A DNA stretch of 64,000 nt from Candidatus Bathyarchaeota archaeon (GTDB taxonomy: Archaea; Thermoproteota; Bathyarchaeia; TCS64): positions 672,001-736,000 of the forward strand of contig CAVYLP010000006.1 in NCBI GenBank assembly GCA_963769425.1, given 5' to 3'. The position numbers and the translations under genes are program-made. How positions within the stretch are numbered: position 1 is the stretch's first letter; each line of letters begins with the position of its first letter. Under the pieces are notes generated by a model, which was not told where the DNA came from, searched no databases, and saw only the letters and a program-made list of their open reading frames with translations. This document shows, piece after piece, positions 1 to 64,000 of this stretch.

Positions 1-312
1 CGCTTCGACAGGGCTTGGAGGCTCGTGCAGGAGAAACGAGTTAAGAGGTACACGTTCCATCCATCGGGGAGGGTCGTCTGGGTCGTAGTCGGGCAGGGTG
101 GTGAATATCAAATATACCCCAATGCGGGGTACTGCGGCTGCGACGACTTCTACTTCCGCGTCGTCGACGGGGAGGCGGGTCTATGCTACCACCTCCTAGG
201 CCAGAGGCTCGCCGAGGCCTTGGGGAGTTTCGACCTCATTGAGGAGGAGGACGAGGCGTACCGCCTCCTCACCGGGGAGTGGAGGGCGCAGATACGTTCC
301 GAGGAAGACTAA
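1..312 (+). CDS. SWIM zinc-finger protein (5' end probably outside window)
   Basis: CGCDDF...CYH matches the SWIM CxC-xn-CxH motif; the frame is open from base 1 (RFDRAWRLVQEKRVK). Confidence 0.75.
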   Translation, partial: RFDRAWRLVQEKRVKRYTFHPSGRVVWVVVGQGGEYQIYPNAGYCGCDDFYFRVVDGEAGLCYHLLGQRLAEALGSFDLIEEEDEAYRLLTGEWRAQIRSEED

Positions 313-346
313 ACCTAAATACTCTCGTCAATTACTCTTAGGCGAT

Positions 347-460
347 ATGGACATCAGTACGTTCTACTCGTTGTTAACTGACCTGTCGTGGATACTGGCG
401 CTGGCGGCCGCCGGCCTCGGCTTCCTCTACGTCTTCCTCAAGCCTGAGGAGAAGCAGTAA
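347..460 (+). CDS. Small single-pass membrane protein (37 aa)
   Basis: ATG at 347 gives MDISTFYSLLTDLSWILALAAAGLGFLYVFLKPEEKQ: one hydrophobic segment and a charged tail. Confidence 0.55.
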   Translation: MDISTFYSLLTDLSWILALAAAGLGFLYVFLKPEEKQ

Positions 461-465
461 ATCAC

Positions 466-472
466 TTTTATA
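466..472 (+). promoter_or_regulatory. Probable TATA box of the RPA gene
   Basis: TTTTATA about 32 bp upstream of ATG 504, which is typical archaeal spacing. Confidence 0.5.
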
Positions 473-503
473 GCGCTTACCTTAATGGTAGGACGTTAGA
501 GAC

Positions 504-2024
504 ATGTCCGCCACCGAGGATGTCATAAAGCGAATCCTTGCCGTCAAGCCGAATCTCACGAGGGAGGCAGTTGAGCGCCTGATTCAGGAGGAGAAGGCGA
601 AGGCCGCCGGCCTGCTCACGGATGAGGCCGCGGCACATCTTGTTGCGTCTAACCTCGGCATGGACGGAGCGGGTGAGCGGATCGAAGCGAAGCTCAAGAT
701 CGGGGCCCTCACCTCGGGGCTCAACGATGTAAGCCTAACGGGGAGGGTGCTTCACCTCTTCCCGTCGAGGACGTTCCAGCGGGCCGACGGGCGCCAAGGC
801 AAGGTCCTCAGGATGCTTATCGGGGACGCCACTGGTATCGTCGCTGTCGTCTTCTGGGACGACAAGGCGGACCACATTGTGGCGAGCAAGGTGACCCGGG
901 GGAAGATTATACGGGTCCTCCACGGCTACAGCCGTGAGAGGCAGGGCACCGGCGAGGTCGAGGTCAACGTGGGTAACCGCGGCACCGTCTACATGGAGCC
1001 ACTCGACGCGGTAGACTCCGAGTTCCCCCAGATGGACTCCTTCTTCAAGACACCTGGGCAGATCAGTGCAACAGGCACCGTCAACGTCGAGGGCGTCATA
1101 ATGAGTCGGTCCCCCACGTCAACATTCACCCGCAAGGACGGCACCGAGGGCAAGGTCGCCCGCCTCAGCATCGAAGAGGGGGGCAGACAGATCACAGCGG
1201 TCCTCTGGGACGAGAAGGTCGATGAGGCCGCGAAGTGGGGCGACGGCACCCGGGTACACATCATAGGCGCAAACTCCAAGGTCCGCCAGGGTGGCGGCTT
1301 CGAGGTCCACCTCAACAGGAGCAGCGAGGTAGAGGTCCTCGAGGAGGGAGTACTACCCCGCGAGCCACTCAGCCAGTGGTCTAAGATCGGTGAGCTGAGG
1401 GACGGGATGCGCAGCGTGAGCACCGCCGGCAGGGTCACGAGCGTCGGTGAACCTCGCGAGTTCACCCGCAAGGACGGGACAAAGGGTCGGGTAGCCTCGG
1501 TGGTCCTCGAGGACGAGACCGGCATCATAAGGCTCAGCCTCTGGGACGACGACGTTAACGCCCTCAACGACATGCCCGTTGGCACTGTCGTCGCCGTGGA
1601 GAACGGTTACACCCGGGCGGGCTTCGGCAACACTATCGACCTCAACGTGGGCCGCCTCGGCACCATGAAGGTCAACCCCGCCGACATCCACGTCGAGGTC
1701 ATCGACGCCGCCGAGCGCGTCACCCAGATCAAGGACCTCCAGGAGGGGCAGAAGAACGTCACAGTGGAGGGACAGCTCCTCGATGACCCGATAAGCAGGG
1801 AGGTCAACACGATGAGGGGCCCCACGAACGTGGTTAGCTTCCGCGTGGACGACGGCACCGGGGAGGCGAGGATAAGCCTCTGGAGGGAGCACGGCAAAGC
1901 CGTCGAGGGATTAACAGCCGGCGCCCGCATAAGGCTGGAGAACTGCAACATCCGCGAGCCCTTCGACGGCCTCATGCAGGTGACGAGCACCCAGTTCACG
2001 AGGATCACGGTCCTGAAGAAGTAA
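504..2024 (+). CDS. rpa: Replication protein A (multi-OB-fold ssDNA-binding protein)
   Basis: Four repeats of the OB-fold pattern (F.R.DG..G.V....D.TG.....WD) after an N-terminal GLLTDEAAAHLVA helical domain. Confidence 0.9.
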   Translation: MSATEDVIKRILAVKPNLTREAVERLIQEEKAKAAGLLTDEAAAHLVASNLGMDGAGERIEAKLKIGALTSGLNDVSLTGRVLHLFPSRTFQRADGRQGKVLRMLIGDATGIVAVVFWDDKADHIVASKVTRGKIIRVLHGYSRERQGTGEVEVNVGNRGTVYMEPLDAVDSEFPQMDSFFKTPGQISATGTVNVEGVIMSRSPTSTFTRKDGTEGKVARLSIEEGGRQITAVLWDEKVDEAAKWGDGTRVHIIGANSKVRQGGGFEVHLNRSSEVEVLEEGVLPREPLSQWSKIGELRDGMRSVSTAGRVTSVGEPREFTRKDGTKGRVASVVLEDETGIIRLSLWDDDVNALNDMPVGTVVAVENGYTRAGFGNTIDLNVGRLGTMKVNPADIHVEVIDAAERVTQIKDLQEGQKNVTVEGQLLDDPISREVNTMRGPTNVVSFRVDDGTGEARISLWREHGKAVEGLTAGARIRLENCNIREPFDGLMQVTSTQFTRITVLKK

Positions 2025-2086
2025 CAGTGAAGACCCCTTACATTCTTCGGTAATTTGTATATTCAGCTTCAGAATACTGTAAGCCA

Positions 2087-2305
2087 ATGGACCAAATCGG
2101 CACCGTCGAGGTCATCCTAATATTTAGTCTGATCATCATTCTGCCCCTGATTTACATTCGAGTCATGCGGGGCAAGGATAGCAGCCGTCAGTATCAGGAG
2201 CGACCGAGCCAGGACTGGAAGGACACCGTAGAGTATCGGCAAGGGGAAGAGTACCTCAAGGTCATGCGCCACGACAAGGAACCCGAGGAAGACGAAAAGA
2301 AATGA
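2087..2305 (+). CDS. Small membrane-anchored hypothetical protein
   Basis: N-terminal TM helix and charged C-terminus; fills an intergenic gap. Confidence 0.55.
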   Translation: MDQIGTVEVILIFSLIIILPLIYIRVMRGKDSSRQYQERPSQDWKDTVEYRQGEEYLKVMRHDKEPEEDEKK

Positions 2306-2415
2306 AATAGGCACACGTAGAGTGTGTTTTTGGGATCCTTTTCTTAATGTGGTGGCTAAGTTTTTTTCCAGCTTTCTCTGAGGTGTATCGGGCTGTGGCA
2401 GCACAAGTCACCCGG

Positions 2416-3753
2416 CTATTTCCGGGCCTTCTCCATAGTTCCGATACTCGCATCGAGGACGTCAAGGCTCTTGTCCACGAGGTCCCTCGTGATTATGAGC
2501 GGGGGCATAAGGCGTATGACGCTCTTGCCGCAGTTGACAACCGCAATCCCCTTCCGGAAGCAGTCCATCATCACGTCCTCCGTCTCCTGAGCGGCGGGGA
2601 TCTTGCTCCTCTTGTCCTTCACGAGCTCCAGCCCACACATGAGGCCGAGGCCGCGGACATCACCGACCATCGGGTGGCTCTCCTTCATCTCCTCCAGCCT
2701 CTTCATGATGTGTGCGCCCTGCTTCTGGGCGTTCTCGAGCATCTTCTCCTCCTTCATCGCCTTGATGACAGCGGAAGCAGCTGCGCAGGCGACGGGGTTT
2801 GCTCCGAAGGTGGAGGCGTGGCTACCCGGCGTCCAGTCCTGGAGATCGGCGCGGCTCGCCATAATTCCCAGCGGCAAGCCCGCGGCGATCGCCTTCGCGA
2901 TTGTGACGATGTCGGGGACCACATCGAAGTGCTCTATGGCGAACCACTTGCCGGTTCTACCCATACCCGACTGGACCTCGTCAACCGCTAGGAGGATGCC
3001 ATAGGTGTCGAGGAGCTTCTTGAGCTTCTTGAAGTAGCCCTTGGGGGGCACGACGTACCCACCCTCCCCTTGGACGGCCTCGACGATGAGCATAGCGACC
3101 TCCTCTGGGGGCACGAATTTGCTGAAGAGGTACTCCTCGATGTAGTCGACGCAGTAGTAGTCGCAACTGGGGCACTCGAGGTGGAACGGGCAGCGGTAGC
3201 AGTATGGGTAGAATAGGTGCTCGACGCCGGGGACGAGGGGCGCGAAGTATCTACGCTGCGCCGGCCTCGAAGCCGTCAGGCTAACAGCACCCATCGTCCT
3301 GCCGTGGAAGCTGCTTATGTAGGCGAGGATGTACTGGCGCTTCGTGTGCCAGCGGGCGAGCTTGATAGCCGCCTCATTCGCCTCAGCGCCGCTGTTCCCG
3401 TAGAAGAACTTCTTCTCGAACGTCCCAGGGACGATGGCGTGTAGCTGCTCTCCAAGGTCGATGTAGTTCTCGTAGAAGAAGTCGGTGTAGCTGTAGCTGA
3501 GGAACTTGTCCACCTGCTCGTGAATGGCCTTAAGCACCTTCGGGTGGCTGTGCCCCACGCCCGTGACGGCTAAACCCGCGTTCATGTCGATGAACTCGTT
3601 TCCATCAACGTCCGTGACTATGCAGCCCTTCGCCTCCTTCACGACGAGCGGATATGCCCTGCCGAAGGAGGGGGATATGTACCTCTCGTCCCTGGCGACG
3701 GCCTTCCTCGCCTTGGGACCGGGAGGCGTGACTACAATCTTCGGGTAACTCAA
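2416..3753 (-). CDS. Class III PLP aminotransferase (4-aminobutyrate/acetylornithine type)
   Basis: SGAEANEAAIK, FHGRT, DEVQSGMGRTG and TIAKAIAAGLP (PLP lysine) motifs; likely TTG start at 3753. Confidence 0.9.
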   Translation of the reverse strand: MSYPKIVVTPPGPKARKAVARDERYISPSFGRAYPLVVKEAKGCIVTDVDGNEFIDMNAGLAVTGVGHSHPKVLKAIHEQVDKFLSYSYTDFFYENYIDLGEQLHAIVPGTFEKKFFYGNSGAEANEAAIKLARWHTKRQYILAYISSFHGRTMGAVSLTASRPAQRRYFAPLVPGVEHLFYPYCYRCPFHLECPSCDYYCVDYIEEYLFSKFVPPEEVAMLIVEAVQGEGGYVVPPKGYFKKLKKLLDTYGILLAVDEVQSGMGRTGKWFAIEHFDVVPDIVTIAKAIAAGLPLGIMASRADLQDWTPGSHASTFGANPVACAAASAVIKAMKEEKMLENAQKQGAHIMKRLEEMKESHPMVGDVRGLGLMCGLELVKDKRSKIPAAQETEDVMMDCFRKGIAVVNCGKSVIRLMPPLIITRDLVDKSLDVLDASIGTMEKARK

Positions 3754-3816
3754 ACCTTTACACCCTCTTCGGGCTACAGTCTGTCCCACCTAGGATAAAA
3801 GGAATGACAGCTTGCC

Positions 3817-4095
3817 CTACCTGGGAGTAATTGCTATCTCTATCGTTGATACGTTTCCCTCTGGCTCCACCCTCGCGTCGGTGCCTATGTTTATGGACTC
3901 GATGCGGGCGTCGCGGACGAAGACCCTCCGCAGCATCTCCGCGGTGTCAACGGCGTTGGCTATGTTCCTCCCCCTCGCCCTGAGCACCACTCCGGGAACC
4001 CCCTCATTGAACAGCGTGAGGCAGGCGACGACGTAGTTCATCGTCGGCTTCGCACCGACTATGACGTAGTTGCCGCGCTCGGTGTCACCCATCAA
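3817..4095 (-). CDS. albA: Alba DNA/RNA-binding chromatin protein
   Basis: VGAKPTMNYVVA, LRARGRNIANAVDTAE and VSTIEI are Alba signature segments. Confidence 0.92.
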   Translation of the reverse strand: MMGDTERGNYVIVGAKPTMNYVVACLTLFNEGVPGVVLRARGRNIANAVDTAEMLRRVFVRDARIESINIGTDARVEPEGNVSTIEIAITPR

Positions 4096-4137
4096 GGAGG
4101 TATCCGCGTAGGGACGCGGGTGGGGATTTAAAGGTAG

Positions 4138-5914
4138 TCAGAGGAGGAGGGCCGCGGCAACCGCTGCCACGAAGCTGAGGGGAAGGGCGGTGACAGCCGT
4201 TCTGATGAAGACTCGGAAGCTCTTCTTGACCAAGTCCCTCAGGACACCGATGCCCTTCAAGCCAATGATAGATACCTCATCCAAGGCTATTCTATCGTGC
4301 GAAACCTCCGCGGGTGTAAGCACAGCACTCGTTCAATGCCTCCCCAACGTACTGCAGCACCTTATCGTGCTCCATCGCTTCCCCGGCGGGGTGGTAACCT
4401 CTATCCGTAGCACCGATGGCGTTCACGATGTGGGTGTCGGAGGACATGACCTCGGCCTCAACAAACCCGAGGGAGGCTACGTGGGTCAGGGCCTCCTCGC
4501 GGAACCCCTGTATGATGTTGTTGCTGTCGAAGACGACGTAGGCGTTCCTCCCCGCGGGTGTCTCCACGACGAGAGCGCCTATCCCGCAGGGGCCCATCCC
4601 CTCGTCGGGGCCCCAATCAGACGGCTTGACTCGTGAGAAGCCAACTTTGAACGGGCCAGCGCTCGACACTTGAGCCTTCCTCATCGCCTCCCCGGCGGCG
4701 GCGACGAGGTTTTCTGCGTCTGCGTCGCTCAGGAAGTCATCGTTGTCCAGGCAGTTGTGGGCATCCGCTATCACCGCCGTCAGTCCCAGCTTCTGAGCCG
4801 CGTCCCTGATTCTGTCCTTGACCGTGTCAGGGATGTCGTCGTGGCTCTTCGGGGCCAGTGTCAGTGTTAGGAACGCCGCCGAACCGAATATCTGGCAGGA
4901 TGCCTTCGCCCCGGAGACCTCCGCCCTCACCATGGGGGTGCAAAACCCCGACTTGGCCGGGTCAGTGGCCCAGTTTAGGGCTGAGACGACCCTCTCCATG
5001 TCCCGGCTCCTAGTCATGTCACTCTCGTGGCTCGATATGCCGTGGACGACCAGCGTCTCGCAAGGCACGCCCTCCGTTATTGCCGTGCTGAGGCAGCTGC
5101 TGCCGACGTTTCTGAAGGGGCCCGGGTGGATGTAGGGCGCCACCAGGTTCCCGATGCACCTCTCCTCCGAGTAGAATGATAACTCGTCAACCTCTAGGGT
5201 CACGGACTCTGAGATGGTTGCGAGTTGGTCCTCCAGCTGCTCGTTTTGCTGCTCCGCCCACGCGTAGACGAAGCCTCGAAACATCGGGATAATCCTGATC
5301 TGTCCTAAGCTCCACGTGCTCAGCCTGATGAGAAGTATCGCCGGGCCGACGAGAATCAAGGCGAGGACGACTAGTAGGGTCGCTGGGGGGATCTGCCAGA
5401 CCTGCGGCAGGAGCAGGTACGTCCCAACCATCATCAGGAGTGGCTGGATCCCTATCGCGACAACAGTCTTCGCGAACCCACGCGTCGAGAAAACGGAGAA
5501 GATGAGGACCCTGATGCTCACGGATGAGTAGACCGTCAGCAGGACCCCACGTAGGAGAATGTCCGGCTTGCCCGAGAATCCTGAGAATATACCAAGCAAC
5601 GTGAGGAGCATCCCACCCGCGAGGCACCAGACGAAGGAGACGATGCTTACCCTTCGCGAGTTCAGGAGGGGGTCTCCCCTGTAGAGGGTATCAGTAAGGA
5701 GATCGGACGCGATCACCGGCAGGGCGATCGCGATTACGCCGAATATTAGCCCTTGCAACAGCCCCGCGGGGCCGTACGCCAAGCCAAATGACAGTGTCCC
5801 CGCCAGCCCCATAGTGACGATGATAAAGGAGACCATCCTGAAGCGGGATGGGAACGTGAACAGGTAGGAATAGTAATCGATTATGTTCCCTATTGCTTCC
5901 CTGCTCGACGACAG
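4138..5914 (-). CDS. DUF2070-family membrane protein, with an apparent +1 frameshift near 4330
   Basis: Multi-TM N-terminus; HPGPFRNVGSS, HGISSHE, DAHN, DSNN and SDTH motifs. The C-terminal TM tail continues in ORF 4138-4323; the frame extends upstream to a CTG at 5914. Confidence 0.8.
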
Positions 5915-5975
5915 AGTTGACCCAGCCTAATTGATGGGACGTATGCTAGTTGTGGTTAAAAGTCTTTAATAGTGC

Positions 5976-6161
5976 CTAGAAGGCGAGTCCAGCGAAGAAT
6001 ATCCTCGCCACGAGGACTACGGCAATCAACACGAAGGCGCCGCCGACGACGAACTCGGGCCTAACCTTGGGGCCATTCGTCTCGTCCTGGAAGAACCTCA
6101 TAAGACCGGCGCTGCTCTGCGGCATCCCCGGTGCCTGGTCCTTCTTCTTCTTTCCACTCAT
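5976..6161 (-). CDS. secG: Preprotein translocase subunit Sec61beta (SecG)
   Basis: SSAGLMRFFQDETNGPKVRPE followed by a single TM helix. Confidence 0.9.
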   Translation of the reverse strand: MSGKKKKDQAPGMPQSSAGLMRFFQDETNGPKVRPEFVVGGAFVLIAVVLVARIFFAGLAF

Positions 6162-6201
6162 AGATGATCCACCCAGATACTGGTAATTCCCCCTAAAAGG
6201 G

Positions 6202-9200
6202 TTACTGTGCAGCCTTTCTCTCCGCCCCGCCCCGCATGAAGTCGGTTAGGCTGAACTGCTTCGACAGCTCCTCTGGGACAGCCTCTTCGACGAAGATCTG
6301 GCTGAGTTCGAGCTGGACGAGTTCGAGGCGGTCCACGTAGTATTCGTCCAAGCCGTACTTCTTCACCATGTCGAGGGCGGGTTTCAGGTACTTCTCGATG
6401 CCCCCCCTGTGGACCGTCATCTGTATGGGGCCTCCGCAGCGCTGGCACTTCCCCGCAAGCGGTGGGCGTCTGTATTTCCTGTTGCACTTTGTGCAGCGGA
6501 AGGTCTGGCTCGTGAAGGCGCGGAGGTTTCCGACTATGTCCTTCATGAAGTGGCTGTTCAGGATCTTCAGCGCGACCTGCTTCGCGTCTACCGCGCGGAG
6601 TTTCTGGGCGAGCTCAAGCTGGCTGTCGAGCTTGTCTACCATCGTGGTGAGTGTGTTGTATGCGCCGTGGAAGCTGCCCATGTTTATGTCGCTGCACTCC
6701 TCCGTGTAGCTGAAGCCCTGGAACTGCCCCTCGGTGCCCAATCTGGCCCCGATAGTGTCCACGAGGGCACCGTATTGGCCGCTCCCCGCCCCCTCGGCGC
6801 ACAGCTTGTAGAACTCTGGCGGATAGCTCTCGTTCACGTCAACGTTATGTGCCTCCTTGTCGACCTCGCTGGGGTTGAGGAGGGGGATGACGAAGAGAGG
6901 CGCATCCATCTGGCCGCCGCTCTGCTGTGGGAGGTATGTCTTGCTGAAGTTGAGGAGTGGGTCGAGGGCGAGTAGCACCGCATCCTCGTCGCCGTCGCAG
7001 TTCCTGCGCTTCGCTGCGTGCCAGAGCGGGTGGGCGTACTGGTTTCTGACCCGGGTGAAGCCAACGAGCCTCCCCGAGATCGCCGCGGAGGTATGCGGTG
7101 CGAGCCCCAGCAATAGACATCCTACGAGGTCGCCTCGGCCCTTAGCGTTGTAGAAAGGCTCCATACCGTAGAAGTCGCGGAGCTGATCGTCTAGGAACTT
7201 CGATACCTTGAGGAGGTAGTCGCCGCAGTCCTCAGGGAGGATGACATCCTGCACCTTGAGTTCGAGCATCTGTCCCGAGTCTACGAGGGGTTCCCCGTGG
7301 GTGTCCTTGGTATAACCCAGACTCTTCAGCTTCTCGATGGAGACGCCGACCTCGTCTGGCCTGAAGTGGGTGAGGGGGATGTCGGTTAGGTCGAACCTGA
7401 GGGTGCCGTCCTTGAAGACGCTGAGGTCGTACCGGGCCCTGAGGATGCCCTTGGCGATGTGCTCCGGGGTCCTGGTCTGGTTCATCAGCCTCTTCACGCA
7501 CTTGATGCGTGCCGGGAGCTGGCCGCCGATCATCTTGCGGGCGCTCTCGAGTTCATCCTTGAGGTCTACCTCGACTGAGGCGTATGATACTATCTCGGAG
7601 TGGCACTGCGGGCAGCGCTCCCCCTCGAACCTGAGGCCGCAGCGGCTGCACCTGCGTATCTCCTTCGTCTCGCCGCCGCAGTTCACGCAGACGGCTGCGG
7701 GCCCGATCTCGCCGCAGTCGAGGCACTGGCGCTGGCTGAGCTCGACCCTGATGGTCTTCCCCTTCTCCGCCTTGAGTATATCGCGCTGTGGCCCCCCCGC
7801 CTCGCCGACGGGGTAGAGGCTGTGGACGTACGGGGCCATCCTGCGCTCCTTCGCCTTCTCCGGGCGGCCCATGCGGGCCCCGACGAAGGCCCCCGCCTTC
7901 TCCCTGACGGGGAAGCCTGCGAGGTAGTTCACGACCTCCAGCGGCTTCTCTCCCTTGATCTCGGTGTACCGCTGGTCGAGGCCGAGGGTTTTGGCTAGTA
8001 CGCGGGCGTCCTCACCGAGGTCTAGGCGGCCACCCCTGACCTTGTGGGGGAGTAGTAGATTCTCGAGAGCTACCTTCAACTCGGGTATGTTTGGGTACTC
8101 GGTGGAGTCGGGGCTGTACTCGGTGGCAAGGATGTTCCTGAGGTTTATGACCTCGTCGCGGGTGAGGCTTGACCAGTGGTAGTTCCATCGTGGGTGGATG
8201 GGTACGTCGATTGCGGTTAGAGCGAGAGCCTCGTCAACCGTCGGTCTGTGGAGGGGGCTCGCCTTCAGGTACTCGATCCTCTCGGGGAGGAGCCCCGTGA
8301 GGTTGGCCGACGCGTCGTCCCCGATGCGACGGAGGGCCGCCCTGAGGTCCTGCACGTACTGGTTCTCATCGTACCCAGTGGGGAGGAGGGCCTTGTTGTT
8401 CTGTATGAAGTCCCCCGCGTTGCTGAGGTAGTCGCCGAGGAAGATTATCCTCTCGACGCTTGGGAGGAGGCGGTCAGCCTCGGACTCGGTCTCGACACGC
8501 TGGACGGAGCCGTCCCTTAGCCTTACCACCGGTGGCTCTATCGAGTCGACGGGGCATGTGGCAGCGGATTTACCAGGCAGCTCGGTGCGCATCTGGACAC
8601 CGGTTACGAGGAACTTGTTGAGTATGATCATGGCGGCGGGATGGACGCCGCTTGCGGCGAGGCCCGTGTTCCTCGCTCGCCCGTAGCGAAGGCGGAACCC
8701 GCCGACGGCTCCGGGAAAGCTGAAGACGGGGCGCCCAACGATTATCTCTTCCATGAAAGCGGCGGTGGGCTCCTTCGCCTCCCCCTCTCCCTTCTTCTTC
8801 CTACCCATCTTGAGGAGCCACTCCCAGCCGGTGACCCCAAGCTTGTCGCAGGCGCCGTGAAGCTTCCGGGCGCGGCCAACTACCCCGTCCACGACGACGA
8901 TTAGTGCTCCTCCGCGGAGCCTGTTAGTCTCTATCCCGGCGACGTCTCGGTAGTTACTCACCTCGAACTGGTCTGTTGCGACACCTGTAGCCTCGACGGG
9001 TATCTGGCGTATGGCCGCCTCGAGATCCTCGTCGGTGACGTGGTACTGAAAGCGGCGGACGGTGCGCTCGTAGAGTCGGACCTCTTCGACGAAGCGCTGG
9101 ACCTGGTTCTCGCTTGGCTGATATTTCTCTAGGCCGAGCTTCTTCCTGACATGATCAGCAACAACGAGTGTCATTGCCTGGGCGGTGCCGCCCGCGGGGC

Positions 9201-9639
9201 GGATGGGGCCAGCGAAGTAGAGGCTGAGGTACTGGGTGCGATCCGGGTTGACTTTGATTACTATTTTAGGCAGGCCCTCGATTGGGGCTACGGTGACGCC
9301 CTCAGTCATGATGGCGAGGGCTGTGCGGATCGCCTGGTCGGCCGCTTGCTGTTTCTCGAAGGCTCCGAATCGGCCGAGGGTGATCTCCTCTGCTATCTTG
9401 AAGGCCATTTCTCTGCGGTCCATGCCCTCGAGTTCCCTCATGCGGGCGGTGAGGCCGGGGGGGCCAAGCATCTTCTCAACGCGCTCCGCGATGTCGTGTG
9501 TGATCTGCGCCTCGACCTCCCTGCTCGCGTCGAAACCCTTCGCCCGGGCGGCGCCGGCGACCTCGTAGAGCTTTGCCAGTTTCGCCTCTAGCTCGTCGAA
9601 GTATGCCCTGTTTTCCGGCGTCATGCGGAGCTGGCTCAA
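6202..9639 (-). CDS. polC: DNA polymerase D large subunit DP2
   Basis: YFAGPIR..GGT, GGFRLRYGRARNTG, GARMGRPEKA, catalytic RRNCDGDED and C-terminal Zn finger; no intein insertion. Confidence 0.97.
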   Translation of the reverse strand: MSQLRMTPENRAYFDELEAKLAKLYEVAGAARAKGFDASREVEAQITHDIAERVEKMLGPPGLTARMRELEGMDRREMAFKIAEEITLGRFGAFEKQQAADQAIRTALAIMTEGVTVAPIEGLPKIVIKVNPDRTQYLSLYFAGPIRPAGGTAQAMTLVVADHVRKKLGLEKYQPSENQVQRFVEEVRLYERTVRRFQYHVTDEDLEAAIRQIPVEATGVATDQFEVSNYRDVAGIETNRLRGGALIVVVDGVVGRARKLHGACDKLGVTGWEWLLKMGRKKKGEGEAKEPTAAFMEEIIVGRPVFSFPGAVGGFRLRYGRARNTGLAASGVHPAAMIILNKFLVTGVQMRTELPGKSAATCPVDSIEPPVVRLRDGSVQRVETESEADRLLPSVERIIFLGDYLSNAGDFIQNNKALLPTGYDENQYVQDLRAALRRIGDDASANLTGLLPERIEYLKASPLHRPTVDEALALTAIDVPIHPRWNYHWSSLTRDEVINLRNILATEYSPDSTEYPNIPELKVALENLLLPHKVRGGRLDLGEDARVLAKTLGLDQRYTEIKGEKPLEVVNYLAGFPVREKAGAFVGARMGRPEKAKERRMAPYVHSLYPVGEAGGPQRDILKAEKGKTIRVELSQRQCLDCGEIGPAAVCVNCGGETKEIRRCSRCGLRFEGERCPQCHSEIVSYASVEVDLKDELESARKMIGGQLPARIKCVKRLMNQTRTPEHIAKGILRARYDLSVFKDGTLRFDLTDIPLTHFRPDEVGVSIEKLKSLGYTKDTHGEPLVDSGQMLELKVQDVILPEDCGDYLLKVSKFLDDQLRDFYGMEPFYNAKGRGDLVGCLLLGLAPHTSAAISGRLVGFTRVRNQYAHPLWHAAKRRNCDGDEDAVLLALDPLLNFSKTYLPQQSGGQMDAPLFVIPLLNPSEVDKEAHNVDVNESYPPEFYKLCAEGAGSGQYGALVDTIGARLGTEGQFQGFSYTEECSDINMGSFHGAYNTLTTMVDKLDSQLELAQKLRAVDAKQVALKILNSHFMKDIVGNLRAFTSQTFRCTKCNRKYRRPPLAGKCQRCGGPIQMTVHRGGIEKYLKPALDMVKKYGLDEYYVDRLELVQLELSQIFVEEAVPEELSKQFSLTDFMRGGAERKAAQ

Positions 9640-9669
9640 ATCAAAAGGGTATGGTGCGGAGGTGGATAA

Positions 9670-10422
9670 TTAGGCTTGGGCCCGGAGTGCGGAGGTTATC
9701 TCGCGTATGCGCTCCGTGACCTTCATCTCCTCCTCGACGAGGGTTCCGGTGACGATTATCTGGGCGCCCGCCATCTTCGCGGCGACTGCTGCCCTCGCGT
9801 CCCTGATCCCACCGCCGACGATTAGGGTGCCCTTGCAGTACTTGCGTACCGCGCCGATCATCTGTGGGTACACGGGCTGGGGCGCGCCGGAGCCCGCCTC
9901 AAGGTAGATGTAACGCATGCCGAGTAGTTCGGCAGCGGACGCGTAGGCGACGGCCAGTTCGGGGCGGTCGTATGGGACGACGCGTGCCTGTCCGACGTAG
10001 CCCGCTGCTCCGCCGTAGCCGACGATAATATAGCCCATTGGCATCGTCTCTAGCCCGAGCTTCTTCACCATAGGGGCTCCGATGGCCTGGCTGTCTATGA
10101 GGTAGTAGGTGTTGGAGCTGTTGAGTAGGCTCATGAACCAGATGGCGTCGGCAGCGCCGGTAATGCTGGCGATGTTGTTGGGGAAGATGATGACTGGGAG
10201 CTTGACGGCTGCCTTGATCCTCTTGACGGTGTCCTCCATTTCGACTCCCGAGGCCACGGTGCTCCCGCCCACCATTATGGCGGCGGTTCCGCCTGCCTCC
10301 GCGTCCTTGGCGATGGCGGCGCAGTTATAACCCGACTTCTTCTCGGGGTCGAGGAGGGTCATATGTATGCAGCCCTCCGCCTTGATGCGGTCCTGGATCA
10401 GCTGCTCTACGCAGTTAGGCAA
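9670..10422 (-). CDS. Geranylgeranylglyceryl phosphate synthase
   Basis: HMTLLDPEK, IMVGGS, YLEAGSGA, VGGGIR and IIVTGT motifs. Confidence 0.93.
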   Translation of the reverse strand: MPNCVEQLIQDRIKAEGCIHMTLLDPEKKSGYNCAAIAKDAEAGGTAAIMVGGSTVASGVEMEDTVKRIKAAVKLPVIIFPNNIASITGAADAIWFMSLLNSSNTYYLIDSQAIGAPMVKKLGLETMPMGYIIVGYGGAAGYVGQARVVPYDRPELAVAYASAAELLGMRYIYLEAGSGAPQPVYPQMIGAVRKYCKGTLIVGGGIRDARAAVAAKMAGAQIIVTGTLVEEEMKVTERIREITSALRAQA

Positions 10423-10666
10423 CCTTCTGCGTCGCCCCCTCCTCGTAGTACTTGTCGACGAACGTGCTGTATGCGTCGACGGGGGCCGTGTTGGGCTCTA
10501 TGGTTATGCGTCCATGTAGGCCGCAGGCGCTGCAGCGTATGCCGGCGAGGTTGTTCTTGGGGTCGATTGTGACTTTTATGGAGTTCTTGGCGCAGTTGGG
10601 GCAGAGGAACAGCTCGGGCAGAGTCTTCCTTATGATTTTTTCTTCCTTCTTCCTTCTTCTTCCCAT
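10415..10666 (-). CDS. elf1: Transcription elongation factor Elf1
   Basis: MGRRRKK basic N-terminus, F.CP.C...C..CG zinc ribbon and PVDAYS.FVD. Confidence 0.9.
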   Translation of the reverse strand: MGRRRKKEEKIIRKTLPELFLCPNCAKNSIKVTIDPKNNLAGIRCSACGLHGRITIEPNTAPVDAYSTFVDKYYEEGATQKVA

Positions 10667-10699
10667 GGACGTGTCTCCTTTAAGCGTTAACGTAGGGGC

Positions 10700-11494
10700 T
10701 CAGCTTAGTCTTAAGATTGCCGGAAGTGTGCGTTTGTGCTCATTGGCGGCTATCCTCGCTATGATCCCCTCGACGCTCCGTTGATCGACGCACGTCTCCG
10801 AGGCTATACGAGCCGGTGCCCAGCCCTTGAGGTGTGTGTGGACTATGAGGTCTATGCTATCGTAGGGAAGCCCGAGGTCCTTCTCCGTATCCTGCCCAAG
10901 CCAGAGGCGCGCCGATGCGGGCTTCTCCGTTATGCTCGTGGGGACGCCGAGGTACCTGCCTAGGGCGCGGATCTGGCACTTGTAGAGATCCGCGAAGGGC
11001 ATGATATCCACTCCCCCGTCCCCGTACTTCGTGTAATAGCCAAGGTAGAGCTCGGTTTTGTTCGACGTGCCCATCACCATGGCTCTCCGGGTGTTGGCGA
11101 AGTAGTAGGTTAGCAACATCCTGAGGCGGGCTTTCATGTTGCCGTAAGCGATCCTGTCAGATGGGTCGAATCCGGGGATGTTTTCACGCATCACGTGTAA
11201 CATCGGCGTGATTTCGACGTGCTCACACGTGACTCCGACTGTCTCACAGAGGCGTATCACATCGTCGACGTCTGCGTTTGGTGTGATATCACGCTCAGGG
11301 AGGGTCAGCGCGGTGACATTTTCAGGCCCAAAAGCCTTCACTGAGGCGGCTAGTGCTGTAGCCGAGTCTATTCCGCCACTTACAGCAACCACGATGCCTC
11401 TTAATCCCGCCGACTTGATCGTGTTTTGAATAAATTCTGAGATTTTTTCGCTGGTTTTTTGCGGGTCGATATTTAGCTGCTCGATGCCGATCAT
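10700..11494 (-). CDS. nadE: NH3-dependent NAD+ synthetase
   Basis: SGGIDS, GNMKARLRM, GTSNKTE, GYYTKYGDG, PSA.LW.GQ.TE and HKR motifs. Confidence 0.95.
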   Translation of the reverse strand: MIGIEQLNIDPQKTSEKISEFIQNTIKSAGLRGIVVAVSGGIDSATALAASVKAFGPENVTALTLPERDITPNADVDDVIRLCETVGVTCEHVEITPMLHVMRENIPGFDPSDRIAYGNMKARLRMLLTYYFANTRRAMVMGTSNKTELYLGYYTKYGDGGVDIMPFADLYKCQIRALGRYLGVPTSITEKPASARLWLGQDTEKDLGLPYDSIDLIVHTHLKGWAPARIASETCVDQRSVEGIIARIAANEHKRTLPAILRLS

Positions 11495-11681
11495 TGGGTT
11501 TCATGTGACGTGGAAGGATTAAATCGTTTCTTTATGTGATTTTTATGATAATTTTAGCTATTTATGCCTTGTTTTTTGCTGATTTGGGAGAATATCAGAT
11601 GTTTGAGCACATGTTACACTAGGAATGGCCTGTTTAGAGGCTGAATCAAAAGATTGATATGGCATACAGTTCTGTATACAA

Positions 11682-11702
11682 TGGTATCATTATGTGATAC
11701 CA
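11682..11702. promoter_or_regulatory. Inverted repeat TGGTATCA-N5-TGATACCA, putative operator
   Basis: Perfect 8-bp inverted repeat 21 bp upstream of the 11724 start; both arms resemble the GTGATATCAC motif. Confidence 0.55.
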
Positions 11703-11723
11703 ATAGATATGGGGCGTGAATGA

Positions 11724-12182
11724 GTGGAGTCCACTAAAGAGACCCAAAATATGATTCAGAAAGCATTTCAGGACCCAATAACAGACCTGTTACTAAATAA
11801 CAGCAATTTAACGAGGACTCAGTTTGAAACACTCATGATTGACCTATTAATTGACGTAATGTCCGATGAAAAGGTTCCGTTTAAAGATAAGACCTTATTT
11901 AGAACCCATAAGGTTAGTCGAGGTTCATTTAGCCGCACATTAGGGCAAGCTAGGCATAGAGTGATATCTTCAATCTTCACTATAGTCCTCCTTAGCTATG
12001 TAGGAGTCTATGACGCTAAGCCCTTTGAGGAATATCAAAATCTCTCAGAAAAATTGAGAGAATACCTCTCCGAGATCGAGAAGTCTGGTACCAAGTCACC
12101 AGCCCTACTTAGACGAATAGAGGAGGAATTGACTATGGGAATAGAGTCTCTGTCACACCCGACGAAGCTGAAGGTGGTGTGA
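11724..12182 (+). CDS. Uncharacterised protein with putative HTH-like DNA-binding segment
   Basis: 152-aa ORF filling the nadE-hypF gap; SNLTRTQFETL...KVSRGSFSRTLGQAR resembles an HTH, followed by a hydrophobic helix and a coiled C-terminus. Confidence 0.75.
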   Translation: MESTKETQNMIQKAFQDPITDLLLNNSNLTRTQFETLMIDLLIDVMSDEKVPFKDKTLFRTHKVSRGSFSRTLGQARHRVISSIFTIVLLSYVGVYDAKPFEEYQNLSEKLREYLSEIEKSGTKSPALLRRIEEELTMGIESLSHPTKLKVV

Positions 12183-12189
12183 TATCACA

Positions 12190-14514
12190 CTAAATCACAG
12201 ATGTTAGGGCAATACAGGATTGGCCTAAGGAGGATCCCCCGTCGCCTAACGGCGTTTTGGTGTTCGTCAACACATCTAATCCTGTTTTTTCGACGTTTTT
12301 GATGATTCTCTGCGAAATGTTTCTGTTGACTAGCACACCACCCGAGATCGCTATTATATTGATGTCCTCTGCTCTGGCTACATCTATAGCCATCTCTGAA
12401 ATACCATCGGCTAAATATTTCTGTACAAAAGCCGCAATATCTTCTTTTTTAAGGGTATTTTTGTTATCTATTAGATATTTAAGCATATTTGCAGTTTTTA
12501 ACTCATAAATACGGTTATTATTCTCTATTTGAGGCTCATATTTTACCGTCTCTGGGCTACCTTTTTCCGCTAAGGATTCTAGTCTCATAGCTGGCTCACC
12601 TTCGTAAGTTCTGTAATAAGTTAAACCTAGTAAAGAGGCGACCGAGTCAAGTAATCTGCCCGAGCTAGAGGTTTTTAGGACGTTTTTAACCCTCGACTGC
12701 TTGATAATCAAGTCGCGTTCATCTAAACCGTTAGGTAACGCTTCTTCTATGTGATTTTCTGTGATATCACGCAACTCATTATCGCTTAGTACGGTGGAAA
12801 GGGCTGCGATAAGCATTCTATAGGGGTACATCGCACATAGGTCTCCTCCCGGCATGGGTAGATACTCAAGCTGACCGGTCCGTTTATAGTCTGAATAGGT
12901 CGAAATTAGCACTTCTCCACCCCAGATCGCTCCATCTGGCCCATATCCCGCACCATCTAGGGCTATCCCGACGACGTTCTCATCCGGCTTTACGCCATTC
13001 TCAGCGCACACGGAGACTATATGGGCGTGATGATGCTGTGACCTTGTGATTTCCACGCCCATCTCTTGTGATATCACTCCCGCCAACTGTGATGTCATGT
13101 AACCGGGATGCTGGTCACAGGCTATCACATCGGGGTTACGTGTGATTCTGAGGATGTCACGCAAGGCGTGGATGGCGCTTTTCTCGTATTCCAAGGTCTC
13201 TAGGTTGGTTATGTCACCAAGGTATTGGGTCTGGTAGCATTTCCCGTCTAGCGTGACCGAGGCTGCGTTACTTTGCTCCGTACCAACTGCGAAAGATATG
13301 CCCTTTTTAATGGGTATTTCAACAGGATCGGGCACATAACCACGCGATCTCCTCACAAAGGCCACACGCCCATCGTTGACGCGCATGAGGGAGTCGTCGC
13401 ACCTGTTCACTATCTCCCTGTTGTGGACGAGGAAATAGTCGGCAACGCCCCTAAGGTCACTGAGGGCGTCCTTGTTCGTTATAGCCATGGGCAACCCAGA
13501 CCTGTTACCGCTCGTCATGACGAGGGCCAGACCGTCAAGCCTCTTGAAGAGCATCACCTGTATCCCAGTGTAGGGGAGCATCACGCCGACACGACTCAAC
13601 CCCGGCGCGACGAGATCGGAGATCTCTCCGCTCCGCCTCTTTACGAGGACTATCGGCTTCTGCCAGGAGACCAGCGCCCTCAACTCGTAGATGTCGGGGG
13701 AGGCGAAGCTCTTCACGGCCGCGAGGTCAGGAGCCATGAGGGCGAAGGGCTGGTACGGTCTGTTCTTACGGGCCCTCAACTTCTCGACTGGGCCATCCTC
13801 GGTGGCGAAGGCAGCGAGGTGGAATCCACCGATCCCCTTGACAGCAACAATGCTCCCTTCCCTCAGCAGCTTCGCCACCTCCGCGAAGACGTCGCTGACT
13901 TTTATCTCCACCCCAGAGGCGTCCAGCAGGCTCATCTTGGGGCCGCAGATGCTGCAGGTTATTCCCTGCGCGTCGAATCGCCTGTCGAGTGGGTTCCTGT
14001 AGTCGCTCTGACAGTGCCTGCACATGGGGAAGGCGTCCATATGTGTCCTCTCCCTGTCGTAGGGTAGGGACCTGACCCCGGTGAACCGTGGGCCGCACCA
14101 GGCGCAGGCCGTGAAGGGGTACTCGAACCACCGTCCCCCCTTGTCCTCCATGTCCCTGAGGCAATCGGGGCAGATCCCGATGTCGGGCGGGAAGATGCCC
14201 GAAGCGGCGTCCCTGCCGCTCCTGCTACGGTCAATGACGAACTCTGTGAACCTACCCCTGTAGGGTCTGTAAGAAGAGTGTATCCCAGTGATCTCGGATA
14301 CGGGCGGCGCCTCCGCTTGTATCGACTTGATGAATGCCTCCACGTTCTCGGTTGGGCCCTCGACGACGGCTTCGACCCCCGCGTCCCCGAGGTTTATGAC
14401 GTATCCCCTGAGCCCGTGGCGGACCGCCAGACGGTAGATGAAAGGGCGGAAGCCCACGCCCTGCACCCTGCCGGTCACGTGGACCTCGGCCTCGACGCTG
14501 CCCGGGGAGCCCAA
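12190..14514 (-). CDS. hypF: [NiFe]-hydrogenase maturation carbamoyltransferase
   Basis: Acylphosphatase domain GRVQGVGFRPF, two Zn fingers, KGIGGFHL, MTSGN, QHHHAH, DGAGYG.DG.IWGGE and GDGG.SLGQ. Confidence 0.95.
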   Translation of the reverse strand: MGSPGSVEAEVHVTGRVQGVGFRPFIYRLAVRHGLRGYVINLGDAGVEAVVEGPTENVEAFIKSIQAEAPPVSEITGIHSSYRPYRGRFTEFVIDRSRSGRDAASGIFPPDIGICPDCLRDMEDKGGRWFEYPFTACAWCGPRFTGVRSLPYDRERTHMDAFPMCRHCQSDYRNPLDRRFDAQGITCSICGPKMSLLDASGVEIKVSDVFAEVAKLLREGSIVAVKGIGGFHLAAFATEDGPVEKLRARKNRPYQPFALMAPDLAAVKSFASPDIYELRALVSWQKPIVLVKRRSGEISDLVAPGLSRVGVMLPYTGIQVMLFKRLDGLALVMTSGNRSGLPMAITNKDALSDLRGVADYFLVHNREIVNRCDDSLMRVNDGRVAFVRRSRGYVPDPVEIPIKKGISFAVGTEQSNAASVTLDGKCYQTQYLGDITNLETLEYEKSAIHALRDILRITRNPDVIACDQHPGYMTSQLAGVISQEMGVEITRSQHHHAHIVSVCAENGVKPDENVVGIALDGAGYGPDGAIWGGEVLISTYSDYKRTGQLEYLPMPGGDLCAMYPYRMLIAALSTVLSDNELRDITENHIEEALPNGLDERDLIIKQSRVKNVLKTSSSGRLLDSVASLLGLTYYRTYEGEPAMRLESLAEKGSPETVKYEPQIENNNRIYELKTANMLKYLIDNKNTLKKEDIAAFVQKYLADGISEMAIDVARAEDINIIAISGGVLVNRNISQRIIKNVEKTGLDVLTNTKTPLGDGGSSLGQSCIALTSVI

Positions 14515-14644
14515 ACCGATTCACAGCTATGAGGCGACTCGATTATTAAACGATGAGTCCCAGACTCCCTCACGCAGTGAGAGCAACCAAAGGATAAAAA
14601 AGCCAGACCGGTGACATTCACATGAGAGCATAGTCGGCGATACC

Positions 14645-15313
14645 TTGGATCTCACGATAACCGCGGCCGCCCTATTACTAGTCACCGTAGTCGCCTCCAT
14701 CATCTTTTACCGCAGGATAAAGGAGGCGACATCCGAGTACAACGGCGCTAAGGAGTTCGTCCACAACTTAACCTTCGGCTTCACCCGCCAGGTCAACCAC
14801 CTTCAGCAGGACGTAGCTAAGGCCGAGAATGAGGCGACGACGGCCAAGATCGTTGCGTCTGAAGCCCTGAGGAACAGTGGCGAGGCGAAGGAGGCGACCC
14901 TCAAGGGCCTCGAGGCCGTGAAGACCATCCAGAGCCGTGTAGACTCCACCGAGTCTGAGGTCGATTCCATTAGGAGGGAGGTCCAGAAGCTCGCCGCCGC
15001 CCCGAAGCAGCGCGTGGTCGTACGCCAGGACATAGCAGCCCCAATCCCCGTACAGCAGGGCAATATACTAGCGCAGCTGACGGAGACCGAGCTGAGCGCT
15101 CTCAAGAAGATTGCTGAGCTCGGCGAGGGGGCTGTCCCTGAGATCAAGGAGCACCTCGGCACCACCCGTGAGCACACAGCGCGTACACTCAAGAAGCTCT
15201 ACGAGTCCGGCTTCGTTGACCGCAGCACCAACGCCATGCCCTACCGCTACAGCGTCCGTAAGGAGATACGCGACCTCATCCAGCAACAGCCGGAGCAGAA
15301 GCCGACGCTGTAG
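14645..15313 (+). CDS. Membrane-anchored coiled-coil protein with C-terminal winged-HTH
   Basis: N-terminal TM helix, heptad-rich middle, and C-terminal LTETELSAL...TREHTARTLKKLYESGFVDR...PYRY wHTH. Confidence 0.8.
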   Translation: MDLTITAAALLLVTVVASIIFYRRIKEATSEYNGAKEFVHNLTFGFTRQVNHLQQDVAKAENEATTAKIVASEALRNSGEAKEATLKGLEAVKTIQSRVDSTESEVDSIRREVQKLAAAPKQRVVVRQDIAAPIPVQQGNILAQLTETELSALKKIAELGEGAVPEIKEHLGTTREHTARTLKKLYESGFVDRSTNAMPYRYSVRKEIRDLIQQQPEQKPTL

Positions 15314-15314
15314 A

Positions 15315-15343
15315 ACCCCCTGCCCTAAAAGAGGGGAGGGGGT
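15315..15343. terminator. GC-rich hairpin immediately after the 15313 stop
   Basis: ACCCCCTGCCCT-AAAAG-AGGGGAGGGGGT, 11 of 12 bp paired. Confidence 0.4.
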
Positions 15344-15635
15344 CAAAAACCAAGCCCAAAATCAGCCTTTTTCAGCCGGGTGAACCCGAAAAACACGCTG
15401 ATTGTTTCTGATTATGTACCAAAACGTGCATTTAAGTCATACATTCAGCGAATGATTTACGCTGATCCTCCGTCGCCAAAGAAAACCAAAAAAAGGTCCC
15501 AAACGCGAAAAACCGAGAAATTAGGAGGAAACGCGACGGCGGCGAAGGTACCCCCTTCCCCAACGTTCACGCACGTGGAGACACACCCACACAGCCGAGC
15601 AGCCTTTATACCCCCAAACCCACCACAGATACGAA

Positions 15636-15977
15636 ATGAAGACCAACAGTGTAGACAAGGCACCACGAATGAGCCCCGCAAAGGGAGTAGAGATCATAAT
15701 CCTTGGCAGTAGCGACAAAGTCATGCTCACACACATCATCGCCCAACCTGGCGCAATAGTCCCCGACCACAAGCATCCACACGACCAGATAGGCACATGC
15801 ATCAAGGGCGAAGGCGTCCTCACATCCGGGGGCAAGAAGTTCAAGACCGTCCCCGGCGCCAGCTGGTACATCCCCGGAGGAGAGAGCCACGATTGGGTCA
15901 ACACCAGCAAGGGCGAGACTATCCTCATAGAGACCTTCGCCCCCCCACGCGAGGATTACTTATCCAAGGCCAAGTAA
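15636..15977 (+). CDS. Cupin-domain protein
   Basis: H.HPHDQ...G and IPGG..H motifs, FAPPREDY tail; TTTATA at 15605. Confidence 0.88.
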   Translation: MKTNSVDKAPRMSPAKGVEIIILGSSDKVMLTHIIAQPGAIVPDHKHPHDQIGTCIKGEGVLTSGGKKFKTVPGASWYIPGGESHDWVNTSKGETILIETFAPPREDYLSKAK

Positions 15978-15996
15978 CGAGAGTGAAGCACCCCCC

Positions 15997-17475
15997 TTGA
16001 GCGAGCAGACCCCCCAGTTCCTGCAGCGCATAATCGAGGCAGGCTACCAGCTAAGCCCGGACGCCTACGCCTACCTCATGGGGCTACCCGCCGAGACAGC
16101 AGACACCCTATCACAAAAGGCCGTTTTGAAGGCAGACTCTTCCTCCCCTCCTCTCTTCGTGCTCGATAAGGGCTACCTGCTAGTACTCGTCGAGACTCCC
16201 CGACCGGAGCCCCTCCCTCAGAAGAACCGTCCAATACCCGCTAGGGACAAGGGCACGTCTCTCAAGGTTCTCGATGAGGAACCCGCACAACCAGCCAGCG
16301 ACGCCGAGGGCTTCCTCCAGTACTTCCAGAGCCGATACGACCGCCTCGAGGCTATACTCAAGCGCCGCGTCGACGTGAAGGACGCCATACCGATCGAGCA
16401 GGCGCTCAAGCTCCCCCTCAAGACAAAGCTCAAGACAACCGGCATCGTCTCCGAGAAACGAACCAGAGGCAACAAGTTATTCATCGAGCTCGAGGACCGC
16501 CGCTCCACAATCAGCGTCATGGCCACAGACGAGGACGTCATGCACCGCGGCTTGGAGCTGCAGGAGGATCAGGTCATCGCCGTCGACGCAGTCAAATACA
16601 CAGACGACCTGCTGATCGCAAACGACTGGATCTGGCCCGACGTCCCAAATAACACCCCTAGACGAAGCCCTGACCCACTATATGCGGCCCTGCTCGCGGA
16701 TGTCCACGTCGGCTCCAAATACTACAGGGGCGACCTCTTCGACAAGTTCATCGACTGGATGAACCTCGAACTCGGTCCGCCACAGAGCAGGGACGCAGCT
16801 GCGCGCGTCAAGTACGTCGTCATAGCTGGTGACCTCGTCGACGGCGTCGGTATATACCCCGAGCAGCTGGACGAACTCACCATATCCGACATACGAGAGC
16901 AGTACAGGGCGGCCGCGGAGCTCCTCAAGCAACTACCCGACTACGTGGAGATCGTCGTGACCCCTGGCAACCACGACGCGACCCGCCACAGCATGCCTCA
17001 GCCCCCCATACCCAAGGAGTACGCTAAGGAGCTGCACGAGGACCCGCGCGTCAAGATGCTATCCAGTCCCTGCAGGCTTAACCTAAACGGAGTCGAGATC
17101 CTCGTCGAGCATGGCAAGGGGATGGACGACATACTCAGCAGCACGCCCGGCTACGAGTTCCAACACCCACTGAAGGCGATGGAGCTCCTCTTTAGATGCC
17201 GCCACCTTGCCCCCCGCTACGGACAGAGCACTCCGATCGCCCCCGAGCGCACTGACCGGCTCGTCATTGGTAGCGTTCCCGACGTCATGCTCATGGGGCA
17301 CATCCACATCAACGAGACCAAGCGCTACAAGGGCGTCACACTGGTCTCCGCGGGTTCGTGGCAAGATCAGACCCCCTTTCAGAAGCGTATGCAGATAGAA
17401 CCCACGACGGGTGTTGCCACAATATTCGACTTGCAGACCCACCAGACTCTTGACCTCGACTTCAAGCGCTTCTAG
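15997..17475 (+). CDS. polB: DNA polymerase D small subunit DP1 (proofreading exonuclease)
   Basis: OB fold plus phosphoesterase motifs DVHVGS, AGDLVDG.GIYP, PGNHD, RHLAP.YG and GHIH. Confidence 0.95.
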   Translation: MSEQTPQFLQRIIEAGYQLSPDAYAYLMGLPAETADTLSQKAVLKADSSSPPLFVLDKGYLLVLVETPRPEPLPQKNRPIPARDKGTSLKVLDEEPAQPASDAEGFLQYFQSRYDRLEAILKRRVDVKDAIPIEQALKLPLKTKLKTTGIVSEKRTRGNKLFIELEDRRSTISVMATDEDVMHRGLELQEDQVIAVDAVKYTDDLLIANDWIWPDVPNNTPRRSPDPLYAALLADVHVGSKYYRGDLFDKFIDWMNLELGPPQSRDAAARVKYVVIAGDLVDGVGIYPEQLDELTISDIREQYRAAAELLKQLPDYVEIVVTPGNHDATRHSMPQPPIPKEYAKELHEDPRVKMLSSPCRLNLNGVEILVEHGKGMDDILSSTPGYEFQHPLKAMELLFRCRHLAPRYGQSTPIAPERTDRLVIGSVPDVMLMGHIHINETKRYKGVTLVSAGSWQDQTPFQKRMQIEPTTGVATIFDLQTHQTLDLDFKRF

Positions 17476-18016
17476 TCAGACCACGCGCTACGATCCCAGC
17501 GACCCTCACCGGCTCCGGCGCCCTCGTCAACGACGCCGAGGACCTCAGAACCTCCTCACACCAATCCCTCGACTCACCAACCACCTCGAAGAACACAGGA
17601 GGATAACCCTCTCTCGTCACGAGGCTGTAAACATCCCCCAGCTGCGCTATCGGGGCCCACCTCTCACCCCAATCGGTGAAGTGGGCCTTCAAAGCTGCGA
17701 GTACCGAGGCACTATCTGGCTTCTCCCCTGAATAAACGATCACTGGGACGCCAAGTTCGTCATGCACTCTGGTTCCGTCGATTATATTGAACCCAGCGAA
17801 GGAGACGCCTCCGAGTATCACAGCGTCGCAGCGGATGTTTACAAGCATACCGAGCAACACGTCGGTAGCGTCCCGCCCGTCGACGGTGACCTTGCCTAAT
17901 CTAATCGCCTCTACCCTGTCTCCTATCATTAAGACTGCACAGAGTAAGGTCAACTGCCCCGACTGGAATGCTCTGAAGCCGCCGTCCTCCACCCCCACGA
18001 GGCTGAGGGAACTCAA
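17462..18016 (-). CDS. DUF99 (endonuclease V-like) protein
   Basis: GVEDG.F, VDGRDAT, GGVSFAGFNIID and PEPVRVA motifs. Confidence 0.85.
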   Translation of the reverse strand: MSSLSLVGVEDGGFRAFQSGQLTLLCAVLMIGDRVEAIRLGKVTVDGRDATDVLLGMLVNIRCDAVILGGVSFAGFNIIDGTRVHDELGVPVIVYSGEKPDSASVLAALKAHFTDWGERWAPIAQLGDVYSLVTREGYPPVFFEVVGESRDWCEEVLRSSASLTRAPEPVRVAGIVARGLTRSA

Positions 18017-18459
18017 TACTTCTCGAGCTTACCCTTGATCTGGCACTTAATAAGGAACTGCGGATAGGTTTTCTTCGGCACCTTAACCTCGCCGCTGAGG
18101 ATCACGATCTTCTCGATTCCCCTTAACGCCTCTGAGTCGACGTCCTTCTCGAAGACTAGGGTTCCGCTGCTCTCGATCTTGAACGGCCCCATGTCCCTGC
18201 TGATATCTAGGACATCATTCTTCGATAAAGTCACTTCACCCTCATCCTCGACTGTGAGGACAAAACTACCTCCCGCCTGAACTATCCCTTCACCATTCGC
18301 AGATGCAACCACATTCTCAGAGATGTCACCGTCGATGTACGCCTTCAGAGCGGAGTTCACCAGGTCGCTGACGCGTTTACCATCCTTCTTCGCCATGGAG
18401 AATACTTCGTTGTAAAGCCCCGTGTCGAGGCCCCGGATGGCGACTGTCTTGCGAGTCAT
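18013..18459 (-). CDS. Ribbon-helix-helix DNA-binding protein with uncharacterised C-terminal domain
   Basis: N-terminal KTVAIRGLDTGLYNEV...GKRVSDLVNSALK fits the RHH pattern. Confidence 0.7.
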   Translation of the reverse strand: MTRKTVAIRGLDTGLYNEVFSMAKKDGKRVSDLVNSALKAYIDGDISENVVASANGEGIVQAGGSFVLTVEDEGEVTLSKNDVLDISRDMGPFKIESSGTLVFEKDVDSEALRGIEKIVILSGEVKVPKKTYPQFLIKCQIKGKLEKY

Positions 18460-18475
18460 GTTTACGGTGCGACCT

Positions 18476-18520
18476 GATTACTTGTTTACATGTTTACTTG
18501 TTAACAAGTAATCTTATAAG
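18476..18520. promoter_or_regulatory. Iterated operator and palindromic TATA of a divergent promoter
   Basis: 11-bp inverted repeat GATTACTTGTT/AACAAGTAATC enclosing 8-bp tandem TACWTGTT units, then CTTATAAG. Confidence 0.6.
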
Positions 18521-18575
18521 CTTATCGCGGCTGTTTTCTTTTCGCCGACGACAGGCGGGTTATGGAGACGACATT

Positions 18576-19235
18576 ATGGCTCGAGTGGTGCCCCTGAGAG
18601 ATGCGTTAAACACCGATAAAAGTCGATCGGTAAACAGGATCACACCGAAAGAGACAAATTTCGTCAAATATACGCAGATCTTCCGCCAACTCCTCTTGCT
18701 CAATGAGAAGAACGATCTGGCCACGACTCTGAAGAACATACAGGAATTACTAAATTTTAGCGAGAACATATTCAGCTCACCCGCGGTGGCTGAGGCTTTT
18801 CTCTACTTCTGTTTACACGGTGCTGGGACGGCTTGGGTGCTTCAGACTGAGCTCAATCAGCCAGAGGCTACGGTCTACCGTACGCTGAAGAGGCTCAGGG
18901 CAGTAGGCTTAATCGGACCGGCTCTCAAGGTTTCAAAGGTCCAGTCGAGCAAGGGTGGTCCACGCCCGACCATCTGGGCGCTAGAGAGTGCTAGCGGAGA
19001 CGAGATCGCCGCGGCTCTAAAGCATCACTATAGGACACTCAGCCCGAAGTACCGCGTTGCAGAGGAGGTCGCTCAGACCATCCTCGACCAGTACGTCAAG
19101 AGGGGGCGCGAAGAAATCACATACAGGGACCTACTTGAGCAGATTAAGGAGATGCGCATACCCTTCAAGGCGCCCGACATCGCTGATCTCGCGGCCCAGT
19201 ACCTTGTTGAGAAGGGCGTAAAGGTCTGGCGTTAA
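18576..19235 (+). CDS. Winged-HTH protein of unknown function
   Basis: LQTELNQPEATVYRTLKRLRAVGLI...GGPRPTIW wHTH; ATG at 18576. Confidence 0.7.
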   Translation: MARVVPLRDALNTDKSRSVNRITPKETNFVKYTQIFRQLLLLNEKNDLATTLKNIQELLNFSENIFSSPAVAEAFLYFCLHGAGTAWVLQTELNQPEATVYRTLKRLRAVGLIGPALKVSKVQSSKGGPRPTIWALESASGDEIAAALKHHYRTLSPKYRVAEEVAQTILDQYVKRGREEITYRDLLEQIKEMRIPFKAPDIADLAAQYLVEKGVKVWR

Positions 19236-20203
19236 GCCAGTCTGTAGCGTAGTATACCGTTTTCGTTTGATTCGACGATCTCGCCTTTGTTTCTTAAGTA
19301 GATGATGTGGGCATAGGTCTCAGTTGCCGCCATCCTCTTTGTCCAGAAGTCCATTACTAGCCATGGGCGACTGTCCCAGTGGATTGCACCGGCGACGTCA
19401 AATACCGAGCTCTTCCCGTTCCTCAGCGCTTCCTTAACCTCGAGTAAACGGGCTTCATGATGTTTAAAGAGCTGCGCGACGCGGCCTCGGAGGTCCGTGA
19501 AGTTCGTCTCGTGGCCGGGTAGGATGAGATCAACTGGCAAGTCTTTGACTTTGTTCAGGCTGTTGAGGTAGTCTCCGAGTGGGTCTCTCTTTTCCCAGGT
19601 GTGGAGGCTTACGTGGCTGGTGATCTTCGGTAGGACGTGGTCGCCGCTGAAGAGTATTCGCCTATCCGCGTCGTGGAGGCAGATGTGCTCGGCTGCGTGG
19701 CCGGGTGTCCAAATCACCTTTAGCTTCTCGCCTGGAAGGTCTAGTATGTCGCCGTCCTCGAGGAGTTTGTCGAGCCTCAGAGGTTCGGGGTCTTCTCTGA
19801 AGGCGTGTTCGAAGCGGCTTAGGAACTGTTGGAATGAGTCTCCACCCATGAGCTGGAGTTCCTCGGAGGTGTTCCTGTACATCTCCTTGTAGACCCTGAT
19901 CTGCTCCTGCTGTCGCTCCTCGGCGATGCGGTGGGCGAGGGTCTCAACGTCCACGCTCTGCCTGATGTATTCTATGAGTCCAACGTGGTCGTTGTGCATG
20001 TGGGTGATTATGATCCTCTTCAGGTCCTTGAGGTGTGTACCCTGTTCGCCGAGCTGTTTCTCGAGTGAGTTGAGTGAGCCCCAGTCCGGTATGCCTGCGT
20101 CAATCAGGGTCTTGGATTCCTTGAGGAAGTATGAGTATGTGTAGCCTAGGGGGTTATGTATCATCGGGACTTTGAACTGGTGGACGCCTTCGGCGACCTG
20201 CAT
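19232..20203 (-). CDS. MBL-fold metallo-hydrolase
   Basis: THMHNDHVG, TPGHA, FSGDH and PGH motifs; C-terminal wHTH; likely start ATG 20203. Confidence 0.9.
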   Translation of the reverse strand: MQVAEGVHQFKVPMIHNPLGYTYSYFLKESKTLIDAGIPDWGSLNSLEKQLGEQGTHLKDLKRIIITHMHNDHVGLIEYIRQSVDVETLAHRIAEERQQEQIRVYKEMYRNTSEELQLMGGDSFQQFLSRFEHAFREDPEPLRLDKLLEDGDILDLPGEKLKVIWTPGHAAEHICLHDADRRILFSGDHVLPKITSHVSLHTWEKRDPLGDYLNSLNKVKDLPVDLILPGHETNFTDLRGRVAQLFKHHEARLLEVKEALRNGKSSVFDVAGAIHWDSRPWLVMDFWTKRMAATETYAHIIYLRNKGEIVESNENGILRYRLA

Positions 20204-20258
20204 TTGAGCCACTCCTGCAGGTGTCGCGAAACCGGCTTTTAAATGAATGGTGGTCTGG

Positions 20259-21473
20259 TTATCCCAGTTTCTTCTTGCTTCTGTAAGCGTAGAAGAGTAG
20301 GAAGAGCGCAACTATCCCCGCTGCGCCCATTGTCGTCCAGACAACGTTGAAGTTGTATCGGTCTATTAGGAATCCGAGGAGCGTAGACCATAGGGCGCTG
20401 ACCCCCGCGCCGACGGCGAAGAAGAGGCCGGTGAGTATTTCACGCTCGTTTGGACCGGCTATGCTCATCAGGTGTGCTTGCATGAGGGAAGTCAGGGAGA
20501 ACGTTGTCAGGGAGAGTAGGAACAAGTTAGGGATAATTAGCAGGCTGAAGGTCGTGTAGAAGCTCAGGGATAAGATCATCAGGGTAGTGATAGTGAGTGA
20601 GATTATCGCTATCTTGAGGTAGCCCCTCTTCTCGGCGACCCTACCGAGATAGATCGTACCGATGACGCCCCCAATTGTACCGAGGGCACTGACGATGCCG
20701 GCTGCGAGTATCGGCTGATCCAGCCCCTTCGGGCTCCTGAGGAAAAGCGGTACCCATGTGTTGAGGACGCCAAGCCCAGTCCCACCGGAGACGAAGCCAT
20801 AGGCAAGTAGAATCGCTATCGCGCCAGGGACCTTCAAAGAAGCCTTCATATCTTGACCCAGGTTACGATCTTTTCGCTCAATCTGAATGACTCTGGCCGC
20901 TGGCTCTTTCCTTAACACAACAAGGATCAGGATGCCTGTGCATATGGGTATCAGGCCGAGGACGAAGAAGGCGGATTGGTAACCGTAGAGGAAAGCCACG
21001 CTCGAAAGGAGAAGCGGGCTAATAATGTTCCCAACGTAGCCGAGGCCGAAGAAGACGGATAGGGCTGAGCCTATCCCCTTCTTCTGGTACTTCTCCGCTA
21101 TTATCGATGAGCTCATAGGGTGTTGCCCCGCCTGGCCTATGCCCGAGGCGGATTGGCCGCCCAGAACTAGCGCGAATCTATCGGCTGCTCCTGTAATGAC
21201 GCACCCGAGGCCCATCAGGATGTTGGAGCCGCCGAGCAGTACACGCCGCGAGATCCTGCGACTAAGTATGCTGTAGAGAATGGGGAGAATGCCGAGTACA
21301 TTAAGGAGCCCCGTCATCACCCCGATCTGCGTATAGTCGAGTTTCAGGGTGTCAATCATGCTCTGGTTGAGGATACCGGCGCCTTGGAAGAAGTGTTGGG
21401 AGGTGTGGGAGATAGTGATCGCTCCCAGCACTTGCTTATCCGATAAGCCTTGGTTCTCTTTGTCTTCTCCCAT
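20259..21473 (-). CDS. MFS transporter
   Basis: About 12 hydrophobic segments with MFS loop motifs (LSRRISRR, GRVAEKRG). Confidence 0.88.
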   Translation of the reverse strand: MGEDKENQGLSDKQVLGAITISHTSQHFFQGAGILNQSMIDTLKLDYTQIGVMTGLLNVLGILPILYSILSRRISRRVLLGGSNILMGLGCVITGAADRFALVLGGQSASGIGQAGQHPMSSSIIAEKYQKKGIGSALSVFFGLGYVGNIISPLLLSSVAFLYGYQSAFFVLGLIPICTGILILVVLRKEPAARVIQIERKDRNLGQDMKASLKVPGAIAILLAYGFVSGGTGLGVLNTWVPLFLRSPKGLDQPILAAGIVSALGTIGGVIGTIYLGRVAEKRGYLKIAIISLTITTLMILSLSFYTTFSLLIIPNLFLLSLTTFSLTSLMQAHLMSIAGPNEREILTGLFFAVGAGVSALWSTLLGFLIDRYNFNVVWTTMGAAGIVALFLLFYAYRSKKKLG

Positions 21474-21559
21474 GGGTTTGAGTCGCCTAATCAGATTCAG
21501 GGCGGGGTAGCTTGCGTTTAAAGCTACTCTTTATACTTGAGCTACTGAGTCCTCAGTTT

Positions 21560-23164
21560 CTAAGCCTTGCCACGGCTGTAGACCACCTTACCTCCGACGA
21601 TGGTCGTCTCGACGCTTATTTTAAGGAGCCCGCTCTCACCGACCTTGTACGGATCCGCCGAGAGTACGGTGAAGTCGGCTAGTTTTCCCTCCTCAATGGT
21701 CCCCTTACGCCCCTCATTGAATCCGACGTAAGCAGCATTGACGGTGTACATGCGGATAGCCTGGTCGATGGTCACACGTTCTCCTGCTGTGATGATCTTG
21801 TTGGTGTTCTCGGATTGGCGTGTCACAGCCGACCAGATGCCCTTCAGGGGGTTGCAGTAGGTTAGTGGGCAGTCTGAGCTCCCGCTCACGACTATGCCCT
21901 CCTCGAGCATCGACTTGATGGGGTAAGTGTACGCCATCCTCTTCTCGCCGAGGGAGGTTTCGAAGCCGTCACCGTTCCGCGTGACTAGTTCAGGCTGGGT
22001 GGAGACGACGACGCCGAGTCTCTTCGCCTTATCCCTCAGCGCCTTCGGGACTATGCTTCCGTGTTCGATACGGTGTCTGTGGTCAACACGGGGTGTGTCC
22101 TTCAGGGCGGCTTCGTATGCGTTTAGTACCGCCTCGATGGCGCGGTCACCAACCGCATGTGTTGCTATCTGCATCCCCGCCCTGTTCGCCTCGATGATTT
22201 GCTTCGAGAAGACCTTCTCATCGTTCAAGATGCCCATATTATCGGGTTCACCCTCGAAGTGTTCCTTCATCGCAGCCGTCTTCGCGATGAGGGAGCCGTC
22301 GCTGAATATCTTGATCGCCCCGATCCTGAGCATGTCGTCGCCGAGCCCCGAGCTGATCCCTACCTGCAGGATGTTGGGGAGTAGCTCCACCTTCGGCATG
22401 AGGGTCACACGCAGGGGCAGCTTTCCCTCAGTTGCGAGTTCCTGGGTGACCTTGATCTCATCGTGATCGGCGGATGGGACGTGGATGGCTGTTAGGCCGT
22501 ATTCCACTGCTCTTCCGACGCCGATCAGTATCGCTTCCCTGAGGGTGGCGAGGTCGGGTCGTGGGCGGACCCCGTTAAGGCCCACTGGGGCCATGAATCT
22601 GGCGTTGGACCGCAGGAACCCAGTTGGTTCCCCCTTTGCGTCGACGTCTATCCATCCACCCGCGGGGGGCTTCGTGTTTCTATTGATTCCCGCTGCTTGG
22701 AGGCCTCTTGAGTTGAGGAGCGTCGCGTGGCAGGAGAAGTGGTGAAGGTAGACTGGGTTATCGGGGGAGACGTCGTCGATGTCCCAGCGTGTTAGGAGGC
22801 GCCTCTCCTTTAGGAGGCTCTCGTTCCATCCCCGACCCATCACCCACTCTCCTTTGTGAGTTCCTTTCACTCGTTCCTTGAGCAGGCTCCTGACCTCCTC
22901 CACCGACTTCGCCTCCTCTAGATTCAGGGTCCTCAGGGTCAATCCGAAGTCGTCGAGGTGAACGTGGGTGTCGATGAATCCGGGCAGAACGGTCTTCCCG
23001 CTGAGGTCTATGACCTTCGTCTCTTTCCCTGTCCCCTTTTCCACCTCCTTACTCGAGCCCAGCTGGGCTATCACACCATATTTCACAGCGACCGCCTCTA
23101 CGCGAGGCGTCTTCTCATTCAATGTCAGAACATTACCGTTCGTCAGTACAAGGTCAGGATACAT
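21560..23164 (-). CDS. YtcJ-like amidohydrolase (amidohydrolase_3)
   Basis: PGFIDTHVH, KIFSDGS, HAVGDRA, RHRIEH, SSDCP and G.IE.GKLADF motifs. Confidence 0.9.
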   Translation of the reverse strand: MYPDLVLTNGNVLTLNEKTPRVEAVAVKYGVIAQLGSSKEVEKGTGKETKVIDLSGKTVLPGFIDTHVHLDDFGLTLRTLNLEEAKSVEEVRSLLKERVKGTHKGEWVMGRGWNESLLKERRLLTRWDIDDVSPDNPVYLHHFSCHATLLNSRGLQAAGINRNTKPPAGGWIDVDAKGEPTGFLRSNARFMAPVGLNGVRPRPDLATLREAILIGVGRAVEYGLTAIHVPSADHDEIKVTQELATEGKLPLRVTLMPKVELLPNILQVGISSGLGDDMLRIGAIKIFSDGSLIAKTAAMKEHFEGEPDNMGILNDEKVFSKQIIEANRAGMQIATHAVGDRAIEAVLNAYEAALKDTPRVDHRHRIEHGSIVPKALRDKAKRLGVVVSTQPELVTRNGDGFETSLGEKRMAYTYPIKSMLEEGIVVSGSSDCPLTYCNPLKGIWSAVTRQSENTNKIITAGERVTIDQAIRMYTVNAAYVGFNEGRKGTIEEGKLADFTVLSADPYKVGESGLLKISVETTIVGGKVVYSRGKA

Positions 23165-23545
23165 ACGACCCACTCGGTAACAGTGCAACGCCACACGCTA
23201 TTAATAGTGACTCAAATGTGGCAACTTGGTCAGCCCGCACTGTCTGGGATAACGGAATCTCCTTTTTTAGACAAAACCGCTTTTATTTGAGCAATTGCTT
23301 AAAAATATGGGTATTCCGAGTATTTTATCCCAAATAGAAGCCTTTTTTTAAGCTTGAGACTTCTGGGAAGCTTTATTACGATGCGCTCCCGACCATTGCA
23401 GAATAATCGCAGGCCTTAATCTTGACGTTGGAGAGAGGAGTTCCCGGATACGCTGAACGTCTAGCAACGGTTACGTACCCGACGCAGTCTCGACTTGCAG
23501 ACGCCGCTTTCTGGCCTACGTAATCAGTTCAGAAGATGAAGTCAC

Positions 23546-25378
23546 GTGAGTGTTGCTAAACCCATCCTTGAGTGGATTAGAACCCTAAAAGTACAGCTCG
23601 ATATGCAGAGGTCGATAAAGGCCTTCAAGATAGTTGCGAAGTACAACAAGCCCTACTTCCCGTTTCTAGGACTGATTGTTCTTCTCTCAGTCGCCCGCTC
23701 CTACCTATTCACCCTCGAGCCCCTATACACCGCCCAGATCATTGACAACGTGATCGTCGCCAACGACTACAATCTTCTAATGGGGTTGCTTGTCAGGATA
23801 TTCCTGGCGGTCGCCGGCTTCGGAATACTGAACTTCGTGATCATTTTCCTCAACGGCTACACATCCAAGAACATTATCAGAGATATTCGCGCTGATTACT
23901 ACCGGTCGCTTCAGGAAAAATCGTTCGATTTCCACGACGCGTCCGCCGTCGGGGACCTGATTTCGAGGGCAACGATGGACCTTCAACCCCTCGACATGTT
24001 CCTCGGCCAGTCGGTGGGTGTCGTCTGCGACGCCGTCTTCACCGCCATCGCGGTATTCCTGGTCATGTTTTCCATCAACCAGACGATGAGCCTCATCGCG
24101 GTCGTGCCCATAGTCATCGTCTTCTACCTCAACGTCGGCCTCTTCACGAAGACTATGCCCCTCTTCAGGAGGATGCAGATGATCCTCGGCCGGCTGGGCG
24201 CTTACATCCAGCAGGACATCATCGGAATGAAGAATGTCCGCATCTTCCAGAGGGAGGAGGAGATGGAGGACGGCTTCAAGCAGGTCGAGGAAAAGTATGT
24301 ACAGACCGCGATTAGCGCCGGAAGGATAGCCTCCATATACACGCCAGCGGCTGAGGCGGGACTATCGATCGGCGTGACCCTCATCTACATCTACGGGGCC
24401 AACCTCATAGTCGCCCCTCTTGCGATTCTCACGATCGGTGACCTCATACTCTTCACCCGGTACATGCGCAGGCTCACGATGCCTCTGAAGAACCTCAGCA
24501 TGGTCATCGGGCAGTGGGTCAACGCCTCCGCAGGCTTCGAGCGCGTAAACGACATGATGGAGGCCCCGATCGCGGTGAAGGACCTACCCGATGCTGAGGA
24601 CCACAAGATAGAGCGTGGTGAGATCGTCTTCAAGGACGTGTGCTTCGGGTACGTTCCTAACACCCCTGCCCTCAAGAACGTGAACGTTGACGTGAAACCA
24701 GGTGAGAAGATCGCGATACTAGGCGCAACAGGATCGGGGAAGACGACTCTGATCTACCTAGTTCCGAGGTTCTACGACATAAACTCGGGAAGCCTCACTA
24801 TCGATGGGCAGGACATCAAGAGCTTCAAGCTTGCTTCTCTTCGGAAGCAGATCGGACTAGTTCTACAGGATGTATTCCTCTTCTCCGGCACAATCAGGGA
24901 TAACATTGCGTTCGGTAACCCCGCCGCCTCGAATGACGACGTTATCAAGGCGGCGAAGCTGGCCCAGATCCACGACTTCATCGAGAGCCTACCGGAGAGG
25001 TATGACACAATAATCGGTGAGCGTGGCGTTACCCTTTCGGGGGGGCAGAAGCAGAGGGTAACTATCGCCCGCGCCCTGCTCACGGACCCTAAGATACTGA
25101 TACTCGACGACTCGCTCTCTTTCGTCGACGCTAAGACTGAACATGAGATCCAGCAGGCCATAGACGAGGCGATGAGGGGGAGGACTACCCTCATGATTGC
25201 CCAGCGGCTGTCAACGATCAAGAACGCGGATAGGATCATCGTCCTCGACAATGGTGAGATCGTGGAGCTTGGCAGTCACAACGAACTGATGGCGATGAAC
25301 GGGATCTACAAGAGGATCTACGAGACCCAGTTCCTGGAGAAGGCTCCCGAGGAGATCCTCGCAGGGAGGGTGAAGTAA
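23546..25378 (+). CDS. ABC exporter, fused permease/ATPase (subunit 1)
   Basis: TM domain, Walker A GATGSGKTT, LSGGQKQR signature and degenerate Walker B ILDD. Confidence 0.93.
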   Translation: MSVAKPILEWIRTLKVQLDMQRSIKAFKIVAKYNKPYFPFLGLIVLLSVARSYLFTLEPLYTAQIIDNVIVANDYNLLMGLLVRIFLAVAGFGILNFVIIFLNGYTSKNIIRDIRADYYRSLQEKSFDFHDASAVGDLISRATMDLQPLDMFLGQSVGVVCDAVFTAIAVFLVMFSINQTMSLIAVVPIVIVFYLNVGLFTKTMPLFRRMQMILGRLGAYIQQDIIGMKNVRIFQREEEMEDGFKQVEEKYVQTAISAGRIASIYTPAAEAGLSIGVTLIYIYGANLIVAPLAILTIGDLILFTRYMRRLTMPLKNLSMVIGQWVNASAGFERVNDMMEAPIAVKDLPDAEDHKIERGEIVFKDVCFGYVPNTPALKNVNVDVKPGEKIAILGATGSGKTTLIYLVPRFYDINSGSLTIDGQDIKSFKLASLRKQIGLVLQDVFLFSGTIRDNIAFGNPAASNDDVIKAAKLAQIHDFIESLPERYDTIIGERGVTLSGGQKQRVTIARALLTDPKILILDDSLSFVDAKTEHEIQQAIDEAMRGRTTLMIAQRLSTIKNADRIIVLDNGEIVELGSHNELMAMNGIYKRIYETQFLEKAPEEILAGRVK

Positions 25379-27217
25379 ATGTCACGTGAATTCAGCGATT
25401 TCTCGACGAAGACGGAGGAGGCTCGGAAGAGGACCATATCTGACTCCGACCTAATCAGGAGGCTCTACAGGTACGCCGAGGGATTCCGGAGGAACTTCTT
25501 AATCGGCATGGCGACGATCGTCCTGACCGCGGTCACATCGCTCACGATACCTTACCTACACCTAGTCGTAATAGACGATATCATCACCCCCAAGAACCTT
25601 GCCGGATTCATGTGGTGGATCCCCATCTTCCTCTTCGTCACGGTCGCCCACTACCTTGTGCAGTACACCCAGATCTTCCAGATGAGGGTAGTCGGGGAGA
25701 ACGTCGTCGCTAAGATGCGCGACCAGATGATCAGGAAGCTCCAGCAGATCTCCCTCAGGTACTTCTCTGAGGGGGAGCTGGGGAGGATCTTGTCAAGGCC
25801 GGTGAACGACGCTAACCTCGTTCGAATATTCGTCAGGCAGGGGCTCGCGCAGATCGTTCTCGACGTGTCATCGATAGTTGGCTCACTCGTTATAATTTTC
25901 TTCATCAACGCCAAGCTTGCGCTGATCGCTATATCTATTGTCCCGTTTGCCGTTATAGTCGCCTGGAGCCTCGGGAAGATATCGAGGAAGTACTATCGCA
26001 GGGTCCTCATGTACACCTCCGGCATGGTCGCCAAGATACAGGAGAACCTATCGGGTATCAAGGTCATCAAAGCGTTCACGCAGGAGGATAGGACGACCGA
26101 GGGCTTCCTGGAGGCTCAGGACAAGGTCTACCATACGCAGGTGCGGACGGTCGCTATCTCAAGCTCGTATCAGCCTATCCTGCTGATTATGAGGATCATC
26201 GGTACGATACTGATCCTCTACTTCGGCGCGGTGATGGCTATGTCTGGCGAGATTACGATAGGTATACTCGTCGCATTCACGGAGTACCAGTTCCAGTACT
26301 TCCAGCCATTACTGGACCTCATCACCCAGTGGGATCAGTACCAGTCCTCGATGTCCGCTATCGAGAGAATGTTTGACCTCATCGACACGACGGTTGAGAT
26401 ACAGGAACCGTCTGAGGCAACGGCGGTCAAGATCGAGCACATTGATGAGGTAAAGTTCGACGACGTTACCTTCGGTTACGACAGGAACATCCCGGTGCTC
26501 AAGAACATCGACTTCACTCTCTCGAAGGGGAAGAAGATGGCCTTCGTGGGTCCCACGGGGGCGGGAAAGAGCACGATCATAAACCTGATCTCAAAGTTCT
26601 ATATGCCCCTCAGTGGCGAGGTGCTCATCAACGGGCACGATATGAAGGACGTCACGACCGAGTCTCTACGCGCCCACATGAGTATAGTGTTGCAGGACTC
26701 GTTCCTCTTCCCGATGAGCGTCAGGGACAACATCCGCTTCGGTAAGCCGGAGGCGAGCGACGACGACGTCGTGTCAGCCGCGAAGTCCGTTGGGGCACAC
26801 GACTTCATCATGAAGCTGCCCGGCGGCTACGACTACATCCTGAAGGAGGGTTCGAGCAACATCTCCATCGGGCAGAGGCAGCTCATCAGCTTCGCTAGGA
26901 CCCTGCTGATGAACCCGGACCTCCTCATACTCGACGAGGCTACGTCGAGCATCGACCCGTATACTGAGTTGGTCATCCAGAACGCGTTGAAGGCCCTCCT
27001 CGAGAACCGCATGGCGATAATCATCGCCCACAGGCTGTCGACGATTAGGCTCTGTGATGAGATTCTTGTCATCGATCACGGGGTGGTCGTGGAACGTGGC
27101 TCGCACTTCGCCTTGATGTCGAGCGGCGGTTTGTACGCGTCGTTCTACAAGATGCAGTTCAAGGAGGAGAGTGGACTAATAGGAGCCTCGACGGAGGCTC
27201 ATATCAGTACAACTTAG
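25379..27217 (+). CDS. ABC exporter, fused permease/ATPase (subunit 2)
   Basis: GPTGAGKST, ISIGQRQ, ILDEATS and IAHRLST; abuts subunit 1, as expected for a heterodimeric exporter. Confidence 0.93.
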   Translation: MSREFSDFSTKTEEARKRTISDSDLIRRLYRYAEGFRRNFLIGMATIVLTAVTSLTIPYLHLVVIDDIITPKNLAGFMWWIPIFLFVTVAHYLVQYTQIFQMRVVGENVVAKMRDQMIRKLQQISLRYFSEGELGRILSRPVNDANLVRIFVRQGLAQIVLDVSSIVGSLVIIFFINAKLALIAISIVPFAVIVAWSLGKISRKYYRRVLMYTSGMVAKIQENLSGIKVIKAFTQEDRTTEGFLEAQDKVYHTQVRTVAISSSYQPILLIMRIIGTILILYFGAVMAMSGEITIGILVAFTEYQFQYFQPLLDLITQWDQYQSSMSAIERMFDLIDTTVEIQEPSEATAVKIEHIDEVKFDDVTFGYDRNIPVLKNIDFTLSKGKKMAFVGPTGAGKSTIINLISKFYMPLSGEVLINGHDMKDVTTESLRAHMSIVLQDSFLFPMSVRDNIRFGKPEASDDDVVSAAKSVGAHDFIMKLPGGYDYILKEGSSNISIGQRQLISFARTLLMNPDLLILDEATSSIDPYTELVIQNALKALLENRMAIIIAHRLSTIRLCDEILVIDHGVVVERGSHFALMSSGGLYASFYKMQFKEESGLIGASTEAHISTT

Positions 27218-27228
27218 CCCCTTTTTTC

Positions 27229-28065
27229 TTAGCGATACTGGAGTGAGAGGAGGCGCTCCTTCTCGTCGAATCCCTCTATCTCCGAGCCGTCCGCTCGTTT
27301 CTGCCCAATACGACGCGCCGCCTCAGCATAACCCTTCGAGAGCTTGTACTCGGGCGCCATCGTGAACCGGGTGGGGAGGTTGCTTGTCCCCCTCTGCTCA
27401 AGGCCGTGGGCTAGCTCCTCGATCTTGCTCTTCGGCGCGGTGAAGATCATCTCGTCGTCCTGGGCACCAGCGTATCCCCTGTCCCCCCTGCATGGTACCG
27501 ATACCTGGCACTCGTCCTTGAGGAGGCTCGGTACGACGGAGTAGACGCAGGCGGAGTGTCCCCCGAGGACGGTCGTGATGTCCCGCCCATCCCTGTAGGC
27601 GATACCGAGTAGTAGTTTGAGTAGTTGGGCGGAGTTACAGTAGATCACGGCGGCGTCGGGTTCGAATGTCGCGGTCTTCAACGGCGCTGAGACTACACCA
27701 ACGTATTCTCCTGTTTTGAGCCTCGGTACTTCTCGCGCCCAGTTTGCTCCGGCTTCTAGCGAGGCGACCCCGTCTGGGTATCGTGTCTCGCCCGCTAGGA
27801 AGTTGCTCGGGGGCTCGGCGAGGCCGAAGCCTATGACGGGTTCGGGGCACCACATGTCTTCGAATAGCTGGGCGACTGTTTTGCCGAATTTTCTGGAGAG
27901 GGAGAAGCACTGGCATGTTGACATGCAGGCTCCGTAGTCGCGCTTCGGCCTCTCGGCCTCCTCCGGTACCTCTTCGGGGTTCCTCAGCATCTTTATCGCG
28001 AGGGGGTAGCTGGCGGGGCGTATCTGCTCCTCTATGCGTTTACCGTATTCGTTGTAGGGATTCAA
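27229..28065 (-). CDS. DUF169-family protein
   Basis: P.AIK, TCQ, C......G, FEPD, SAC, and C.GDR.Y.G..DDEM motifs. Confidence 0.8.
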   Translation of the reverse strand: MNPYNEYGKRIEEQIRPASYPLAIKMLRNPEEVPEEAERPKRDYGACMSTCQCFSLSRKFGKTVAQLFEDMWCPEPVIGFGLAEPPSNFLAGETRYPDGVASLEAGANWAREVPRLKTGEYVGVVSAPLKTATFEPDAAVIYCNSAQLLKLLLGIAYRDGRDITTVLGGHSACVYSVVPSLLKDECQVSVPCRGDRGYAGAQDDEMIFTAPKSKIEELAHGLEQRGTSNLPTRFTMAPEYKLSKGYAEAARRIGQKRADGSEIEGFDEKERLLSLQYR

Positions 28066-28116
28066 TTAGGACACTGGAGGGTGCTCTGGGTTCGTCCGGT
28101 AAAATCTTTGTCATGG

Positions 28117-29574
28117 TCAGCTGGGTGGGAGTATCCACCACTCCGACCCGGGGCGGTCAACCCACTCTGGCCACCGCAGCCCCACTGGTGGCTTGAGGCC
28201 GGCTGGCATCAGGGGCTTTTCCCAGTGCTCGGAGCGCCTTTTATCGAATTCGGCCTTAGCTGTTTTAAGCGCTTCAGGATTCTTTACGAGGTCGATCGCA
28301 CTAGCGGCTAGGACGGTCGCTGCGGTTTCACCCATTCGATGAGTTGCCCCCATACTGCAGAGGGCTGATTCGACCCATCGGGGGTATCTGAATCCCGGTA
28401 TCATCGCCTTGCTGACGTATAGGCGGGCCGTCGGGGAATGCCAAGTGAACTCGTTGACGTCGTCGGCGGGGTGGAAGGCCCCGTACGCCTTCTCAGGAGG
28501 AACTATGGTGACGTCGTATGGTTGCTCGGTCTCCTTCTGGCCGAGGTTTCTCTGGATCTCGCGGGCGAAGGCCTTGTCCTCCTCCGTGTACCTGTTGGGG
28601 CCGTGGGCCTTGAGGTTGGCCATGACGAGGTTCGTCATCGTCGTGTTGGGTAGGCCGGTCCTGACGGCGGTTATGATCCGGGGTTCGACCTTGCAGTCGG
28701 CTGCGATGGCGGCTCCTTTGGCGCAGCGCTCGATAACCTTCCTGATAGCGTCTTGGTCGGGGAGGTTTTCCGTCCTCCATGCGTAGACGAGTTGGCTGAA
28801 CTCGGGTGTGCTCACGGTGCACTGGCCGCCTGTCATGACGAATTCGTTGATGCTTCCGCCGCGGCGCATCAGGGCGGGCATGTGCTCCTTCATGGTGTTG
28901 ACGTTGTTGTACATGATGACGGCGGCGTCGAGTGCGCCGGGGTAGCTGACGTCCCCGCTCTGGCCACCGGAGGCGGACTCGACCTTGAACTCGAAGACCA
29001 TGCTCATGTAGGTGAGGGGCCAGACGTCTCCGAGGACGCTGGTTGGGCCGCCGGGGTGCCAAGCTAGGAGGGCGTCCATTCCTTCGAAGAGGCCGTCGCG
29101 GGCCATGAAGGGTTTGCCGACGCAGAGTTTCTCTGCGGGTGTCCCTAGTAGTCTTATCTTGACGGGTAGCTTGTGGCGCTCGGCTGTCTCCTTCAGGGCG
29201 ACGGCGGCGAAGCATGATGCGACGCCTAGCATGTTGTGGGCGTCGGTGAATCCGGCGCCGTAGGGTACTGCGGGTTCGTCCCATGGGACGGGTTTCTGGC
29301 TGTGTCCTGGCGTTGCGTCGTATTCGGAGAAGAAGCCTATGACTGGGCCCTTATCGCCCCACTCTGATTTGAAGGCCGTCGGCATGTCTGAGACTCCGGT
29401 CTCGACGTTGAAGCCGTTCTTCCTGAGGTATTCTACAAGGAGTTTCGACGACTTGTACTCGCGGAGCCCAGGTTCGGCGTATGAGAAGATCTTGTTACTC
29501 ATCTCGGCCATTTCGGCCGAGTTGTCATCGACCCACTTCTCGGCGGTGGCCTTTTCTCCACTCCAGATGCTCAA
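28117..29574 (-). CDS. M20 amidohydrolase, AbgB-like
   Basis: EPGLREYKSS, PTAF, EYDA.PG, HNMLG, PAE and WHP motifs, with non-canonical substitutions. Confidence 0.8.
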   Translation of the reverse strand: MSIWSGEKATAEKWVDDNSAEMAEMSNKIFSYAEPGLREYKSSKLLVEYLRKNGFNVETGVSDMPTAFKSEWGDKGPVIGFFSEYDATPGHSQKPVPWDEPAVPYGAGFTDAHNMLGVASCFAAVALKETAERHKLPVKIRLLGTPAEKLCVGKPFMARDGLFEGMDALLAWHPGGPTSVLGDVWPLTYMSMVFEFKVESASGGQSGDVSYPGALDAAVIMYNNVNTMKEHMPALMRRGGSINEFVMTGGQCTVSTPEFSQLVYAWRTENLPDQDAIRKVIERCAKGAAIAADCKVEPRIITAVRTGLPNTTMTNLVMANLKAHGPNRYTEEDKAFAREIQRNLGQKETEQPYDVTIVPPEKAYGAFHPADDVNEFTWHSPTARLYVSKAMIPGFRYPRWVESALCSMGATHRMGETAATVLAASAIDLVKNPEALKTAKAEFDKRRSEHWEKPLMPAGLKPPVGLRWPEWVDRPGSEWWILPPS

Positions 29575-29727
29575 TGTGATGCCCCGAACCGAATCGGGGT
29601 CTCGGCGATTAAAATCCTTGGATTAGGGATCGACTCTTGTAAGCGACGGATGGTCGAGGTTTAGCAGGTCTGTTTTACGGATTGTGATATATTCGAACTT
29701 GAAGTTCAGTGTCTTTTCTCCGGATAT

Positions 29728-31071
29728 TCAGCTCCTCAATCCTTTGGCTACTTTGGAGAGGTAGTGGCCGCTGTCTTTGATGGTTCTCTTCTGGGTTTCG
29801 TAGTCGACGTGTATCACGCCGAAGCGTTTGCTGTAACCGTAGGCCCATTCGAAGTTGTCTAGTGTGCTCCATGCGAAGTATCCGCGCAGGGGTACCCCCT
29901 CCTTCATCGCTCTGTGAGCCTGCAGGATGTGTTCTTTTAGGTATGAGACGCGTTTCTCGTCGTGGACTTTTCCGTCGGGTGTTATCGTGTCAGGGAATGC
30001 TGCGCCGTTCTCTGTGACGTATATTCGAGAGACTGGGTAGTTGGCGTGGGTCCACTTTAGTATCTTGTAGATTCCCTCGGGGTGGACTTCCCAACCCATA
30101 TCCGTGTACACCCCCGGGGGGTTCACCCTCTTCATGTTGACTGGGGGCATGTCGGAGCCGGCGGCGACGACGCTTCTCCTGTAGTTGTTTATCCCTAGGA
30201 AGTCGATTTGCTCTTGGATCTGCTCCATGTCGCCCGGAAGGACCTCAGGCGCATCGCAGCCGTATAGCTTCGTCATCTCGGGTGGGTATCCTTCGCGGTA
30301 GAGGGCGTCCATGTACCACTTGTTCTGGCATAGTTCCCACCTATGCGCTGCTGCGATGTCTTCCGGTTTTCCGCTGGCGGGTTCGACCATGTTGAGGTGT
30401 AGGACTATACCGATCTCGGCGTCGTTTGTGTTGTCTCTGAGGGTCCTTACGGCGGCTCCGTGGGCCAGGAGGGCGTTGTGGCTAGCCTTCAGGGCGGCTT
30501 CGTTGCTGAGTCTTAGGCCGGGGGCGTCCTCGCCGGTGACGTAGCCTTGCCAGGCCATTTCCCAGGGCTCGTTGAGGGTGGCCCAGTGCTTGACTCTGTT
30601 GCCTAGTTCCACGCTCACGGCGTCTACGTATTCCTCGAAGTCGTCTACGATTCCTCGCCTAAGCCATCCACCCTCGTCTTGGAGGACCTGTGGTAGGTCG
30701 AAGTGGTAGAGGGTGACGAATGGGGTGATCTTCGCGTCGAGCAGTGAGTCGACGAGGTTGCTGTAGAACTGGAGCCCCTTGTTGTTTATCTTCCCCCTAC
30801 CCCTCGGGAGGACCCTCGACCAGGAGATGCTGAACCTGTAGGCGTTGACGCCTAGCCGCTTCATGAGTTCGACGTCCTCTTCGTAGTGGTGGTAGTGGTC
30901 GCAGGCCTTGTCGCCGTTGGTCCCGTCCTCGATCTTTCCGGGTGTGTGGCTGTAGGTGTCCCAGATGCTTGGGCCTCTACCGTCCTCGGCGACGGCGCCT
31001 TCTATCTGGTATGAGGCGCTCGCTGTACCGAGTAGGAATCCACGCGGGAAGGATAGTTTGGGGGTCTCCAT
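29728..31071 (-). CDS. Glycoside hydrolase family 1 beta-glucosidase
   Basis: ASYQIEG, YRFSISWSR, TLNEP (acid/base), VTENG (nucleophile) and DNFEW motifs. Confidence 0.95.
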   Translation of the reverse strand: METPKLSFPRGFLLGTASASYQIEGAVAEDGRGPSIWDTYSHTPGKIEDGTNGDKACDHYHHYEEDVELMKRLGVNAYRFSISWSRVLPRGRGKINNKGLQFYSNLVDSLLDAKITPFVTLYHFDLPQVLQDEGGWLRRGIVDDFEEYVDAVSVELGNRVKHWATLNEPWEMAWQGYVTGEDAPGLRLSNEAALKASHNALLAHGAAVRTLRDNTNDAEIGIVLHLNMVEPASGKPEDIAAAHRWELCQNKWYMDALYREGYPPEMTKLYGCDAPEVLPGDMEQIQEQIDFLGINNYRRSVVAAGSDMPPVNMKRVNPPGVYTDMGWEVHPEGIYKILKWTHANYPVSRIYVTENGAAFPDTITPDGKVHDEKRVSYLKEHILQAHRAMKEGVPLRGYFAWSTLDNFEWAYGYSKRFGVIHVDYETQKRTIKDSGHYLSKVAKGLRS

Positions 31072-31176
31072 GGTTAGTTCTCGGATCGGCGCTTTATTGC
31101 AGTTGCCCTCGGGGAGGGGTGCTGATTAACCTCTCTGATTAATAAATTACCCGCGCTTTGATCTATTCGTGATTTT

Positions 31177-32640
31177 ATGGTAGAAGAGAAGCGCATTGAG
31201 GAGACCCTAGACCCTAAGGATTGGGACGAGCTGAAGGTCCTCGGCCACAAGATGGTGGACGACATGATCGACCACCTCGCCACGGTTAGGCAGAGGCCCC
31301 CTGCGATACTCGTGAACGAGCAGATAGCCTCGGCTTTCATGAAGCCGATTCCGTTGGAGCCCGAGGGGATCGATAAGGCCTACGCGGACTTCAAGAAGGA
31401 TGTCTTGGACACTCATGGGGGGCTCAACACTCACCCCCGATTCTGGGGATGGGTCGTTGGTACGGGTACCGCTCAGGGGGCGCTAGCAGAGATGCTGGCG
31501 ACGGGCATTAACTTCAATATGCCTGGCGGCCCGTTTGCCCCCGTCCTTATGGAGACTCAGGTCCTTGAGTGGTTCAAGGGGATCTTCGGCTTCCCCAAGG
31601 GGGCGAGTGGATTACTGGTGGGTGGTGGGTCCGAGGCTAACCTCCTAGGCTTGGCAGTTGCACGTAACACGAAGGCTGGTTTTGACGTCAGGAAGCTAGG
31701 TCAGGGAGGCGCGAAAAAGAGGATGGTCCTTTACGGCTCCACTGAGACTCATGTCTGCATCGATAAGGGTGTTCAGTTGCTTGGCCTCGGTGAGGAGAGC
31801 TTCAGGAGGATACCCGTGGATGACGATTACCGCGTCAGAGTGGATCTACTGGAAGAGCAGATTAGGAAGGATAGGGCAGAGGGGCTTCAGCCATTCTGCA
31901 TCATTGGTAATGCTGGGACGACTAATACTGGGTCATTCGACGACTTGGAGGCGCTGGCGGACATCTGTAAGAAGGAGGACCTTTGGTTCCATATTGACGG
32001 CGCGTTCGGGGCCTGGGCCGCGATAGGTGGCTCCACGAAGCCTCTGGTTAAGGGCATCGATAGGGCTGACTCTCTGGCCTTCGACCTCCATAAGTGGATG
32101 TACATGCCCTTTGACGTGGCCTGCACCCTGATTCGCCGCGAGGAGGATCACTTCAAGACCTTCGCTGAGCATCCGGACTACTTCGGTAACGCCGCGACGA
32201 TGAAGCTAAGGACCGACTACGGTCTCCAGGTTAGCAGGTACTTCCGAAGTCTCAAGGTCTGGATGGGCCTCAAGGAGCATGGGTTGAACAAGTACGGGCG
32301 GCTGGTCCAGCAGAACTGTGACCAGGCCAAGTACTTCGAGGGGTTGGTTAGGGCGACTCCTGAACTTGAGCTACTTGCACCTGTTGCGTCTAACACGGTC
32401 TGCTTCAGGTACAGGGTACCCGGGTTACCCGATGAGGCGCTCAACGAGTTGAACTCGAACATGTCCAGGATGATCATGGGGATGGGCGCCGCGATGATCT
32501 CCGACACCAAACTGAAGGGGAAAGTCGCTTTGAGGGTCTGCGTGGTTAATCACCGGAGCAGACGAGAAGATTATGATCTCTTAGTTGTAAAGGTAAAAGA
32601 AGCAGGGTCTATGATGCTTCAGAAGATGGGTAAAGCATGA
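31177..32640 (+). CDS. Group II PLP-dependent amino-acid decarboxylase
   Basis: HPRFWG, GGSEAN, AGTTNTG.FD, HIDGAFG and DLHKW (PLP lysine) motifs. Confidence 0.92.
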   Translation: MVEEKRIEETLDPKDWDELKVLGHKMVDDMIDHLATVRQRPPAILVNEQIASAFMKPIPLEPEGIDKAYADFKKDVLDTHGGLNTHPRFWGWVVGTGTAQGALAEMLATGINFNMPGGPFAPVLMETQVLEWFKGIFGFPKGASGLLVGGGSEANLLGLAVARNTKAGFDVRKLGQGGAKKRMVLYGSTETHVCIDKGVQLLGLGEESFRRIPVDDDYRVRVDLLEEQIRKDRAEGLQPFCIIGNAGTTNTGSFDDLEALADICKKEDLWFHIDGAFGAWAAIGGSTKPLVKGIDRADSLAFDLHKWMYMPFDVACTLIRREEDHFKTFAEHPDYFGNAATMKLRTDYGLQVSRYFRSLKVWMGLKEHGLNKYGRLVQQNCDQAKYFEGLVRATPELELLAPVASNTVCFRYRVPGLPDEALNELNSNMSRMIMGMGAAMISDTKLKGKVALRVCVVNHRSRREDYDLLVVKVKEAGSMMLQKMGKA

Positions 32641-32828
32641 TCGTCAGCTTACCCCTTTTCTAGCTCGTCTAATGGTTTGTTGGAGATTCTGTGAGGTGAA
32701 AATGGGCTTTTTTCAAGTCTCCCTCGCGCAAGTAGCTAGTCATATTTGAAAAAAAAATTCAAACTTCTCAATCTAGTTTATTAGGGTAATATATGTAAAC
32801 TTGGCTTCCCACTGAAGAATCGGTTAGA

Positions 32829-33431
32829 ATGAAGTTCAACGGTGTGAACCACCTCGCACTCGTTACAGGCGATATGAACGCTACGATAAGGTTCTGGAGG
32901 GATCTTCTCGGCATGAGGCTCGTTGCGGGCTTAGGTGCCCCGGGGTACAGGCATTACTTCTTTGAGCTGTCAGAGACGGATCTCGTGGCATTCTTCGAGT
33001 GGCCCGGTGTGGAACCCCTAAAGGAAAAGGAGCACGGTAGACCCGTTAAAGGGCCCTTCGGGTTTGACCACGTCTCCTTTGGCGTGGAGTCCGAGGACGA
33101 CCTCTGGACGTTGAAGGACAGGATAGCGGTCGCGGGGCTTTGGGTCTCCGAGGTGATTGACCACGGCTTCATTCATTCCATCTACGCGTATGACCCGAAT
33201 GGTATTCCGATAGAGTTCAGCCACAACGTTGAGGGGGTCAATGTTAGGAAGACTCCTGCTATGAAGGATCTAGTACCAGTTGAATACGCGGAGGAAGGTC
33301 CTGAGCCAGTTCAGGCTAAATGGCCTGAAGTTGTTGAGGCTACTCCTAGGAGCGAGAGGGTTGTTTATCCGGGGGCGGGTAGTGAACTCTACCATTTCCT
33401 CAGACATGAAGCTGAGAAGAGTAAGGATTAA
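32829..33431 (+). CDS. VOC/glyoxalase family protein
   Basis: NHLAL, FDHVSF and SIYAYDPNGIPIE motifs. Confidence 0.88.
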   Translation: MKFNGVNHLALVTGDMNATIRFWRDLLGMRLVAGLGAPGYRHYFFELSETDLVAFFEWPGVEPLKEKEHGRPVKGPFGFDHVSFGVESEDDLWTLKDRIAVAGLWVSEVIDHGFIHSIYAYDPNGIPIEFSHNVEGVNVRKTPAMKDLVPVEYAEEGPEPVQAKWPEVVEATPRSERVVYPGAGSELYHFLRHEAEKSKD

Positions 33432-33499
33432 TCGTTTCTTTTCATGGATTTTGTGTTTATTGAACGATTTCATAAACTCGAACATGAATCATTGAGTTA

Positions 33500-34807
33500 G
33501 TGGGATCCTTGGAACGGCCTTTAGAGTATTCGATGAAGTTCGAGTCGAAGAGTCCCAATGGGGATTTATTAAGAACTGATGAGGGGAAGGTCCTACTCGA
33601 CGAACGTAATCTTACTTTAAATCCGCTTCATGGAGACTCTAACGTAATTCCATACTTTGAGATATTCCGGATAGATAATGAGGATTACAAGGTAAACCTT
33701 GACCTCGGTTTTGAACTAATCACGCTTAGCCAAATAGGATATGATTACGAAAATTTCCTGAAAAATTTGTATAAACTGCGTGGAGAACTCTTGCTACGCT
33801 ACCTGCTAATGAATGAGGGTTGTGTTGCTAAGGGTATTGATGCTCATTTTATCTACATTGACCCTAAGGGGGGGAGTCAGGAGGGTGAATGCGAGGTAAG
33901 GGTCTATGAATCCGCTGTAGTTGTCTTACCCGAGAAAGCGGATCCGATCCGTATCCCCCTTTGTTACATTAAAAATCATCAACGAGAGGACTACACTTTT
34001 TCAATATTTGCTGATGTCGATGAGAAGTTAAGATTATCCCAAATTGGGGAGAGGACGGACTTCTTCGATAGGAGCTTAACGAAAGTCCTCGCAGATGTTG
34101 CGGCCCGTTCACAAAGCCTACTTAGTAGCCTCGCGCCAAATATCAATCTCAACCTGATTATAAGGGCGGGGGGACTCATGGGTGATGGAAAGGCCGCCTC
34201 GGGTAAGGAGATCGAATCAATATCTCCTCAACTTTGGCTTTGCCTCGAGGAGAACCTGAAGCTGGTGGGTCTCACTGAGGAGTATGATTTCCTAAAAAAA
34301 CTTTCAAAGCCAGGAGTGGTGAGGATAGGCGTCAAAAGGGCGCTGATGGGGGATAAAACTGGGCAGTATGTCTGGTTCATGGCCCCCATCTACGATTCAG
34401 ATCCGGTTCAGCCTGGAAACGCTTTAGTGCTCGAGGCTGCATCAGACGAAGTCTCTGGTCGCGCTACATACGTTTTCAGAATGATGGATAGGCTTGAGTA
34501 TAGTCGCGGCGTATCTTTGACGAAACTCGAGGAAAATGTGGAAGCCTTTGTTAACCGGGTAAATCGTTGTTTAATTGAGATAAATTTCCGTCGAGAGCCC
34601 ATCTATCTACTTGATGATAAGCTTCGTGAGCCCGACAATGAGAGGTACCTCTACGCAGCTAACCGATTAGCGTCTCTTCAGCTCCTTCGTGAGAATTTCA
34701 TCGGTCGCGTATTTCACTCGTCGCCAGACAAGTGGAGAGGCGACTTGGCAGAGTTATTGAAGTTCAACGTAGAAAGTGTGAATAACGCGGATAAGTGGGG
34801 GAAATAG
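33500..34807 (+). CDS. Hypothetical protein, probable tandem PH-like beta domains plus conserved-looking C-terminal domain
   Basis: Long ORF with two similar beta-rich repeats, then RATYVFR, INFRREPIYL and FIGRVFH. Confidence 0.7.
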   Translation: MGSLERPLEYSMKFESKSPNGDLLRTDEGKVLLDERNLTLNPLHGDSNVIPYFEIFRIDNEDYKVNLDLGFELITLSQIGYDYENFLKNLYKLRGELLLRYLLMNEGCVAKGIDAHFIYIDPKGGSQEGECEVRVYESAVVVLPEKADPIRIPLCYIKNHQREDYTFSIFADVDEKLRLSQIGERTDFFDRSLTKVLADVAARSQSLLSSLAPNINLNLIIRAGGLMGDGKAASGKEIESISPQLWLCLEENLKLVGLTEEYDFLKKLSKPGVVRIGVKRALMGDKTGQYVWFMAPIYDSDPVQPGNALVLEAASDEVSGRATYVFRMMDRLEYSRGVSLTKLEENVEAFVNRVNRCLIEINFRREPIYLLDDKLREPDNERYLYAANRLASLQLLRENFIGRVFHSSPDKWRGDLAELLKFNVESVNNADKWGK

Positions 34808-34816
34808 TGATCCGGA

Positions 34817-35143
34817 ATGCCTGGCTACAAGCATCCCTGTCGATATTGTAATGCACTCGTTTCATCCGATGACAACGTGTGTCCAAACTGTGGCAAGGTG
34901 AACCCAACTGGTCCGCTCAGATGTCCAAAATGTAGGAACCCGATACAGGAGGGTCAGAAGTTGTGCAGTGGGTGCGGTCAGTCGCTGGAGGTTAAGTGTC
35001 CTAACTGCGGGGAGACCACCTTTTTCGGCGACTACTGCAAGTCGTGTGGAAAACGAATAACCGTAAAATGCGCTAAATGTGGTCAAGAACAACCTCCTAT
35101 AGGCAATAAATGTATTAAATGTGGGAAGCCACTCTATCGGTGA
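34817..35143 (+). CDS. Multi zinc-ribbon (DZR-type) protein
   Basis: Eight CxxC motifs in 108 aa. Confidence 0.8.
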   Translation: MPGYKHPCRYCNALVSSDDNVCPNCGKVNPTGPLRCPKCRNPIQEGQKLCSGCGQSLEVKCPNCGETTFFGDYCKSCGKRITVKCAKCGQEQPPIGNKCIKCGKPLYR

Positions 35144-35148
35144 TAATT

Positions 35149-35814
35149 ATGCCTATGCAAGCTTTTACCAGAAATTATGAGGATAATAGCACTGAGGCGG
35201 GTTTCCAGTTCACCTTCTACTGCGACCTGTGCAGTGATGGATACAAGACCAAGTTCATAGAGTCGAAGAGTAACAAGAAGGCCGGATTCTTCCGCGGTTT
35301 AGGAAGGGCCGTTTCCATCGGAGCCGATATTGTGGGTCAGGGTAACTTAGGGGGCCACTTTGAAAGTGGAACCGGAATTTTGAGCGAGAGGTTCCACGGC
35401 ATGTCCCCGGAGTGGCAGAAGGAGCACGAGGAGGCATTTGGGTTGGCTCAGAACGAGGCTAAGGGGCACTTCCAGCGCTGCCCCAAGTGTCGTAAATACG
35501 TCTGTGAAACTGACTGGAATGAGCAGGATGGGCTCTGCGTCGAGTGTGCCCCACGTGAAAACGTCGAGGTCACCGCAGCTAGGGCTGGCAAGATGGTTGA
35601 AGACATTAAGAAGAAGGCGGATGAAACCACCGTTTTCACGGGGGAGGTTGAGAGAAGGCAGACCCTCTGCCCCGAGTGTGGTAAGCCGTCAGGTGGCGGA
35701 AAATTCTGCAACAACTGCGGAGCCACCCTCGCACTCGCAAAATGCCCAAAGTGCGGTGCCAAGAACGTGGCTAACACGAAGTTCTGCGGCGAGTGCGGGA
35801 CGAAGCTAAATTAG
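35149..35814 (+). CDS. Zinc-ribbon protein with amphipathic insert
   Basis: GFQFTFYCDLC, CPKC...C...C..C and a C-terminal double zinc ribbon; ATG at 35149. Confidence 0.8.
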   Translation: MPMQAFTRNYEDNSTEAGFQFTFYCDLCSDGYKTKFIESKSNKKAGFFRGLGRAVSIGADIVGQGNLGGHFESGTGILSERFHGMSPEWQKEHEEAFGLAQNEAKGHFQRCPKCRKYVCETDWNEQDGLCVECAPRENVEVTAARAGKMVEDIKKKADETTVFTGEVERRQTLCPECGKPSGGGKFCNNCGATLALAKCPKCGAKNVANTKFCGECGTKLN

Positions 35815-35913
35815 TCGGTTCAAGCTTAAGCGCAACGTAATGAGAAGCTATTTTTCAGCTTTATTTGGATTCATTGTTTTAACTGCTAATCTGTTTACAT
35901 AATTAGATTCAAC

Positions 35914-37152
35914 TTGTCGACGAAGAAGGGGTTGCTAGATAGGGTCGAATCGGATAGGGAAACAATTGTCGGTTTTCTTCAAGGATTGATTGCGGCGAAG
36001 AGCCCCAACCCCCCTGGGGACACTAGAGAGGCGGCCTCGTATGTCGCCAAGTTCCTCGAGGAAAGAGGAATATCATTCAAAACGGTTGGGCCTGAAACAG
36101 AGAAGCCTAACATAGTTGCGAGTATGAATTTCAAAAAACCCGGTCGAAAACTAATCTTAAACGGACACATTGATGTCTTCCCCGTCGGAGACGGTGAAGG
36201 TTGGAAATACGATCCGTGGGGCGGCAAGCTCGTAGAAGGCCGAATCTACGGCAGGGGGGCTATCGATATGAAGGCTGGGACAACCGCCTCAATCTACACC
36301 TTCGCGCTCCTCTACGAGTTAAGAGAGGAACTATCTGGAAGCGTCACCCTCACGGTGGTGAGTGATGAAGAGTCTGGGGGTCGACTGGGTACCGGTTGGC
36401 TCGTGGAGAACCTCCCCGAGGTCAAGGGCGATTGTGTGATAAACGGGGAGCCTAGCAGCCCCTATACTCTTCGCTTCGGTGAGAAGGGGATACTCTGGCT
36501 TAGGGTCACTGTCCGTGCTCCAGGGGCTCACGGCGCATACACACATCTTAGCCCCAATCCAATCAAGATCGCGGCTAAGGTCATCTCGGATCTTGAGGAC
36601 CTGAAGGATATCCCTGTTCCGTATCCAGCGGACCTTGCAAAAGCTATAGCTGAGGGGCGTCAAGCCGCTGAGAAAGCTCTAGGTCCGGGTGGTGCTGATG
36701 TGATGTCTCGCGTCTCGGTCAACATAGGGGTGATCCACGGTGGCCTTAAGGTGAACATGATTCCGCGGGAGTGCGCATTCGAGGTCGACCTACGCCTTCC
36801 CCCAGGGTTGAGCAAGCAGGATGTTATGCCCTACGTCGAGCGGATTATCGCCCGTCACCCTGGAGCTGAGGTCGAGGAGGTCCGTTACGACGGTCCGCTA
36901 TGGAGTCCGCCCAATGGTGAGATGTCTGAGATAATTCGCGGAAACGCACGTCTCCTTGGCGTTGACCCTAAGCCGATTATCAGTCTCGGTGGCTCGGATC
37001 TGAAGTTCTGGCGTGAAATTGGTGTACCGAGTTACTATTATGGGCCGACAAACCACGGTATGGGAACTATCAATGAATATGTTGAGGTCGAAGAGTTGCT
37101 ACATATAGTGAAGGTTCATGTGCTCTCCGCGTACGAATACTTACAAAAATAG
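35914..37152 (+). CDS. M20 ArgE/DapE-family metallopeptidase
   Basis: NGHIDV, GRGAIDMKAG, DEESGG, GEP and H...NE motifs. Confidence 0.9.
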   Translation: MSTKKGLLDRVESDRETIVGFLQGLIAAKSPNPPGDTREAASYVAKFLEERGISFKTVGPETEKPNIVASMNFKKPGRKLILNGHIDVFPVGDGEGWKYDPWGGKLVEGRIYGRGAIDMKAGTTASIYTFALLYELREELSGSVTLTVVSDEESGGRLGTGWLVENLPEVKGDCVINGEPSSPYTLRFGEKGILWLRVTVRAPGAHGAYTHLSPNPIKIAAKVISDLEDLKDIPVPYPADLAKAIAEGRQAAEKALGPGGADVMSRVSVNIGVIHGGLKVNMIPRECAFEVDLRLPPGLSKQDVMPYVERIIARHPGAEVEEVRYDGPLWSPPNGEMSEIIRGNARLLGVDPKPIISLGGSDLKFWREIGVPSYYYGPTNHGMGTINEYVEVEELLHIVKVHVLSAYEYLQK

Positions 37153-37750
37153 CTGAATTTTTATAGTATAAACCCGAGATTATTGAAAATACTAGAGTTT
37201 AACTTATTGATTGTAAACGCTACCACTTAAGGGGAAAAAAATTAAAAAATTTTTAGAAAAACGATTTACATGCCCATTTTCCTATTTAGAGCTTAAAAAA
37301 GGGCTCCCTCGCGCGCTGTCTTGTCCATTTATCTTATAATACCGGTTTCAAATCGTCATAACCCCCTTAGCTGGCTAAGAGGATCTCCTGAACGTCCTCC
37401 CCGAGTTTATCCGCTCGTCAACCCGCTCGCTATGATTTTCCCTATAAGTGGTAACCACTAATAAGGTGTTCCGCGTGGACACCCTTCACACCGATGAATG
37501 AACACATCTAGACTGGTTTACGCCTTCGATTGAACGGCGCCCACCCACCCCCGTCTCCATTCACATCGTTCAATGAACCGCGATCCACGCCCTTCAATGA
37601 TTATTGAAGGCACACGGAATGCAACGGTTTTCAATAGATATTCAACGTTTTTCGACACGTTTCAGATGGTTCCGGCGACGCGTCCCCGACGACTACGCTA
37701 TATATACTGAATATGTGGAAGATATATGCAACGGGGTTTGGTGAGAGGAA

Positions 37751-39214
37751 CTATTGCTTTCTCTCCATTTTCCAAGTAGTGCCCTCAGCGTTATCAGCTA
37801 AGATTACTCCCAGGGCGACGAGTCTATTTCTTACATCGTCGGCACTCTTGTAATTTTTATCCTTCCTGTATTGGTTGCGGAGGTCGATTAGGGTTTTTAT
37901 AAGGTCCTCTGTCAGCTTGTCCGTTCCTCCACCCCTTTTTTCGAAGAGGCCTAGAGCGTCAAGGAGACCTCGGTAGATCATTTGTGCCCTCAGGGTTACG
38001 CCCTTGTTGGGGGTTGCTGTGAGGTACTCGTTAATGGCTCCGCTCATTGCATGGAGGGCGTCGATGGCTGTGTGGCTGTCCAGGTCGTCGTCCATCGCGT
38101 TTTCGAATGCTTCTCTGTGCTTCGCGACGTCGTCGAGGAGCTTGCGTTCGCGGGGTCCGAGGTCAAGGTTCGTGTCGGGTGCCTTCTTTGCCGCTTCGAG
38201 GAGGTCGAGGGTGTTCTCGAGTCTGTTGGCTGAGCCTTCGGCGCTCTTCATCGCGTCGTCTGTGTAGTCGAGGGGGCGGCGGTAGTGTGTGGCGAGGTAG
38301 AAGTATCTGAAGGCGTCTGGGCTGTACTTTGCCAGGACCTCTTCGAATCCTATGTAGTTGCCGAGGCTCTTGCTCATCTTTTTCCCGTTTATCATGAGGT
38401 GGCGGATGTGGACCCAGTAGCGTACGAATTGTTTCCCTGTTAGAGTCTCGCTTTGGGCGATTTCGTTGGTGTGGTGGGGGAAGACGAGGTCCTCTCCACC
38501 GGCGTGGATGTCGAGGGTATCACCTAGTAGGTCCCTTGTCATGACGCTGCACTCTATGTGCCAGCCTGGGCGTCCCTTCCCCCAGGGACTGTCCCATGCT
38601 AGTCCGGGCTCCTTTTCGCTTCTCTCGAGTTCCTCAGGTGTGCTCTTTTTCCATAGAGCGAAGTCTTGGGCTGATTCCTTGTCGTATTCGTCCTTTGACA
38701 TGCGCTCGGTTGTCTGGGCCTGGGTGAGGTCCATTCCGCTGAGGTTGCCATAGTTCGGGTACTTGTCGATGTCGAAGTATACTCCGTCCTCTGCGACGTA
38801 GGCTGCTCCTTTGTCGAGGAGTTTCTGGATGAAGGTGATCATTTGTGGGATGTACTCTGTCGCTCGTGGGTTAGCGGTGGCTCTCCGTATGTTGAGCAGG
38901 TCTAGTCCTCGAAGGAAGCTCCTCGTGTATCGCTGAGTGAATTGTCTGATGGGTTCGCCGGCCTTCGCCGAGTCGCGGATGGTCTTGTCGTCTATGTCCG
39001 TGACGTTCATGACCATAGTAACGTCTAGGCCGCGGTACTCGAGCCAGCGGCGGAGGAGGTCCGCGGAGACGAAGCTCCTGAAGTTACCAATGTGGGGGTC
39101 GCCGTAGACGGTTGGGCCACAGGCATACATCTTGACCTTCCCTGGTTCAAGCGGCTCGAAGAGGCGCTTCGAGCGGGTCATTGTGTCGTATAGATGGATA
39201 TCTGATTTGGTCAT
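37751..39214 (-). CDS. cysS: Cysteinyl-tRNA synthetase
   Basis: CGPTVY, HIGN, PGWHIEC, FPHH.NE and KMSKS motifs. Confidence 0.97.
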
Positions 39215-39469
39215 ATGGTTCTCCTCCAGAATCTCGGCTCCGCTAGGTGGGTTACCATCTCTAGGCGTGGACTATCTGACACAATAGTCTCATTCTTCCC
39301 TTTCTAGCTGGTTGAGGTTGGTTGGGGGCGTTTATAAGGATTGAGGGTTTTCCCTTTGTTATCAGTGATATATTTTTACGAGAAAAAAGATCAGGACTGA
39401 AGAGAACTTTAAGCAGGTATTTTCCTTGCCCAACGAGACTATACACACACGCTTTTTCAGTGCGCCACG

Positions 39470-39643
39470 TTTATATGCGGCAGCCCCGGGTCTCTAGGAG
39501 AAGTGGAGTGAAATGAGGGATAGACTTCATCAGAGGCGCTCGCCTTCACGTTCAGTGAAGCCGACCTAGATTTACTCGAGCTGCTTTTAGTATATCCAGT
39601 GGGAGCTGGACTCCTCTTCTTCAACACCACGGAGATGAAATAA
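39470..39643 (+). promoter_or_regulatory. TATA box and structured 5' leader of the his operon (candidate cis-regulatory RNA)
   Basis: TTTATATG at 39470; 39498-39509 pairs with 39610-39621 (11 of 12) and encloses three hairpins. Confidence 0.5.
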
Positions 39644-40621
39644 TTGACAGTAAAATTTGCTATACCTAAAGGACACCTCAGCGAGAAGACCCTAAACGTT
39701 CTCAACCGTGCCGGTTACAGCATCCACGGTGACGACAGAACATATAGGCCGAGCATCGATGACCCCGGGATCGAGATGAAAGTGCTCCGTCCTCAGGAGA
39801 TACCCATCTTCGTGGCTGAAGGAATGCAGGATGTGGGAATAAGCGGCAGGGACTGGGTACAGGAGACCCAAGCAGATGTAGAGGTGCTCCTCGATCTCGA
39901 ATATAGCCGTGTTAAGCTAGTTTTAGCCGTTCCAAAAACTAGCCCATATTCTAGTCTAGAGGATATGCTGACGGCCTACATCACGGAGGGACGCACCCTA
40001 CGGGTTTCAACCGAGTACCTAAATGCTGCAGCTGATTTTATTAAAAAATCCAAAGCCTACCAGTCGAAGTGGGGCGAAACCAATCCCATCATTGTGACTC
40101 CTTGGTGGAGGAAGGGCGAGGTCGAAGCCGTGGCCATCTACCTGAGCTTCGGGGCCACCGAGGCAAAACCCCCAGAGGACGCCGACGCAATAATGGAGGT
40201 AGTTGACACAGGAACAAGTCTGAGCCAAAACAACCTGAAGATCATCGATACAGCGATGGAGACGACTGCACTCTTCATAGCAAACAAGTCTGCTCTCAGG
40301 GACCCAGCCAAGCGGGAGAAGATCATGGACATTCTCACGCTCCTACGCGGAGCAGTGGATGCCTCAAAGAAGCTTCACATCTTCGCCAACGTGCGTCGCG
40401 AGAACCTCGACGAGTTACTCATGAAGCTACCCGCACTAAAGAAGCCGACCATCTCCCCGCTCAGCGACCCCGAGTGGGTGGACGTCAATACAATAATCGA
40501 CAAACGAGTTTTCCTCGAAATCCTGCCGAGTCTCAGGTGCCTCGCGCAGGGGCTAGTAGTCTATGAACCACGGCAGGTCCTACCCCTCGAGGAGATACAG
40601 GCGGAGAACGGGCGCACATGA
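39644..40621 (+). CDS. hisG: ATP phosphoribosyltransferase (long form)
   Basis: AIPKG.L, RPQEIP, D.GISG.D, GATEA, DTGTSL..N.L and C-terminal regulatory PTISPL. Confidence 0.95.
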   Translation: MTVKFAIPKGHLSEKTLNVLNRAGYSIHGDDRTYRPSIDDPGIEMKVLRPQEIPIFVAEGMQDVGISGRDWVQETQADVEVLLDLEYSRVKLVLAVPKTSPYSSLEDMLTAYITEGRTLRVSTEYLNAAADFIKKSKAYQSKWGETNPIIVTPWWRKGEVEAVAIYLSFGATEAKPPEDADAIMEVVDTGTSLSQNNLKIIDTAMETTALFIANKSALRDPAKREKIMDILTLLRGAVDASKKLHIFANVRRENLDELLMKLPALKKPTISPLSDPEWVDVNTIIDKRVFLEILPSLRCLAQGLVVYEPRQVLPLEEIQAENGRT

Positions 40622-41904
40622 TGAAGATAGTCACAGAGGAACCCTTGTGGCTCATGGAACGCAGGTGGCCCAACGCCTCAGCACAGAGCACGACGGTTGA
40701 AGCTGCCGTCAAGGGCATCATCGAGGACGTGCGGCGCCGAGGCGATACAGCTCTGGTCGAGTACACCGAGAAGTTTGATGGTGTCAAGCTTACACCGGCG
40801 ATGTTCAAGGTCACCCGTGAGGAAATATCGGAAGCCTACAGGCTGGTCAAGCCGGAGACCGTTGAAGCCCTCCGTAGGGCCCGTGACCGGCTCGAAGCGA
40901 ACGAGACCAAGCGTCTCAAGGGGCTTAGCTTCACAACAAACATAGACGGTGTCACCGTGCGGCACGAGCCACGTCCCCTTCGGAGGGTCGGGTGCTATGT
41001 CCCGGGGGGCAAAGCCGCGTACCCGAGCAGTCTGGTCATGAATGTGACCCCCGCCAAGGTGGCTGGAGTCGATGAGGTGATCGTGGTTACGCCGCCAGGG
41101 CGGGATGGTAAGGTGACGCCCCTCACGCTCTTAGCCGCCGATGTCTGCTGCGCGGACTCTGTCTATAAGGTGGGTGGGGCACAGGCGGTGGCTGCCCTTG
41201 CCTTCGGGACAGGCACGATTCCCCGAGTCGACAAGATCGTGGGGCCAGGAAACCAGTATGTGACTGCCGCTAAGGGTCTTGTTCAAAGGTGGGTCGCCAT
41301 CGACAAACCCGCGGGACCTACTGAGATTTTGGTGGTCGCCGACGACTCTGCGGACCCACGACTCGTAGCACTCGACCTCGTAAGCCAGGCTGAGCACGGC
41401 CCCGGAGGCGTATGCGGCGTCGTGACGGATTCCCGAGTCTTTGCGGACGCGGTGAATAGGGAGCTTGAGGCGGTGATCGCCTCTGTGCCCCGATCCGAGT
41501 ACGTTAAGCCGGTTCTCAATGAAGGTGGATTCATCTACCTTGTCTCGAGCATGGCTGAGGCCGCCGACTTTGCGGATAGGTTCGCGCCCGAACACGTCGA
41601 GGTGGCGGCGAGGGATCCGTGGGCTCTAGTGGAGCGGATACGGGGAGCCGGATTGATCCTCGTGGGCTCAAACTCCCCCGTGAGCGCCACCGACTATGCC
41701 CTCGGCGTAAACCACGTCCTCCCCACTGGGGGGTACGGGCGGATAGCAGGGGGTCTGACCGTCCTTGACTACGTCAAACCCGTGAGCATCGTCGAGGCGT
41801 CTCTCGGGGGGTTAGAAGCCGTCCGAGGTATAGTCGGCGTCCTCGCGGAGGCTGAGGGGCTCCCCAACCACGCCCGGGCCGTCGAGGGGAGGTTCAGGCG
41901 ATGA
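40618..41904 (+). CDS. hisD: Histidinol dehydrogenase
   Basis: YVPGGKA.YPSS, GGAQA, GPGN, AGPTE, QAEH, APEH and NHVLPT motifs. Confidence 0.96.
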   Translation: MMKIVTEEPLWLMERRWPNASAQSTTVEAAVKGIIEDVRRRGDTALVEYTEKFDGVKLTPAMFKVTREEISEAYRLVKPETVEALRRARDRLEANETKRLKGLSFTTNIDGVTVRHEPRPLRRVGCYVPGGKAAYPSSLVMNVTPAKVAGVDEVIVVTPPGRDGKVTPLTLLAADVCCADSVYKVGGAQAVAALAFGTGTIPRVDKIVGPGNQYVTAAKGLVQRWVAIDKPAGPTEILVVADDSADPRLVALDLVSQAEHGPGGVCGVVTDSRVFADAVNRELEAVIASVPRSEYVKPVLNEGGFIYLVSSMAEAADFADRFAPEHVEVAARDPWALVERIRGAGLILVGSNSPVSATDYALGVNHVLPTGGYGRIAGGLTVLDYVKPVSIVEASLGGLEAVRGIVGVLAEAEGLPNHARAVEGRFRR

Positions 41905-42959
41905 AGATCGAAGAGACCCTCCGAAGACTTGAAGCATTGAACGGGTACACGACGAGCGGCGAAACCCCTCGCGTCAAGCTGGACGCAAACGAGAACCTGT
42001 TCCTCCCGCGAGATGTGATGCGTGGCTATCTACGGGAGGCCGCCGAGCTCTCTGATCCCCGCCTGTATCCTGCCGATGAGGCTGATGAACTTCAAGCCGC
42101 GATAGCTAAACGGATCGGGGTAGACGCTGATCAAGTTGTTCTGGGCGGTGGAGGCGACCAACTCATAAATCTGCTAACCACTGTCCTCCTACGTCCCGGG
42201 GACGGGCTCCTCTCGGTGACCCCTACCTTCAGTATGTATCAGGTCGCCGCCTCGATCCGGGGCGTCGAGCACCAGAAGTCCCCCCTAGACCCTGACTTTA
42301 TCCTTGATCCATTGCGCCTCCTAGCCGCCGTTAAGGGGAACACGCAGATGATCGAGATCGTTAACCCCAACAACCCGATCGGCGTCCAGTTCGGCGAGGA
42401 TGCCGTCAAGAAGGTAGTTCAGGGGTTCAAGGGCCCCGTGCTTGTGGATGAAGCCTACGTTGATTACGGCAGATACAGCCTCGTCGGCTCCTGTCGGGAG
42501 ATCGAGAACTTGATGGTTCTCCGGACCTTCTCAAAGGCTTATGGGCTCGCGGGGCTCAGGCTCGGTTACCTCGTGGCTGGGTCCCGGCTAGCGTCGGCGC
42601 TCCGAGGCGTTCAGGACCCATACCCGGCGTCAGGGATCGCTTTACGGATGGGGCTAAGGATGTTGCGTGAGACCCGGATCATTGACGAAGCCGTCGGGCA
42701 GTTGAAGAAGGAGCGTGCCTGGCTCACGTCTGAACTGTCCCAAATCCCGGGAGTGGTGGTGATCCCGAGTGACTCAAGCTTCATCACGTTCAAGACCCCC
42801 CGAAACGCCGCCTCCATCAGGGAAACACTGCTGGTTAGGGGTGTAGCCGTGAGGCTCGTTAAAGAGATCCCGGGACTAGGAGATTGCCTGCGCGTCACCG
42901 TCGCACCCCGACCAATGTTGAAAGGGTTCCTTACGTGCCTAGGGGAGGCGCTGGCGTGA
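41901..42959 (+). CDS. hisC: Histidinol-phosphate aminotransferase
   Basis: LDANEN, PNNP, DEAY and RTFSKAYGLAGLRLG motifs. Confidence 0.94.
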   Translation: MKIEETLRRLEALNGYTTSGETPRVKLDANENLFLPRDVMRGYLREAAELSDPRLYPADEADELQAAIAKRIGVDADQVVLGGGGDQLINLLTTVLLRPGDGLLSVTPTFSMYQVAASIRGVEHQKSPLDPDFILDPLRLLAAVKGNTQMIEIVNPNNPIGVQFGEDAVKKVVQGFKGPVLVDEAYVDYGRYSLVGSCREIENLMVLRTFSKAYGLAGLRLGYLVAGSRLASALRGVQDPYPASGIALRMGLRMLRETRIIDEAVGQLKKERAWLTSELSQIPGVVVIPSDSSFITFKTPRNAASIRETLLVRGVAVRLVKEIPGLGDCLRVTVAPRPMLKGFLTCLGEALA

Positions 42960-44099
42960 GCAACTATATCGAGTTCGAGACGCCCGAGGGCGTCTGCTAC
43001 GTGCGGGAGGACCGGGTCCCGTGGTTCGCGGGTGTGGATGTCGCCGTCTTCGACTGCGACGGTGTCCTCCTCGATATCCGGGAATCCTACTGGAGGGCCG
43101 CCGCGGAGACCGCCGTCATAGTACTCGAAGCTTTAACCGGAGCTAGGGTCAGCCTGGGTGTATTCGACCGTGACGTGGACTTCGCGTTCAAGAAGACGGG
43201 GGGCTTCAACAACGACTGGTCTCTGACCTATGCGTATATTATAGGTACTCTCGGCACTCTGTCGAATGAGGCGCTTCGTCGCCTAGATGAGGCCGCAGCC
43301 CGGGTCCCGGAGGCGAAGCCCTCTGAGAGATTACAGTCGTTCTCCTCTTTTAGATCCCCCATTAAGGTTGAAGAGGAGAAAATCCGCGCCTCTCTGATCG
43401 AATTAGCCGGGTCGGTTGGACCTGGAGGCGTCGATTCCGTTGATCAACTGCTGCTTCCACGAGTTGGATCAAACATCAAGTGGCTCCTCCGATATCGCGG
43501 GGATGTAGGCGTCAGCGTAGTCTCCACACTCTTTGAGGAGTTGTTCGCGGGAGCTAGTCTCTTCAAGGAAACCTTTGGCATCCCCGCTCAATTCACTCAG
43601 CGAGTCGGAGGTTACATCGACGCCGAACGGGTAATCCCTACGCCAGCCGTTTTCCTGCGGCTTGAACGCCTCCTCGGGGGACGCCGATTCGGAGTCGCCT
43701 CGGGGAGTCTAATGAACAGCGCCCGCCGTGTCCTCGGAGAAACTTGGCGCGTTTTTCCCCGTGAGGCCCAAGTCTGGCACGACGACGTGGACAGGACGAT
43801 GGCCGAGACGGGGGCCAGAGGTCTCCACAAGCCGTCCGGATACCCGCTCTTACGTGCCTCCTCCATATACGAGCCCTTCAAACGGGCCGTTTACGTGGGG
43901 GATACAATGACGGATTCTCATCGCCACCCGGAACGCGGCGACGGAGACCCCCCGCTACGTCTTCATGGGGGTCTACTCCTCTGTGGACTCTCCAAATGAG
44001 ACCCTCCAAATGTTTATCGATGAGGGGGCTGACGCCATCGCCCCGAGCGTCAACCAGCTTCCAGATGTGCTAGAGTGGGCGAGAAGTGAACAGCTTTGA
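42956..44099 (+). CDS. HAD-family hydrolase, probable histidinol-phosphate phosphatase (apparent +1 frameshift at about 43915)
   Basis: FDCDGVL motif I, GFNNDW, KP and YVGDT..D motifs. Removing one T restores ...GADAIAPSVNQLP ending at 44099 and overlapping the hisB start. Confidence 0.8.
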
Positions 44100-44671
44100 G
44101 AAACTATGAAAAGAATCGTGAAACCCGTGAGACCCGAGTAAAGGTCCAATTAAACCTAGACGGCACAGGTGTAAGCCGCGTCGATACGTCGGTACTATTC
44201 CTGAACCACATGTTGACAAGCCTCTCCACTCACAGCATGATCGACCTCACCGTGGAGGCGTCGGGGGACCTTAGCCACCACATCGTGGAAGACGTCGCCC
44301 TCGTCCTAGGCGACGCTCTTAGGGGTGCCCTCGGGGACGCCAGCGGGATAACACGCTTCGCCTCGGCGGCGGTTCCAATGGATGAGAGCCTTGCGGAGGC
44401 AGCCTTGGATCTGAGCGGTCGACCTTACTCGGTGATCAGCCTCGGCACCCGGGGAGAGCGGGTGGAGGACATGGCGTGCGAGGACGCTGCACACTTCCTA
44501 CAGAGCCTCGCCTCATCCGCCCGTATCACCCTTCACATCAACGTATCGTACGGCACCAATGATCACCACAAGATTGAAGCCGCCTTCAAGGCCCTCGCCC
44601 TCAGTCTACGTGAAGCGATACGCCTCGACCCAGCTCGGGTCGGTGCACCAAGCAGCAAGGGGCTACTCTGA
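44096..44671 (+). CDS. hisB: Imidazoleglycerol-phosphate dehydratase
   Basis: RETRET, HHIVED, PMDE and NDHHKIEA.FKA motifs. Confidence 0.96.
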   Translation: MRNYEKNRETRETRVKVQLNLDGTGVSRVDTSVLFLNHMLTSLSTHSMIDLTVEASGDLSHHIVEDVALVLGDALRGALGDASGITRFASAAVPMDESLAEAALDLSGRPYSVISLGTRGERVEDMACEDAAHFLQSLASSARITLHINVSYGTNDHHKIEAAFKALALSLREAIRLDPARVGAPSSKGLL

Positions 44672-45273
44672 TGCCAAAGGTAGCGGTCCTCGACTACAAG
44701 GTCGGGAACATCTTCAGCATGATGAGCGCTCTGAAGCGGACCGGGCTTGAGGTCGAGTTGACATCGGACCCCGCGAGGATCAGGGCGGCTGATGGGCTGG
44801 TGCTTCCCGGGGTCGGCAACTTCGGGGTTGCGTCCCGCATGTTGGAGCCTTACCGCGGTGCGTTAACCGAAGCCCTAGAGTCTGGTAAGCCGATGCTGGG
44901 GAGCTGCCTAGGGATGCAGCTCCTCTTCGAGGCCAGCGAGGAGGCTGAGGGTGTCGGTCTCGGGTTCATAAAGGGATGCGTCAGGCGGTTCGGTGAGGGG
45001 GTCAAGGTGCCCCACATGGGGTGGAATCAGGTGACACCGGCGAAACCTTGCCCCCTACTCGAAGGCGTGGAGGACGAATACTTCTACTTCGTTCACAGCT
45101 TCTACCCGGATCCAGCGGATCCTGAGGACGCGGTAGCGACCACCGAGTACGATGGCTGCTTTGTGAGCGTCGTCGCTCGGGGATGCCTCTACGGGACCCA
45201 GTTCCACCCAGAGAAGTCGGGGGCCTCCGGCGCGGCCCTTCTCCGCAACTACGCGGGGCTACTCAAGAGGTGA
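44671..45273 (+). CDS. hisH: Imidazole glycerol phosphate synthase glutaminase subunit
   Basis: LPGVG, CLGMQ, PHMGWN, YFVHS and QFHPEKS motifs. Confidence 0.96.
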   Translation: MPKVAVLDYKVGNIFSMMSALKRTGLEVELTSDPARIRAADGLVLPGVGNFGVASRMLEPYRGALTEALESGKPMLGSCLGMQLLFEASEEAEGVGLGFIKGCVRRFGEGVKVPHMGWNQVTPAKPCPLLEGVEDEYFYFVHSFYPDPADPEDAVATTEYDGCFVSVVARGCLYGTQFHPEKSGASGAALLRNYAGLLKR

Positions 45274-45985
45274 TGATGATGCAGGTGATTCCGGCTGTTG
45301 ATATCATGGACGCCCGCACCGTGCGCCTCGTAAAGGGGATTGAATTCGAGAGGAAAGACTACGGTGATCCCCTAGAAGCCGCCCTTCTCTGGGCCAAGCA
45401 GGGTGCAAAGATGATCCACGTCATAGACCTCGACGCCGCCCTCGACAAAAGAAGCAATCGGGGGTTGTACAGAGGATCATCAAGGAGGCGGGTGTAGACG
45501 TTCAGGTTGGGGGCGGAGTCCGTTCCATCGACGACGCCGCGGCACTCCTCGACGGCGGCGCCTACCGCGTGATCCTCGGGTCCCTCGCGTTCCAAGACTC
45601 AGGAGCCGTCGAAAGGCTCCTCCACCTCTACGGGGAGGAAAGAATAGTCGTTTCCCTTGACCACTCGGGGGGCATACTCAAGGTAAACGGGTGGCGTACC
45701 GAGGCAGGGGTCAGCATCGACGAAGCCTTCGACAGCTTCACGGGGCTTGGCGTCTCAAGGTTCCTCGTCACCTGCATCGACGTGGACGGCATGCTCGGCT
45801 CCCCCGACATCGCCACCGTCAAGGGCCTCACCGCCCGTGCGCGGATCATGGCGGCGGGGGGAGTCGGAAGCCTAGGCGACCTCAAGCAGCTCAAGTCGGC
45901 GGGGGTCGAAGCCGCGGTGGTCGGAAAAGCCCTCTACGAGGGGAGATTCACCCTAACACAAGCACTGGAGGCTACCGAGAGTTGA
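45273..45985 (+). CDS. hisA: ProFAR isomerase HisA (apparent -1 frameshift in G5 run 45460-45464)
   Basis: VIPAVD...[11 protein letters not shown]; adding one G continues into QVGGGVRS...RVILGS...DG.L..PD...AGGV...GKALY. Confidence 0.9.
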
Positions 45986-46785
45986 CCCTCACCAAGCGGA
46001 TAATCCCGTGCCTCGACGTCAAGGATGGCAGGGTCGTTAAAGGTACTCACTTTGAGAACCTTCGCGACGCTGGGGACCCCGTTGAGTTGGCGAAACGCTA
46101 CAGCGCGGAGGGTGCCGATGAGCTCGTATTCCTCGATATTACCGCTAGTAACGAGAAGCGGAGCACACTCACCCGCCTCGTCTCGGGGGTCGCCTCGGAG
46201 CTTGACATCCCCTTCACGGTGGGTGGGGGCATCAGGAGCGTTGATGACATCCGCGCCGTCCTCCTGTCGGGGGCCGACAAGACGAGCCTCAACACGGCCG
46301 CCGTCGATGACCCTTCTCTGATCACGCGGGGTGCCGATGTCTTCGGTGCCCAGTGTGTGGTCTTGGCAGTGGACGCCCGCCGCAACTACGCCCCCAACCC
46401 CGAGGCATACACAGTGCAGACTCGGGAAGGCGCCTGTTGGTTTGAGGTCTACACATACGGCGGACGTAAGGCGACCGGTATCTGCGCAGTAGACTGGAGT
46501 AGGAGAGCCGTCGAACTGGGCGCCGGTGAGATCCTCGTCACGAGTATGGACCGCGATGGCACCAAGGCGGGGTTCGACATCGAGTTGACCCGCAGCATCG
46601 CGGACGCCGTAAACGTCCCGGTGATAGCCAGTGGAGGTGCCGGGGAGCCCCGCCACTTCCTTGAAGCATTAACAGCGGGCAAGGCGGACGCAGCCCTCGC
46701 GGCAAGCGTTTTCCACTACGGGAACTACCCGGTCCCCCTCGTGAAGCGGTACCTAAAGCAGAACGGAGTTGAGGTGAGAATATGA
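45982..46785 (+). CDS. hisF: Imidazole glycerol phosphate synthase cyclase subunit
   Basis: [27 protein letters not shown] and ASGGAG motifs; TTG start at 45982. Confidence 0.96.
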
Positions 46786-47114
46786 TACAAGTGAAGAGCG
46801 ATGACTTGGACTGGAAGAAGATGGATGGGATATTACCCGTCATTGCCCAGTCTGCGGACACCTTGGAGGTGCTCACGTTAGCCTACATCAATCCAGAGGC
46901 CCTTCGGTTGACCTTCCTGACCGGGTACGCCCACTACTACAGACGGAGCCACCAGCAGGTCATGATGAAGGGAGTCACTAGTGGCAACACCCAGAAGGTT
47001 GAGCGAGTGCTCACCGACTGCGACAACGATGCCGTAGTCTACATCGTCCACCAGAAGGGGCCAGCCTGCCACCTCGGGGAGCAAACCTGCTTCCATAAAC
47101 AGCTCACGGCTTAG
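46782..47114 (+). CDS. hisI: Phosphoribosyl-AMP cyclohydrolase (monofunctional)
   Basis: KG.TSGN.Q, DCDND and ACH.G..TCF; no HisE domain. Confidence 0.93.
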
Positions 47115-47193
47115 CGCTGTGCTTTCCCATCATCAGATTCAAGTTCCACTCCTATGAATATGGTCAGTGCCTAGGGACCTATTTGGTTCATGG

Positions 47194-47832
47194 TTACGCT
47201 GGTTTTTCTGCGAGTTTTTTGAGCTGGTCGCTTAGTCGTCTGCGGCCGGTTTCGGCTGTTACTTCACTTCTCGTTGCCTCGATGACGGCTCGGGTGATGT
47301 CGAGTTTTCGTCTGAGTCCCTTGAGGAGGCTTGCGTCCTCCATGGCGACGAGGTGGAGGTAGATCTGCTCCATCCGGGTCAGGTTTTGCTCAGCTTTTTC
47401 AAGGTCTCCGATTCTGAGTGCGTCGAGGGCCTCGCGGCGGAGTTCACCTGGGACGTCTCCTAGTCCGAGGAGGTATCGGGTTGGTGTGGCGGCGGCTTGT
47501 TCTAGTGAGGGGTATTTGTCTTCTGCTAGGAGGGTGTGCAGGATTGTCGCCTCGGCGTGTTCCTCGTGTGCGGCTTCAACCTCATCGTATTGGTCGAGTT
47601 CCTGGTGATCGCGGATGTAGGGCTTCATCTCGTCGAGGAGGCGGCGGGCCTCGAGTATGTTGGTTTGTGCTTTTTCTGGTTGTTTGTTGTGGTCGAGTAG
47701 GATGGCTTGCTTGCTGAGTTGTCGGGCTTTTCTAGCCCTGGTTAGGGCTTCGTCTCGTGCTTTTTCGCGGTCTAGGAGCTCGTCCGAAGTCTTGTTGATG
47801 ATGTTTTGGAGTGTCTCCTCGTCGCTTGGCAT
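47194..47832 (-). CDS. Translin/TRAX-family (C3PO-like) protein
   Basis: EE.AEA, YLLGLGDVPGELRR.ALD and GLRRKLD motifs. Confidence 0.85.
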   Translation of the reverse strand: MPSDEETLQNIINKTSDELLDREKARDEALTRARKARQLSKQAILLDHNKQPEKAQTNILEARRLLDEMKPYIRDHQELDQYDEVEAAHEEHAEATILHTLLAEDKYPSLEQAAATPTRYLLGLGDVPGELRREALDALRIGDLEKAEQNLTRMEQIYLHLVAMEDASLLKGLRRKLDITRAVIEATRSEVTAETGRRRLSDQLKKLAEKPA

Positions 47833-48110
47833 GGGTGTTTCTTGTTTCTCGGAGCTATAAATGCGCTAGGATATCATTATTAGCGGTTTTACAGTTCGCT
47901 CCCGTAGCTGGTTAATTATTTCTTGCCACGGGGCATGAGGAAAAAACATGGAATTTGCGTCGGTGGCAAGGTATCTAGATCACAATTACTCGATTGTAGA
48001 AACTAATTAGTGGATTTAGGAGGAAAAGCAAGCAGTCTTTTATTGATAACTGATATAAACCAACTTGTTAACCTTTATTCTGGCTCAATTATTCTAGTCT
48101 GGATGATGAT

Positions 48111-48506
48111 GTGACTATGTCCGAAGTTAGGAAGAAGATCGAGAAGGAGAATGGGAAGTTCGGGGAATACGTTAGGCGAAGCGACGCGAAGGCAATCTCG
48201 GCCCTCTACACGGATGGGGCGAGTCTACTACCGGTTGGCATGAAGTCCATCGATGGTAGAAGGGCCATCGAGCAGTTCTGGGGTGGTGCAATTAAGAACA
48301 TGGGGCTAAAGGATGTCGTTCTTAAAACTGTGGAGGTTTTGGGTTCGGGTGACTCGGTGACTGAGAGGGGAGAGTACGTCCTCAAGTTCGAGGCCAATGG
48401 AAAAGCTACGGAAGACAAGGGTAAGTATCTAGTTGTGTGGAAGAATATGCCTGAGGGTTGGAAGCTCCACTGGGATATGTGGACCTCGAACTTGTCTCAG
48501 AAGTAA
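48111..48506 (+). CDS. NTF2-like/DUF4440 protein
   Basis: DA.AI..LYT.GA...GR.AI...W and GKYLVVWK....WK...D.W motifs. Confidence 0.85.
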   Translation: MTMSEVRKKIEKENGKFGEYVRRSDAKAISALYTDGASLLPVGMKSIDGRRAIEQFWGGAIKNMGLKDVVLKTVEVLGSGDSVTERGEYVLKFEANGKATEDKGKYLVVWKNMPEGWKLHWDMWTSNLSQK

Positions 48507-48584
48507 AATATCTTTTTTCCATTTTGATATTATTTCTAAAAATAAATTATCGTTTTCCTCTATTTTAATGAGGATAAATGGAGA

Positions 48585-49609
48585 TTAGCCCGTGAAGAAG
48601 GTGATGATGGTAGGGAGCGGTCCCTTAACGACGCTGGAGACGCTACCGTTGGTTGTATCGATCTTGTAGAGTGTAAAGTTTGTTATCACCTTACTCTGGA
48701 GGGCGTAGGTGTTGTAGTAGGAGGTCATCTCGCTGGTAGCTATTCTTGCAGTAACTTGGTTGAAATCGTGTGTAATGTAGCGGCCGGCGGTGTCGAAAAT
48801 CGTCAGTAGTCCATTCCCTGATGGGACGAAGATCGCGGCGGTCTGTGTTCCGTCCATGAAGTCGACTATTCCGAGGTATATTGTCTGTGGGGCTTTCTTG
48901 ATGTTCTGCTGGTAGTTGATCATCATCGCATACTGGAGGGTTGCTTGGTCGACGGCATTACCCTCGAGGTACTTGATTGTCTCGGTGGGGGTTCTATAGT
49001 AGACTTCGTGGTACTGAACATCGAAACTCGATACGGTTTTTGTGCCGTTGATCATGGTGTATTGTAGTTGAAGGAACGGGAAGCCGATCTGGTGGACAGA
49101 TGTGACGAAGCCTGATACATAGGCGTAGATTTTGTTGTAAGCTGAAAGGTAATCGGGCTCACTGCTGATCTATGTTCGACACGATGGTTTGTGACTGAGT
49201 TGACCTCCTGGCTGTTGAGAGTACGGGTGAAGGCCTTGGGAGACGAATCCAACCGAGTAGAGAGTACTGTTAAGCGCCACTACATCGTTGGAGATGGATC
49301 CAAGGAAGCCCTTCAGGTCCTTGTAGTTTGATTGAGTCTGCCCGTAGCTTCCCTGAAGCTGTGTGTATTTGTCGGTGAGGGTCTTATTTTGGGTGCTTAA
49401 CTTAGTATAATCCGCCTGAAGGGTGTCCTTCTGGGTCGATAGCACTTGATACTGACATGACAGAGTGATGTATTGGAGCTGTGTGTCGGTTAGGCGATCC
49501 CTTTTAGGTCGACAATCTGGCTGTTATAAACGGCGAATCCGCCTCCGAAGCCTACTACGGCTCCGGCGATTATACCTACCACTAAGAGAACGAGTGGCTT
49601 TGATTCCAT
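48585..49609 (-). pseudogene. Membrane-anchored coiled-coil plus transglutaminase-like protein, broken by about 4 small insertions (pseudogene or sequence error)
   Basis: ATG 49609 gives MESKPLVLLVVGIIAGAVVGFGGG (TM). The frames join after removing extra bases near 49500, 49240, 49190 and 49165, leading into ORF 48585-49055. Confidence 0.6.
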
Positions 49610-49725
49610 GGTTTTTCGATACCTTAGTTGATAGCAAAGAATATAACCTAAATGAATCTCGCTCCGTGTTTTTGGGGATACGAATTGTTAATGTTTAAAA
49701 GAGGTATTGGATGTATGATTTGACT

Positions 49726-49891
49726 ATGGCCAACTTAGATCGTCTGTTTTCTGAGGCTATCATCTTCCTGCTGGTGCTGGCCTTGGAGTGGTATCACGAT
49801 TAAGCCAATGGTCGGCGACATCATTGGTTACGTGTTGATAGGAATTACCGTAATACTGCTGCTTCTTGATATTCTAAGGAATGCGCTTTGA
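49726..49891 (+). CDS. Small two-TM protein with an apparent +1 frameshift
   Basis: Removing one G near 49785 gives MANLDRLFSEAIIFLLVLALSGITIKPMVGDIIGYVLIGITVILLLLDILRNAL. Confidence 0.4.
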
Positions 49892-49991
49892 CAATTAAAA
49901 TCGAAGTATGAATTTTAATTGTTGAAGGATTCGACATTACGGTATGCCTCAGCAATTTATTTCCTGAGTAATTAGGTGAGGTTATGGAGTT

Positions 49992-50477
49992 TCATCGAAT
50001 TAATCTTCCAGTTTGTTCGAAGTGTTGGATGATCTTTGAATTCTCCCTAGGATCCTGACTAGTAGGTTGGTCCCATGGATATCCCATCTGAATCTTCATG
50101 GTTTCATAATTCGATTCGAAGTTTGGGTATGTGATTACAACCTCGGTTGATGGGTATGAGCGTGATGTGATTGGGGGAACAAATATGCCGTGTAAATCTT
50201 CCTCCCCGTCAACTATGATTACAAAGTCGCCCATTAGAGGCGCTCTCATTGCCTTCATTGTATCTACGCATGCTTTGGTTAAGATCAACTCGTGGCTTGT
50301 CACGTTATAGTATCGGACATCGGTGTCTGTTACTACATTAAGCTGGGTTTTGGTTAGTATGATGCTGAACTCGTTCGCTGGGAGTTGGTGTTGATTATTT
50401 GCTATGAACAATACGGTGCAGAGTGGGATTAATACTCCTAAAATGACGGCTATTGAGGTTCTTTTATCCATATTCAA
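49992..50477 (-). CDS. Membrane-anchored/secreted hypothetical protein
   Basis: N-terminal hydrophobic segment and an intact 161-aa ORF. Confidence 0.7.
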   Translation of the reverse strand: MNMDKRTSIAVILGVLIPLCTVLFIANNQHQLPANEFSIILTKTQLNVVTDTDVRYYNVTSHELILTKACVDTMKAMRAPLMGDFVIIVDGEEDLHGIFVPPITSRSYPSTEVVITYPNFESNYETMKIQMGYPWDQPTSQDPRENSKIIQHFEQTGRLIR

Positions 50478-50683
50478 TTCCGATGGATTGAAAGAGTAAT
50501 AACTCTTTTTATGACTCGAAATGAATACTCCTTTTGCTTATGAGGTTGGACTCGAGATCGTATAAAATATGAGAACGTGGTAACCATCATGCTTATCCAT
50601 TAATGTATGATGAGTTTGTACGTCCATAAACCCTAAAATAAACATCAATGAGGATTTTACGGGGCATAAGGGAGAGGTAGGAG

Positions 50684-52099
50684 TTGAAAATCAAGATTTT
50701 ATCAATAATGATCTCATTTTTACTCGTTGTAAATTCGTTAGGGTTGATCGGTGCGCGTGCAAGTGACACGATTAGTGCATCGGATTTCCAGCTGGGTAGT
50801 TGGTCGAAGACGATCGATCTTTTTGATTATGCTCGACAGCACGCTGAGTCTGTGGGTGGTGTTCCGCCGCCAGAGAACTGGACTAGTGACACGGTGGTCA
50901 ACTACATCAATCAGAATGGTTTCAAGCTCCTCTACATGGGCTTCGCCGGGGTTGACTATGGCAGCGCCAAGTTCCAGCTACCCCTTCAGTCCGTAGTTGA
51001 AAGCTTTAACACGACCAAGGGTGAACCAGCCATGACCGCTTCTAGTTTCCTAATGCTCATGGCATTCAATGACACGAAAACCTCCCTATACGCGGGTTCA
51101 CCCGATAAGGGCGACAACCTCTGGGCATCGTTCACAATGGGGTCGGATTATAGTGAAGTTTTACCTGAGGGGAAGACGCCCAAGCTCACCACGAGTGTTG
51201 AGATTACTCAGTTGAAGGTCTCTGGCAACGAGTACACCTGGGGGATGACGTACAAGAACCTAGAAGCAATCTGGTGGAGCATCGCGGGGAGTGTGCCGAA
51301 GCTCTTGCCGGCCGCCCTCTGCGTATACGACGAGCTCGGCTTCAATTATCGTCTAGTGTTCAACCCAGGCGACGGTACCGCGAAGCTCTACGTGACCTAC
51401 ACCCTCGGTGAGATGCATGACCTCTGGACGGTGGGTCACGTCGGTTTCATTCCCGTCGTGGTGCACTACAATAGCACCGGTTTGTACGGTCCATTGGGGA
51501 AGAAGGCTGGTTCTGAGACTATTCACGATTTCCTCGAACGGAACAAGATCAGCATGAGCATCGTGATGAGTCAGAGGACGTGGGTGGCTGATAAGGAGGT
51601 CTCAAACAAGGTGAATGGTTCGGGCGCTATCTCGGATGGTGTTGACGTCAGCTCTGGAAGCGTTCAATCCACGACCTCCGATGGGCAGAAGGTATCAGAT
51701 GTCAGCTTCGGTGAGAAGAAAACCTACAAGCTCGAGGAGGCTACAGGAGAGAAGACCTACGACGCCGTGACGAGGATAGCGGATGTGAACTTCTATGCTA
51801 GGAACCCGGTTCTAAGGCTGCAGAATTCTCTCCTCCTCTACTCGAATGCCTTCATGTCCCACATGTTCCCATCGAAGTACGCCGAGACCGCCAAGGTATG
51901 GATGAACGCGACGAAGTCCGACTACCTATTCATCACATCATATCCAACCTACAGCGGATACCAAGTGATACATGACCCAGTATACACGGCTTACACTCCG
52001 CCGAAGACCACTGCGGGTGGTGCAGTACCCATCCCGAGCATTGCAGTTCTAATTGGAGTAGTCATAGTTGTCATCTTCCTAGCGAGGAAACGAAGCTGA
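50684..52099 (+). CDS. Secreted cell-surface protein with C-terminal membrane anchor
   Basis: Signal peptide, N-x-S/T sequons, IHDP motif, Thr/Gly linker, then VPIP, TM helix and RKRS. Confidence 0.8.
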   Translation: MKIKILSIMISFLLVVNSLGLIGARASDTISASDFQLGSWSKTIDLFDYARQHAESVGGVPPPENWTSDTVVNYINQNGFKLLYMGFAGVDYGSAKFQLPLQSVVESFNTTKGEPAMTASSFLMLMAFNDTKTSLYAGSPDKGDNLWASFTMGSDYSEVLPEGKTPKLTTSVEITQLKVSGNEYTWGMTYKNLEAIWWSIAGSVPKLLPAALCVYDELGFNYRLVFNPGDGTAKLYVTYTLGEMHDLWTVGHVGFIPVVVHYNSTGLYGPLGKKAGSETIHDFLERNKISMSIVMSQRTWVADKEVSNKVNGSGAISDGVDVSSGSVQSTTSDGQKVSDVSFGEKKTYKLEEATGEKTYDAVTRIADVNFYARNPVLRLQNSLLLYSNAFMSHMFPSKYAETAKVWMNATKSDYLFITSYPTYSGYQVIHDPVYTAYTPPKTTAGGAVPIPSIAVLIGVVIVVIFLARKRS

Positions 52100-52128
52100 A
52101 CCTAGAATAACTCAACGAAGCGATTGAA

Positions 52129-52445
52129 TTGCCTGGAGTGTTATCTGGCTTCAGTAAGGTCATTTTATCCTTAGCTATAGGTTTCATCATCTCCACCGTT
52201 ATCCGGGCTCTATTCTGGAACGCTCCTAATGGTCAGCTGATAATAATCGCCTTCAACCTCATCAGCATAGTTGGAGGGATTTTGGCTTTGTCGAGTCAGA
52301 AGTATTGGTCCATGACCTACCTCTTTGGCTATTTAGCGGGGCTCTATTTCTTCTCGGTAGGTACTTTGTTTCAGATTGGGAGTTCATTCTCTACATGGCA
52401 GTGGGTACTTTTTTCGTCTTCAATAAAATTAGGCACAGGTTCTGA
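52129..52445 (+). CDS. Small multi-pass membrane protein (apparent 2-bp insertion near 52355)
   Basis: Hydrophobic helices; the alternate frame gives ...FFGRYFVSDWEFILYMAVGTFFVFNKIRHRF ending at 52445. Confidence 0.6.
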
Positions 52446-52521
52446 GACGTGTCGTTTCCTCCTATATTCATGGGATGGAAAGTTTTACTAGGCTTCTGGG
52501 CGTCTGGTTGCTCGATCTCTC

Positions 52522-53652
52522 TTGTCTCTCGTTGGTAAGTCTGTGGCTGAGGTTCCGACTCCGGCTCTGCTGCTGGATCTGGATAAGTTTGAGTGGAATG
52601 TTGAGAAGATGTTCACTTTTGCCAAGAAGGTTGGGGTGAACGTGCGTCCTCACGCGAAGACGTTCAAGGCTGCTGCTATCTGTAACCGGCTGATCGCGGC
52701 AGGTGCGATCGGTGTGATGACTCAGAAGCTGAGTGAGGCTGAGGTGCTGCTGAACAGCGGGATCCTGTACGGGGATAAGAATATCCTGGTGAGTCAGGAG
52801 CTGGCGGATCCGGGGAAGGTGGAGCGGCTGGTGGGGCACAACGTGGCTATGGGGGAGGGGAAGGTTCTCACCAGCGTCGACGATGCGCGTGAGGTGGACA
52901 TGCTGGATGAGGCGGCGCTCAGGTGGAAGGTGAAGCAGCATGTTGTCATCGAGATGAGTCACGGGCGCTGCGGGACGGCGCCGGGGAAGCCGACGGTCGA
53001 CCTCGCGGAGCACATCGCCAAGAAGAAGGGGCTCGTGTTCCGGGGAATCTACGGGTACGAGAACCCGGTGAAGAGGGAGCTGGCACTTGAGAGGGATAAG
53101 CTGACTGTGGACACCGCGGAGATGATCAGGGCGGCTGGTATTCCGGTGGAGATCGTGTCGGCGGGTTCGACGGACACGTATGAGGTGACCGGTTCGTATC
53201 CAGGAATCACCGAGATTGAGCCGGGGAGCTTCGTCTTCGGAGCGGGTCCGGAGGGGAGCGGGTACGGGTGGAGTAGCAACAACAACGTCTACTTCAAGAG
53301 CAGCTTGACAGTGCTGTCGCAGGTGATCAGCGACAACTTCTCGGATAGGGTTGTGTTAGATGCTGGTTTGAAGGTGTTGAGTGGGGGTGACCCGGACGCG
53401 GTGCCGGCGGTGCTAGCCAAGAAGGATGGGGAACCTATCCACTTTGAGAAGGCTGGGTTGAGTGAGGAGCATTGCACGCTACGATTCAAGGAGGGTGATC
53501 CTGAGCGGAAGAGGATTAGGTGGGGGGACAAGCTGGAGCTAACTCCGAGTCACTGCTGCACATGTGTCAACCAACATGATGAGATGCTTGTGGTGAAGAA
53601 TGGGCGTGTTGCAGCGGTATGGCCTATAACAGCACGTGGTAGATACACATAG
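52522..53652 (+). CDS. DSD1/D-threonine aldolase-like fold-type III PLP enzyme
   Basis: TPALLLD, RPHAKT.K, G.T.T, E..PGSFVF, DAG.K, SEEH and H.C..VN..D motifs. Confidence 0.88.
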   Translation: MSLVGKSVAEVPTPALLLDLDKFEWNVEKMFTFAKKVGVNVRPHAKTFKAAAICNRLIAAGAIGVMTQKLSEAEVLLNSGILYGDKNILVSQELADPGKVERLVGHNVAMGEGKVLTSVDDAREVDMLDEAALRWKVKQHVVIEMSHGRCGTAPGKPTVDLAEHIAKKKGLVFRGIYGYENPVKRELALERDKLTVDTAEMIRAAGIPVEIVSAGSTDTYEVTGSYPGITEIEPGSFVFGAGPEGSGYGWSSNNNVYFKSSLTVLSQVISDNFSDRVVLDAGLKVLSGGDPDAVPAVLAKKDGEPIHFEKAGLSEEHCTLRFKEGDPERKRIRWGDKLELTPSHCCTCVNQHDEMLVVKNGRVAAVWPITARGRYT

Positions 53653-53990
53653 CCTCTATGGTTTACCCTCTCTCATCACAAACAATTAGGGTAATTTTTT
53701 TTCCCCGAACGGGCGATGTTCTGACTGTAGTGGGGTGTTGAGCGACCCAAGGGTCGCTAGAAGTTCTGGTAGATAGGGATTGTGGTAAGCAGGAAAAAGA
53801 GGTCTCAGATTCAGGCTAGCGCGGGGATGAAGCAGGGAAAGAGACTGGCGCTAGTCAGAAAGTTCTCTGACGAGGAGGATTTGTACTAGTACGTACGTAC
53901 CCCTTTTTCCCTAGAATATGGGATGGAAAAAGAGAGATTTTAGAGTTGAATGATAAATGTTAAAAGAAGGTTCCAATTAAATTCCATAGT

Positions 53991-54533
53991 ATGTCTAATA
54001 TCGTTGCGAAAATAAAAATTGACAAGAATTTAGGTATCATTGAAGTCGAAGGGACAGAAATATTCGTTAAAGAAATGATTGAAAAATATGGAACTTTAAT
54101 TCTTACATCAGTGAAAAAGCCTGACATACCCCCAAAAGCTCCTCCAGAACAAGGTAAACCAGAAGGAGTAAAGCGTCGTAAGCCAGCAACAGTGTCTGTA
54201 GAAGCTGTAGAAATCGACCTAAATTCCGGAGCGAATTACTCCTCATTAAAGGACTTCTATAACACGAAACAGCCAGAATCTTTCATTGAAAAGACAACGT
54301 TGTTTACATACTACCTAAAGCAATTCAAAGAGATTCAAGAAGCAACTCCCGGCCATTTACTAACATGTTATCGGAGCGTAGGTTCAAAACTTCCTAAGAA
54401 TATTCCTCAAACAATTTTAGATGCAAAACAGAAAGGTTGGCTAGCACCTGATTCAAGTGTCAATAGTGCAAAAATTGGTAACATTGGAATTAATTTAATT
54501 GAACATGAATTACCAAAACGGAAAGAAAAATAG
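53991..54533 (+). CDS. Hypothetical protein: beta-hairpin/helix N-domain plus wHTH-like C-domain
   Basis: KIKID...IIEVEGTEIFVKE N-terminus, Pro/Lys linker, and LKDFY..K.P...KGWL...GINLIE. Confidence 0.7.
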   Translation: MSNIVAKIKIDKNLGIIEVEGTEIFVKEMIEKYGTLILTSVKKPDIPPKAPPEQGKPEGVKRRKPATVSVEAVEIDLNSGANYSSLKDFYNTKQPESFIEKTTLFTYYLKQFKEIQEATPGHLLTCYRSVGSKLPKNIPQTILDAKQKGWLAPDSSVNSAKIGNIGINLIEHELPKRKEK

Positions 54534-54535
54534 AT

Positions 54536-55450
54536 TCACTTAATTTTATCTATTACTTCTTGAATCCAATTTATTCCTCTTGAGGTTATGATTACTTTAT
54601 TTCCACTTCTAGTTATTAATTTTCTACCATTCATATTTGATAATTGTGTTGATAAATGTTCTACCTCATGACCGCTCTTTTTCAATAAAGTATCTAATAA
54701 GTCAAAGCTATAATCGAATTTGGTAAAACCAAGAGCGTATAGTATTATTCCGATTCCTTCCAACTGATTTAAACTCTTATCGGTAATAATTATTGGACCA
54801 TCCCGCTCGAATCTTATAATCGAGGAGGGAATTACAGGAAATAATAGCACTTCATTTAGTGCCTCAAATAAAATTGTTTGGAAATTTAGAGAAATTATAT
54901 CGATACCTAAGGCATTGAGAAAATCATTTGCTAAAAACTCCAAATGATTTATCAATACATATATCGAACCAACTATAGAAAAAACCGCATCTGTACGTTC
55001 TGATATTGGTCCATAATGAGCGGCTGTTTTTCTATTTCGTATAGTATAAAAATTATTCCAAGATGTAGGTAGTATTTTCTTAATACGAATATCCGTATAT
55101 CTTGTTTGATTTACAAATTCTCTAGATGTTGTTTCCTCGTCATTTTTAGTGGGGAATGAATTACCAAAGACAATTGGATATAATGATTTATACGAACCTT
55201 CACATGTTACACCTCCATCTAAAACCACGTGAGAATATTGACTAGGACCTTGTCTTATCCCAATTAACCCAGTTAAAACTGGGTGCAAGGGGGCAACTAT
55301 TGCTATGGCTAAATCCGGGTTTGTAGGAAAAACTGAATCACCAATACTTCTTAATCTTGTAAATAAAACAAATACTGATTCCGGACAAGAGGAATCACCT
55401 AATGTTCTATCAAGTACCTTAAGAATATCTGAATATGAGGGTAATGACAA
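54536..55450 (-). CDS. Hypothetical protein with HEPN-like R-x4-6-H motif and C-terminal wHTH
   Basis: YTIRNRKTAAH in a helical domain; C-terminus LSTQLSNMNGRKLITRSGNKVIITSRGINWIQE. Confidence 0.65.
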   Translation of the reverse strand: MSLPSYSDILKVLDRTLGDSSCPESVFVLFTRLRSIGDSVFPTNPDLAIAIVAPLHPVLTGLIGIRQGPSQYSHVVLDGGVTCEGSYKSLYPIVFGNSFPTKNDEETTSREFVNQTRYTDIRIKKILPTSWNNFYTIRNRKTAAHYGPISERTDAVFSIVGSIYVLINHLEFLANDFLNALGIDIISLNFQTILFEALNEVLLFPVIPSSIIRFERDGPIIITDKSLNQLEGIGIILYALGFTKFDYSFDLLDTLLKKSGHEVEHLSTQLSNMNGRKLITRSGNKVIITSRGINWIQEVIDKIK

Positions 55451-55453
55451 AGT

Positions 55454-55906
55454 CTATACGGTCCAATAAACCCATTTTCCGTCTTCTTCAGTACCTTTAA
55501 TTTTACCTGATTTCAGCCGATAGTTTAAAGCTGTTCTAACCGTATCGCGTACCTTTTTTCCGGTGGACGGATAGCCTTTATTTTTAAATTCTGATAATAT
55601 TTGGTCCATATCTTTCTTTTGAGGAATTTTCATGAAGTTGCTATTAATGATTTCATCTAGTACTGGTGACAACGTAGCAGTACGTTTTCCTCCACGTTTA
55701 TCCTCCTTTTGAGGCTTTTCGACTTCCTGTTCTCCATCAGCAAGATTAGTAGTTTTTACTGGTTCAGATGTAGAAGTAGCCCAATTAAAGGCCTTTTCAT
55801 AATATTCAAAAATCTTTTCTTCTGAGCCTTCTAAAGATATTTCTTTTTCTCCGACCTTGACTTTAAAATTAGCTTTTGATTTTTCTTCCATGATTACTAT
55901 ATGCAT
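55454..55906 (-). CDS. Hypothetical protein: beta-hairpin/helix N-domain plus wHTH-like C-domain
   Basis: FKVKVGEKEISLEGSEEKI N-terminus resembles that of ORF 53991; C-terminus VRTALNYRLKSGKIKG...KWVY. Confidence 0.7.
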   Translation of the reverse strand: MHIVIMEEKSKANFKVKVGEKEISLEGSEEKIFEYYEKAFNWATSTSEPVKTTNLADGEQEVEKPQKEDKRGGKRTATLSPVLDEIINSNFMKIPQKKDMDQILSEFKNKGYPSTGKKVRDTVRTALNYRLKSGKIKGTEEDGKWVYWTV

Positions 55907-56054
55907 TCACAGATGTATTTAATTTTTAACTTCAAGTATAACATATCCCAGTTTTATGTAGATAGGTGATATATAAGAAGAATTAAAGAGTGATAGAATA
56001 GGGATAATAAAAGCCTATTAATATAGATGGTATTATATTAAAGGGAATAAATAG

Positions 56055-56584
56055 ATGGATAAAAGGAGTTAAACTTATCCTAGATGCTTATAGAAATTAT
56101 CTAGGCATGGAAAAAGTATGTATCCTACTAAGAGATAAAGAGGGGGGATACGAAAAATTATCCTTACTATGAATCCGACATTGAGGGGGTAGTACTGACG
56201 TCAGGAAACACAGTAAGCACAGGAGTACTTACTACCCTAGGGTTTTGGGAGATAAACGTACTAATCTCTACAAAGAAGGGTCAGCCGATAGCCGTTCGAA
56301 AGAACCTGAAGGATGACAGTTACGTAGAAACTAGGGTAAGCCAGTATAAGGTGTCAGTAGACGGAAGAGGCAAGATAATTACGCGGAATATCGTAGCCTC
56401 AAAGTGCATCGGACAGAATGAGCTGTTGCGCAAGTACGGTTTGGTCGAGCTTGATTACGATAACGTCATGGGTAGGCTATCGAAGCTTGAGGATGATTCC
56501 CCAACTAGGTACAGGAGTAGGCTGAATGGGATGGAGGGCAATTTTACGGATTCGTACTTAGCTCTTTTCACATACTTGCTATGA
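56055..56584 (+). pseudogene. cas1: Truncated solo Cas1 (N-terminal ~175 codons, two +1 frameshifts)
   Basis: Reconstruction: YLGMEK.CI...IEGVVLTSGNTVSTGVLTTLGFWEINVLISTKKGQPIA...RVSQY...IVASKCIGQNELL...RLNGMEGNFTDSY, then stop. Confidence 0.8.
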
Positions 56585-56727
56585 ACTCTCAGAAAAACTA
56601 AACCCTTTTAACCCTCAGACTACCCCAATCTCCCAGTCACAAGAGAATCCCGCATGTTTTGGCTCGAAGCCCAAGCGGCCACGACGACAACTACAAGCCG
56701 AATTCCAGTGACCAAGGAGACCAAAAC

Positions 56728-58062
56728 ATGCAGATAACATCATTCGATCAGCTCCACCTATCCCCAGAGATCATGCAGGCCATAGCCGACATGGGCTGGG
56801 AGACCCCCACACCCATACAGGCCGAGGCCATGGCGCCCCTACTAGATGGTAGGGACGTACTCGGACAGGCACAGACCGGAACCGGCAAGACAGCCGCCTT
56901 CGGCATCCCAATGATAGAGCGAATAGACACCAAACTAAAGACCGTCCAGGGCCTAGTACTCGCCCCCACACGCGAACTCGCAGTCCAGATCGCCGACCAC
57001 CTCAACGCCCTCGCCGCCCACAAGAACATAAAGGCCACCGCCATCTACGGCGGCGAACCAATACAGAAGCAGACACGCGCCCTAAAACAGGGCACATCTA
57101 TAGTCGTCGGCACCCCCGGCCGCATCCTCGACCACCTCGGCCAGGGCACACTAAACCTACGCAACGTCACCGTCGCAGTCCTAGACGAGGCCGACCGCAT
57201 GCTCGACATGGGCTTCATCCCCGACATCAAGCGCATACTCAGCAACACCCCGAAGGAGAAGCAGCTAAGCCTCTTCAGCGCCACACTCGACAACAACGTC
57301 CTCCAGCTCAGCAAGGAGTTCATGCACCACCCACTCAAGATCATAGTCAGCCGCGACGAGATCGCCGTCACCCAGATAGCACAACGCTTCGTCGAAGTAG
57401 AACCACGCGACAAGTTCCAGGCACTCACAAAGATACTCGACACGCAGCACGTGGAACGCGCCATAATCTTCGCCAGGACACAACGCGGCGCACAACGCCT
57501 AGCAAAGATGCTTCACGACCGCGGCTACGACGCCAGACCACTACACGGCGGCCTAACACAGCCCCAGCGCGACTCCGTCACCGAACAGTTCAGGGCAGGT
57601 AAGCTCCGAATCCTCGTCGCAACAGACGTAGCCGCACGAGGCCTCGACATCAGCAACATCACCCACATAATCAACCACAACATCCCCGAGGACCCCGCCA
57701 ACTACTTCCACCGAATCGGCAGAACAGCCCGCATGGAAAAAGAGGGCACATCCATAAGCCTCACCGCCCCCGACGAGCTAAAGGACCTCAAACGAATAAT
57801 GGCCATGACCAAGACACGCATAACCCCCCTCGCCCTCGACATCACACCCACCGAGGCCCCCGCGGCAACCAAATGCGCAAAATGCGGCAAAACCTTCGTA
57901 CCCACCTTCACCCCCCCACCAAACTCGCTCCCCTACTGCCCCACCTGCTACAAAACCCACCAGAACAGACGAAGACCCACCGAACCCGGCGCCGAGCGCA
58001 GAACCCCCACGGGCCCCCGCCGCTACACCCCACACGCGAGAACATACCGCCCCAGATTCTAA
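56728..58062 (+). CDS. DEAD-box RNA helicase with C-terminal CxxC-x17-CxxC zinc ribbon
   Basis: Q motif, AQTGTGKT, PTRELA, DEAD, SAT and HRIGRT.R motifs; AAGGAG upstream of ATG 56728. Confidence 0.95.
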   Translation: MQITSFDQLHLSPEIMQAIADMGWETPTPIQAEAMAPLLDGRDVLGQAQTGTGKTAAFGIPMIERIDTKLKTVQGLVLAPTRELAVQIADHLNALAAHKNIKATAIYGGEPIQKQTRALKQGTSIVVGTPGRILDHLGQGTLNLRNVTVAVLDEADRMLDMGFIPDIKRILSNTPKEKQLSLFSATLDNNVLQLSKEFMHHPLKIIVSRDEIAVTQIAQRFVEVEPRDKFQALTKILDTQHVERAIIFARTQRGAQRLAKMLHDRGYDARPLHGGLTQPQRDSVTEQFRAGKLRILVATDVAARGLDISNITHIINHNIPEDPANYFHRIGRTARMEKEGTSISLTAPDELKDLKRIMAMTKTRITPLALDITPTEAPAATKCAKCGKTFVPTFTPPPNSLPYCPTCYKTHQNRRRPTEPGAERRTPTGPRRYTPHARTYRPRF

Positions 58063-58077
58063 GTTCCGATCCCGTAT

Positions 58078-58269
58078 TCAGTTGGGGTTCTTTGGGATCA
58101 AAATCCATGCGACTATGTAGGCTAAAATGCCAATGCCGTAGATCAGCGATAAGATGACCCATAGGACCCTAATGATTGTGGGGTCCAAGTTGAGGTATTC
58201 GGCTACTCCGCCGCAGACGCCTGCGAGCCACTTCTTATTTGAACGATACAGCTTCTTTGGGCTATCCAT
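58078..58269 (-). CDS. PspC-domain protein
   Basis: KKLYRS...LAGVCGGVAEY..LDPT..R...AYI..W..IP pattern. Confidence 0.92.
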   Translation of the reverse strand: MDSPKKLYRSNKKWLAGVCGGVAEYLNLDPTIIRVLWVILSLIYGIGILAYIVAWILIPKNPN

Positions 58270-58319
58270 ACTTTAGACTGTGTCTAGGTGGATTGTATTA
58301 TAGATGTTGGTTACATTGG

Positions 58320-58540
58320 AACCTTCTTCATTTCGACTGTTGGGATGTACATGCGATGAGCTATCAGGGCTAGGCGATAAAACGGCCCATCTGTGATCTA
58401 CCCAGGGTGAGGTTCGTTAGTCCCCTAAACCGAGCTTCCAACACCCGCCACCAAGAGGGGTCATTAGCTTCAAAGATTAAAAATACTAACCTTCTTCATT
58501 TCGACTATTGGGATGACCAGCGTTGAAGCCATCATGGCTA
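58320..58540. repeat. Two diverged ~53-bp direct repeats at 168-bp spacing
   Basis: AACCTTCTTCATTTCGACT[G/A]TTGGGATG at 58320 and 58488 (27 of 28 identical), with weaker similarity beyond. Confidence 0.85.
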
Positions 58541-58598
58541 AACCACTGCCTGAATTCAAAGGGAAAACGCGGGAATTCTTAAATCCCCAAAAATTCCA

Positions 58599-58868
58599 AT
58601 GATAATCAAGATGGTCAGAAAGGCGTTAATCCTAGGCGAAATCGACAGCAAGGCAACCGGTGTTAAAACCAGCGAGGTCCTCGCGAAGATATCAGCCCTC
58701 AACGGCGTAAAGGACGCCGAGTACATCGCCGGGCCCCACGACTTCTACATAATCGCCGAGGTCGATGATCAGGAAAAGCTCAACAACATAGTCACCTCCC
58801 TCCGAGGGATGGAGGGGATAAAGGAGACCATGACCTGCCTCGTCCTTCCCTCGAAGCAAAAAAAGTGA
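58599..58868 (+). CDS. Stand-alone Lrp/AsnC ligand-binding (RAM) domain protein
   Basis: GVKDAEYIAGPHDFYII.E...GIKETMTC pattern; no HTH. Confidence 0.85.
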   Translation: MIIKMVRKALILGEIDSKATGVKTSEVLAKISALNGVKDAEYIAGPHDFYIIAEVDDQEKLNNIVTSLRGMEGIKETMTCLVLPSKQKK

Positions 58869-58944
58869 TCTTCACCCATCTCCAACCCTCCAACGGGAAA
58901 ATAGTAATAAATACTGTAATTACAAACACAGATAGGGGAGCCAC

Positions 58945-59181
58945 ATGGAGCGCGCAATAATACTAATCAAGGTAGACCCAAGAATCGAGAAGCAGGTCCT
59001 CGACGAAATCAGACACCTCCACGGCGTCAAGGAAGCCCACTACCTCTACGGCCCATACGACATAAGCGCGAAGATCGAGGTCAAGACCCTTGAGGACATG
59101 GAGGACCTCGTCCTCAACAGGATCAGGGAAATATACGGCGTCTCAACGACGATGACCTGCTACATTGCAGACGAGAGCTAG
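58945..59181 (+). CDS. Stand-alone Lrp/AsnC ligand-binding (RAM) domain protein
   Basis: GVKEAHYLYGPYDI.AKIE...IR.I.GV.TTMT pattern. Confidence 0.88.
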   Translation: MERAIILIKVDPRIEKQVLDEIRHLHGVKEAHYLYGPYDISAKIEVKTLEDMEDLVLNRIREIYGVSTTMTCYIADES

Positions 59182-60569
59182 CCGCACTTCTTCATGACAT
59201 ACTCATGAATCGCCCTAGCGGCCTTCTTCCCCGCCCCCATTGCGCTAATCACGGTCGCCGCCCCACTCACCACATCCCCGCCTGCGTAGACCCCCTCAAG
59301 GGTCGTCCCCATGGTCTCTTCATCCACGACAATCGTTCCGTGACGGCTCACCTCAAGACCCACCGTCGTCTGCTGGATGATGGGATTCGGGGATTGCCCA
59401 ACCGCGACCACCGCATTATCCACATCGATGAAGAAGTTCGACCCCTCAACAGGCACAGGCCTCCGCCTACCCGATGAGTCGGGTTCTCCTAGCTGCATCT
59501 TCACACACTCCATCTTCGACAGGTACCCCCGGGAGTCACCAACAAAACTCACCGGGTTCGTCAACAACTCGAAGACGACCCCCTCCTCCCTGGCGTTCTC
59601 AACCTCCTCATGCCGCGCCGGCAGCTCCTCCAGCCCCCTCCTGTAGACGATGTACACCTTCTCCGCGCCGAGCCTTAGTGCGCATCTCGCAGAGTCCATC
59701 GCCACGTTCCCGCCACCGATCACCGCAACCCTCTTCCCAACCTGAATAGGGGTCCGATACTCCGGGAACTTGTACGCCTTCATCAGATTGGTGCGAATCA
59801 GAAACTCGTTAGCGGAGTACACACCATTCAGGTTCTCACCGGGGACCTCCAGAAAGTTAGGGAGTCCAGCGCCGCTACCGATGAAGACGGCGTCGAAGCC
59901 GCCCCTCAGCAGCTCAGAGACGGTGGCGAGCCTCCCCACGGTAGAGTCAAGATGCATCCTTACACCAAGCCTCTTAACGTACTCAACCTCGGCCTGAACG
60001 ATCTCCTTGGGGAGCCTAAACTGGGGGATACCGTACATGAGCACCCCCCCCGCTTTGTGAAGGGACTCGTAGACGTCTACCTCGTGGCCGAGCTTCACAA
60101 GTTCCGCCGCAACGGTGAGTCCAGCCGGCCCGGAACCGACAACAGCTATACGCTTCCCGGTTTGGGAGGCGATCTCAGGCATCTCGACGCCGCTCTCCCT
60201 CTCCTGGTCTGAGACGAAGCGCTCGAGGCGCCCAATAGCCACCGGGTCCCCCCTTACCCCGAGAACGCAGCTCTTCTGGCACTGCTCCTCCTGGGGGCAG
60301 ACTCTGCCACAGATGGCTGGGAGCGCATTCATCTTCTTGATCCTGTGGGCGGCATCTATGATCTTCCCCTCCTTTACAAGGCGGATGAAGCCCGGTATGT
60401 CCACTCCGACGGGGCAACCAGGGACACACTGTGGCTTCGGGCAGGTGAGGCACCTAGATGCCTCTGCTGCCGCCATACCCTCGTCGTATCCACTCGCCAC
60501 CTCATCGAAGTTATGGGTCCTCTCCTCGGGACTCTGCTTCGGCATCTCAACCTGTGGGCCGATCGGCAT
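59178..60569 (-). CDS. nfnB: NfnB/SudA-like NADP-linked flavoprotein (GltD-like)
   Basis: EA.RC..C....C..GCP, CGRVCPQE.QC, GSGPAG, GGGNVAMD and AGGD motifs. Confidence 0.88.
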   Translation of the reverse strand: MPIGPQVEMPKQSPEERTHNFDEVASGYDEGMAAAEASRCLTCPKPQCVPGCPVGVDIPGFIRLVKEGKIIDAAHRIKKMNALPAICGRVCPQEEQCQKSCVLGVRGDPVAIGRLERFVSDQERESGVEMPEIASQTGKRIAVVGSGPAGLTVAAELVKLGHEVDVYESLHKAGGVLMYGIPQFRLPKEIVQAEVEYVKRLGVRMHLDSTVGRLATVSELLRGGFDAVFIGSGAGLPNFLEVPGENLNGVYSANEFLIRTNLMKAYKFPEYRTPIQVGKRVAVIGGGNVAMDSARCALRLGAEKVYIVYRRGLEELPARHEEVENAREEGVVFELLTNPVSFVGDSRGYLSKMECVKMQLGEPDSSGRRRPVPVEGSNFFIDVDNAVVAVGQSPNPIIQQTTVGLEVSRHGTIVVDEETMGTTLEGVYAGGDVVSGAATVISAMGAGKKAARAIHEYVMKKCG

Positions 60570-61420
60570 CAGACTACCCCCCTCTCCCTTAGGACCATCG
60601 CGATCTTCTCCTGAGGCGTGTAGTACCTCATCCTCGAGACGAGCTCATCGAAGTCGACAGCGTGGCCATCGAAATCGGGGCCGTTGACGCAGGCGAACCT
60701 TGTGTGCCCGCCAACGGTCACCCTACAGGCACCGCACATCCCGGTCCCGTCAACCATTATTGGGAATAGGCTGACAGTAGTCGGTATACCCAATGGCCTC
60801 GTTAGGTCGCAGACAAACCTCTGCATACTAGTTGATCCTATTGTGAAGACGTGGTCGAACCGCCTTTTAGCGAGGAGCCCTTTGAGGAGCCCGAAGCCCT
60901 CCCCGTCTTCAGCGACGATGGACTCGTCGCTCGCCTTCCTCGCTTCTTCGACCATGAAGAGCTGGTCAGGGGTCCTCGCCCCAATCACTGAGACGACCCT
61001 GTTCCCTGCTTCCTTGAGGGCCTTAACGAGGAAAACGTGAGCACCCACGAAAACGCCGTTAGCGACGCAGAGGACATCTCCGTATCCCTTTACCTCCGTC
61101 GGGTTCCCGAGGGGGCCCGAGAGGTTGAGGATACTGTCACCTACCTGGAGGGCTCCGAGCTGCTGCGACGAGGCCCCAACCTCTGCAATGTACAAAGTGA
61201 TAGTTCCCTTTCGGGGGTGTGTCCCACCGAGGGTTATCGGGATCCTCTCCCCCATTTCATCCACCCTGACGATGACGAACTGACCCGGCTTCGCCCGTTT
61301 CGAGACAGCATCCGCCTCGACCTCGAGCATCTTCACATTCGGGGTCATGGTCCGCTTCTTGACTATCTTGTAGGGCTGAGTGTTACTGAAGGGGGCGCTA
61401 CACTGCCCTTTATGGCTCAT
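60569..61420 (-). CDS. nfnA: NfnA/SudB-like flavoprotein with [2Fe-2S] cluster
   Basis: PGQFV, GERIP.T, GPLG and MVDGTGMCGACRV...ACVNGPDF motifs; glycine-rich NAD motif degenerate. Confidence 0.85.
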   Translation of the reverse strand: MSHKGQCSAPFSNTQPYKIVKKRTMTPNVKMLEVEADAVSKRAKPGQFVIVRVDEMGERIPITLGGTHPRKGTITLYIAEVGASSQQLGALQVGDSILNLSGPLGNPTEVKGYGDVLCVANGVFVGAHVFLVKALKEAGNRVVSVIGARTPDQLFMVEEARKASDESIVAEDGEGFGLLKGLLAKRRFDHVFTIGSTSMQRFVCDLTRPLGIPTTVSLFPIMVDGTGMCGACRVTVGGHTRFACVNGPDFDGHAVDFDELVSRMRYYTPQEKIAMVLRERGVV

Positions 61421-63582
61421 TTCTGGGTTCCTCCCTTCACCTGCAGGGCGTGGACCTCACGCCTGTTCAGGACACCCATCTTCCTGATCTTCTCAGTGAA
61501 CTCACCCATGAAGCCGGCGAACTCCCTCGGCATCCCGGCGCTACAGAAGAACATCTCAAGCCTTTCACCACCTACACCCAGTGTGTTGAGCGTCTTCTTC
61601 GCGGCGTCTACGCGCCTCTCCGCTAGGATGTTGCCGTCAACGTAGTGGCACTGTTCCTTCAAGCATCCCGCCACGACGACGCCGTCCGCACCCCTCTGGA
61701 AGGCTTCGAAGACGTGCTTGAAGTCTACCCTCCCGGAGCAGGGGACGAGGATGATCCTCACATTCACGGGGTAGTTGAGCCTCATCACCCCTGCGAAGTC
61801 CGCCGCCGCGTAGGAGCACCATCTACAGGCGAAGCATATGACAACCGGCTCAGCTTCCTTTCCCGGGTCGAGCCACCGCGTCGGGCTGAGGAGCCCGTCG
61901 ACTGCGGGGAGGAGCTGGTCGTCCTTGAAATACTTCAGCTGCATCGCTCCCATGGGGCACTCGACTGAGCAGACGCCGCAACCTTTGCAGGATGCCTCGT
62001 TTACCACGGGGAGACCTGTAGCGCCCCACTCTATGGCGTCGAATGGACAAGCACTAGCGCAAGCACCGCACCCAACGCACATCTCCTCGTCTAGAGTTGC
62101 CTTGACGGCTTCGGTCTTGACTTTCCCATTACTCATCGGGATCGCAGCCCTAGCCGCCGCCGCTAGGGCTTGACTGACGCTCTCGGAGACATTCTTAGGT
62201 CCGTGTGCCGTGCCGCAGAGGAAGATCCCGTCGGAGCTGAAGTCGACAGGCCTCATCTTCGGGTGTGCCTCGAGGAAGAAGCCGTCTGATGTTAACGGAA
62301 CACGCAGTACCTTCGCGAGGGCTCTCCCTTCCTCCCTCTGTATGAGTGGCGTTGAGAGAACCACAAGCCCCGCATCAATCACCGTCTCCGACCCGAGTAA
62401 GGGCTCGTAGACTGAGACAGTCGCACCCTCATTAGTAGGAGATACTTTCGGTGGCTTCTCCTGCTGGAATTTGACAAATCTTACTCCTCTCTTCAACGCT
62501 TCCTGGTAGGTAACCTCACCCTCGATGCCGTACGTCATGAGGTCCCTGTACATCATGTAGACCTCCGTCGAGGGATTCAGGTCAATGAGTTTCAACGCAT
62601 TCTTCACCGCCACGTCGCAGCAGATCCTGGAGCAGTAGACCCTCCCCCTATCCTCCATCGCCCCCACGCACAGGATCATAACGACCTTCTTCGGCGGAGT
62701 CACGGAGGCGCTCTTGAGCCTCTTCTCAAGCTCAAACTGAGTGATCACCGCCGGGGTCTCACCGAACATGTAGTACCCGGTCGGTGTCAGAGGCTCGGCA
62801 CCGGTGGCGACGATTATCGTCCCCACCTTCATACTCAGATCAGCGCCATCCTTATCGATCTCGACGTCAAAGTTCCCGAGGAATCCATCGACCCTCTTCA
62901 CCCTCGCTGAGGTGAGGAGTTGAACCTTGTCGCTCCCCCTGATCCTGTCTCCGAGGGTCTGGATGAGCTCCGACGCCTCCCTAACACCGGGGAAAAGTGT
63001 ATGCAGGTCCCTAAGCATACCCCCGGTCTCTTTTTCCTTCTCGACGAGAACGACATCGAAACCTTGCTCCGCCAACGAAAGTGACGCGGTCATCCCGGAG
63101 ACCCCCGCCCCGATTACCAAGGCTGAGGGCAGAACATCGATCTCCATCTCCTCCTCAGGTTCGAGGTGCGCCGCCTTGGAGACCGCCATCTGGACTAGAT
63201 ACTTCGCCTTCTCCGTCGCCGCATCCTTGTCTTTGTGGATCCAGGAGTCGTGCTCCCTGATGTTCACCATCTGGAAAAGGTACTTGTTAAGCCCGGCCTC
63301 CTCCACAGCCTCCCTGAATATGGGCTCATGGGTCCTCGGCGTGCAAGCTGCGACGATCACCCGTTCGAGTCGTTGCTCTTTTATGGCCTCCTTGATGTTC
63401 TTCAGCCCCTCCGAGGAGCAGGTGTGGATGTTCTCGCCGACGTAAGCGACGCCAGGTATCGTCCTCGCAAACTCTGCAACCTTCGGTACATTGACGACGC
63501 CCGCGATGTTTGTCCCGCAGTGACAGAGGAAGACCCCGACTCGAGGGTTCGAGGCTCCGCCCTTCTTCATTTTTTTCCTCAC
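61417..63582 (-). CDS. hdrA: HdrA-like flavoprotein fused to a C-terminal MvhD domain
   Basis: GVFLCHCG.NI, ACTP..HE, NIRE, GAG.SG, CSRICC and 2x[4Fe-4S] motifs, then MvhD-type C.WCSY.AAD, PCSGR, GC....CHY..GN. Confidence 0.92.
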   Translation of the reverse strand: MRKKMKKGGASNPRVGVFLCHCGTNIAGVVNVPKVAEFARTIPGVAYVGENIHTCSSEGLKNIKEAIKEQRLERVIVAACTPRTHEPIFREAVEEAGLNKYLFQMVNIREHDSWIHKDKDAATEKAKYLVQMAVSKAAHLEPEEEMEIDVLPSALVIGAGVSGMTASLSLAEQGFDVVLVEKEKETGGMLRDLHTLFPGVREASELIQTLGDRIRGSDKVQLLTSARVKRVDGFLGNFDVEIDKDGADLSMKVGTIIVATGAEPLTPTGYYMFGETPAVITQFELEKRLKSASVTPPKKVVMILCVGAMEDRGRVYCSRICCDVAVKNALKLIDLNPSTEVYMMYRDLMTYGIEGEVTYQEALKRGVRFVKFQQEKPPKVSPTNEGATVSVYEPLLGSETVIDAGLVVLSTPLIQREEGRALAKVLRVPLTSDGFFLEAHPKMRPVDFSSDGIFLCGTAHGPKNVSESVSQALAAAARAAIPMSNGKVKTEAVKATLDEEMCVGCGACASACPFDAIEWGATGLPVVNEASCKGCGVCSVECPMGAMQLKYFKDDQLLPAVDGLLSPTRWLDPGKEAEPVVICFACRWCSYAAADFAGVMRLNYPVNVRIILVPCSGRVDFKHVFEAFQRGADGVVVAGCLKEQCHYVDGNILAERRVDAAKKTLNTLGVGGERLEMFFCSAGMPREFAGFMGEFTEKIRKMGVLNRREVHALQVKGGTQK

Positions 63583-64000
63583 CTTTTCATCGCCCTCCTC
63601 ATGACCTCCGCACTCATGGCGGTAGCCCCACTAGCCTCCGCTATCGTGTCGGGGATGTCCTTCGGACCCTGTGAGTAACCGCAGACGAAGACACCCTCCT
63701 TCGTAGTCGCCAGAGGCGAAAGCATGTGGTCGGGTTGGACGAAGAAGTCATGCTCATCAAGCTCGACCCCGAGAATCTCCGCCAGCCTCCTGTTGTCGCG
63801 GCTCGGAGTGAGGGCGGTGCAAAGGACAAGGAGGTCGACGCGTTTCAGTTTAATCTCCCCCGTCGAGGTGTCCTCATACCAGAAGGAGAGACTACCATCC
63901 CGCGGCTCCTCCCTCACCTCCGCAGGCTTCCCCCTGATGTACTCTACCCCGTACTCATCCCTCGCCCTGTTCACGAACTCCCTGAACCCCTTGCCGAAGG
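63579..64000 (-). CDS. hdrA: HdrA-like protein, C-terminal part (5' end outside window)
   Basis: FGKGF.EF, YIRGKPAE, DL.VL and GVF.CG..QGPKDIP..IA.ASG motifs. Confidence 0.85.
   Translation of the reverse strand, partial: FGKGFREFVNRARDEYGVEYIRGKPAEVREEPRDGSLSFWYEDTSTGEIKLKRVDLLVLCTALTPSRDNRRLAEILGVELDEHDFFVQPDHMLSPLATTKEGVFVCGYSQGPKDIPDTIAEASGATAMSAEVMRRAMKR

What the first reader, a model, noticed from the sequence alone, without database searches (positions are those of the whole stretch)
11180..13220. Dense array of GTGATATCAC palindromes written into nadE and hypF coding sequence: candidate centromere/origin/ter-like site system
Seen: four perfect 10-bp palindromes at 11283, 12179, 12761 and 13068 within 1.8 kb; one extends to GTGTGATATCACAC. 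There are near-copies at 11694, 11961, 13089 and 13208 and many TGTGAY/RTCACA half-sites. I noticed no perfect copy elsewhere in the window, and at equal base frequencies a given 10-mer is expected about 0.06 times per 64 kb. The motif occurs in different reading frames (R-D-I-T in NadE and HypF, V-I-S in HypF, and across a stop codon), so protein constraint does not explain it. Established analogies: bacterial chromosome-organising proteins bind clustered palindromes, often inside genes (ParB/parS, MatP/matS GTGACRNYGTCAC, SlmA sites). Inference: an undescribed archaeal nucleoprotein locus for segregation, replication initiation or division-site coupling.
Basis: partly seen in the sequence, partly recalled or inferred. 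Interest (0 to 1): 0.92.

Follow-up and report, generated by a model that had tools for sequence, protein, structure and literature searches.

The report
Conserved palindrome cluster, membrane-anchored DNA binder
Four perfect copies of GTGATATCAC, almost the only ones in this archaeal genome, are DNA sites kept by selection inside two genes across a whole class of archaea, and they track a neighbouring membrane-anchored DNA-binding protein rather than the small protein first suspected.

Summary
GTGATATCAC occurs 5 times in the 2.55-Mb genome, 4 of them within 1.8 kb here. In 32 related Bathyarchaeia genomes, 81 of 96 copies lie in the same locus at the same offsets. Codons under the sites are frozen. 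hypF copies elsewhere in the genome lack the sites, and the sites survive where nadE or hypF has decayed. Synonymous sites become AT-rich towards the 152-aa gene.

The interpretation needs correcting in two ways. First, the cluster goes with the gene at 14645-15313, which encodes an N-terminal membrane helix, a roughly 95-residue helical stalk and a TrmB/MarR-type winged helix. It does not go with the 152-aa protein: at least 14 genomes in four families keep p152 but lack both this gene and the cluster. p152 has its own deeply conserved operator, ATACA-N4-TGTAT. Second, a replication origin is unlikely.

Best reading: a single-locus, multi-site nucleoprotein complex attached to the membrane. 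Whether it regulates genes or organises the chromosome is open.

The parts
11180..11292 (.). Left array: TGTGA/TCACA-like half-sites ending in palindrome B1 (GTGATATCAC, 11283-11292), inside the 5' third of nadE.
   Evidence: B1 sits about 890-900 bp from the p152 stop in relatives. The site and the array are retained where nadE is only a relic (L004, L011, L014).
11664..11680 (.). Motif A: ATACAGTTCTGTAT, overlapping TGTATACA, 47-60 bp upstream of the p152 start. Proposed to be p152's own operator.
   Evidence: Unique in the genome. ATACR-N4-YGTAT lies within 150 bp upstream of p152 in 27 of 32 Bathyarchaeia loci. It appears as TTATAC-N6-GTATAA in 7 of 7 Nitrososphaeria loci. It is still present in L030, which has neither TM-wHTH nor motif B.
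11724..12182 (+). p152: a 152-aa all-helical protein with no Pfam or NCBIfam family, single-copy and near-universal in the class.
   Evidence: Found in 110 of 121 class genomes. 365 representatives at E<=0.001. The homodimer model passes its controls.
12174..12199 (.). Central composite site: palindrome B2 (12179-12188), overlapping the p152 stop codon and lying 1 bp from the hypF stop, plus an extra ATCACA half-site at 12194.
   Evidence: A perfect site at the stop in 26 of 32 loci, and a GTGAYRTCAC variant in 29 of 32. It forms a 26-nt inverted match, 85% complementary, with 12750-12775.
12750..12775 (.). Composite site: TGTGAT half-site plus palindrome B3 (12761-12770), inside hypF (codons R-D-I-T).
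   Evidence: The most conserved DNA run in 19 hypF orthologues. Codons are fixed as CGT/TGT GAT ATC ACR; an R-to-C change keeps the motif; L032 carries the motif in another reading frame.
13037..13146 (.). Right array: half-sites at 13037, 13045, 13088, 13114, 13124 and 13141, palindrome B4 (13068-13077) and the conserved TGTGATGTCAT (13088-13098), inside hypF.
   Evidence: An 80-bp DNA match to the non-coding gap of L016, which has lost hypF.
11400..12850 (.). AT-rich zone (GC 0.33-0.46 against about 0.6 in the flanks). Synonymous sites become AT-rich towards p152 in both nadE and hypF.
   Evidence: hypF GC3 falls from 0.90 at the 5' end to 0.24-0.46 at the 3' end. The same fall is seen in 6 of 7 other p152-adjacent hypF genes. 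GC3 is flat in 4 of 4 hypF genes located elsewhere.
14645..15313 (+). TM-wHTH: a 222-aa protein with an N-terminal membrane helix, one continuous helix over residues 2-118, a disordered linker (122-138) and a C-terminal TrmB/MarR-type winged helix. Proposed binder of the GTGAYRTCAC sites.
   Evidence: Pfam MarR 32.4 bits and TrmB 27.3 bits, both above their cut-offs. AF2 model with pLDDT 83.3. Its presence or absence follows that of the site cluster.
10700..11494 (-). nadE (NAD synthase), host gene of the left array.
   Evidence: Pfam PF02540, E 5.6e-68.
12190..14514 (-). hypF (carbamoyltransferase), host gene of B3, B4 and the right array.
   Evidence: Pfam HypF domains.
6202..9639 (-). Context: DNA polymerase D large subunit (DP2), followed by PcrB at 9670-10422.
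   Evidence: The synteny is conserved across the class and in Nitrososphaeria.
15997..17475 (+). Context: DNA polymerase D small subunit (DP1).
   Evidence: Synteny.

Best explanation
The GTGATATCAC palindromes (general form GTGAYRTCAC, with flanking TGTGAY half-sites) are high-affinity protein-binding sites kept by selection at the DNA level.

Their cognate protein is most likely the protein encoded at 14645-15313. That protein has an N-terminal membrane anchor, a long helical stalk and a C-terminal TrmB/MarR-type winged helix. It is most likely not the 152-aa protein.

Proposed mechanism (inferred). Stalk-mediated dimers bind the four palindromes and the two outer half-site arrays, at about -896, 0, +582 and +889 bp. 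Because the protein is membrane-anchored, this gathers about 1.8 kb of AT-enriched DNA around the p152 gene into one looped nucleoprotein complex held at the cytoplasmic membrane.

p152, a predicted homodimer, binds a second, separate and equally conserved palindrome (ATACA-N4-TGTAT) at its own promoter. The two genes form an ancient pair: they are co-operonic in Nitrososphaeria and sit next to the PolD genes.

The output of the complex is either control of transcription across the p152 / TM-wHTH (/ DP1) unit, or positioning of this PolD-flanked locus at the membrane. I lean slightly towards regulation by looping.

What is shown: the sites, their uniqueness, their conservation independent of coding, and their co-occurrence with the TM-wHTH gene. 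What is inferred: who binds them, the looping, the membrane attachment and the output.
For: Uniqueness. 5 copies in the genome, 4 of them here. In 32 genomes with p152, 81 of 96 copies lie in the locus of 6.5 kb or less. 29 of 32 loci have 2 or more GTGAYRTCAC within 1150 bp of the p152 stop, and 23 have 3 or more. In 11 of 11 further class-level genomes listed with p152, 2-4 sites lie within about 400 bp downstream of it.

Selection on DNA rather than on protein. The only two conserved runs of 9 nt or more in 19 hypF orthologues are a site and a near-site, while the mean third-position majority frequency is 0.54. Codons are frozen, an R-to-C change keeps the motif, and in L032 the motif sits in another frame. 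5 of 5 hypF copies not next to p152 have no match even at 1 mismatch. Sites and arrays persist in non-coding DNA where hypF is missing (L016, L017, L019, L024, L031) or where nadE is missing (L004, L011, L014).

AT gradient at synonymous sites, centred on the locus.

The binder. Families f6, f14, f16 and f19 have p152 in 17 of 18 genomes but no credible TM-wHTH: 0/3, 0/3, 1/8 and 0/4, where the single hit has E 3e-4 in a 1193-aa frame. Nine of these 17 hold 0 or 1 GTGAYRTCAC in total. In 5 others, 0 of 21 copies lie within 30 kb of p152. Three were not examined by place. Conversely, G035 has TM-wHTH with TGTGA/TCACA arrays and GTGACGTCAC upstream of it, and no p152 at E<=1.

Precedent. TrmB-family winged helices are reported to bind TATCAC-N5-GTGATA, the same hexamers (PMC4158304, passages read).

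Architecture. Helix over residues 2-118, a linker, then a winged helix.

p152 and motif A.. The homodimer model scored 0.61 against a best control of 0.00. That mark was reached by 20 of 30 proteins solved as pairs of one chain and by 1 of 23 proteins solved as single chains. The runs agree in at least 77% of contacts and the pLDDT is at least 60.
Against: No binding experiment and no protein-DNA model exists; the assignment rests on co-occurrence among related genomes, which are not independent samples. The same co-occurrence would arise if p152 bound the sites only to regulate the TM-wHTH gene.

A 10-bp palindrome with 5-bp half-sites is short for a winged-helix dimer, and the half-site order is the reverse of the Thermococcales motif.

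In genomes with hypF, the sites are 1.4-2.3 kb from the TM-wHTH promoter, and the hypF/TM-wHTH intergenic region holds only single half-sites.

In G038 the TM-wHTH homologue is 7 kb from p152, yet the sites stay beside p152.

The most conserved site overlaps the p152 stop codon and the cluster is centred on p152.

Membrane insertion is predicted only from a hydrophobic N-terminal helix.

No expression data were available.
Confidence: 0.55

Rival explanations
1. The 152-aa protein binds the palindromes. As a dimer it would use the polar, basic first half of its long helix (residues 62-78), ahead of the hydrophobic dimer interface, to grip a short palindrome. The sites would act as its operators for the downstream TM-wHTH gene and for itself.
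For: The most conserved site overlaps its stop codon, and the cluster is centred on the gene.

The predicted symmetric dimer has its interface at residues 10-41 and 79-95, leaving the conserved SRGSFSRTLxQAR stretch exposed.

In loci without hypF, the distal array lies about 20-180 bp upstream of the TM-wHTH start.

Loss of the sites together with loss of the TM-wHTH gene would also follow if the sites exist only to regulate that gene.

In G038 the sites stay with p152.
Against: G035 keeps arrays upstream of TM-wHTH with no p152 found at E<=1.

p152 already has a distinct, deeply conserved palindrome at its own promoter, and that palindrome persists in L030 where motif B is absent.

No DNA-binding family was detected for p152.

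In hypF-bearing genomes the sites are not at the TM-wHTH promoter.
Confidence: 0.22
2. The locus is a chromosomal replication origin. An AT-rich unwinding zone would be flanked by inverted recognition boxes, next to replication genes, with the local proteins acting as origin-binding factors.
For: The neighbours are RPA-like, PolD DP2 and PolD DP1, a synteny kept across two classes.

The AT-rich zone is bounded by mirrored arrays.

orc1/cdc6 in this genome has only about 170 bp of upstream intergenic DNA, with no obvious repeats.

Accessory origin-binding factors are known in archaea (UBP/ucm in PMC12141716; abstract and sections 7 and 8 read).
Against: orc1/cdc6 is on another contig, at least 341 kb away.

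The significant strand-corrected GC3-skew switch on this contig is at about 727 kb, 43 kb from the locus.

The cluster is missing from at least 14 genomes of four families that keep p152 and, where seen, the PolD synteny.

In Nitrososphaeria the gene pair sits in compact DNA without any long AT-rich gap.

The 'unwinding zone' here is mostly coding sequence.
Confidence: 0.07
3. The sites are a chance or passive feature: a by-product of conserved peptides or codon bias, restriction-site dynamics, or scars or ends of a mobile element.
For: Two of the sites encode the same R-D-I-T tetrapeptide in the same frame. The locus has atypical composition.
Against: Expectation from shuffles is 0.09 per window, with 0 of 100 shuffles reaching 4.

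hypF genes located elsewhere lack the sites.

The sites survive decay of the host genes.

A frame shift and an amino-acid change both keep the motif.

GATATC is not biased.

No repeats longer than 26 nt were found, there were no PHROG or defence-system hits of relevance, and the synteny is stable and single-copy.
Confidence: 0.02

Closest known systems
ParB/parS bacterial centromeres
   Same: A perfectly conserved short palindrome. A few copies are clustered in one chromosomal region, often inside coding sequences and at or in the binder's own locus, and they make up nearly all copies in the genome.
   Different: No ParB/CTPase domain in either local protein and no ParA-type partner in the cluster. 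The site is 10 bp rather than 16 bp. The candidate binder is an integral-membrane winged-helix protein. Proximity to an origin is not shown.
TrmB family regulators and the Thermococcales glycolytic motif TATCAC-N5-GTGATA (PMC4158304, passages read)
   Same: The candidate binder's winged helix scores above the Pfam TrmB and MarR cut-offs. The hexamers GTGATA and TATCAC are the same ones. Sites are palindromic and autoregulation is common in the family.
   Different: The half-sites are in the opposite order and overlap, with no 5-nt spacer. There is no sugar-binding effector domain; instead there is a membrane anchor and a roughly 95-residue helix. There is one locus with many sites rather than a dispersed regulon.
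Auxiliary operators and DNA looping (lac O2 inside lacZ, gal, deo; recalled, not read here)
   Same: Several operators lie 300-900 bp apart, some inside coding sequence, around a promoter region. This is the ordinary way to read spacings of 896, 582 and 307 bp.
   Different: The sites are perfect in all 10-12 bp across a whole class, are retained after the host genes decay, are accompanied by a synonymous AT gradient, and have a candidate binder that is membrane-anchored.
Noc/NBS and RacA/ram in Bacillus (recalled, not read here)
   Same: A sequence-specific DNA-binding protein that brings palindromic chromosomal sites to the membrane or cell pole.
   Different: Those systems have tens of sites spread over large regions, use ParB-like or MerR-like folds, and attach peripherally. 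Here there is one 1.8-kb locus and a predicted transmembrane helix.
Sulfolobus SegAB/segS (PMC12139799, abstract and section 6 read) and UBP/ucm (PMC12141716, abstract and sections 7 and 8 read)
   Same: Archaeal site-specific binders with a unique high-affinity site beside their own operon (segS), or with an accessory motif in a specialised chromosomal locus (ucm).
   Different: The full-length segS triple repeat in S. acidocaldarius occurs once, upstream of segA, and is not palindromic; SegB works with a ParA-like ATPase. UBP is a beta-rich 111-aa protein with hundreds of sites. No homology to either was tested or seen.

Membership tests
ParB/parS partition system | Binder carries a ParB N-terminal (CTPase) domain and HTH | tested here: not met
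   Pfam scan of p152 gave 0 families. TM-wHTH hit only MarR, TrmB and other HTH or coiled-coil families. NCBIfam gave 0 for p152.
ParB/parS partition system | Few clustered palindromic sites, nearly unique in the genome, at the binder's locus | tested here: met
ParB/parS partition system | ParA-type ATPase partner and origin proximity | tested here: inconclusive
   Among the ORFs scanned against Pfam (18 in all, spanning 504-23194 and 50684-61420) no ParA-like gene was found; ORFs between about 23.5 and 50.5 kb were not scanned, and the rest of the genome was not searched for ParA. The origin has not been located. The nearest skew switch is 43 kb away and its polarity is ambiguous.
TrmB family transcription regulators | TrmB-type winged-helix DNA-binding domain (PF01978) | tested here: met
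   TM-wHTH residues 145-203 scored 27.3 bits against a cut-off of 25.6. MarR scored 32.4 bits against 24.6. The wHTH fold appears in the model.
TrmB family transcription regulators | C-terminal effector (sugar) binding domain | tested here: not met
   The winged helix is C-terminal and is preceded by a membrane helix, a long helix and a linker. There is no further domain.
TrmB family transcription regulators | Binds palindromes built from TACT or TATCAC/GTGATA half-sites | not testable with these tools
   The motif contains the same hexamers, but binding was not measured.
Archaeal oriC (ORB boxes, Orc1/Cdc6) | Adjacent orc1/cdc6 or other initiator gene | tested here: not met
   The only matches above the TIGR02928 cut-off are on contig C1; the locus is on C6.
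Archaeal oriC (ORB boxes, Orc1/Cdc6) | AT-rich unwinding zone flanked by inverted repeats | tested here: inconclusive
   The AT-rich zone and the mirrored arrays are present. However, the zone is largely coding and is absent from Nitrososphaeria loci.
Archaeal oriC (ORB boxes, Orc1/Cdc6) | Strand-composition switch at the site | tested here: not met
   The breakpoint is at C6 about 727 kb (bootstrap 727-734 kb), while the locus is at 684 kb.
SegAB/segS | SegB-type binder with an adjacent SegA ATPase | not tested
   No sequence comparison with SegA or SegB was made. No ATPase gene lies in the conserved cluster.

The most novel reading that the evidence does not exclude
Bathyarchaeia, and in a simpler form Nitrososphaeria, possess a previously unrecognised chromosome-membrane attachment site. 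A transmembrane, long-stalked winged-helix protein would bind a unique cluster of GTGAYRTCAC palindromes between the two PolD genes and physically tether this locus to the cell membrane. It would act as a centromere-like anchor or replisome-positioning site, with p152 as its dedicated regulator. The synonymous AT gradient would then be the footprint of a permanently occupied or strained nucleoprotein zone.
Probability: 0.2. Interest if true: 0.9.

Novelty: new variant of a known kind. Interest (0 to 1): 0.7.

Why it matters
Almost nothing is known about how Bathyarchaeia, one of the most abundant uncultured archaeal groups, organise, segregate or regulate their chromosomes.

This locus offers a concrete and easily testable pairing: a 10-bp site and two small proteins, conserved over a whole class and partly into the ammonia-oxidising Nitrososphaeria, sitting between the genes of the replicative polymerase D.

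It is also an unusually clean example of DNA-level selection overriding codon choice, and even amino-acid choice, in housekeeping genes, and of sites outliving the genes that hosted them.

If the binder is the membrane-anchored winged-helix protein, this would be the first candidate for a sequence-specific chromosome-membrane tether in archaea. If it is only an autoregulatory loop, it is still a new family pair with defined operators.

I found no description in print. The full-text search for the motif returned 28 papers, and the 20 listed were unrelated, apparently primer-type hits. Searches on Bathyarchaeia origins returned nothing relevant.

Tried and rejected
p152 fold and family. Pfam, NCBIfam, a PDB profile search and Foldseek against PDB gave nothing significant. 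The best Foldseek E-value was 0.49, to cyclins, with TM 0.15. The ESM Atlas gave only Bathyarchaeota hypothetical clusters and a weak lead to Sigma70_r4 (score 0.82, 14% of members).

Rfam on six loci gave no credible RNA.

Expression. No RNA holder was listed for window 10600-15400, and only DNA contig holders with shares of 0.20 or less were found.

Origin and terminus mapping. I fetched genome G021, listed as '1 contig', to compare positions and skew. It turned out to be about 100 contigs joined by 100-N spacers, so its order carries no information, and my earlier thought that orc1 lies 344 kb from p152 in a complete genome is withdrawn. Raw cumulative GC skew on C6 mostly follows gene orientation. 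The strand-corrected GC3 skew gives a sharp switch at about 727 kb. Its polarity reads as terminus-like by the bacterial rule and origin-like by gene orientation, so it was not used to name an origin.

The region upstream and downstream of orc1 showed no obvious repeat boxes on inspection.

Co-variation between recognition-helix residues and the central dinucleotide of the motif (TA, CA or CG) showed no simple rule on inspection.

A hypF relic search in the other hypF-less gaps (L017, L019, L024, L031) found nothing at E<=10 beyond L016.

PHROGs and PADLOC gave nothing for p152 and only generic wHTH similarity (CasR/Csa3) for TM-wHTH. A PDB sequence search with TM-wHTH gave only coiled-coil noise.

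The Pelve et al. 2013 paper on the Nitrosopumilus origin is not held. The reviews that cite it give no coordinates, so I could not check whether the mapped thaumarchaeal origin lies near the homologous gene pair. Supplementary files were not requested.

Full report
THE OBSERVATION. GTGATATCAC occurs at window 11283, 12179, 12761 and 13068 and nowhere else in the 64 kb. Dinucleotide-preserving shuffles gave a mean of 0.09 copies, and 0 of 100 shuffles reached four. The window is G000:C6:672001-736000. The whole 2.55-Mb assembly holds five perfect copies, four of them here. GATATC is neither depleted nor enriched, at 491 against 506 expected, so restriction-site dynamics do not explain the cluster. 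One of them, at 13089, is nevertheless conserved (see below). Half-sites TGTGAY/RTCACA are far denser here than anywhere else: the eight densest 200-bp windows of about 51,000 all lie in this locus.

THE GENES. nadE lies at 10700-11494 (-). An ORF of 152 aa with no family ('p152') lies at 11724-12182 (+). hypF lies at 12190-14514 (-). A 222-aa protein with MarR and TrmB winged-helix hits lies at 14645-15313 (+). Further out are an RPA-like gene, PolD DP2 (6202-9639, -), PcrB, and PolD DP1 (15997-17475, +). Site B2 overlaps the p152 stop codon and lies 1 bp from the hypF stop. B1 lies in nadE, and B3 and B4 lie in hypF. An AT-rich zone (GC 0.33-0.46 against about 0.6) spans roughly 11400-12850.

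CONSERVATION IN RELATIVES. Source names on database hits say Bathyarchaeia/Bathyarchaeota. p152 is single-copy in 32 of 41 relatives and in 110 of 121 class-level genomes of at least 90% completeness. In the 32 loci fetched, the palindromes recur at fixed offsets from the p152 stop: about -890 to -900, -3, +579 and +886, with consensus YGTGATATCACR. More distant lineages use GTGACATCAC or GTGACGTCAC. Of the 96 perfect copies in those 32 genomes, 81 lie inside the fetched loci of 6.5 kb or less. 29 of 32 loci have at least two GTGAYRTCAC within 1150 bp of the p152 stop. In eleven further genomes whose matches were listed and which have p152, two to four sites lie within about 400 bp downstream of p152.

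DNA, NOT PROTEIN, IS SELECTED. In 19 hypF genes next to p152 (C-terminal 490 codons; mean third-position majority frequency 0.54), only two runs of 9 nt or more have every nucleotide at 89% or higher. These are TGTGATATCAC (12760-12770) and TGTGATGTCAT (13088-13098). The codons are fixed as CGT GAT ATC ACR. Three lineages changed Arg to Cys (TGT) while keeping the motif, and L032 carries the motif at the same place in another reading frame. Five of five hypF genes located elsewhere in their genomes have no match even with one mismatch and encode R-D/E-F-L there. In L016, L017, L019, L024 and L031 there is no hypF. Instead a very AT-rich non-coding gap of 260-1300 bp carries the sites and dense half-site arrays. 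The L016 gap still shows a hypF relic (tblastn E 0.004) and an 80-bp DNA match to window 13068-13146. In L004, L011 and L014 nadE is reduced to relics, yet the left site and its half-site array remain at the same distance. Finally, GC3 falls along hypF from 0.90 at the 5' end to 0.24-0.46 at the 3' end next to p152. The same fall occurs in six of seven other adjacent hypF genes, while GC3 is flat in four of four non-adjacent ones. nadE shows the mirror image, and PcrB and the 222-aa gene stay near 0.8. This gradient is unexplained. It could reflect selection for AT-rich DNA in the complex or a local mutational bias.

ANATOMY OF THE CLUSTER. The spacings are 896, 582 and 307 bp. The central and +582 sites are composite, each a palindrome plus one more half-site 4-5 nt away, and they mirror each other over 26 nt at 85% complementarity. 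The outer palindromes each carry a distal array of half-sites (11180-11282 and 13088-13146), often with 8-11-bp spacing.

A SECOND OPERATOR. Upstream of p152 lies ATACAGTTCTGTAT (11664-11677), unique in the genome. ATACR-N4-YGTAT is found within 150 bp upstream of p152 in 27 of 32 loci. The p152 family extends to proteins of about 130 aa in Nitrososphaeria. There the order DP2-PcrB-p152h-TM-wHTH is kept, the two genes are 12-55 bp apart, and all seven loci carry TTATAC-N6-GTATAA just upstream of p152h. Three of the seven have TGTGA-N(9-11)-TCACA between the two genes. There are therefore two palindromes and two DNA-binding candidates.

WHICH PROTEIN GOES WITH GTGAYRTCAC? A profile of the 222-aa protein finds it in 95 of 121 class genomes. 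It finds it in none of families f6 (0/3), f14 (0/3) and f19 (0/4), and only as a doubtful hit in f16 (1/8; E 3e-4 in a 1193-aa frame). p152 is present in 17 of those 18 genomes. Nine of the 17 hold at most one GTGAYRTCAC in total. In five others, none of 21 copies lies within 30 kb of p152. Three (G049, G083, G112) were not examined by place. Conversely, G035 (89% complete) has the 222-aa gene preceded by about 1.2 kb of non-coding DNA with TGTGA/TCACA arrays and GTGACGTCAC, and no p152 at E<=1 with the profile. L030 (family f6) keeps motif A but has no motif B and no half-sites after p152. TrmB-family winged helices are reported to bind TATCAC-N5-GTGATA (PMC4158304, passages), which are the same hexamers.

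The AlphaFold model of the 222-aa protein (pLDDT 83.3, pTM 0.35) shows one helix over residues 2-118, whose first roughly 22 residues are hydrophobic in all eight aligned orthologues. A disordered linker (122-138) and a winged helix follow. I therefore assign motif B to this membrane-anchored protein and motif A to p152.

Several points count against this assignment. Related genomes are not independent samples. The same pattern would arise if p152 bound motif B only to regulate that gene. The half-site geometry is unusual for a winged-helix dimer. In G038 the sites stay with p152 although the homologue is 7 kb away. In hypF-bearing genomes the sites are far from the 222-aa gene's promoter.

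P152 ITSELF. p152 folds as seven helices (pLDDT 84.7). As two copies it scored 0.61 against a best control of 0.00. That mark was reached by 20 of 30 proteins solved as pairs of one chain and by 1 of 23 proteins solved as single chains. The runs agree in at least 77% of contacts and pLDDT is at least 60. This supports, but does not show, a symmetric dimer suited to a palindrome.

ORIGIN, TERMINUS OR CENTROMERE? The PolD/RPA neighbourhood and the AT-rich zone bounded by mirrored arrays look origin-like. However, orc1/cdc6 lies on another contig. The significant strand-corrected GC3-skew switch on C6 is at about 727 kb (bootstrap 727-734 kb; 0 of 300 permutations), 43 kb away. Four families do without the cluster. 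The Nitrososphaeria loci are compact. I rate an origin at about 0.07. A tethering or centromere-like role is compatible with everything seen, and with the loss in some lineages, but nothing tested here demonstrates it. The ordinary alternative is a looped auto- or cross-regulatory operator cluster in the manner of lac, gal or deo (recalled). It explains the spacings and the promoter-proximal arrays in hypF-less lineages. It explains less well the perfect conservation, the de novo fixation of sites inside hypF and nadE, and the AT gradient.

VERDICT. The likely binder changes to the membrane-anchored winged-helix protein, an origin is unlikely, and the function remains open between regulation and chromosome-membrane attachment.

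Noticed in passing
window 53900-56600 (C6 about 726-729 kb): The strand-corrected GC3 skew switches sharply from plus to minus here (0 of 300 permutations reach the statistic). The switch coincides with a 2.4-kb AT-rich island (GC 0.29-0.37) holding three ORFs with no Pfam family (53991-54533 +, 54536-55450 -, 55454-55906 -), next to a DEAD-box helicase. It is a candidate replication terminus or origin, with ambiguous polarity.
   Followed up: partly
G000 contig C1, about 68 kb (orc1/cdc6 at C1:24423-25517): A skew switch of the opposite polarity (minus to plus; 0 of 200 permutations) lies 43 kb from the only orc1/cdc6 gene. Further minus-to-plus switches were seen on C2, C3, C5 and C6 (about 1005 kb), which may mean several origins or rearrangements.
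   Followed up: partly
G021 (L048-L163): The genome listed as '1 contig, 2.30 Mb' contains 103 runs of exactly 100 N. It is a concatenation of contigs, so coordinates across the runs carry no positional meaning.
   Followed up: yes
L012 (G015:C23:289885-290344): The p152 orthologue is split: the match to residues 1-127 is followed by a separate match to 127-152 in another frame. This is a frameshift or an assembly error. The four palindromes are all still present.
   Followed up: no
L003 (G008), L010 (G016): nadE next to p152 appears fragmented in L003 (several tblastn pieces in different frames) and strongly diverged in L010 (36% identity), while the left palindrome or a 1-mismatch variant is kept.
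   Followed up: partly
window 14560-14575 and 14617-14630: The hypF / TM-wHTH intergenic region holds an inverted repeat, CTCAC-GCA-GTGAG, and single TCACA half-sites that are conserved in close relatives (L009, L010, L013). This may be the local promoter operator.
   Followed up: no
window 15380-15712: A 110-aa ORF between TM-wHTH and DP1 has a low-complexity, proline- and lysine-rich translation and no Pfam hit. It is probably not a gene.
   Followed up: no
G000:C6:554106: This is the only perfect GTGATATCAC outside the cluster, 129 kb away. Its context was not examined.
   Followed up: no
L041 (Nitrososphaeria archaeon, JARVKA010000006.1): This is the only one of seven Nitrososphaeria loci with the Bathyarchaeia-type motif. 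It has one perfect copy about 50 bp from the PcrB match, a 1-mismatch copy inside the PcrB match, and ATGATATCAC with flanking TCACA/TGTGA repeats between p152h and TM-wHTH.
   Followed up: partly

Follow-up and report, generated by a model that had tools for sequence, protein, structure and literature searches.

A predicted helix-turn-helix protein and a conserved array of GTGAY half-sites between the putative DNA polymerase D genes of Bathyarchaeia

In ParB-parS systems and the centromere arrays of plasmids, a few conserved sites are gathered at one chromosomal place, some of them in coding DNA that includes the gene region of the binder itself, and in many lineages they lie near the origin; the array of GTGAY/RTCAC half-sites described here can be likened to them in these respects. 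To our knowledge, little has been learned about segregation or the control of the cell cycle in these archaea. Two groups of archaeal DNA-binding proteins bear more directly on the genes at this locus. In EnfR (TON_1525), a Tfx-family protein of Thermococcus onnurineus (PDB 8HNO), the stem helices cross in an X shape and the HTH motifs are 35.8 Å apart (PMC10570040). TrmBL1/Tgr reads TATCAC-N5-GTGATA, the Thermococcales glycolytic motif or TGM (PMC4158304).

The locus lies in a 64,000-nucleotide stretch of DNA, the window, that corresponds to positions 672001-736000 of contig C6 of genome G000, an assembly of 2.55 Mb in six contigs that falls within Bathyarchaeia by the database names of close homologues of X. 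The locus centers on a gene for a 152-residue protein, here called X, and its features, numbered within the window, are as follows.

6202..9639, minus strand: large subunit (DP2, 1145 aa) of DNA polymerase D (PolD), named from our own reading of the translation and from its conserved placement
10415..10666: Elf1-like zinc ribbon
10700..11494, minus strand: nadE (NAD synthase; strong Pfam match), divergent from X and carrying cluster A
11190..11317: cluster A, seven GTGAY/RTCAC half-sites including GTGATATCAC (11283-11292), within the nadE coding sequence
11664..11677: palindrome ATACAGTTCTGTAT, ATACA-N4-TGTAT, a candidate operator of X, 46 nt upstream of the X start codon
11724..12182, plus strand: gene X, 152 aa, GTG start, from the ORF call
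12177..12198: cluster B, GTGTGATATCACAC on the X stop codon, then N5 and a further ATCAC (12194-12198)
12190..14514, minus strand: hypF (carbamoyltransferase HypF; Pfam, GC profile, and codon analysis), whose 3′ third, of 33-45% GC, carries clusters C and D
12751..12770: cluster C, GTGAT-N5-GTGATATCAC, in hypF, the minus strand encoding RDITENH
13027..13160: cluster D, 10 half-sites in about 130 bp including GTGATATCAC (13068-13077), in hypF
13114-13146: conserved element of cluster D, GTCAC-N5-ATCAC-N13-GTGAT
14645..15313, plus strand: gene Y, 222 aa, the conserved partner gene of X (Pfam and synteny)
15997..17475, plus strand: small subunit of PolD (DP1, 492 aa), named on the same grounds as DP2

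X thus runs antiparallel to both of its neighbors, as the initial annotation had stated. Other genes around X and Y encode PcrB/GGGPS, a cupin, an Endo_dU nuclease, and an RPA-like protein, and in related loci homologues of DP2 hold the same position upstream of X and those of DP1 lie downstream of Y. From about 11400 to 12900 the GC content drops to 33-45%, compared with an average of 57% for contig C6, in a trough that takes in the 3′ third of hypF. Relatives likewise have an AT-rich trough around X, irrespective of the GC content of the genome.

The initial annotation had noted that the longest palindrome overlaps the stop codon of X, and this is correct: the TGA (12180-12182) lies inside GTGTGATATCACAC (12177-12190), which is palindromic over all of its 14 bp. 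The 10-mer within it, GTGATATCAC, has four copies in the window, at 11283, 12179, 12761, and 13068, all within 1.8 kb, where 0.09 are expected, and four copies were obtained in none of 100 shuffles. In the whole 2.55-Mb genome there are five copies, the fifth of which, at position 554106 of C6, was judged to be a chance match because no half-sites flank it. Other sites that had been listed for X do not have this character; the one inside the gene, at 11961, is only GTGATATC, which agrees at 8 of 10 bases, and upstream there is just one GTGAT half-site at each of 11536 and 11694. The density of GTGAY/RTCAC half-sites is 12, 8, and 15 per kb in the three bins between 11 and 14 kb and about 3-4 per kb elsewhere, and no other 2-kb stretch of the genome is as rich in GTGAT/ATCAC as the X locus (16, compared with a mean of 3.45). 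Among the matches listed in a full-text literature search with the 10-mer, there were only unrelated primer or construct sequences.

The array is retained in relatives in a fixed relationship to X. In 33 of 40 related loci, the exact 10-mer begins between positions −1 and +9 of the X stop codon, and at least two half-sites lie between −8 and +30 of this codon in 47 of 60 loci from many families, compared with 17 of 4204 background windows. In 41 of the 60, across classes, X ends in a TGA that is part of GTGA, and more distant lineages carry GTGACATCAC or GTGACGTCAC instead of the 10-mer. A counterpart of cluster A is represented in relatives by a site at about −890 from the X stop, and in one genome (G049) both of the genome-wide copies of the 10-mer adjoin X. 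The composite arrangements also recur: GTGAT|ATCAC-N5-ATCAC for cluster B, GTGAT-N5-GTGAT|ATCAC for cluster C, and RTCAC-N5-ATCAC-A-N7-TTACRTGTGAY for cluster D. The half-sites are helically phased, with direct repeats peaking at distances of 10, 21, and 32 bp and convergent pairs at 5, 15, 25, and 35 bp; divergent pairs at a distance of 10 number fewer than 4.

The array is kept by selection on the DNA itself, acting at synonymous positions, even within hypF. In 24 hypF genes adjacent to X, the share of the major codon averages 0.97 over eight codons that specify conserved residues within sites C and D, compared with 0.53 over 151 other conserved-residue codons of the same genes, just 11 of which reach 0.9; the corresponding signal in nadE is weak (0.64 versus 0.55, two codons). 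At site C, the peptide specified by the hypF genes next to X is (R/C)DIT.NH. Four hypF genes that are distant from X have no 10-mer and unrelated residues at this position, and it should be noted that these are only about 40% identical and therefore represent a separate lineage. In genomes that have no hypF here, the order B-C-D is kept in 0.4-1.3 kb of noncoding DNA with a GC content of 21-37%, and the cluster D element is just upstream of Y. No GTGAY sites were found at the promoter of Y in hypF-containing genomes, as represented by seven loci and our own window.

The second element, the palindrome ATACAGTTCTGTAT upstream of X, is the sole ATACA-N4-TGTAT in the genome. In four of five other genomes an ATACA palindrome is likewise present just upstream of X and is among only one or two genome-wide copies, and a relaxed form of the motif is found between −160 and +30 of the X start in 44 of 60 loci, compared with 8 of 1481 background windows. 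The spacing of the half-sites is roughly 9 bp. In one locus of family f22 (L045), the palindrome ends 4 nt ahead of the start codon, directly downstream of an AT-rich stretch, TTTAAAGTTTAA, that may be a TATA box; an element so placed would be well situated for repression.

A database search identified 396 homologues of X, none of them named, that form 193 clusters at 50% identity. X is matched in 45 of 61 relatives, as a single copy in each save for one frameshifted copy, and in 158 of 301 genomes sampled across the phylum, nearly all of which have one match. The family spans Bathyarchaeia and other classes of the same phylum; Nitrososphaerota is probably one of these other classes, to judge from the names attached to atlas clusters of Y, the partner protein. 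All 43 genomes of family f22, which we take to be ammonia oxidizers, contain X (they are complete genomes of 1.1-4.3 Mb, mostly 1.4-2.2 Mb), and none of the genomes of several other families do. In five genomes without X that were searched, variants of the 10-mer are scattered, never two on one contig; several are near contig ends, so that the absence of X from those genomes may be an assembly gap.

No family in Pfam or NCBIfam was matched by X, in line with the initial annotation, which could not assign it to a named family, and there was no HTH match in Pfam at E values up to 1. The sole match in these collections, GIT_SHD (E 0.053), is not meaningful. A profile search of the PDB with a 66-sequence alignment of X gave nothing below E 0.6 and a weak echo of the HigA-2 HTH (E 1). 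One homologue (L053) matches Sigma70_r4 at E 0.044, with 13.8 bits against a cut-off of 24.1, and also DUF134 at E 0.043, and 2 of the 66 family members match DUF134 as well; all matches of the family to sigma-4/LuxR-type domains are below the curated thresholds, including the gathering score of Pfam PF04545. In the alignment Gly67 is invariant and Asp17, Leu23, Thr30, Gln33, Arg60, Arg71, Leu73, Gln75, Thr86, Leu89, and Tyr92 are nearly so; Arg60, Gly67, Arg71, Leu73, and Gln75 map to the recognition helix of the structural model or just ahead of it.

The model of X (AlphaFold2, from the 66-sequence alignment) is all-helical and confident (pLDDT 92.1, pTM 0.83), with helices at residues 2-16, 18-25, 31-46, 53-59, 66-92, 100-121, and 126-144 and no strands. 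It comprises a predicted HTH domain at about residues 17-92, of which 66-92 form the recognition helix, and a C-terminal helical hairpin (100-144). The N-terminal domain modeled alone has a pLDDT of 94.8 and was searched separately because VIA-align results for the whole model were swamped by generic matches to the hairpin. The best 50 rows of this search, judged from their titles, are mostly sigma-70 region 4, ECF sigma-4, LuxR-type, and EnfR chains with Z scores of 4.5-6.0, which, being below 8, are modest and do not reach the level at which a common arrangement is excluded. They include EsrB (Z 5.8) and DesR (Z 5.4, rmsd 1.5, 53 residues aligned); EnfR (8hno) has Z 5.4-6.0, and with the whole model residues 26-86 of X are paired with it at an rmsd of 1.4 over 52 residues. 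With Foldseek, neither the whole model nor the N-terminal domain had a PDB match at E below 1. TFIIB and cyclin rows recur among the weak Foldseek matches. At such scores and for a helical domain, the structural comparisons are suggestive, not decisive, of a compact sigma-70 region 4/LuxR/Tfx-like HTH in which the recognition helix comes last; the weak sequence matches to Sigma70_r4 and DUF134 are in keeping with it. What the initial annotation had read from the sequence agrees with the model: its HTH-like segment corresponds to the turn and the start of the predicted recognition helix, and its coiled tail is a helical element of the confident model.

X is also predicted to form a homodimer. 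The median ipSAE, 0.57 compared with 0.00 for the best control, counts as a pass; this mark is reached by 20 of 30 proteins solved as same-chain pairs and by 1 of the 23 whose structures are of a single chain. Contact agreement between runs is at least 48%, and the pLDDT of the partner is at least 61. The predicted interface consists of residues 79-95, which cross the counterpart helix with 83-83 and 87-87 contacts, and residues 14-41, and X is thus predicted to dimerize through its long recognition helix in a crossed stem-helix mode like that of EnfR. It should be recognized that solved sigma-4 and EnfR structures exist, and this pass may partly mirror the likeness of X to them. The hydrophobic helix to which dimerization or membrane contact had been ascribed is the C-terminal half of the recognition helix, and it is the first of these roles that the model supports; membrane contact is unsupported, as the helix sits within the predicted dimer interface.

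In the partner protein Y, a transmembrane helix near the N terminus is combined with a coiled coil and, toward the C terminus, a winged helix of the MarR/TrmB type, with Pfam matches to MarR (32.4 bits, above the cut-off) and to TrmB PF01978 (27.3 bits against a cut-off of 25.6, residues 145-203); no sugar-binding effector domain was matched in Pfam within its 222 residues. Y is present in 46 of 61 relatives and is downstream of X in most loci, and discordances between X and Y are mostly at contig edges. The order in Bathyarchaeia is DP2, GGGPS, (Elf1), and (nadE) on the strand opposite to X, then X, the array with or without hypF on the opposite strand, and Y, (cupin), and DP1 on the strand of X; in family f22 it is DP2 and GGGPS, divergent from X and Y. 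Family f6 differs in that it lacks the GTGAY array and no Y was found in it, with X, its motif KVSRGAFNRT, its recognition helix, and the ATACA palindrome being kept. Of 12 genomes checked, 7 have a gene with a Cdc6_C domain that is read in the direction of X and lies 2-6 kb downstream of it; cdc6 is 15-23 kb from X in two genomes and 345 kb away in G021, and the sole Cdc6_C match in our own genome is on contig C1, not on the contig of X. In G146 and G215, ORB-like inverted repeats around an AT-rich spacer are directly upstream of cdc6 and apart from the GTGAY sites, and no ORB-like pair was found at our own X locus. The array is therefore near an origin in many lineages and is not the origin itself.

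The interpretation that we favor, while placing it somewhat short of an even chance, is that X is an EnfR-like autorepressor acting on the ATACA palindrome and that the reader of the GTGAY array is Y, either alone or jointly with X. X would be a homodimeric HTH protein encoded by the first gene of an ancient two-gene module, X-Y, between the PolD genes, and the module would carry two kinds of genome-unique cis-element, the ATACA palindrome and the GTGAY/RTCAC array. The X dimer would bind ATACA-N4-TGTAT on its own promoter and so bring about autorepression, and clusters A-D, including the palindrome on the X stop codon, would more probably be read by Y or X plus Y than by X alone. The ATACA palindrome appears to be the likeliest operator of X because a crossed-helix dimer like that of EnfR sets its recognition helices one helical turn apart; by the same analogy such a dimer would suit half-sites at this distance and be ill-suited to inverted repeats offset by 5 bp. 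The TrmB-type domain of Y, and the GTGATA/TATCAC hexamers that the array shares with the TrmBL1/Tgr motif, would fit Y as a reader of the array, although the arrangement of the hexamers differs. The loss of Y and the array together in f6, which keeps X and the ATACA palindrome, also argues for this assignment. However, f6 is a single evolutionary event and would be equally expected if X uses the array solely to control Y, and this is why we regard the division of the two elements between the two proteins as tentative and grant some standing, at a lower level, to the reading of the initial annotation, that X binds the array. Other observations also count against the favored division: the array stays at the X stop where Y is not adjacent (in our own genus, where hypF intervenes, and in L056, L057, and L064); the Y promoter has no GTGAY sites in hypF-containing genomes, which would be unexpected if Y regulated itself; the half-sites are not arranged as in the TGM; and the ATACA palindrome could belong to the basal promoter as opposed to being an operator.

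The initial annotation had presented X as a dimeric DNA-binding protein encoded inside the cluster of its own sites. Its HTH and its homodimer are now predicted by the models, and X is at the center of a cluster that is real and conserved. The further claim that GTGTGATATCACAC is the site of X itself goes beyond what co-location can say, since co-location cannot separate X from its near-constant neighbor Y. If X were nevertheless the cognate binder of the GTGATATCAC array, which we think rather unlikely, its dimers would occupy clusters A-D cooperatively and, through looping or as a roadblock, control X and the flanking operons, nadE-Elf1-GGGPS-DP2, hypF, and Y-cupin-DP1. The geometry of the locus is consistent with this, X being central with cluster A upstream and clusters B-D downstream, the strongest site being on its stop codon in 33 of 40 loci, and this codon being a TGA inside GTGA in 41 of 60 across classes. 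The array also remains beside X when hypF parts X from Y, and the Y promoter in hypF-containing genomes is devoid of GTGAY sites. The near-invariant recognition helix of X is as would be expected for a conserved target, its C-terminal hairpin could link dimers, and EnfR is described as acting as a roadblock in a reporter assay (PMC10570040). However, inverted half-sites 5, 15, 25, and 35 bp apart are a misfit for an EnfR-like dimer with helices about 36 Å apart, f6 has an X with an intact recognition helix and no array, and the second conserved palindrome, at the X promoter, would require a different binder.

A third interpretation, which we consider improbable, is that the locus is a chromosome-anchoring or centromere-like module in which the array, ancestrally beside oriC/cdc6 and the PolD genes, would mark a position on the chromosome, and membrane-anchored Y, with or without X, would bind it and tether the region to the membrane for segregation or replication control. 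Similarly improbable in our estimation is its wider form, that X, Y, and the array are an ancient origin-proximal anchor of Bathyarchaeia and related classes that is centromere-like without ParA or ParB and in which Y is helped or controlled by X. Because Y has a transmembrane helix and almost no extracellular part, anchoring is a more plausible function for it than sensing. There is one array per genome, its direct repeats are phased at 10, 21, and 32 bp, its sites are retained inside coding DNA, and in one genome X is followed by 3.3 kb that has no ORFs of at least 100 aa and carries four 10-mers; the position of X 2-6 kb upstream of orc1/cdc6 in 7 of the 12 genomes checked is also in keeping with such a role. 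This evidence is all positional, however, a ParA/SegA-like partner was not among the 12 neighboring proteins scanned, and in the family to which our genome belongs cdc6 is far from X (345 kb in G021 and on another contig in our own genome).

It is very improbable that the array is itself a replication origin with X as an initiator or origin-binding factor. The conserved AT-rich trough around X, the 0.4-1.3-kb gaps of 21-37% GC between X and Y where hypF is absent, and the replication genes around the locus would be appropriate to an origin, but the ORB-like repeats at cdc6 in G146 and G215 are separate from the GTGAY sites, and on contig C6 the turning point of the cumulative GC skew is at about 720 kb and not at 683-685 kb. 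For our own X locus an origin was rejected because of the lack of an ORB-like pair, the location of cdc6 elsewhere, and the turn of the skew about 40 kb away. Least credible of all is that the stop-codon palindrome acts as an RNA 3′ hairpin in termination or stability, as the mRNA is able to fold here into a stem of 7 bp and a loop of 4 nt but its folding z-score is only −1.2, with 22 of 200 shuffles folding equally well or better, the motif also flanks X and lies, helically phased, in genes on the opposite strand, and an Rfam search of six loci gave no match.

The family of X is widespread and without a name or a Pfam model, and it now has a confident predicted fold, a predicted dimer, and two candidate DNA targets. 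The array is an unusually clear case of a cis-element laid over coding sequence, with ordered clusters that are noncoding in some genera and inside hypF in others, where it fixes codons and peptide alike. Located between the PolD genes and, in many lineages, beside orc1/cdc6, and having a membrane-anchored partner, the module is a candidate for replication-linked regulation or chromosome anchoring.

Comparison of the two proteins with described systems indicates several partial likenesses. The region of X at about residues 17-92 is predicted to have the helical HTH fold common to sigma-70 region 4, ECF sigma-4, and LuxR/NarL-type domains, but X differs from the sigma and LuxR proteins in being a stand-alone protein with its own predicted mode of dimerization and no receiver or sigma-2 domain. 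Neither X nor Y has a match to the ParB N-terminal (CTPase) or ParB HTH domains in Pfam or NCBIfam. Y and TrmBL1/Tgr have the TrmB winged helix in common, and the hexamers GTGATA and TATCAC of the array are those of the TGM (PMC4158304). In Y, however, a transmembrane helix and coiled coil take the place of the sugar-binding domain, and the winged helix, which is N-terminal in the TrmB family, is C-terminal. The array has abutting inverted half-sites and inverted spacings of 5+10n together with direct repeats at 10n, as opposed to TATCAC-N5-GTGATA, and it makes up a single locus and not a regulon.

EnfR is among the described proteins closest to X. X and EnfR have no detectable sequence relation, 8hno being absent from the PDB profile matches of X at E values up to 10, and X has no Tfx match in Pfam or NCBIfam. 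The model of X also has an additional helix at the N terminus, and where EnfR has an α+β “note-head” domain it has a helical hairpin at the C terminus. The HTH of EnfR is like that of sigma-70 region 4 and its recognition helix runs into a long stem helix (PMC10570040), as in the model of X; the antiparallel crossing of the stem helices and the contacts of the N-terminal helix, which are described for EnfR, are predicted for X. Both are small archaeal proteins that are encoded near hydrogenase-related genes.

The hypF genes that lie beside X, the gene for the predicted HTH protein, share 49-86% identity over the C-terminal 400 residues with the copy in this genome (window 12190-14514, - strand), whereas hypF genes sited elsewhere, in genomes that have none beside X (loci L069-L072), share only ∼40% with it. 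This difference in sequence identity suggests that there are two hypF lineages, one adjacent to X and the other located elsewhere.

Two relatives illustrate the array of GTGAY/RTCAC half-sites in other settings. In L074 (G050:C15:45000-54500), from a genome of ∼1.2 Mb, X and hypF are separated by 3.3 kb (∼990-4300 when oriented on X), a stretch that has no ORF of at least 100 aa and contains four 10-mers of the form GTGAYRTCAC, along with half-sites packed into two dense clusters. The array is also retained in L016 (G015:C23:288464-291844) despite the division of X between two frames, with adjacent pieces matching residues 1-127 and 127-152, a split that stems from a frameshift or else from faulty assembly.

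On contig C1 of the same genome as the window, an inverted pair of ORB-like 12-mers, each with 2 mismatches, surrounds a 434-bp spacer of 36% GC (G000:C1:157028-157473); this is a possible replication origin, and it lies ∼130 kb from the sole cdc6 gene (C1:24363-25535). On contig C6, the stretch at window positions 54001-56000 has a GC content of 33% over 2 kb and is close to the turn in cumulative GC skew (∼720 kb).

Replication and transcription genes are abundant around X and its partner gene, Y: window positions 504-2024, 10415-10666, and 17462-18016 hold genes for an RPA-like protein that has several OB folds, an Elf1-like zinc ribbon, and an Endo_dU nuclease, and two further ORFs are read as PolD subunits. 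Y is conserved beside X across classes and encodes a protein with almost no extracellular part:

14645-15313, + strand, gene Y: single N-terminal transmembrane helix, long coiled coil, and C-terminal MarR/TrmB winged helix

The product of Y is a predicted membrane-anchored DNA binder that has no sensor domain, which is an unusual combination.
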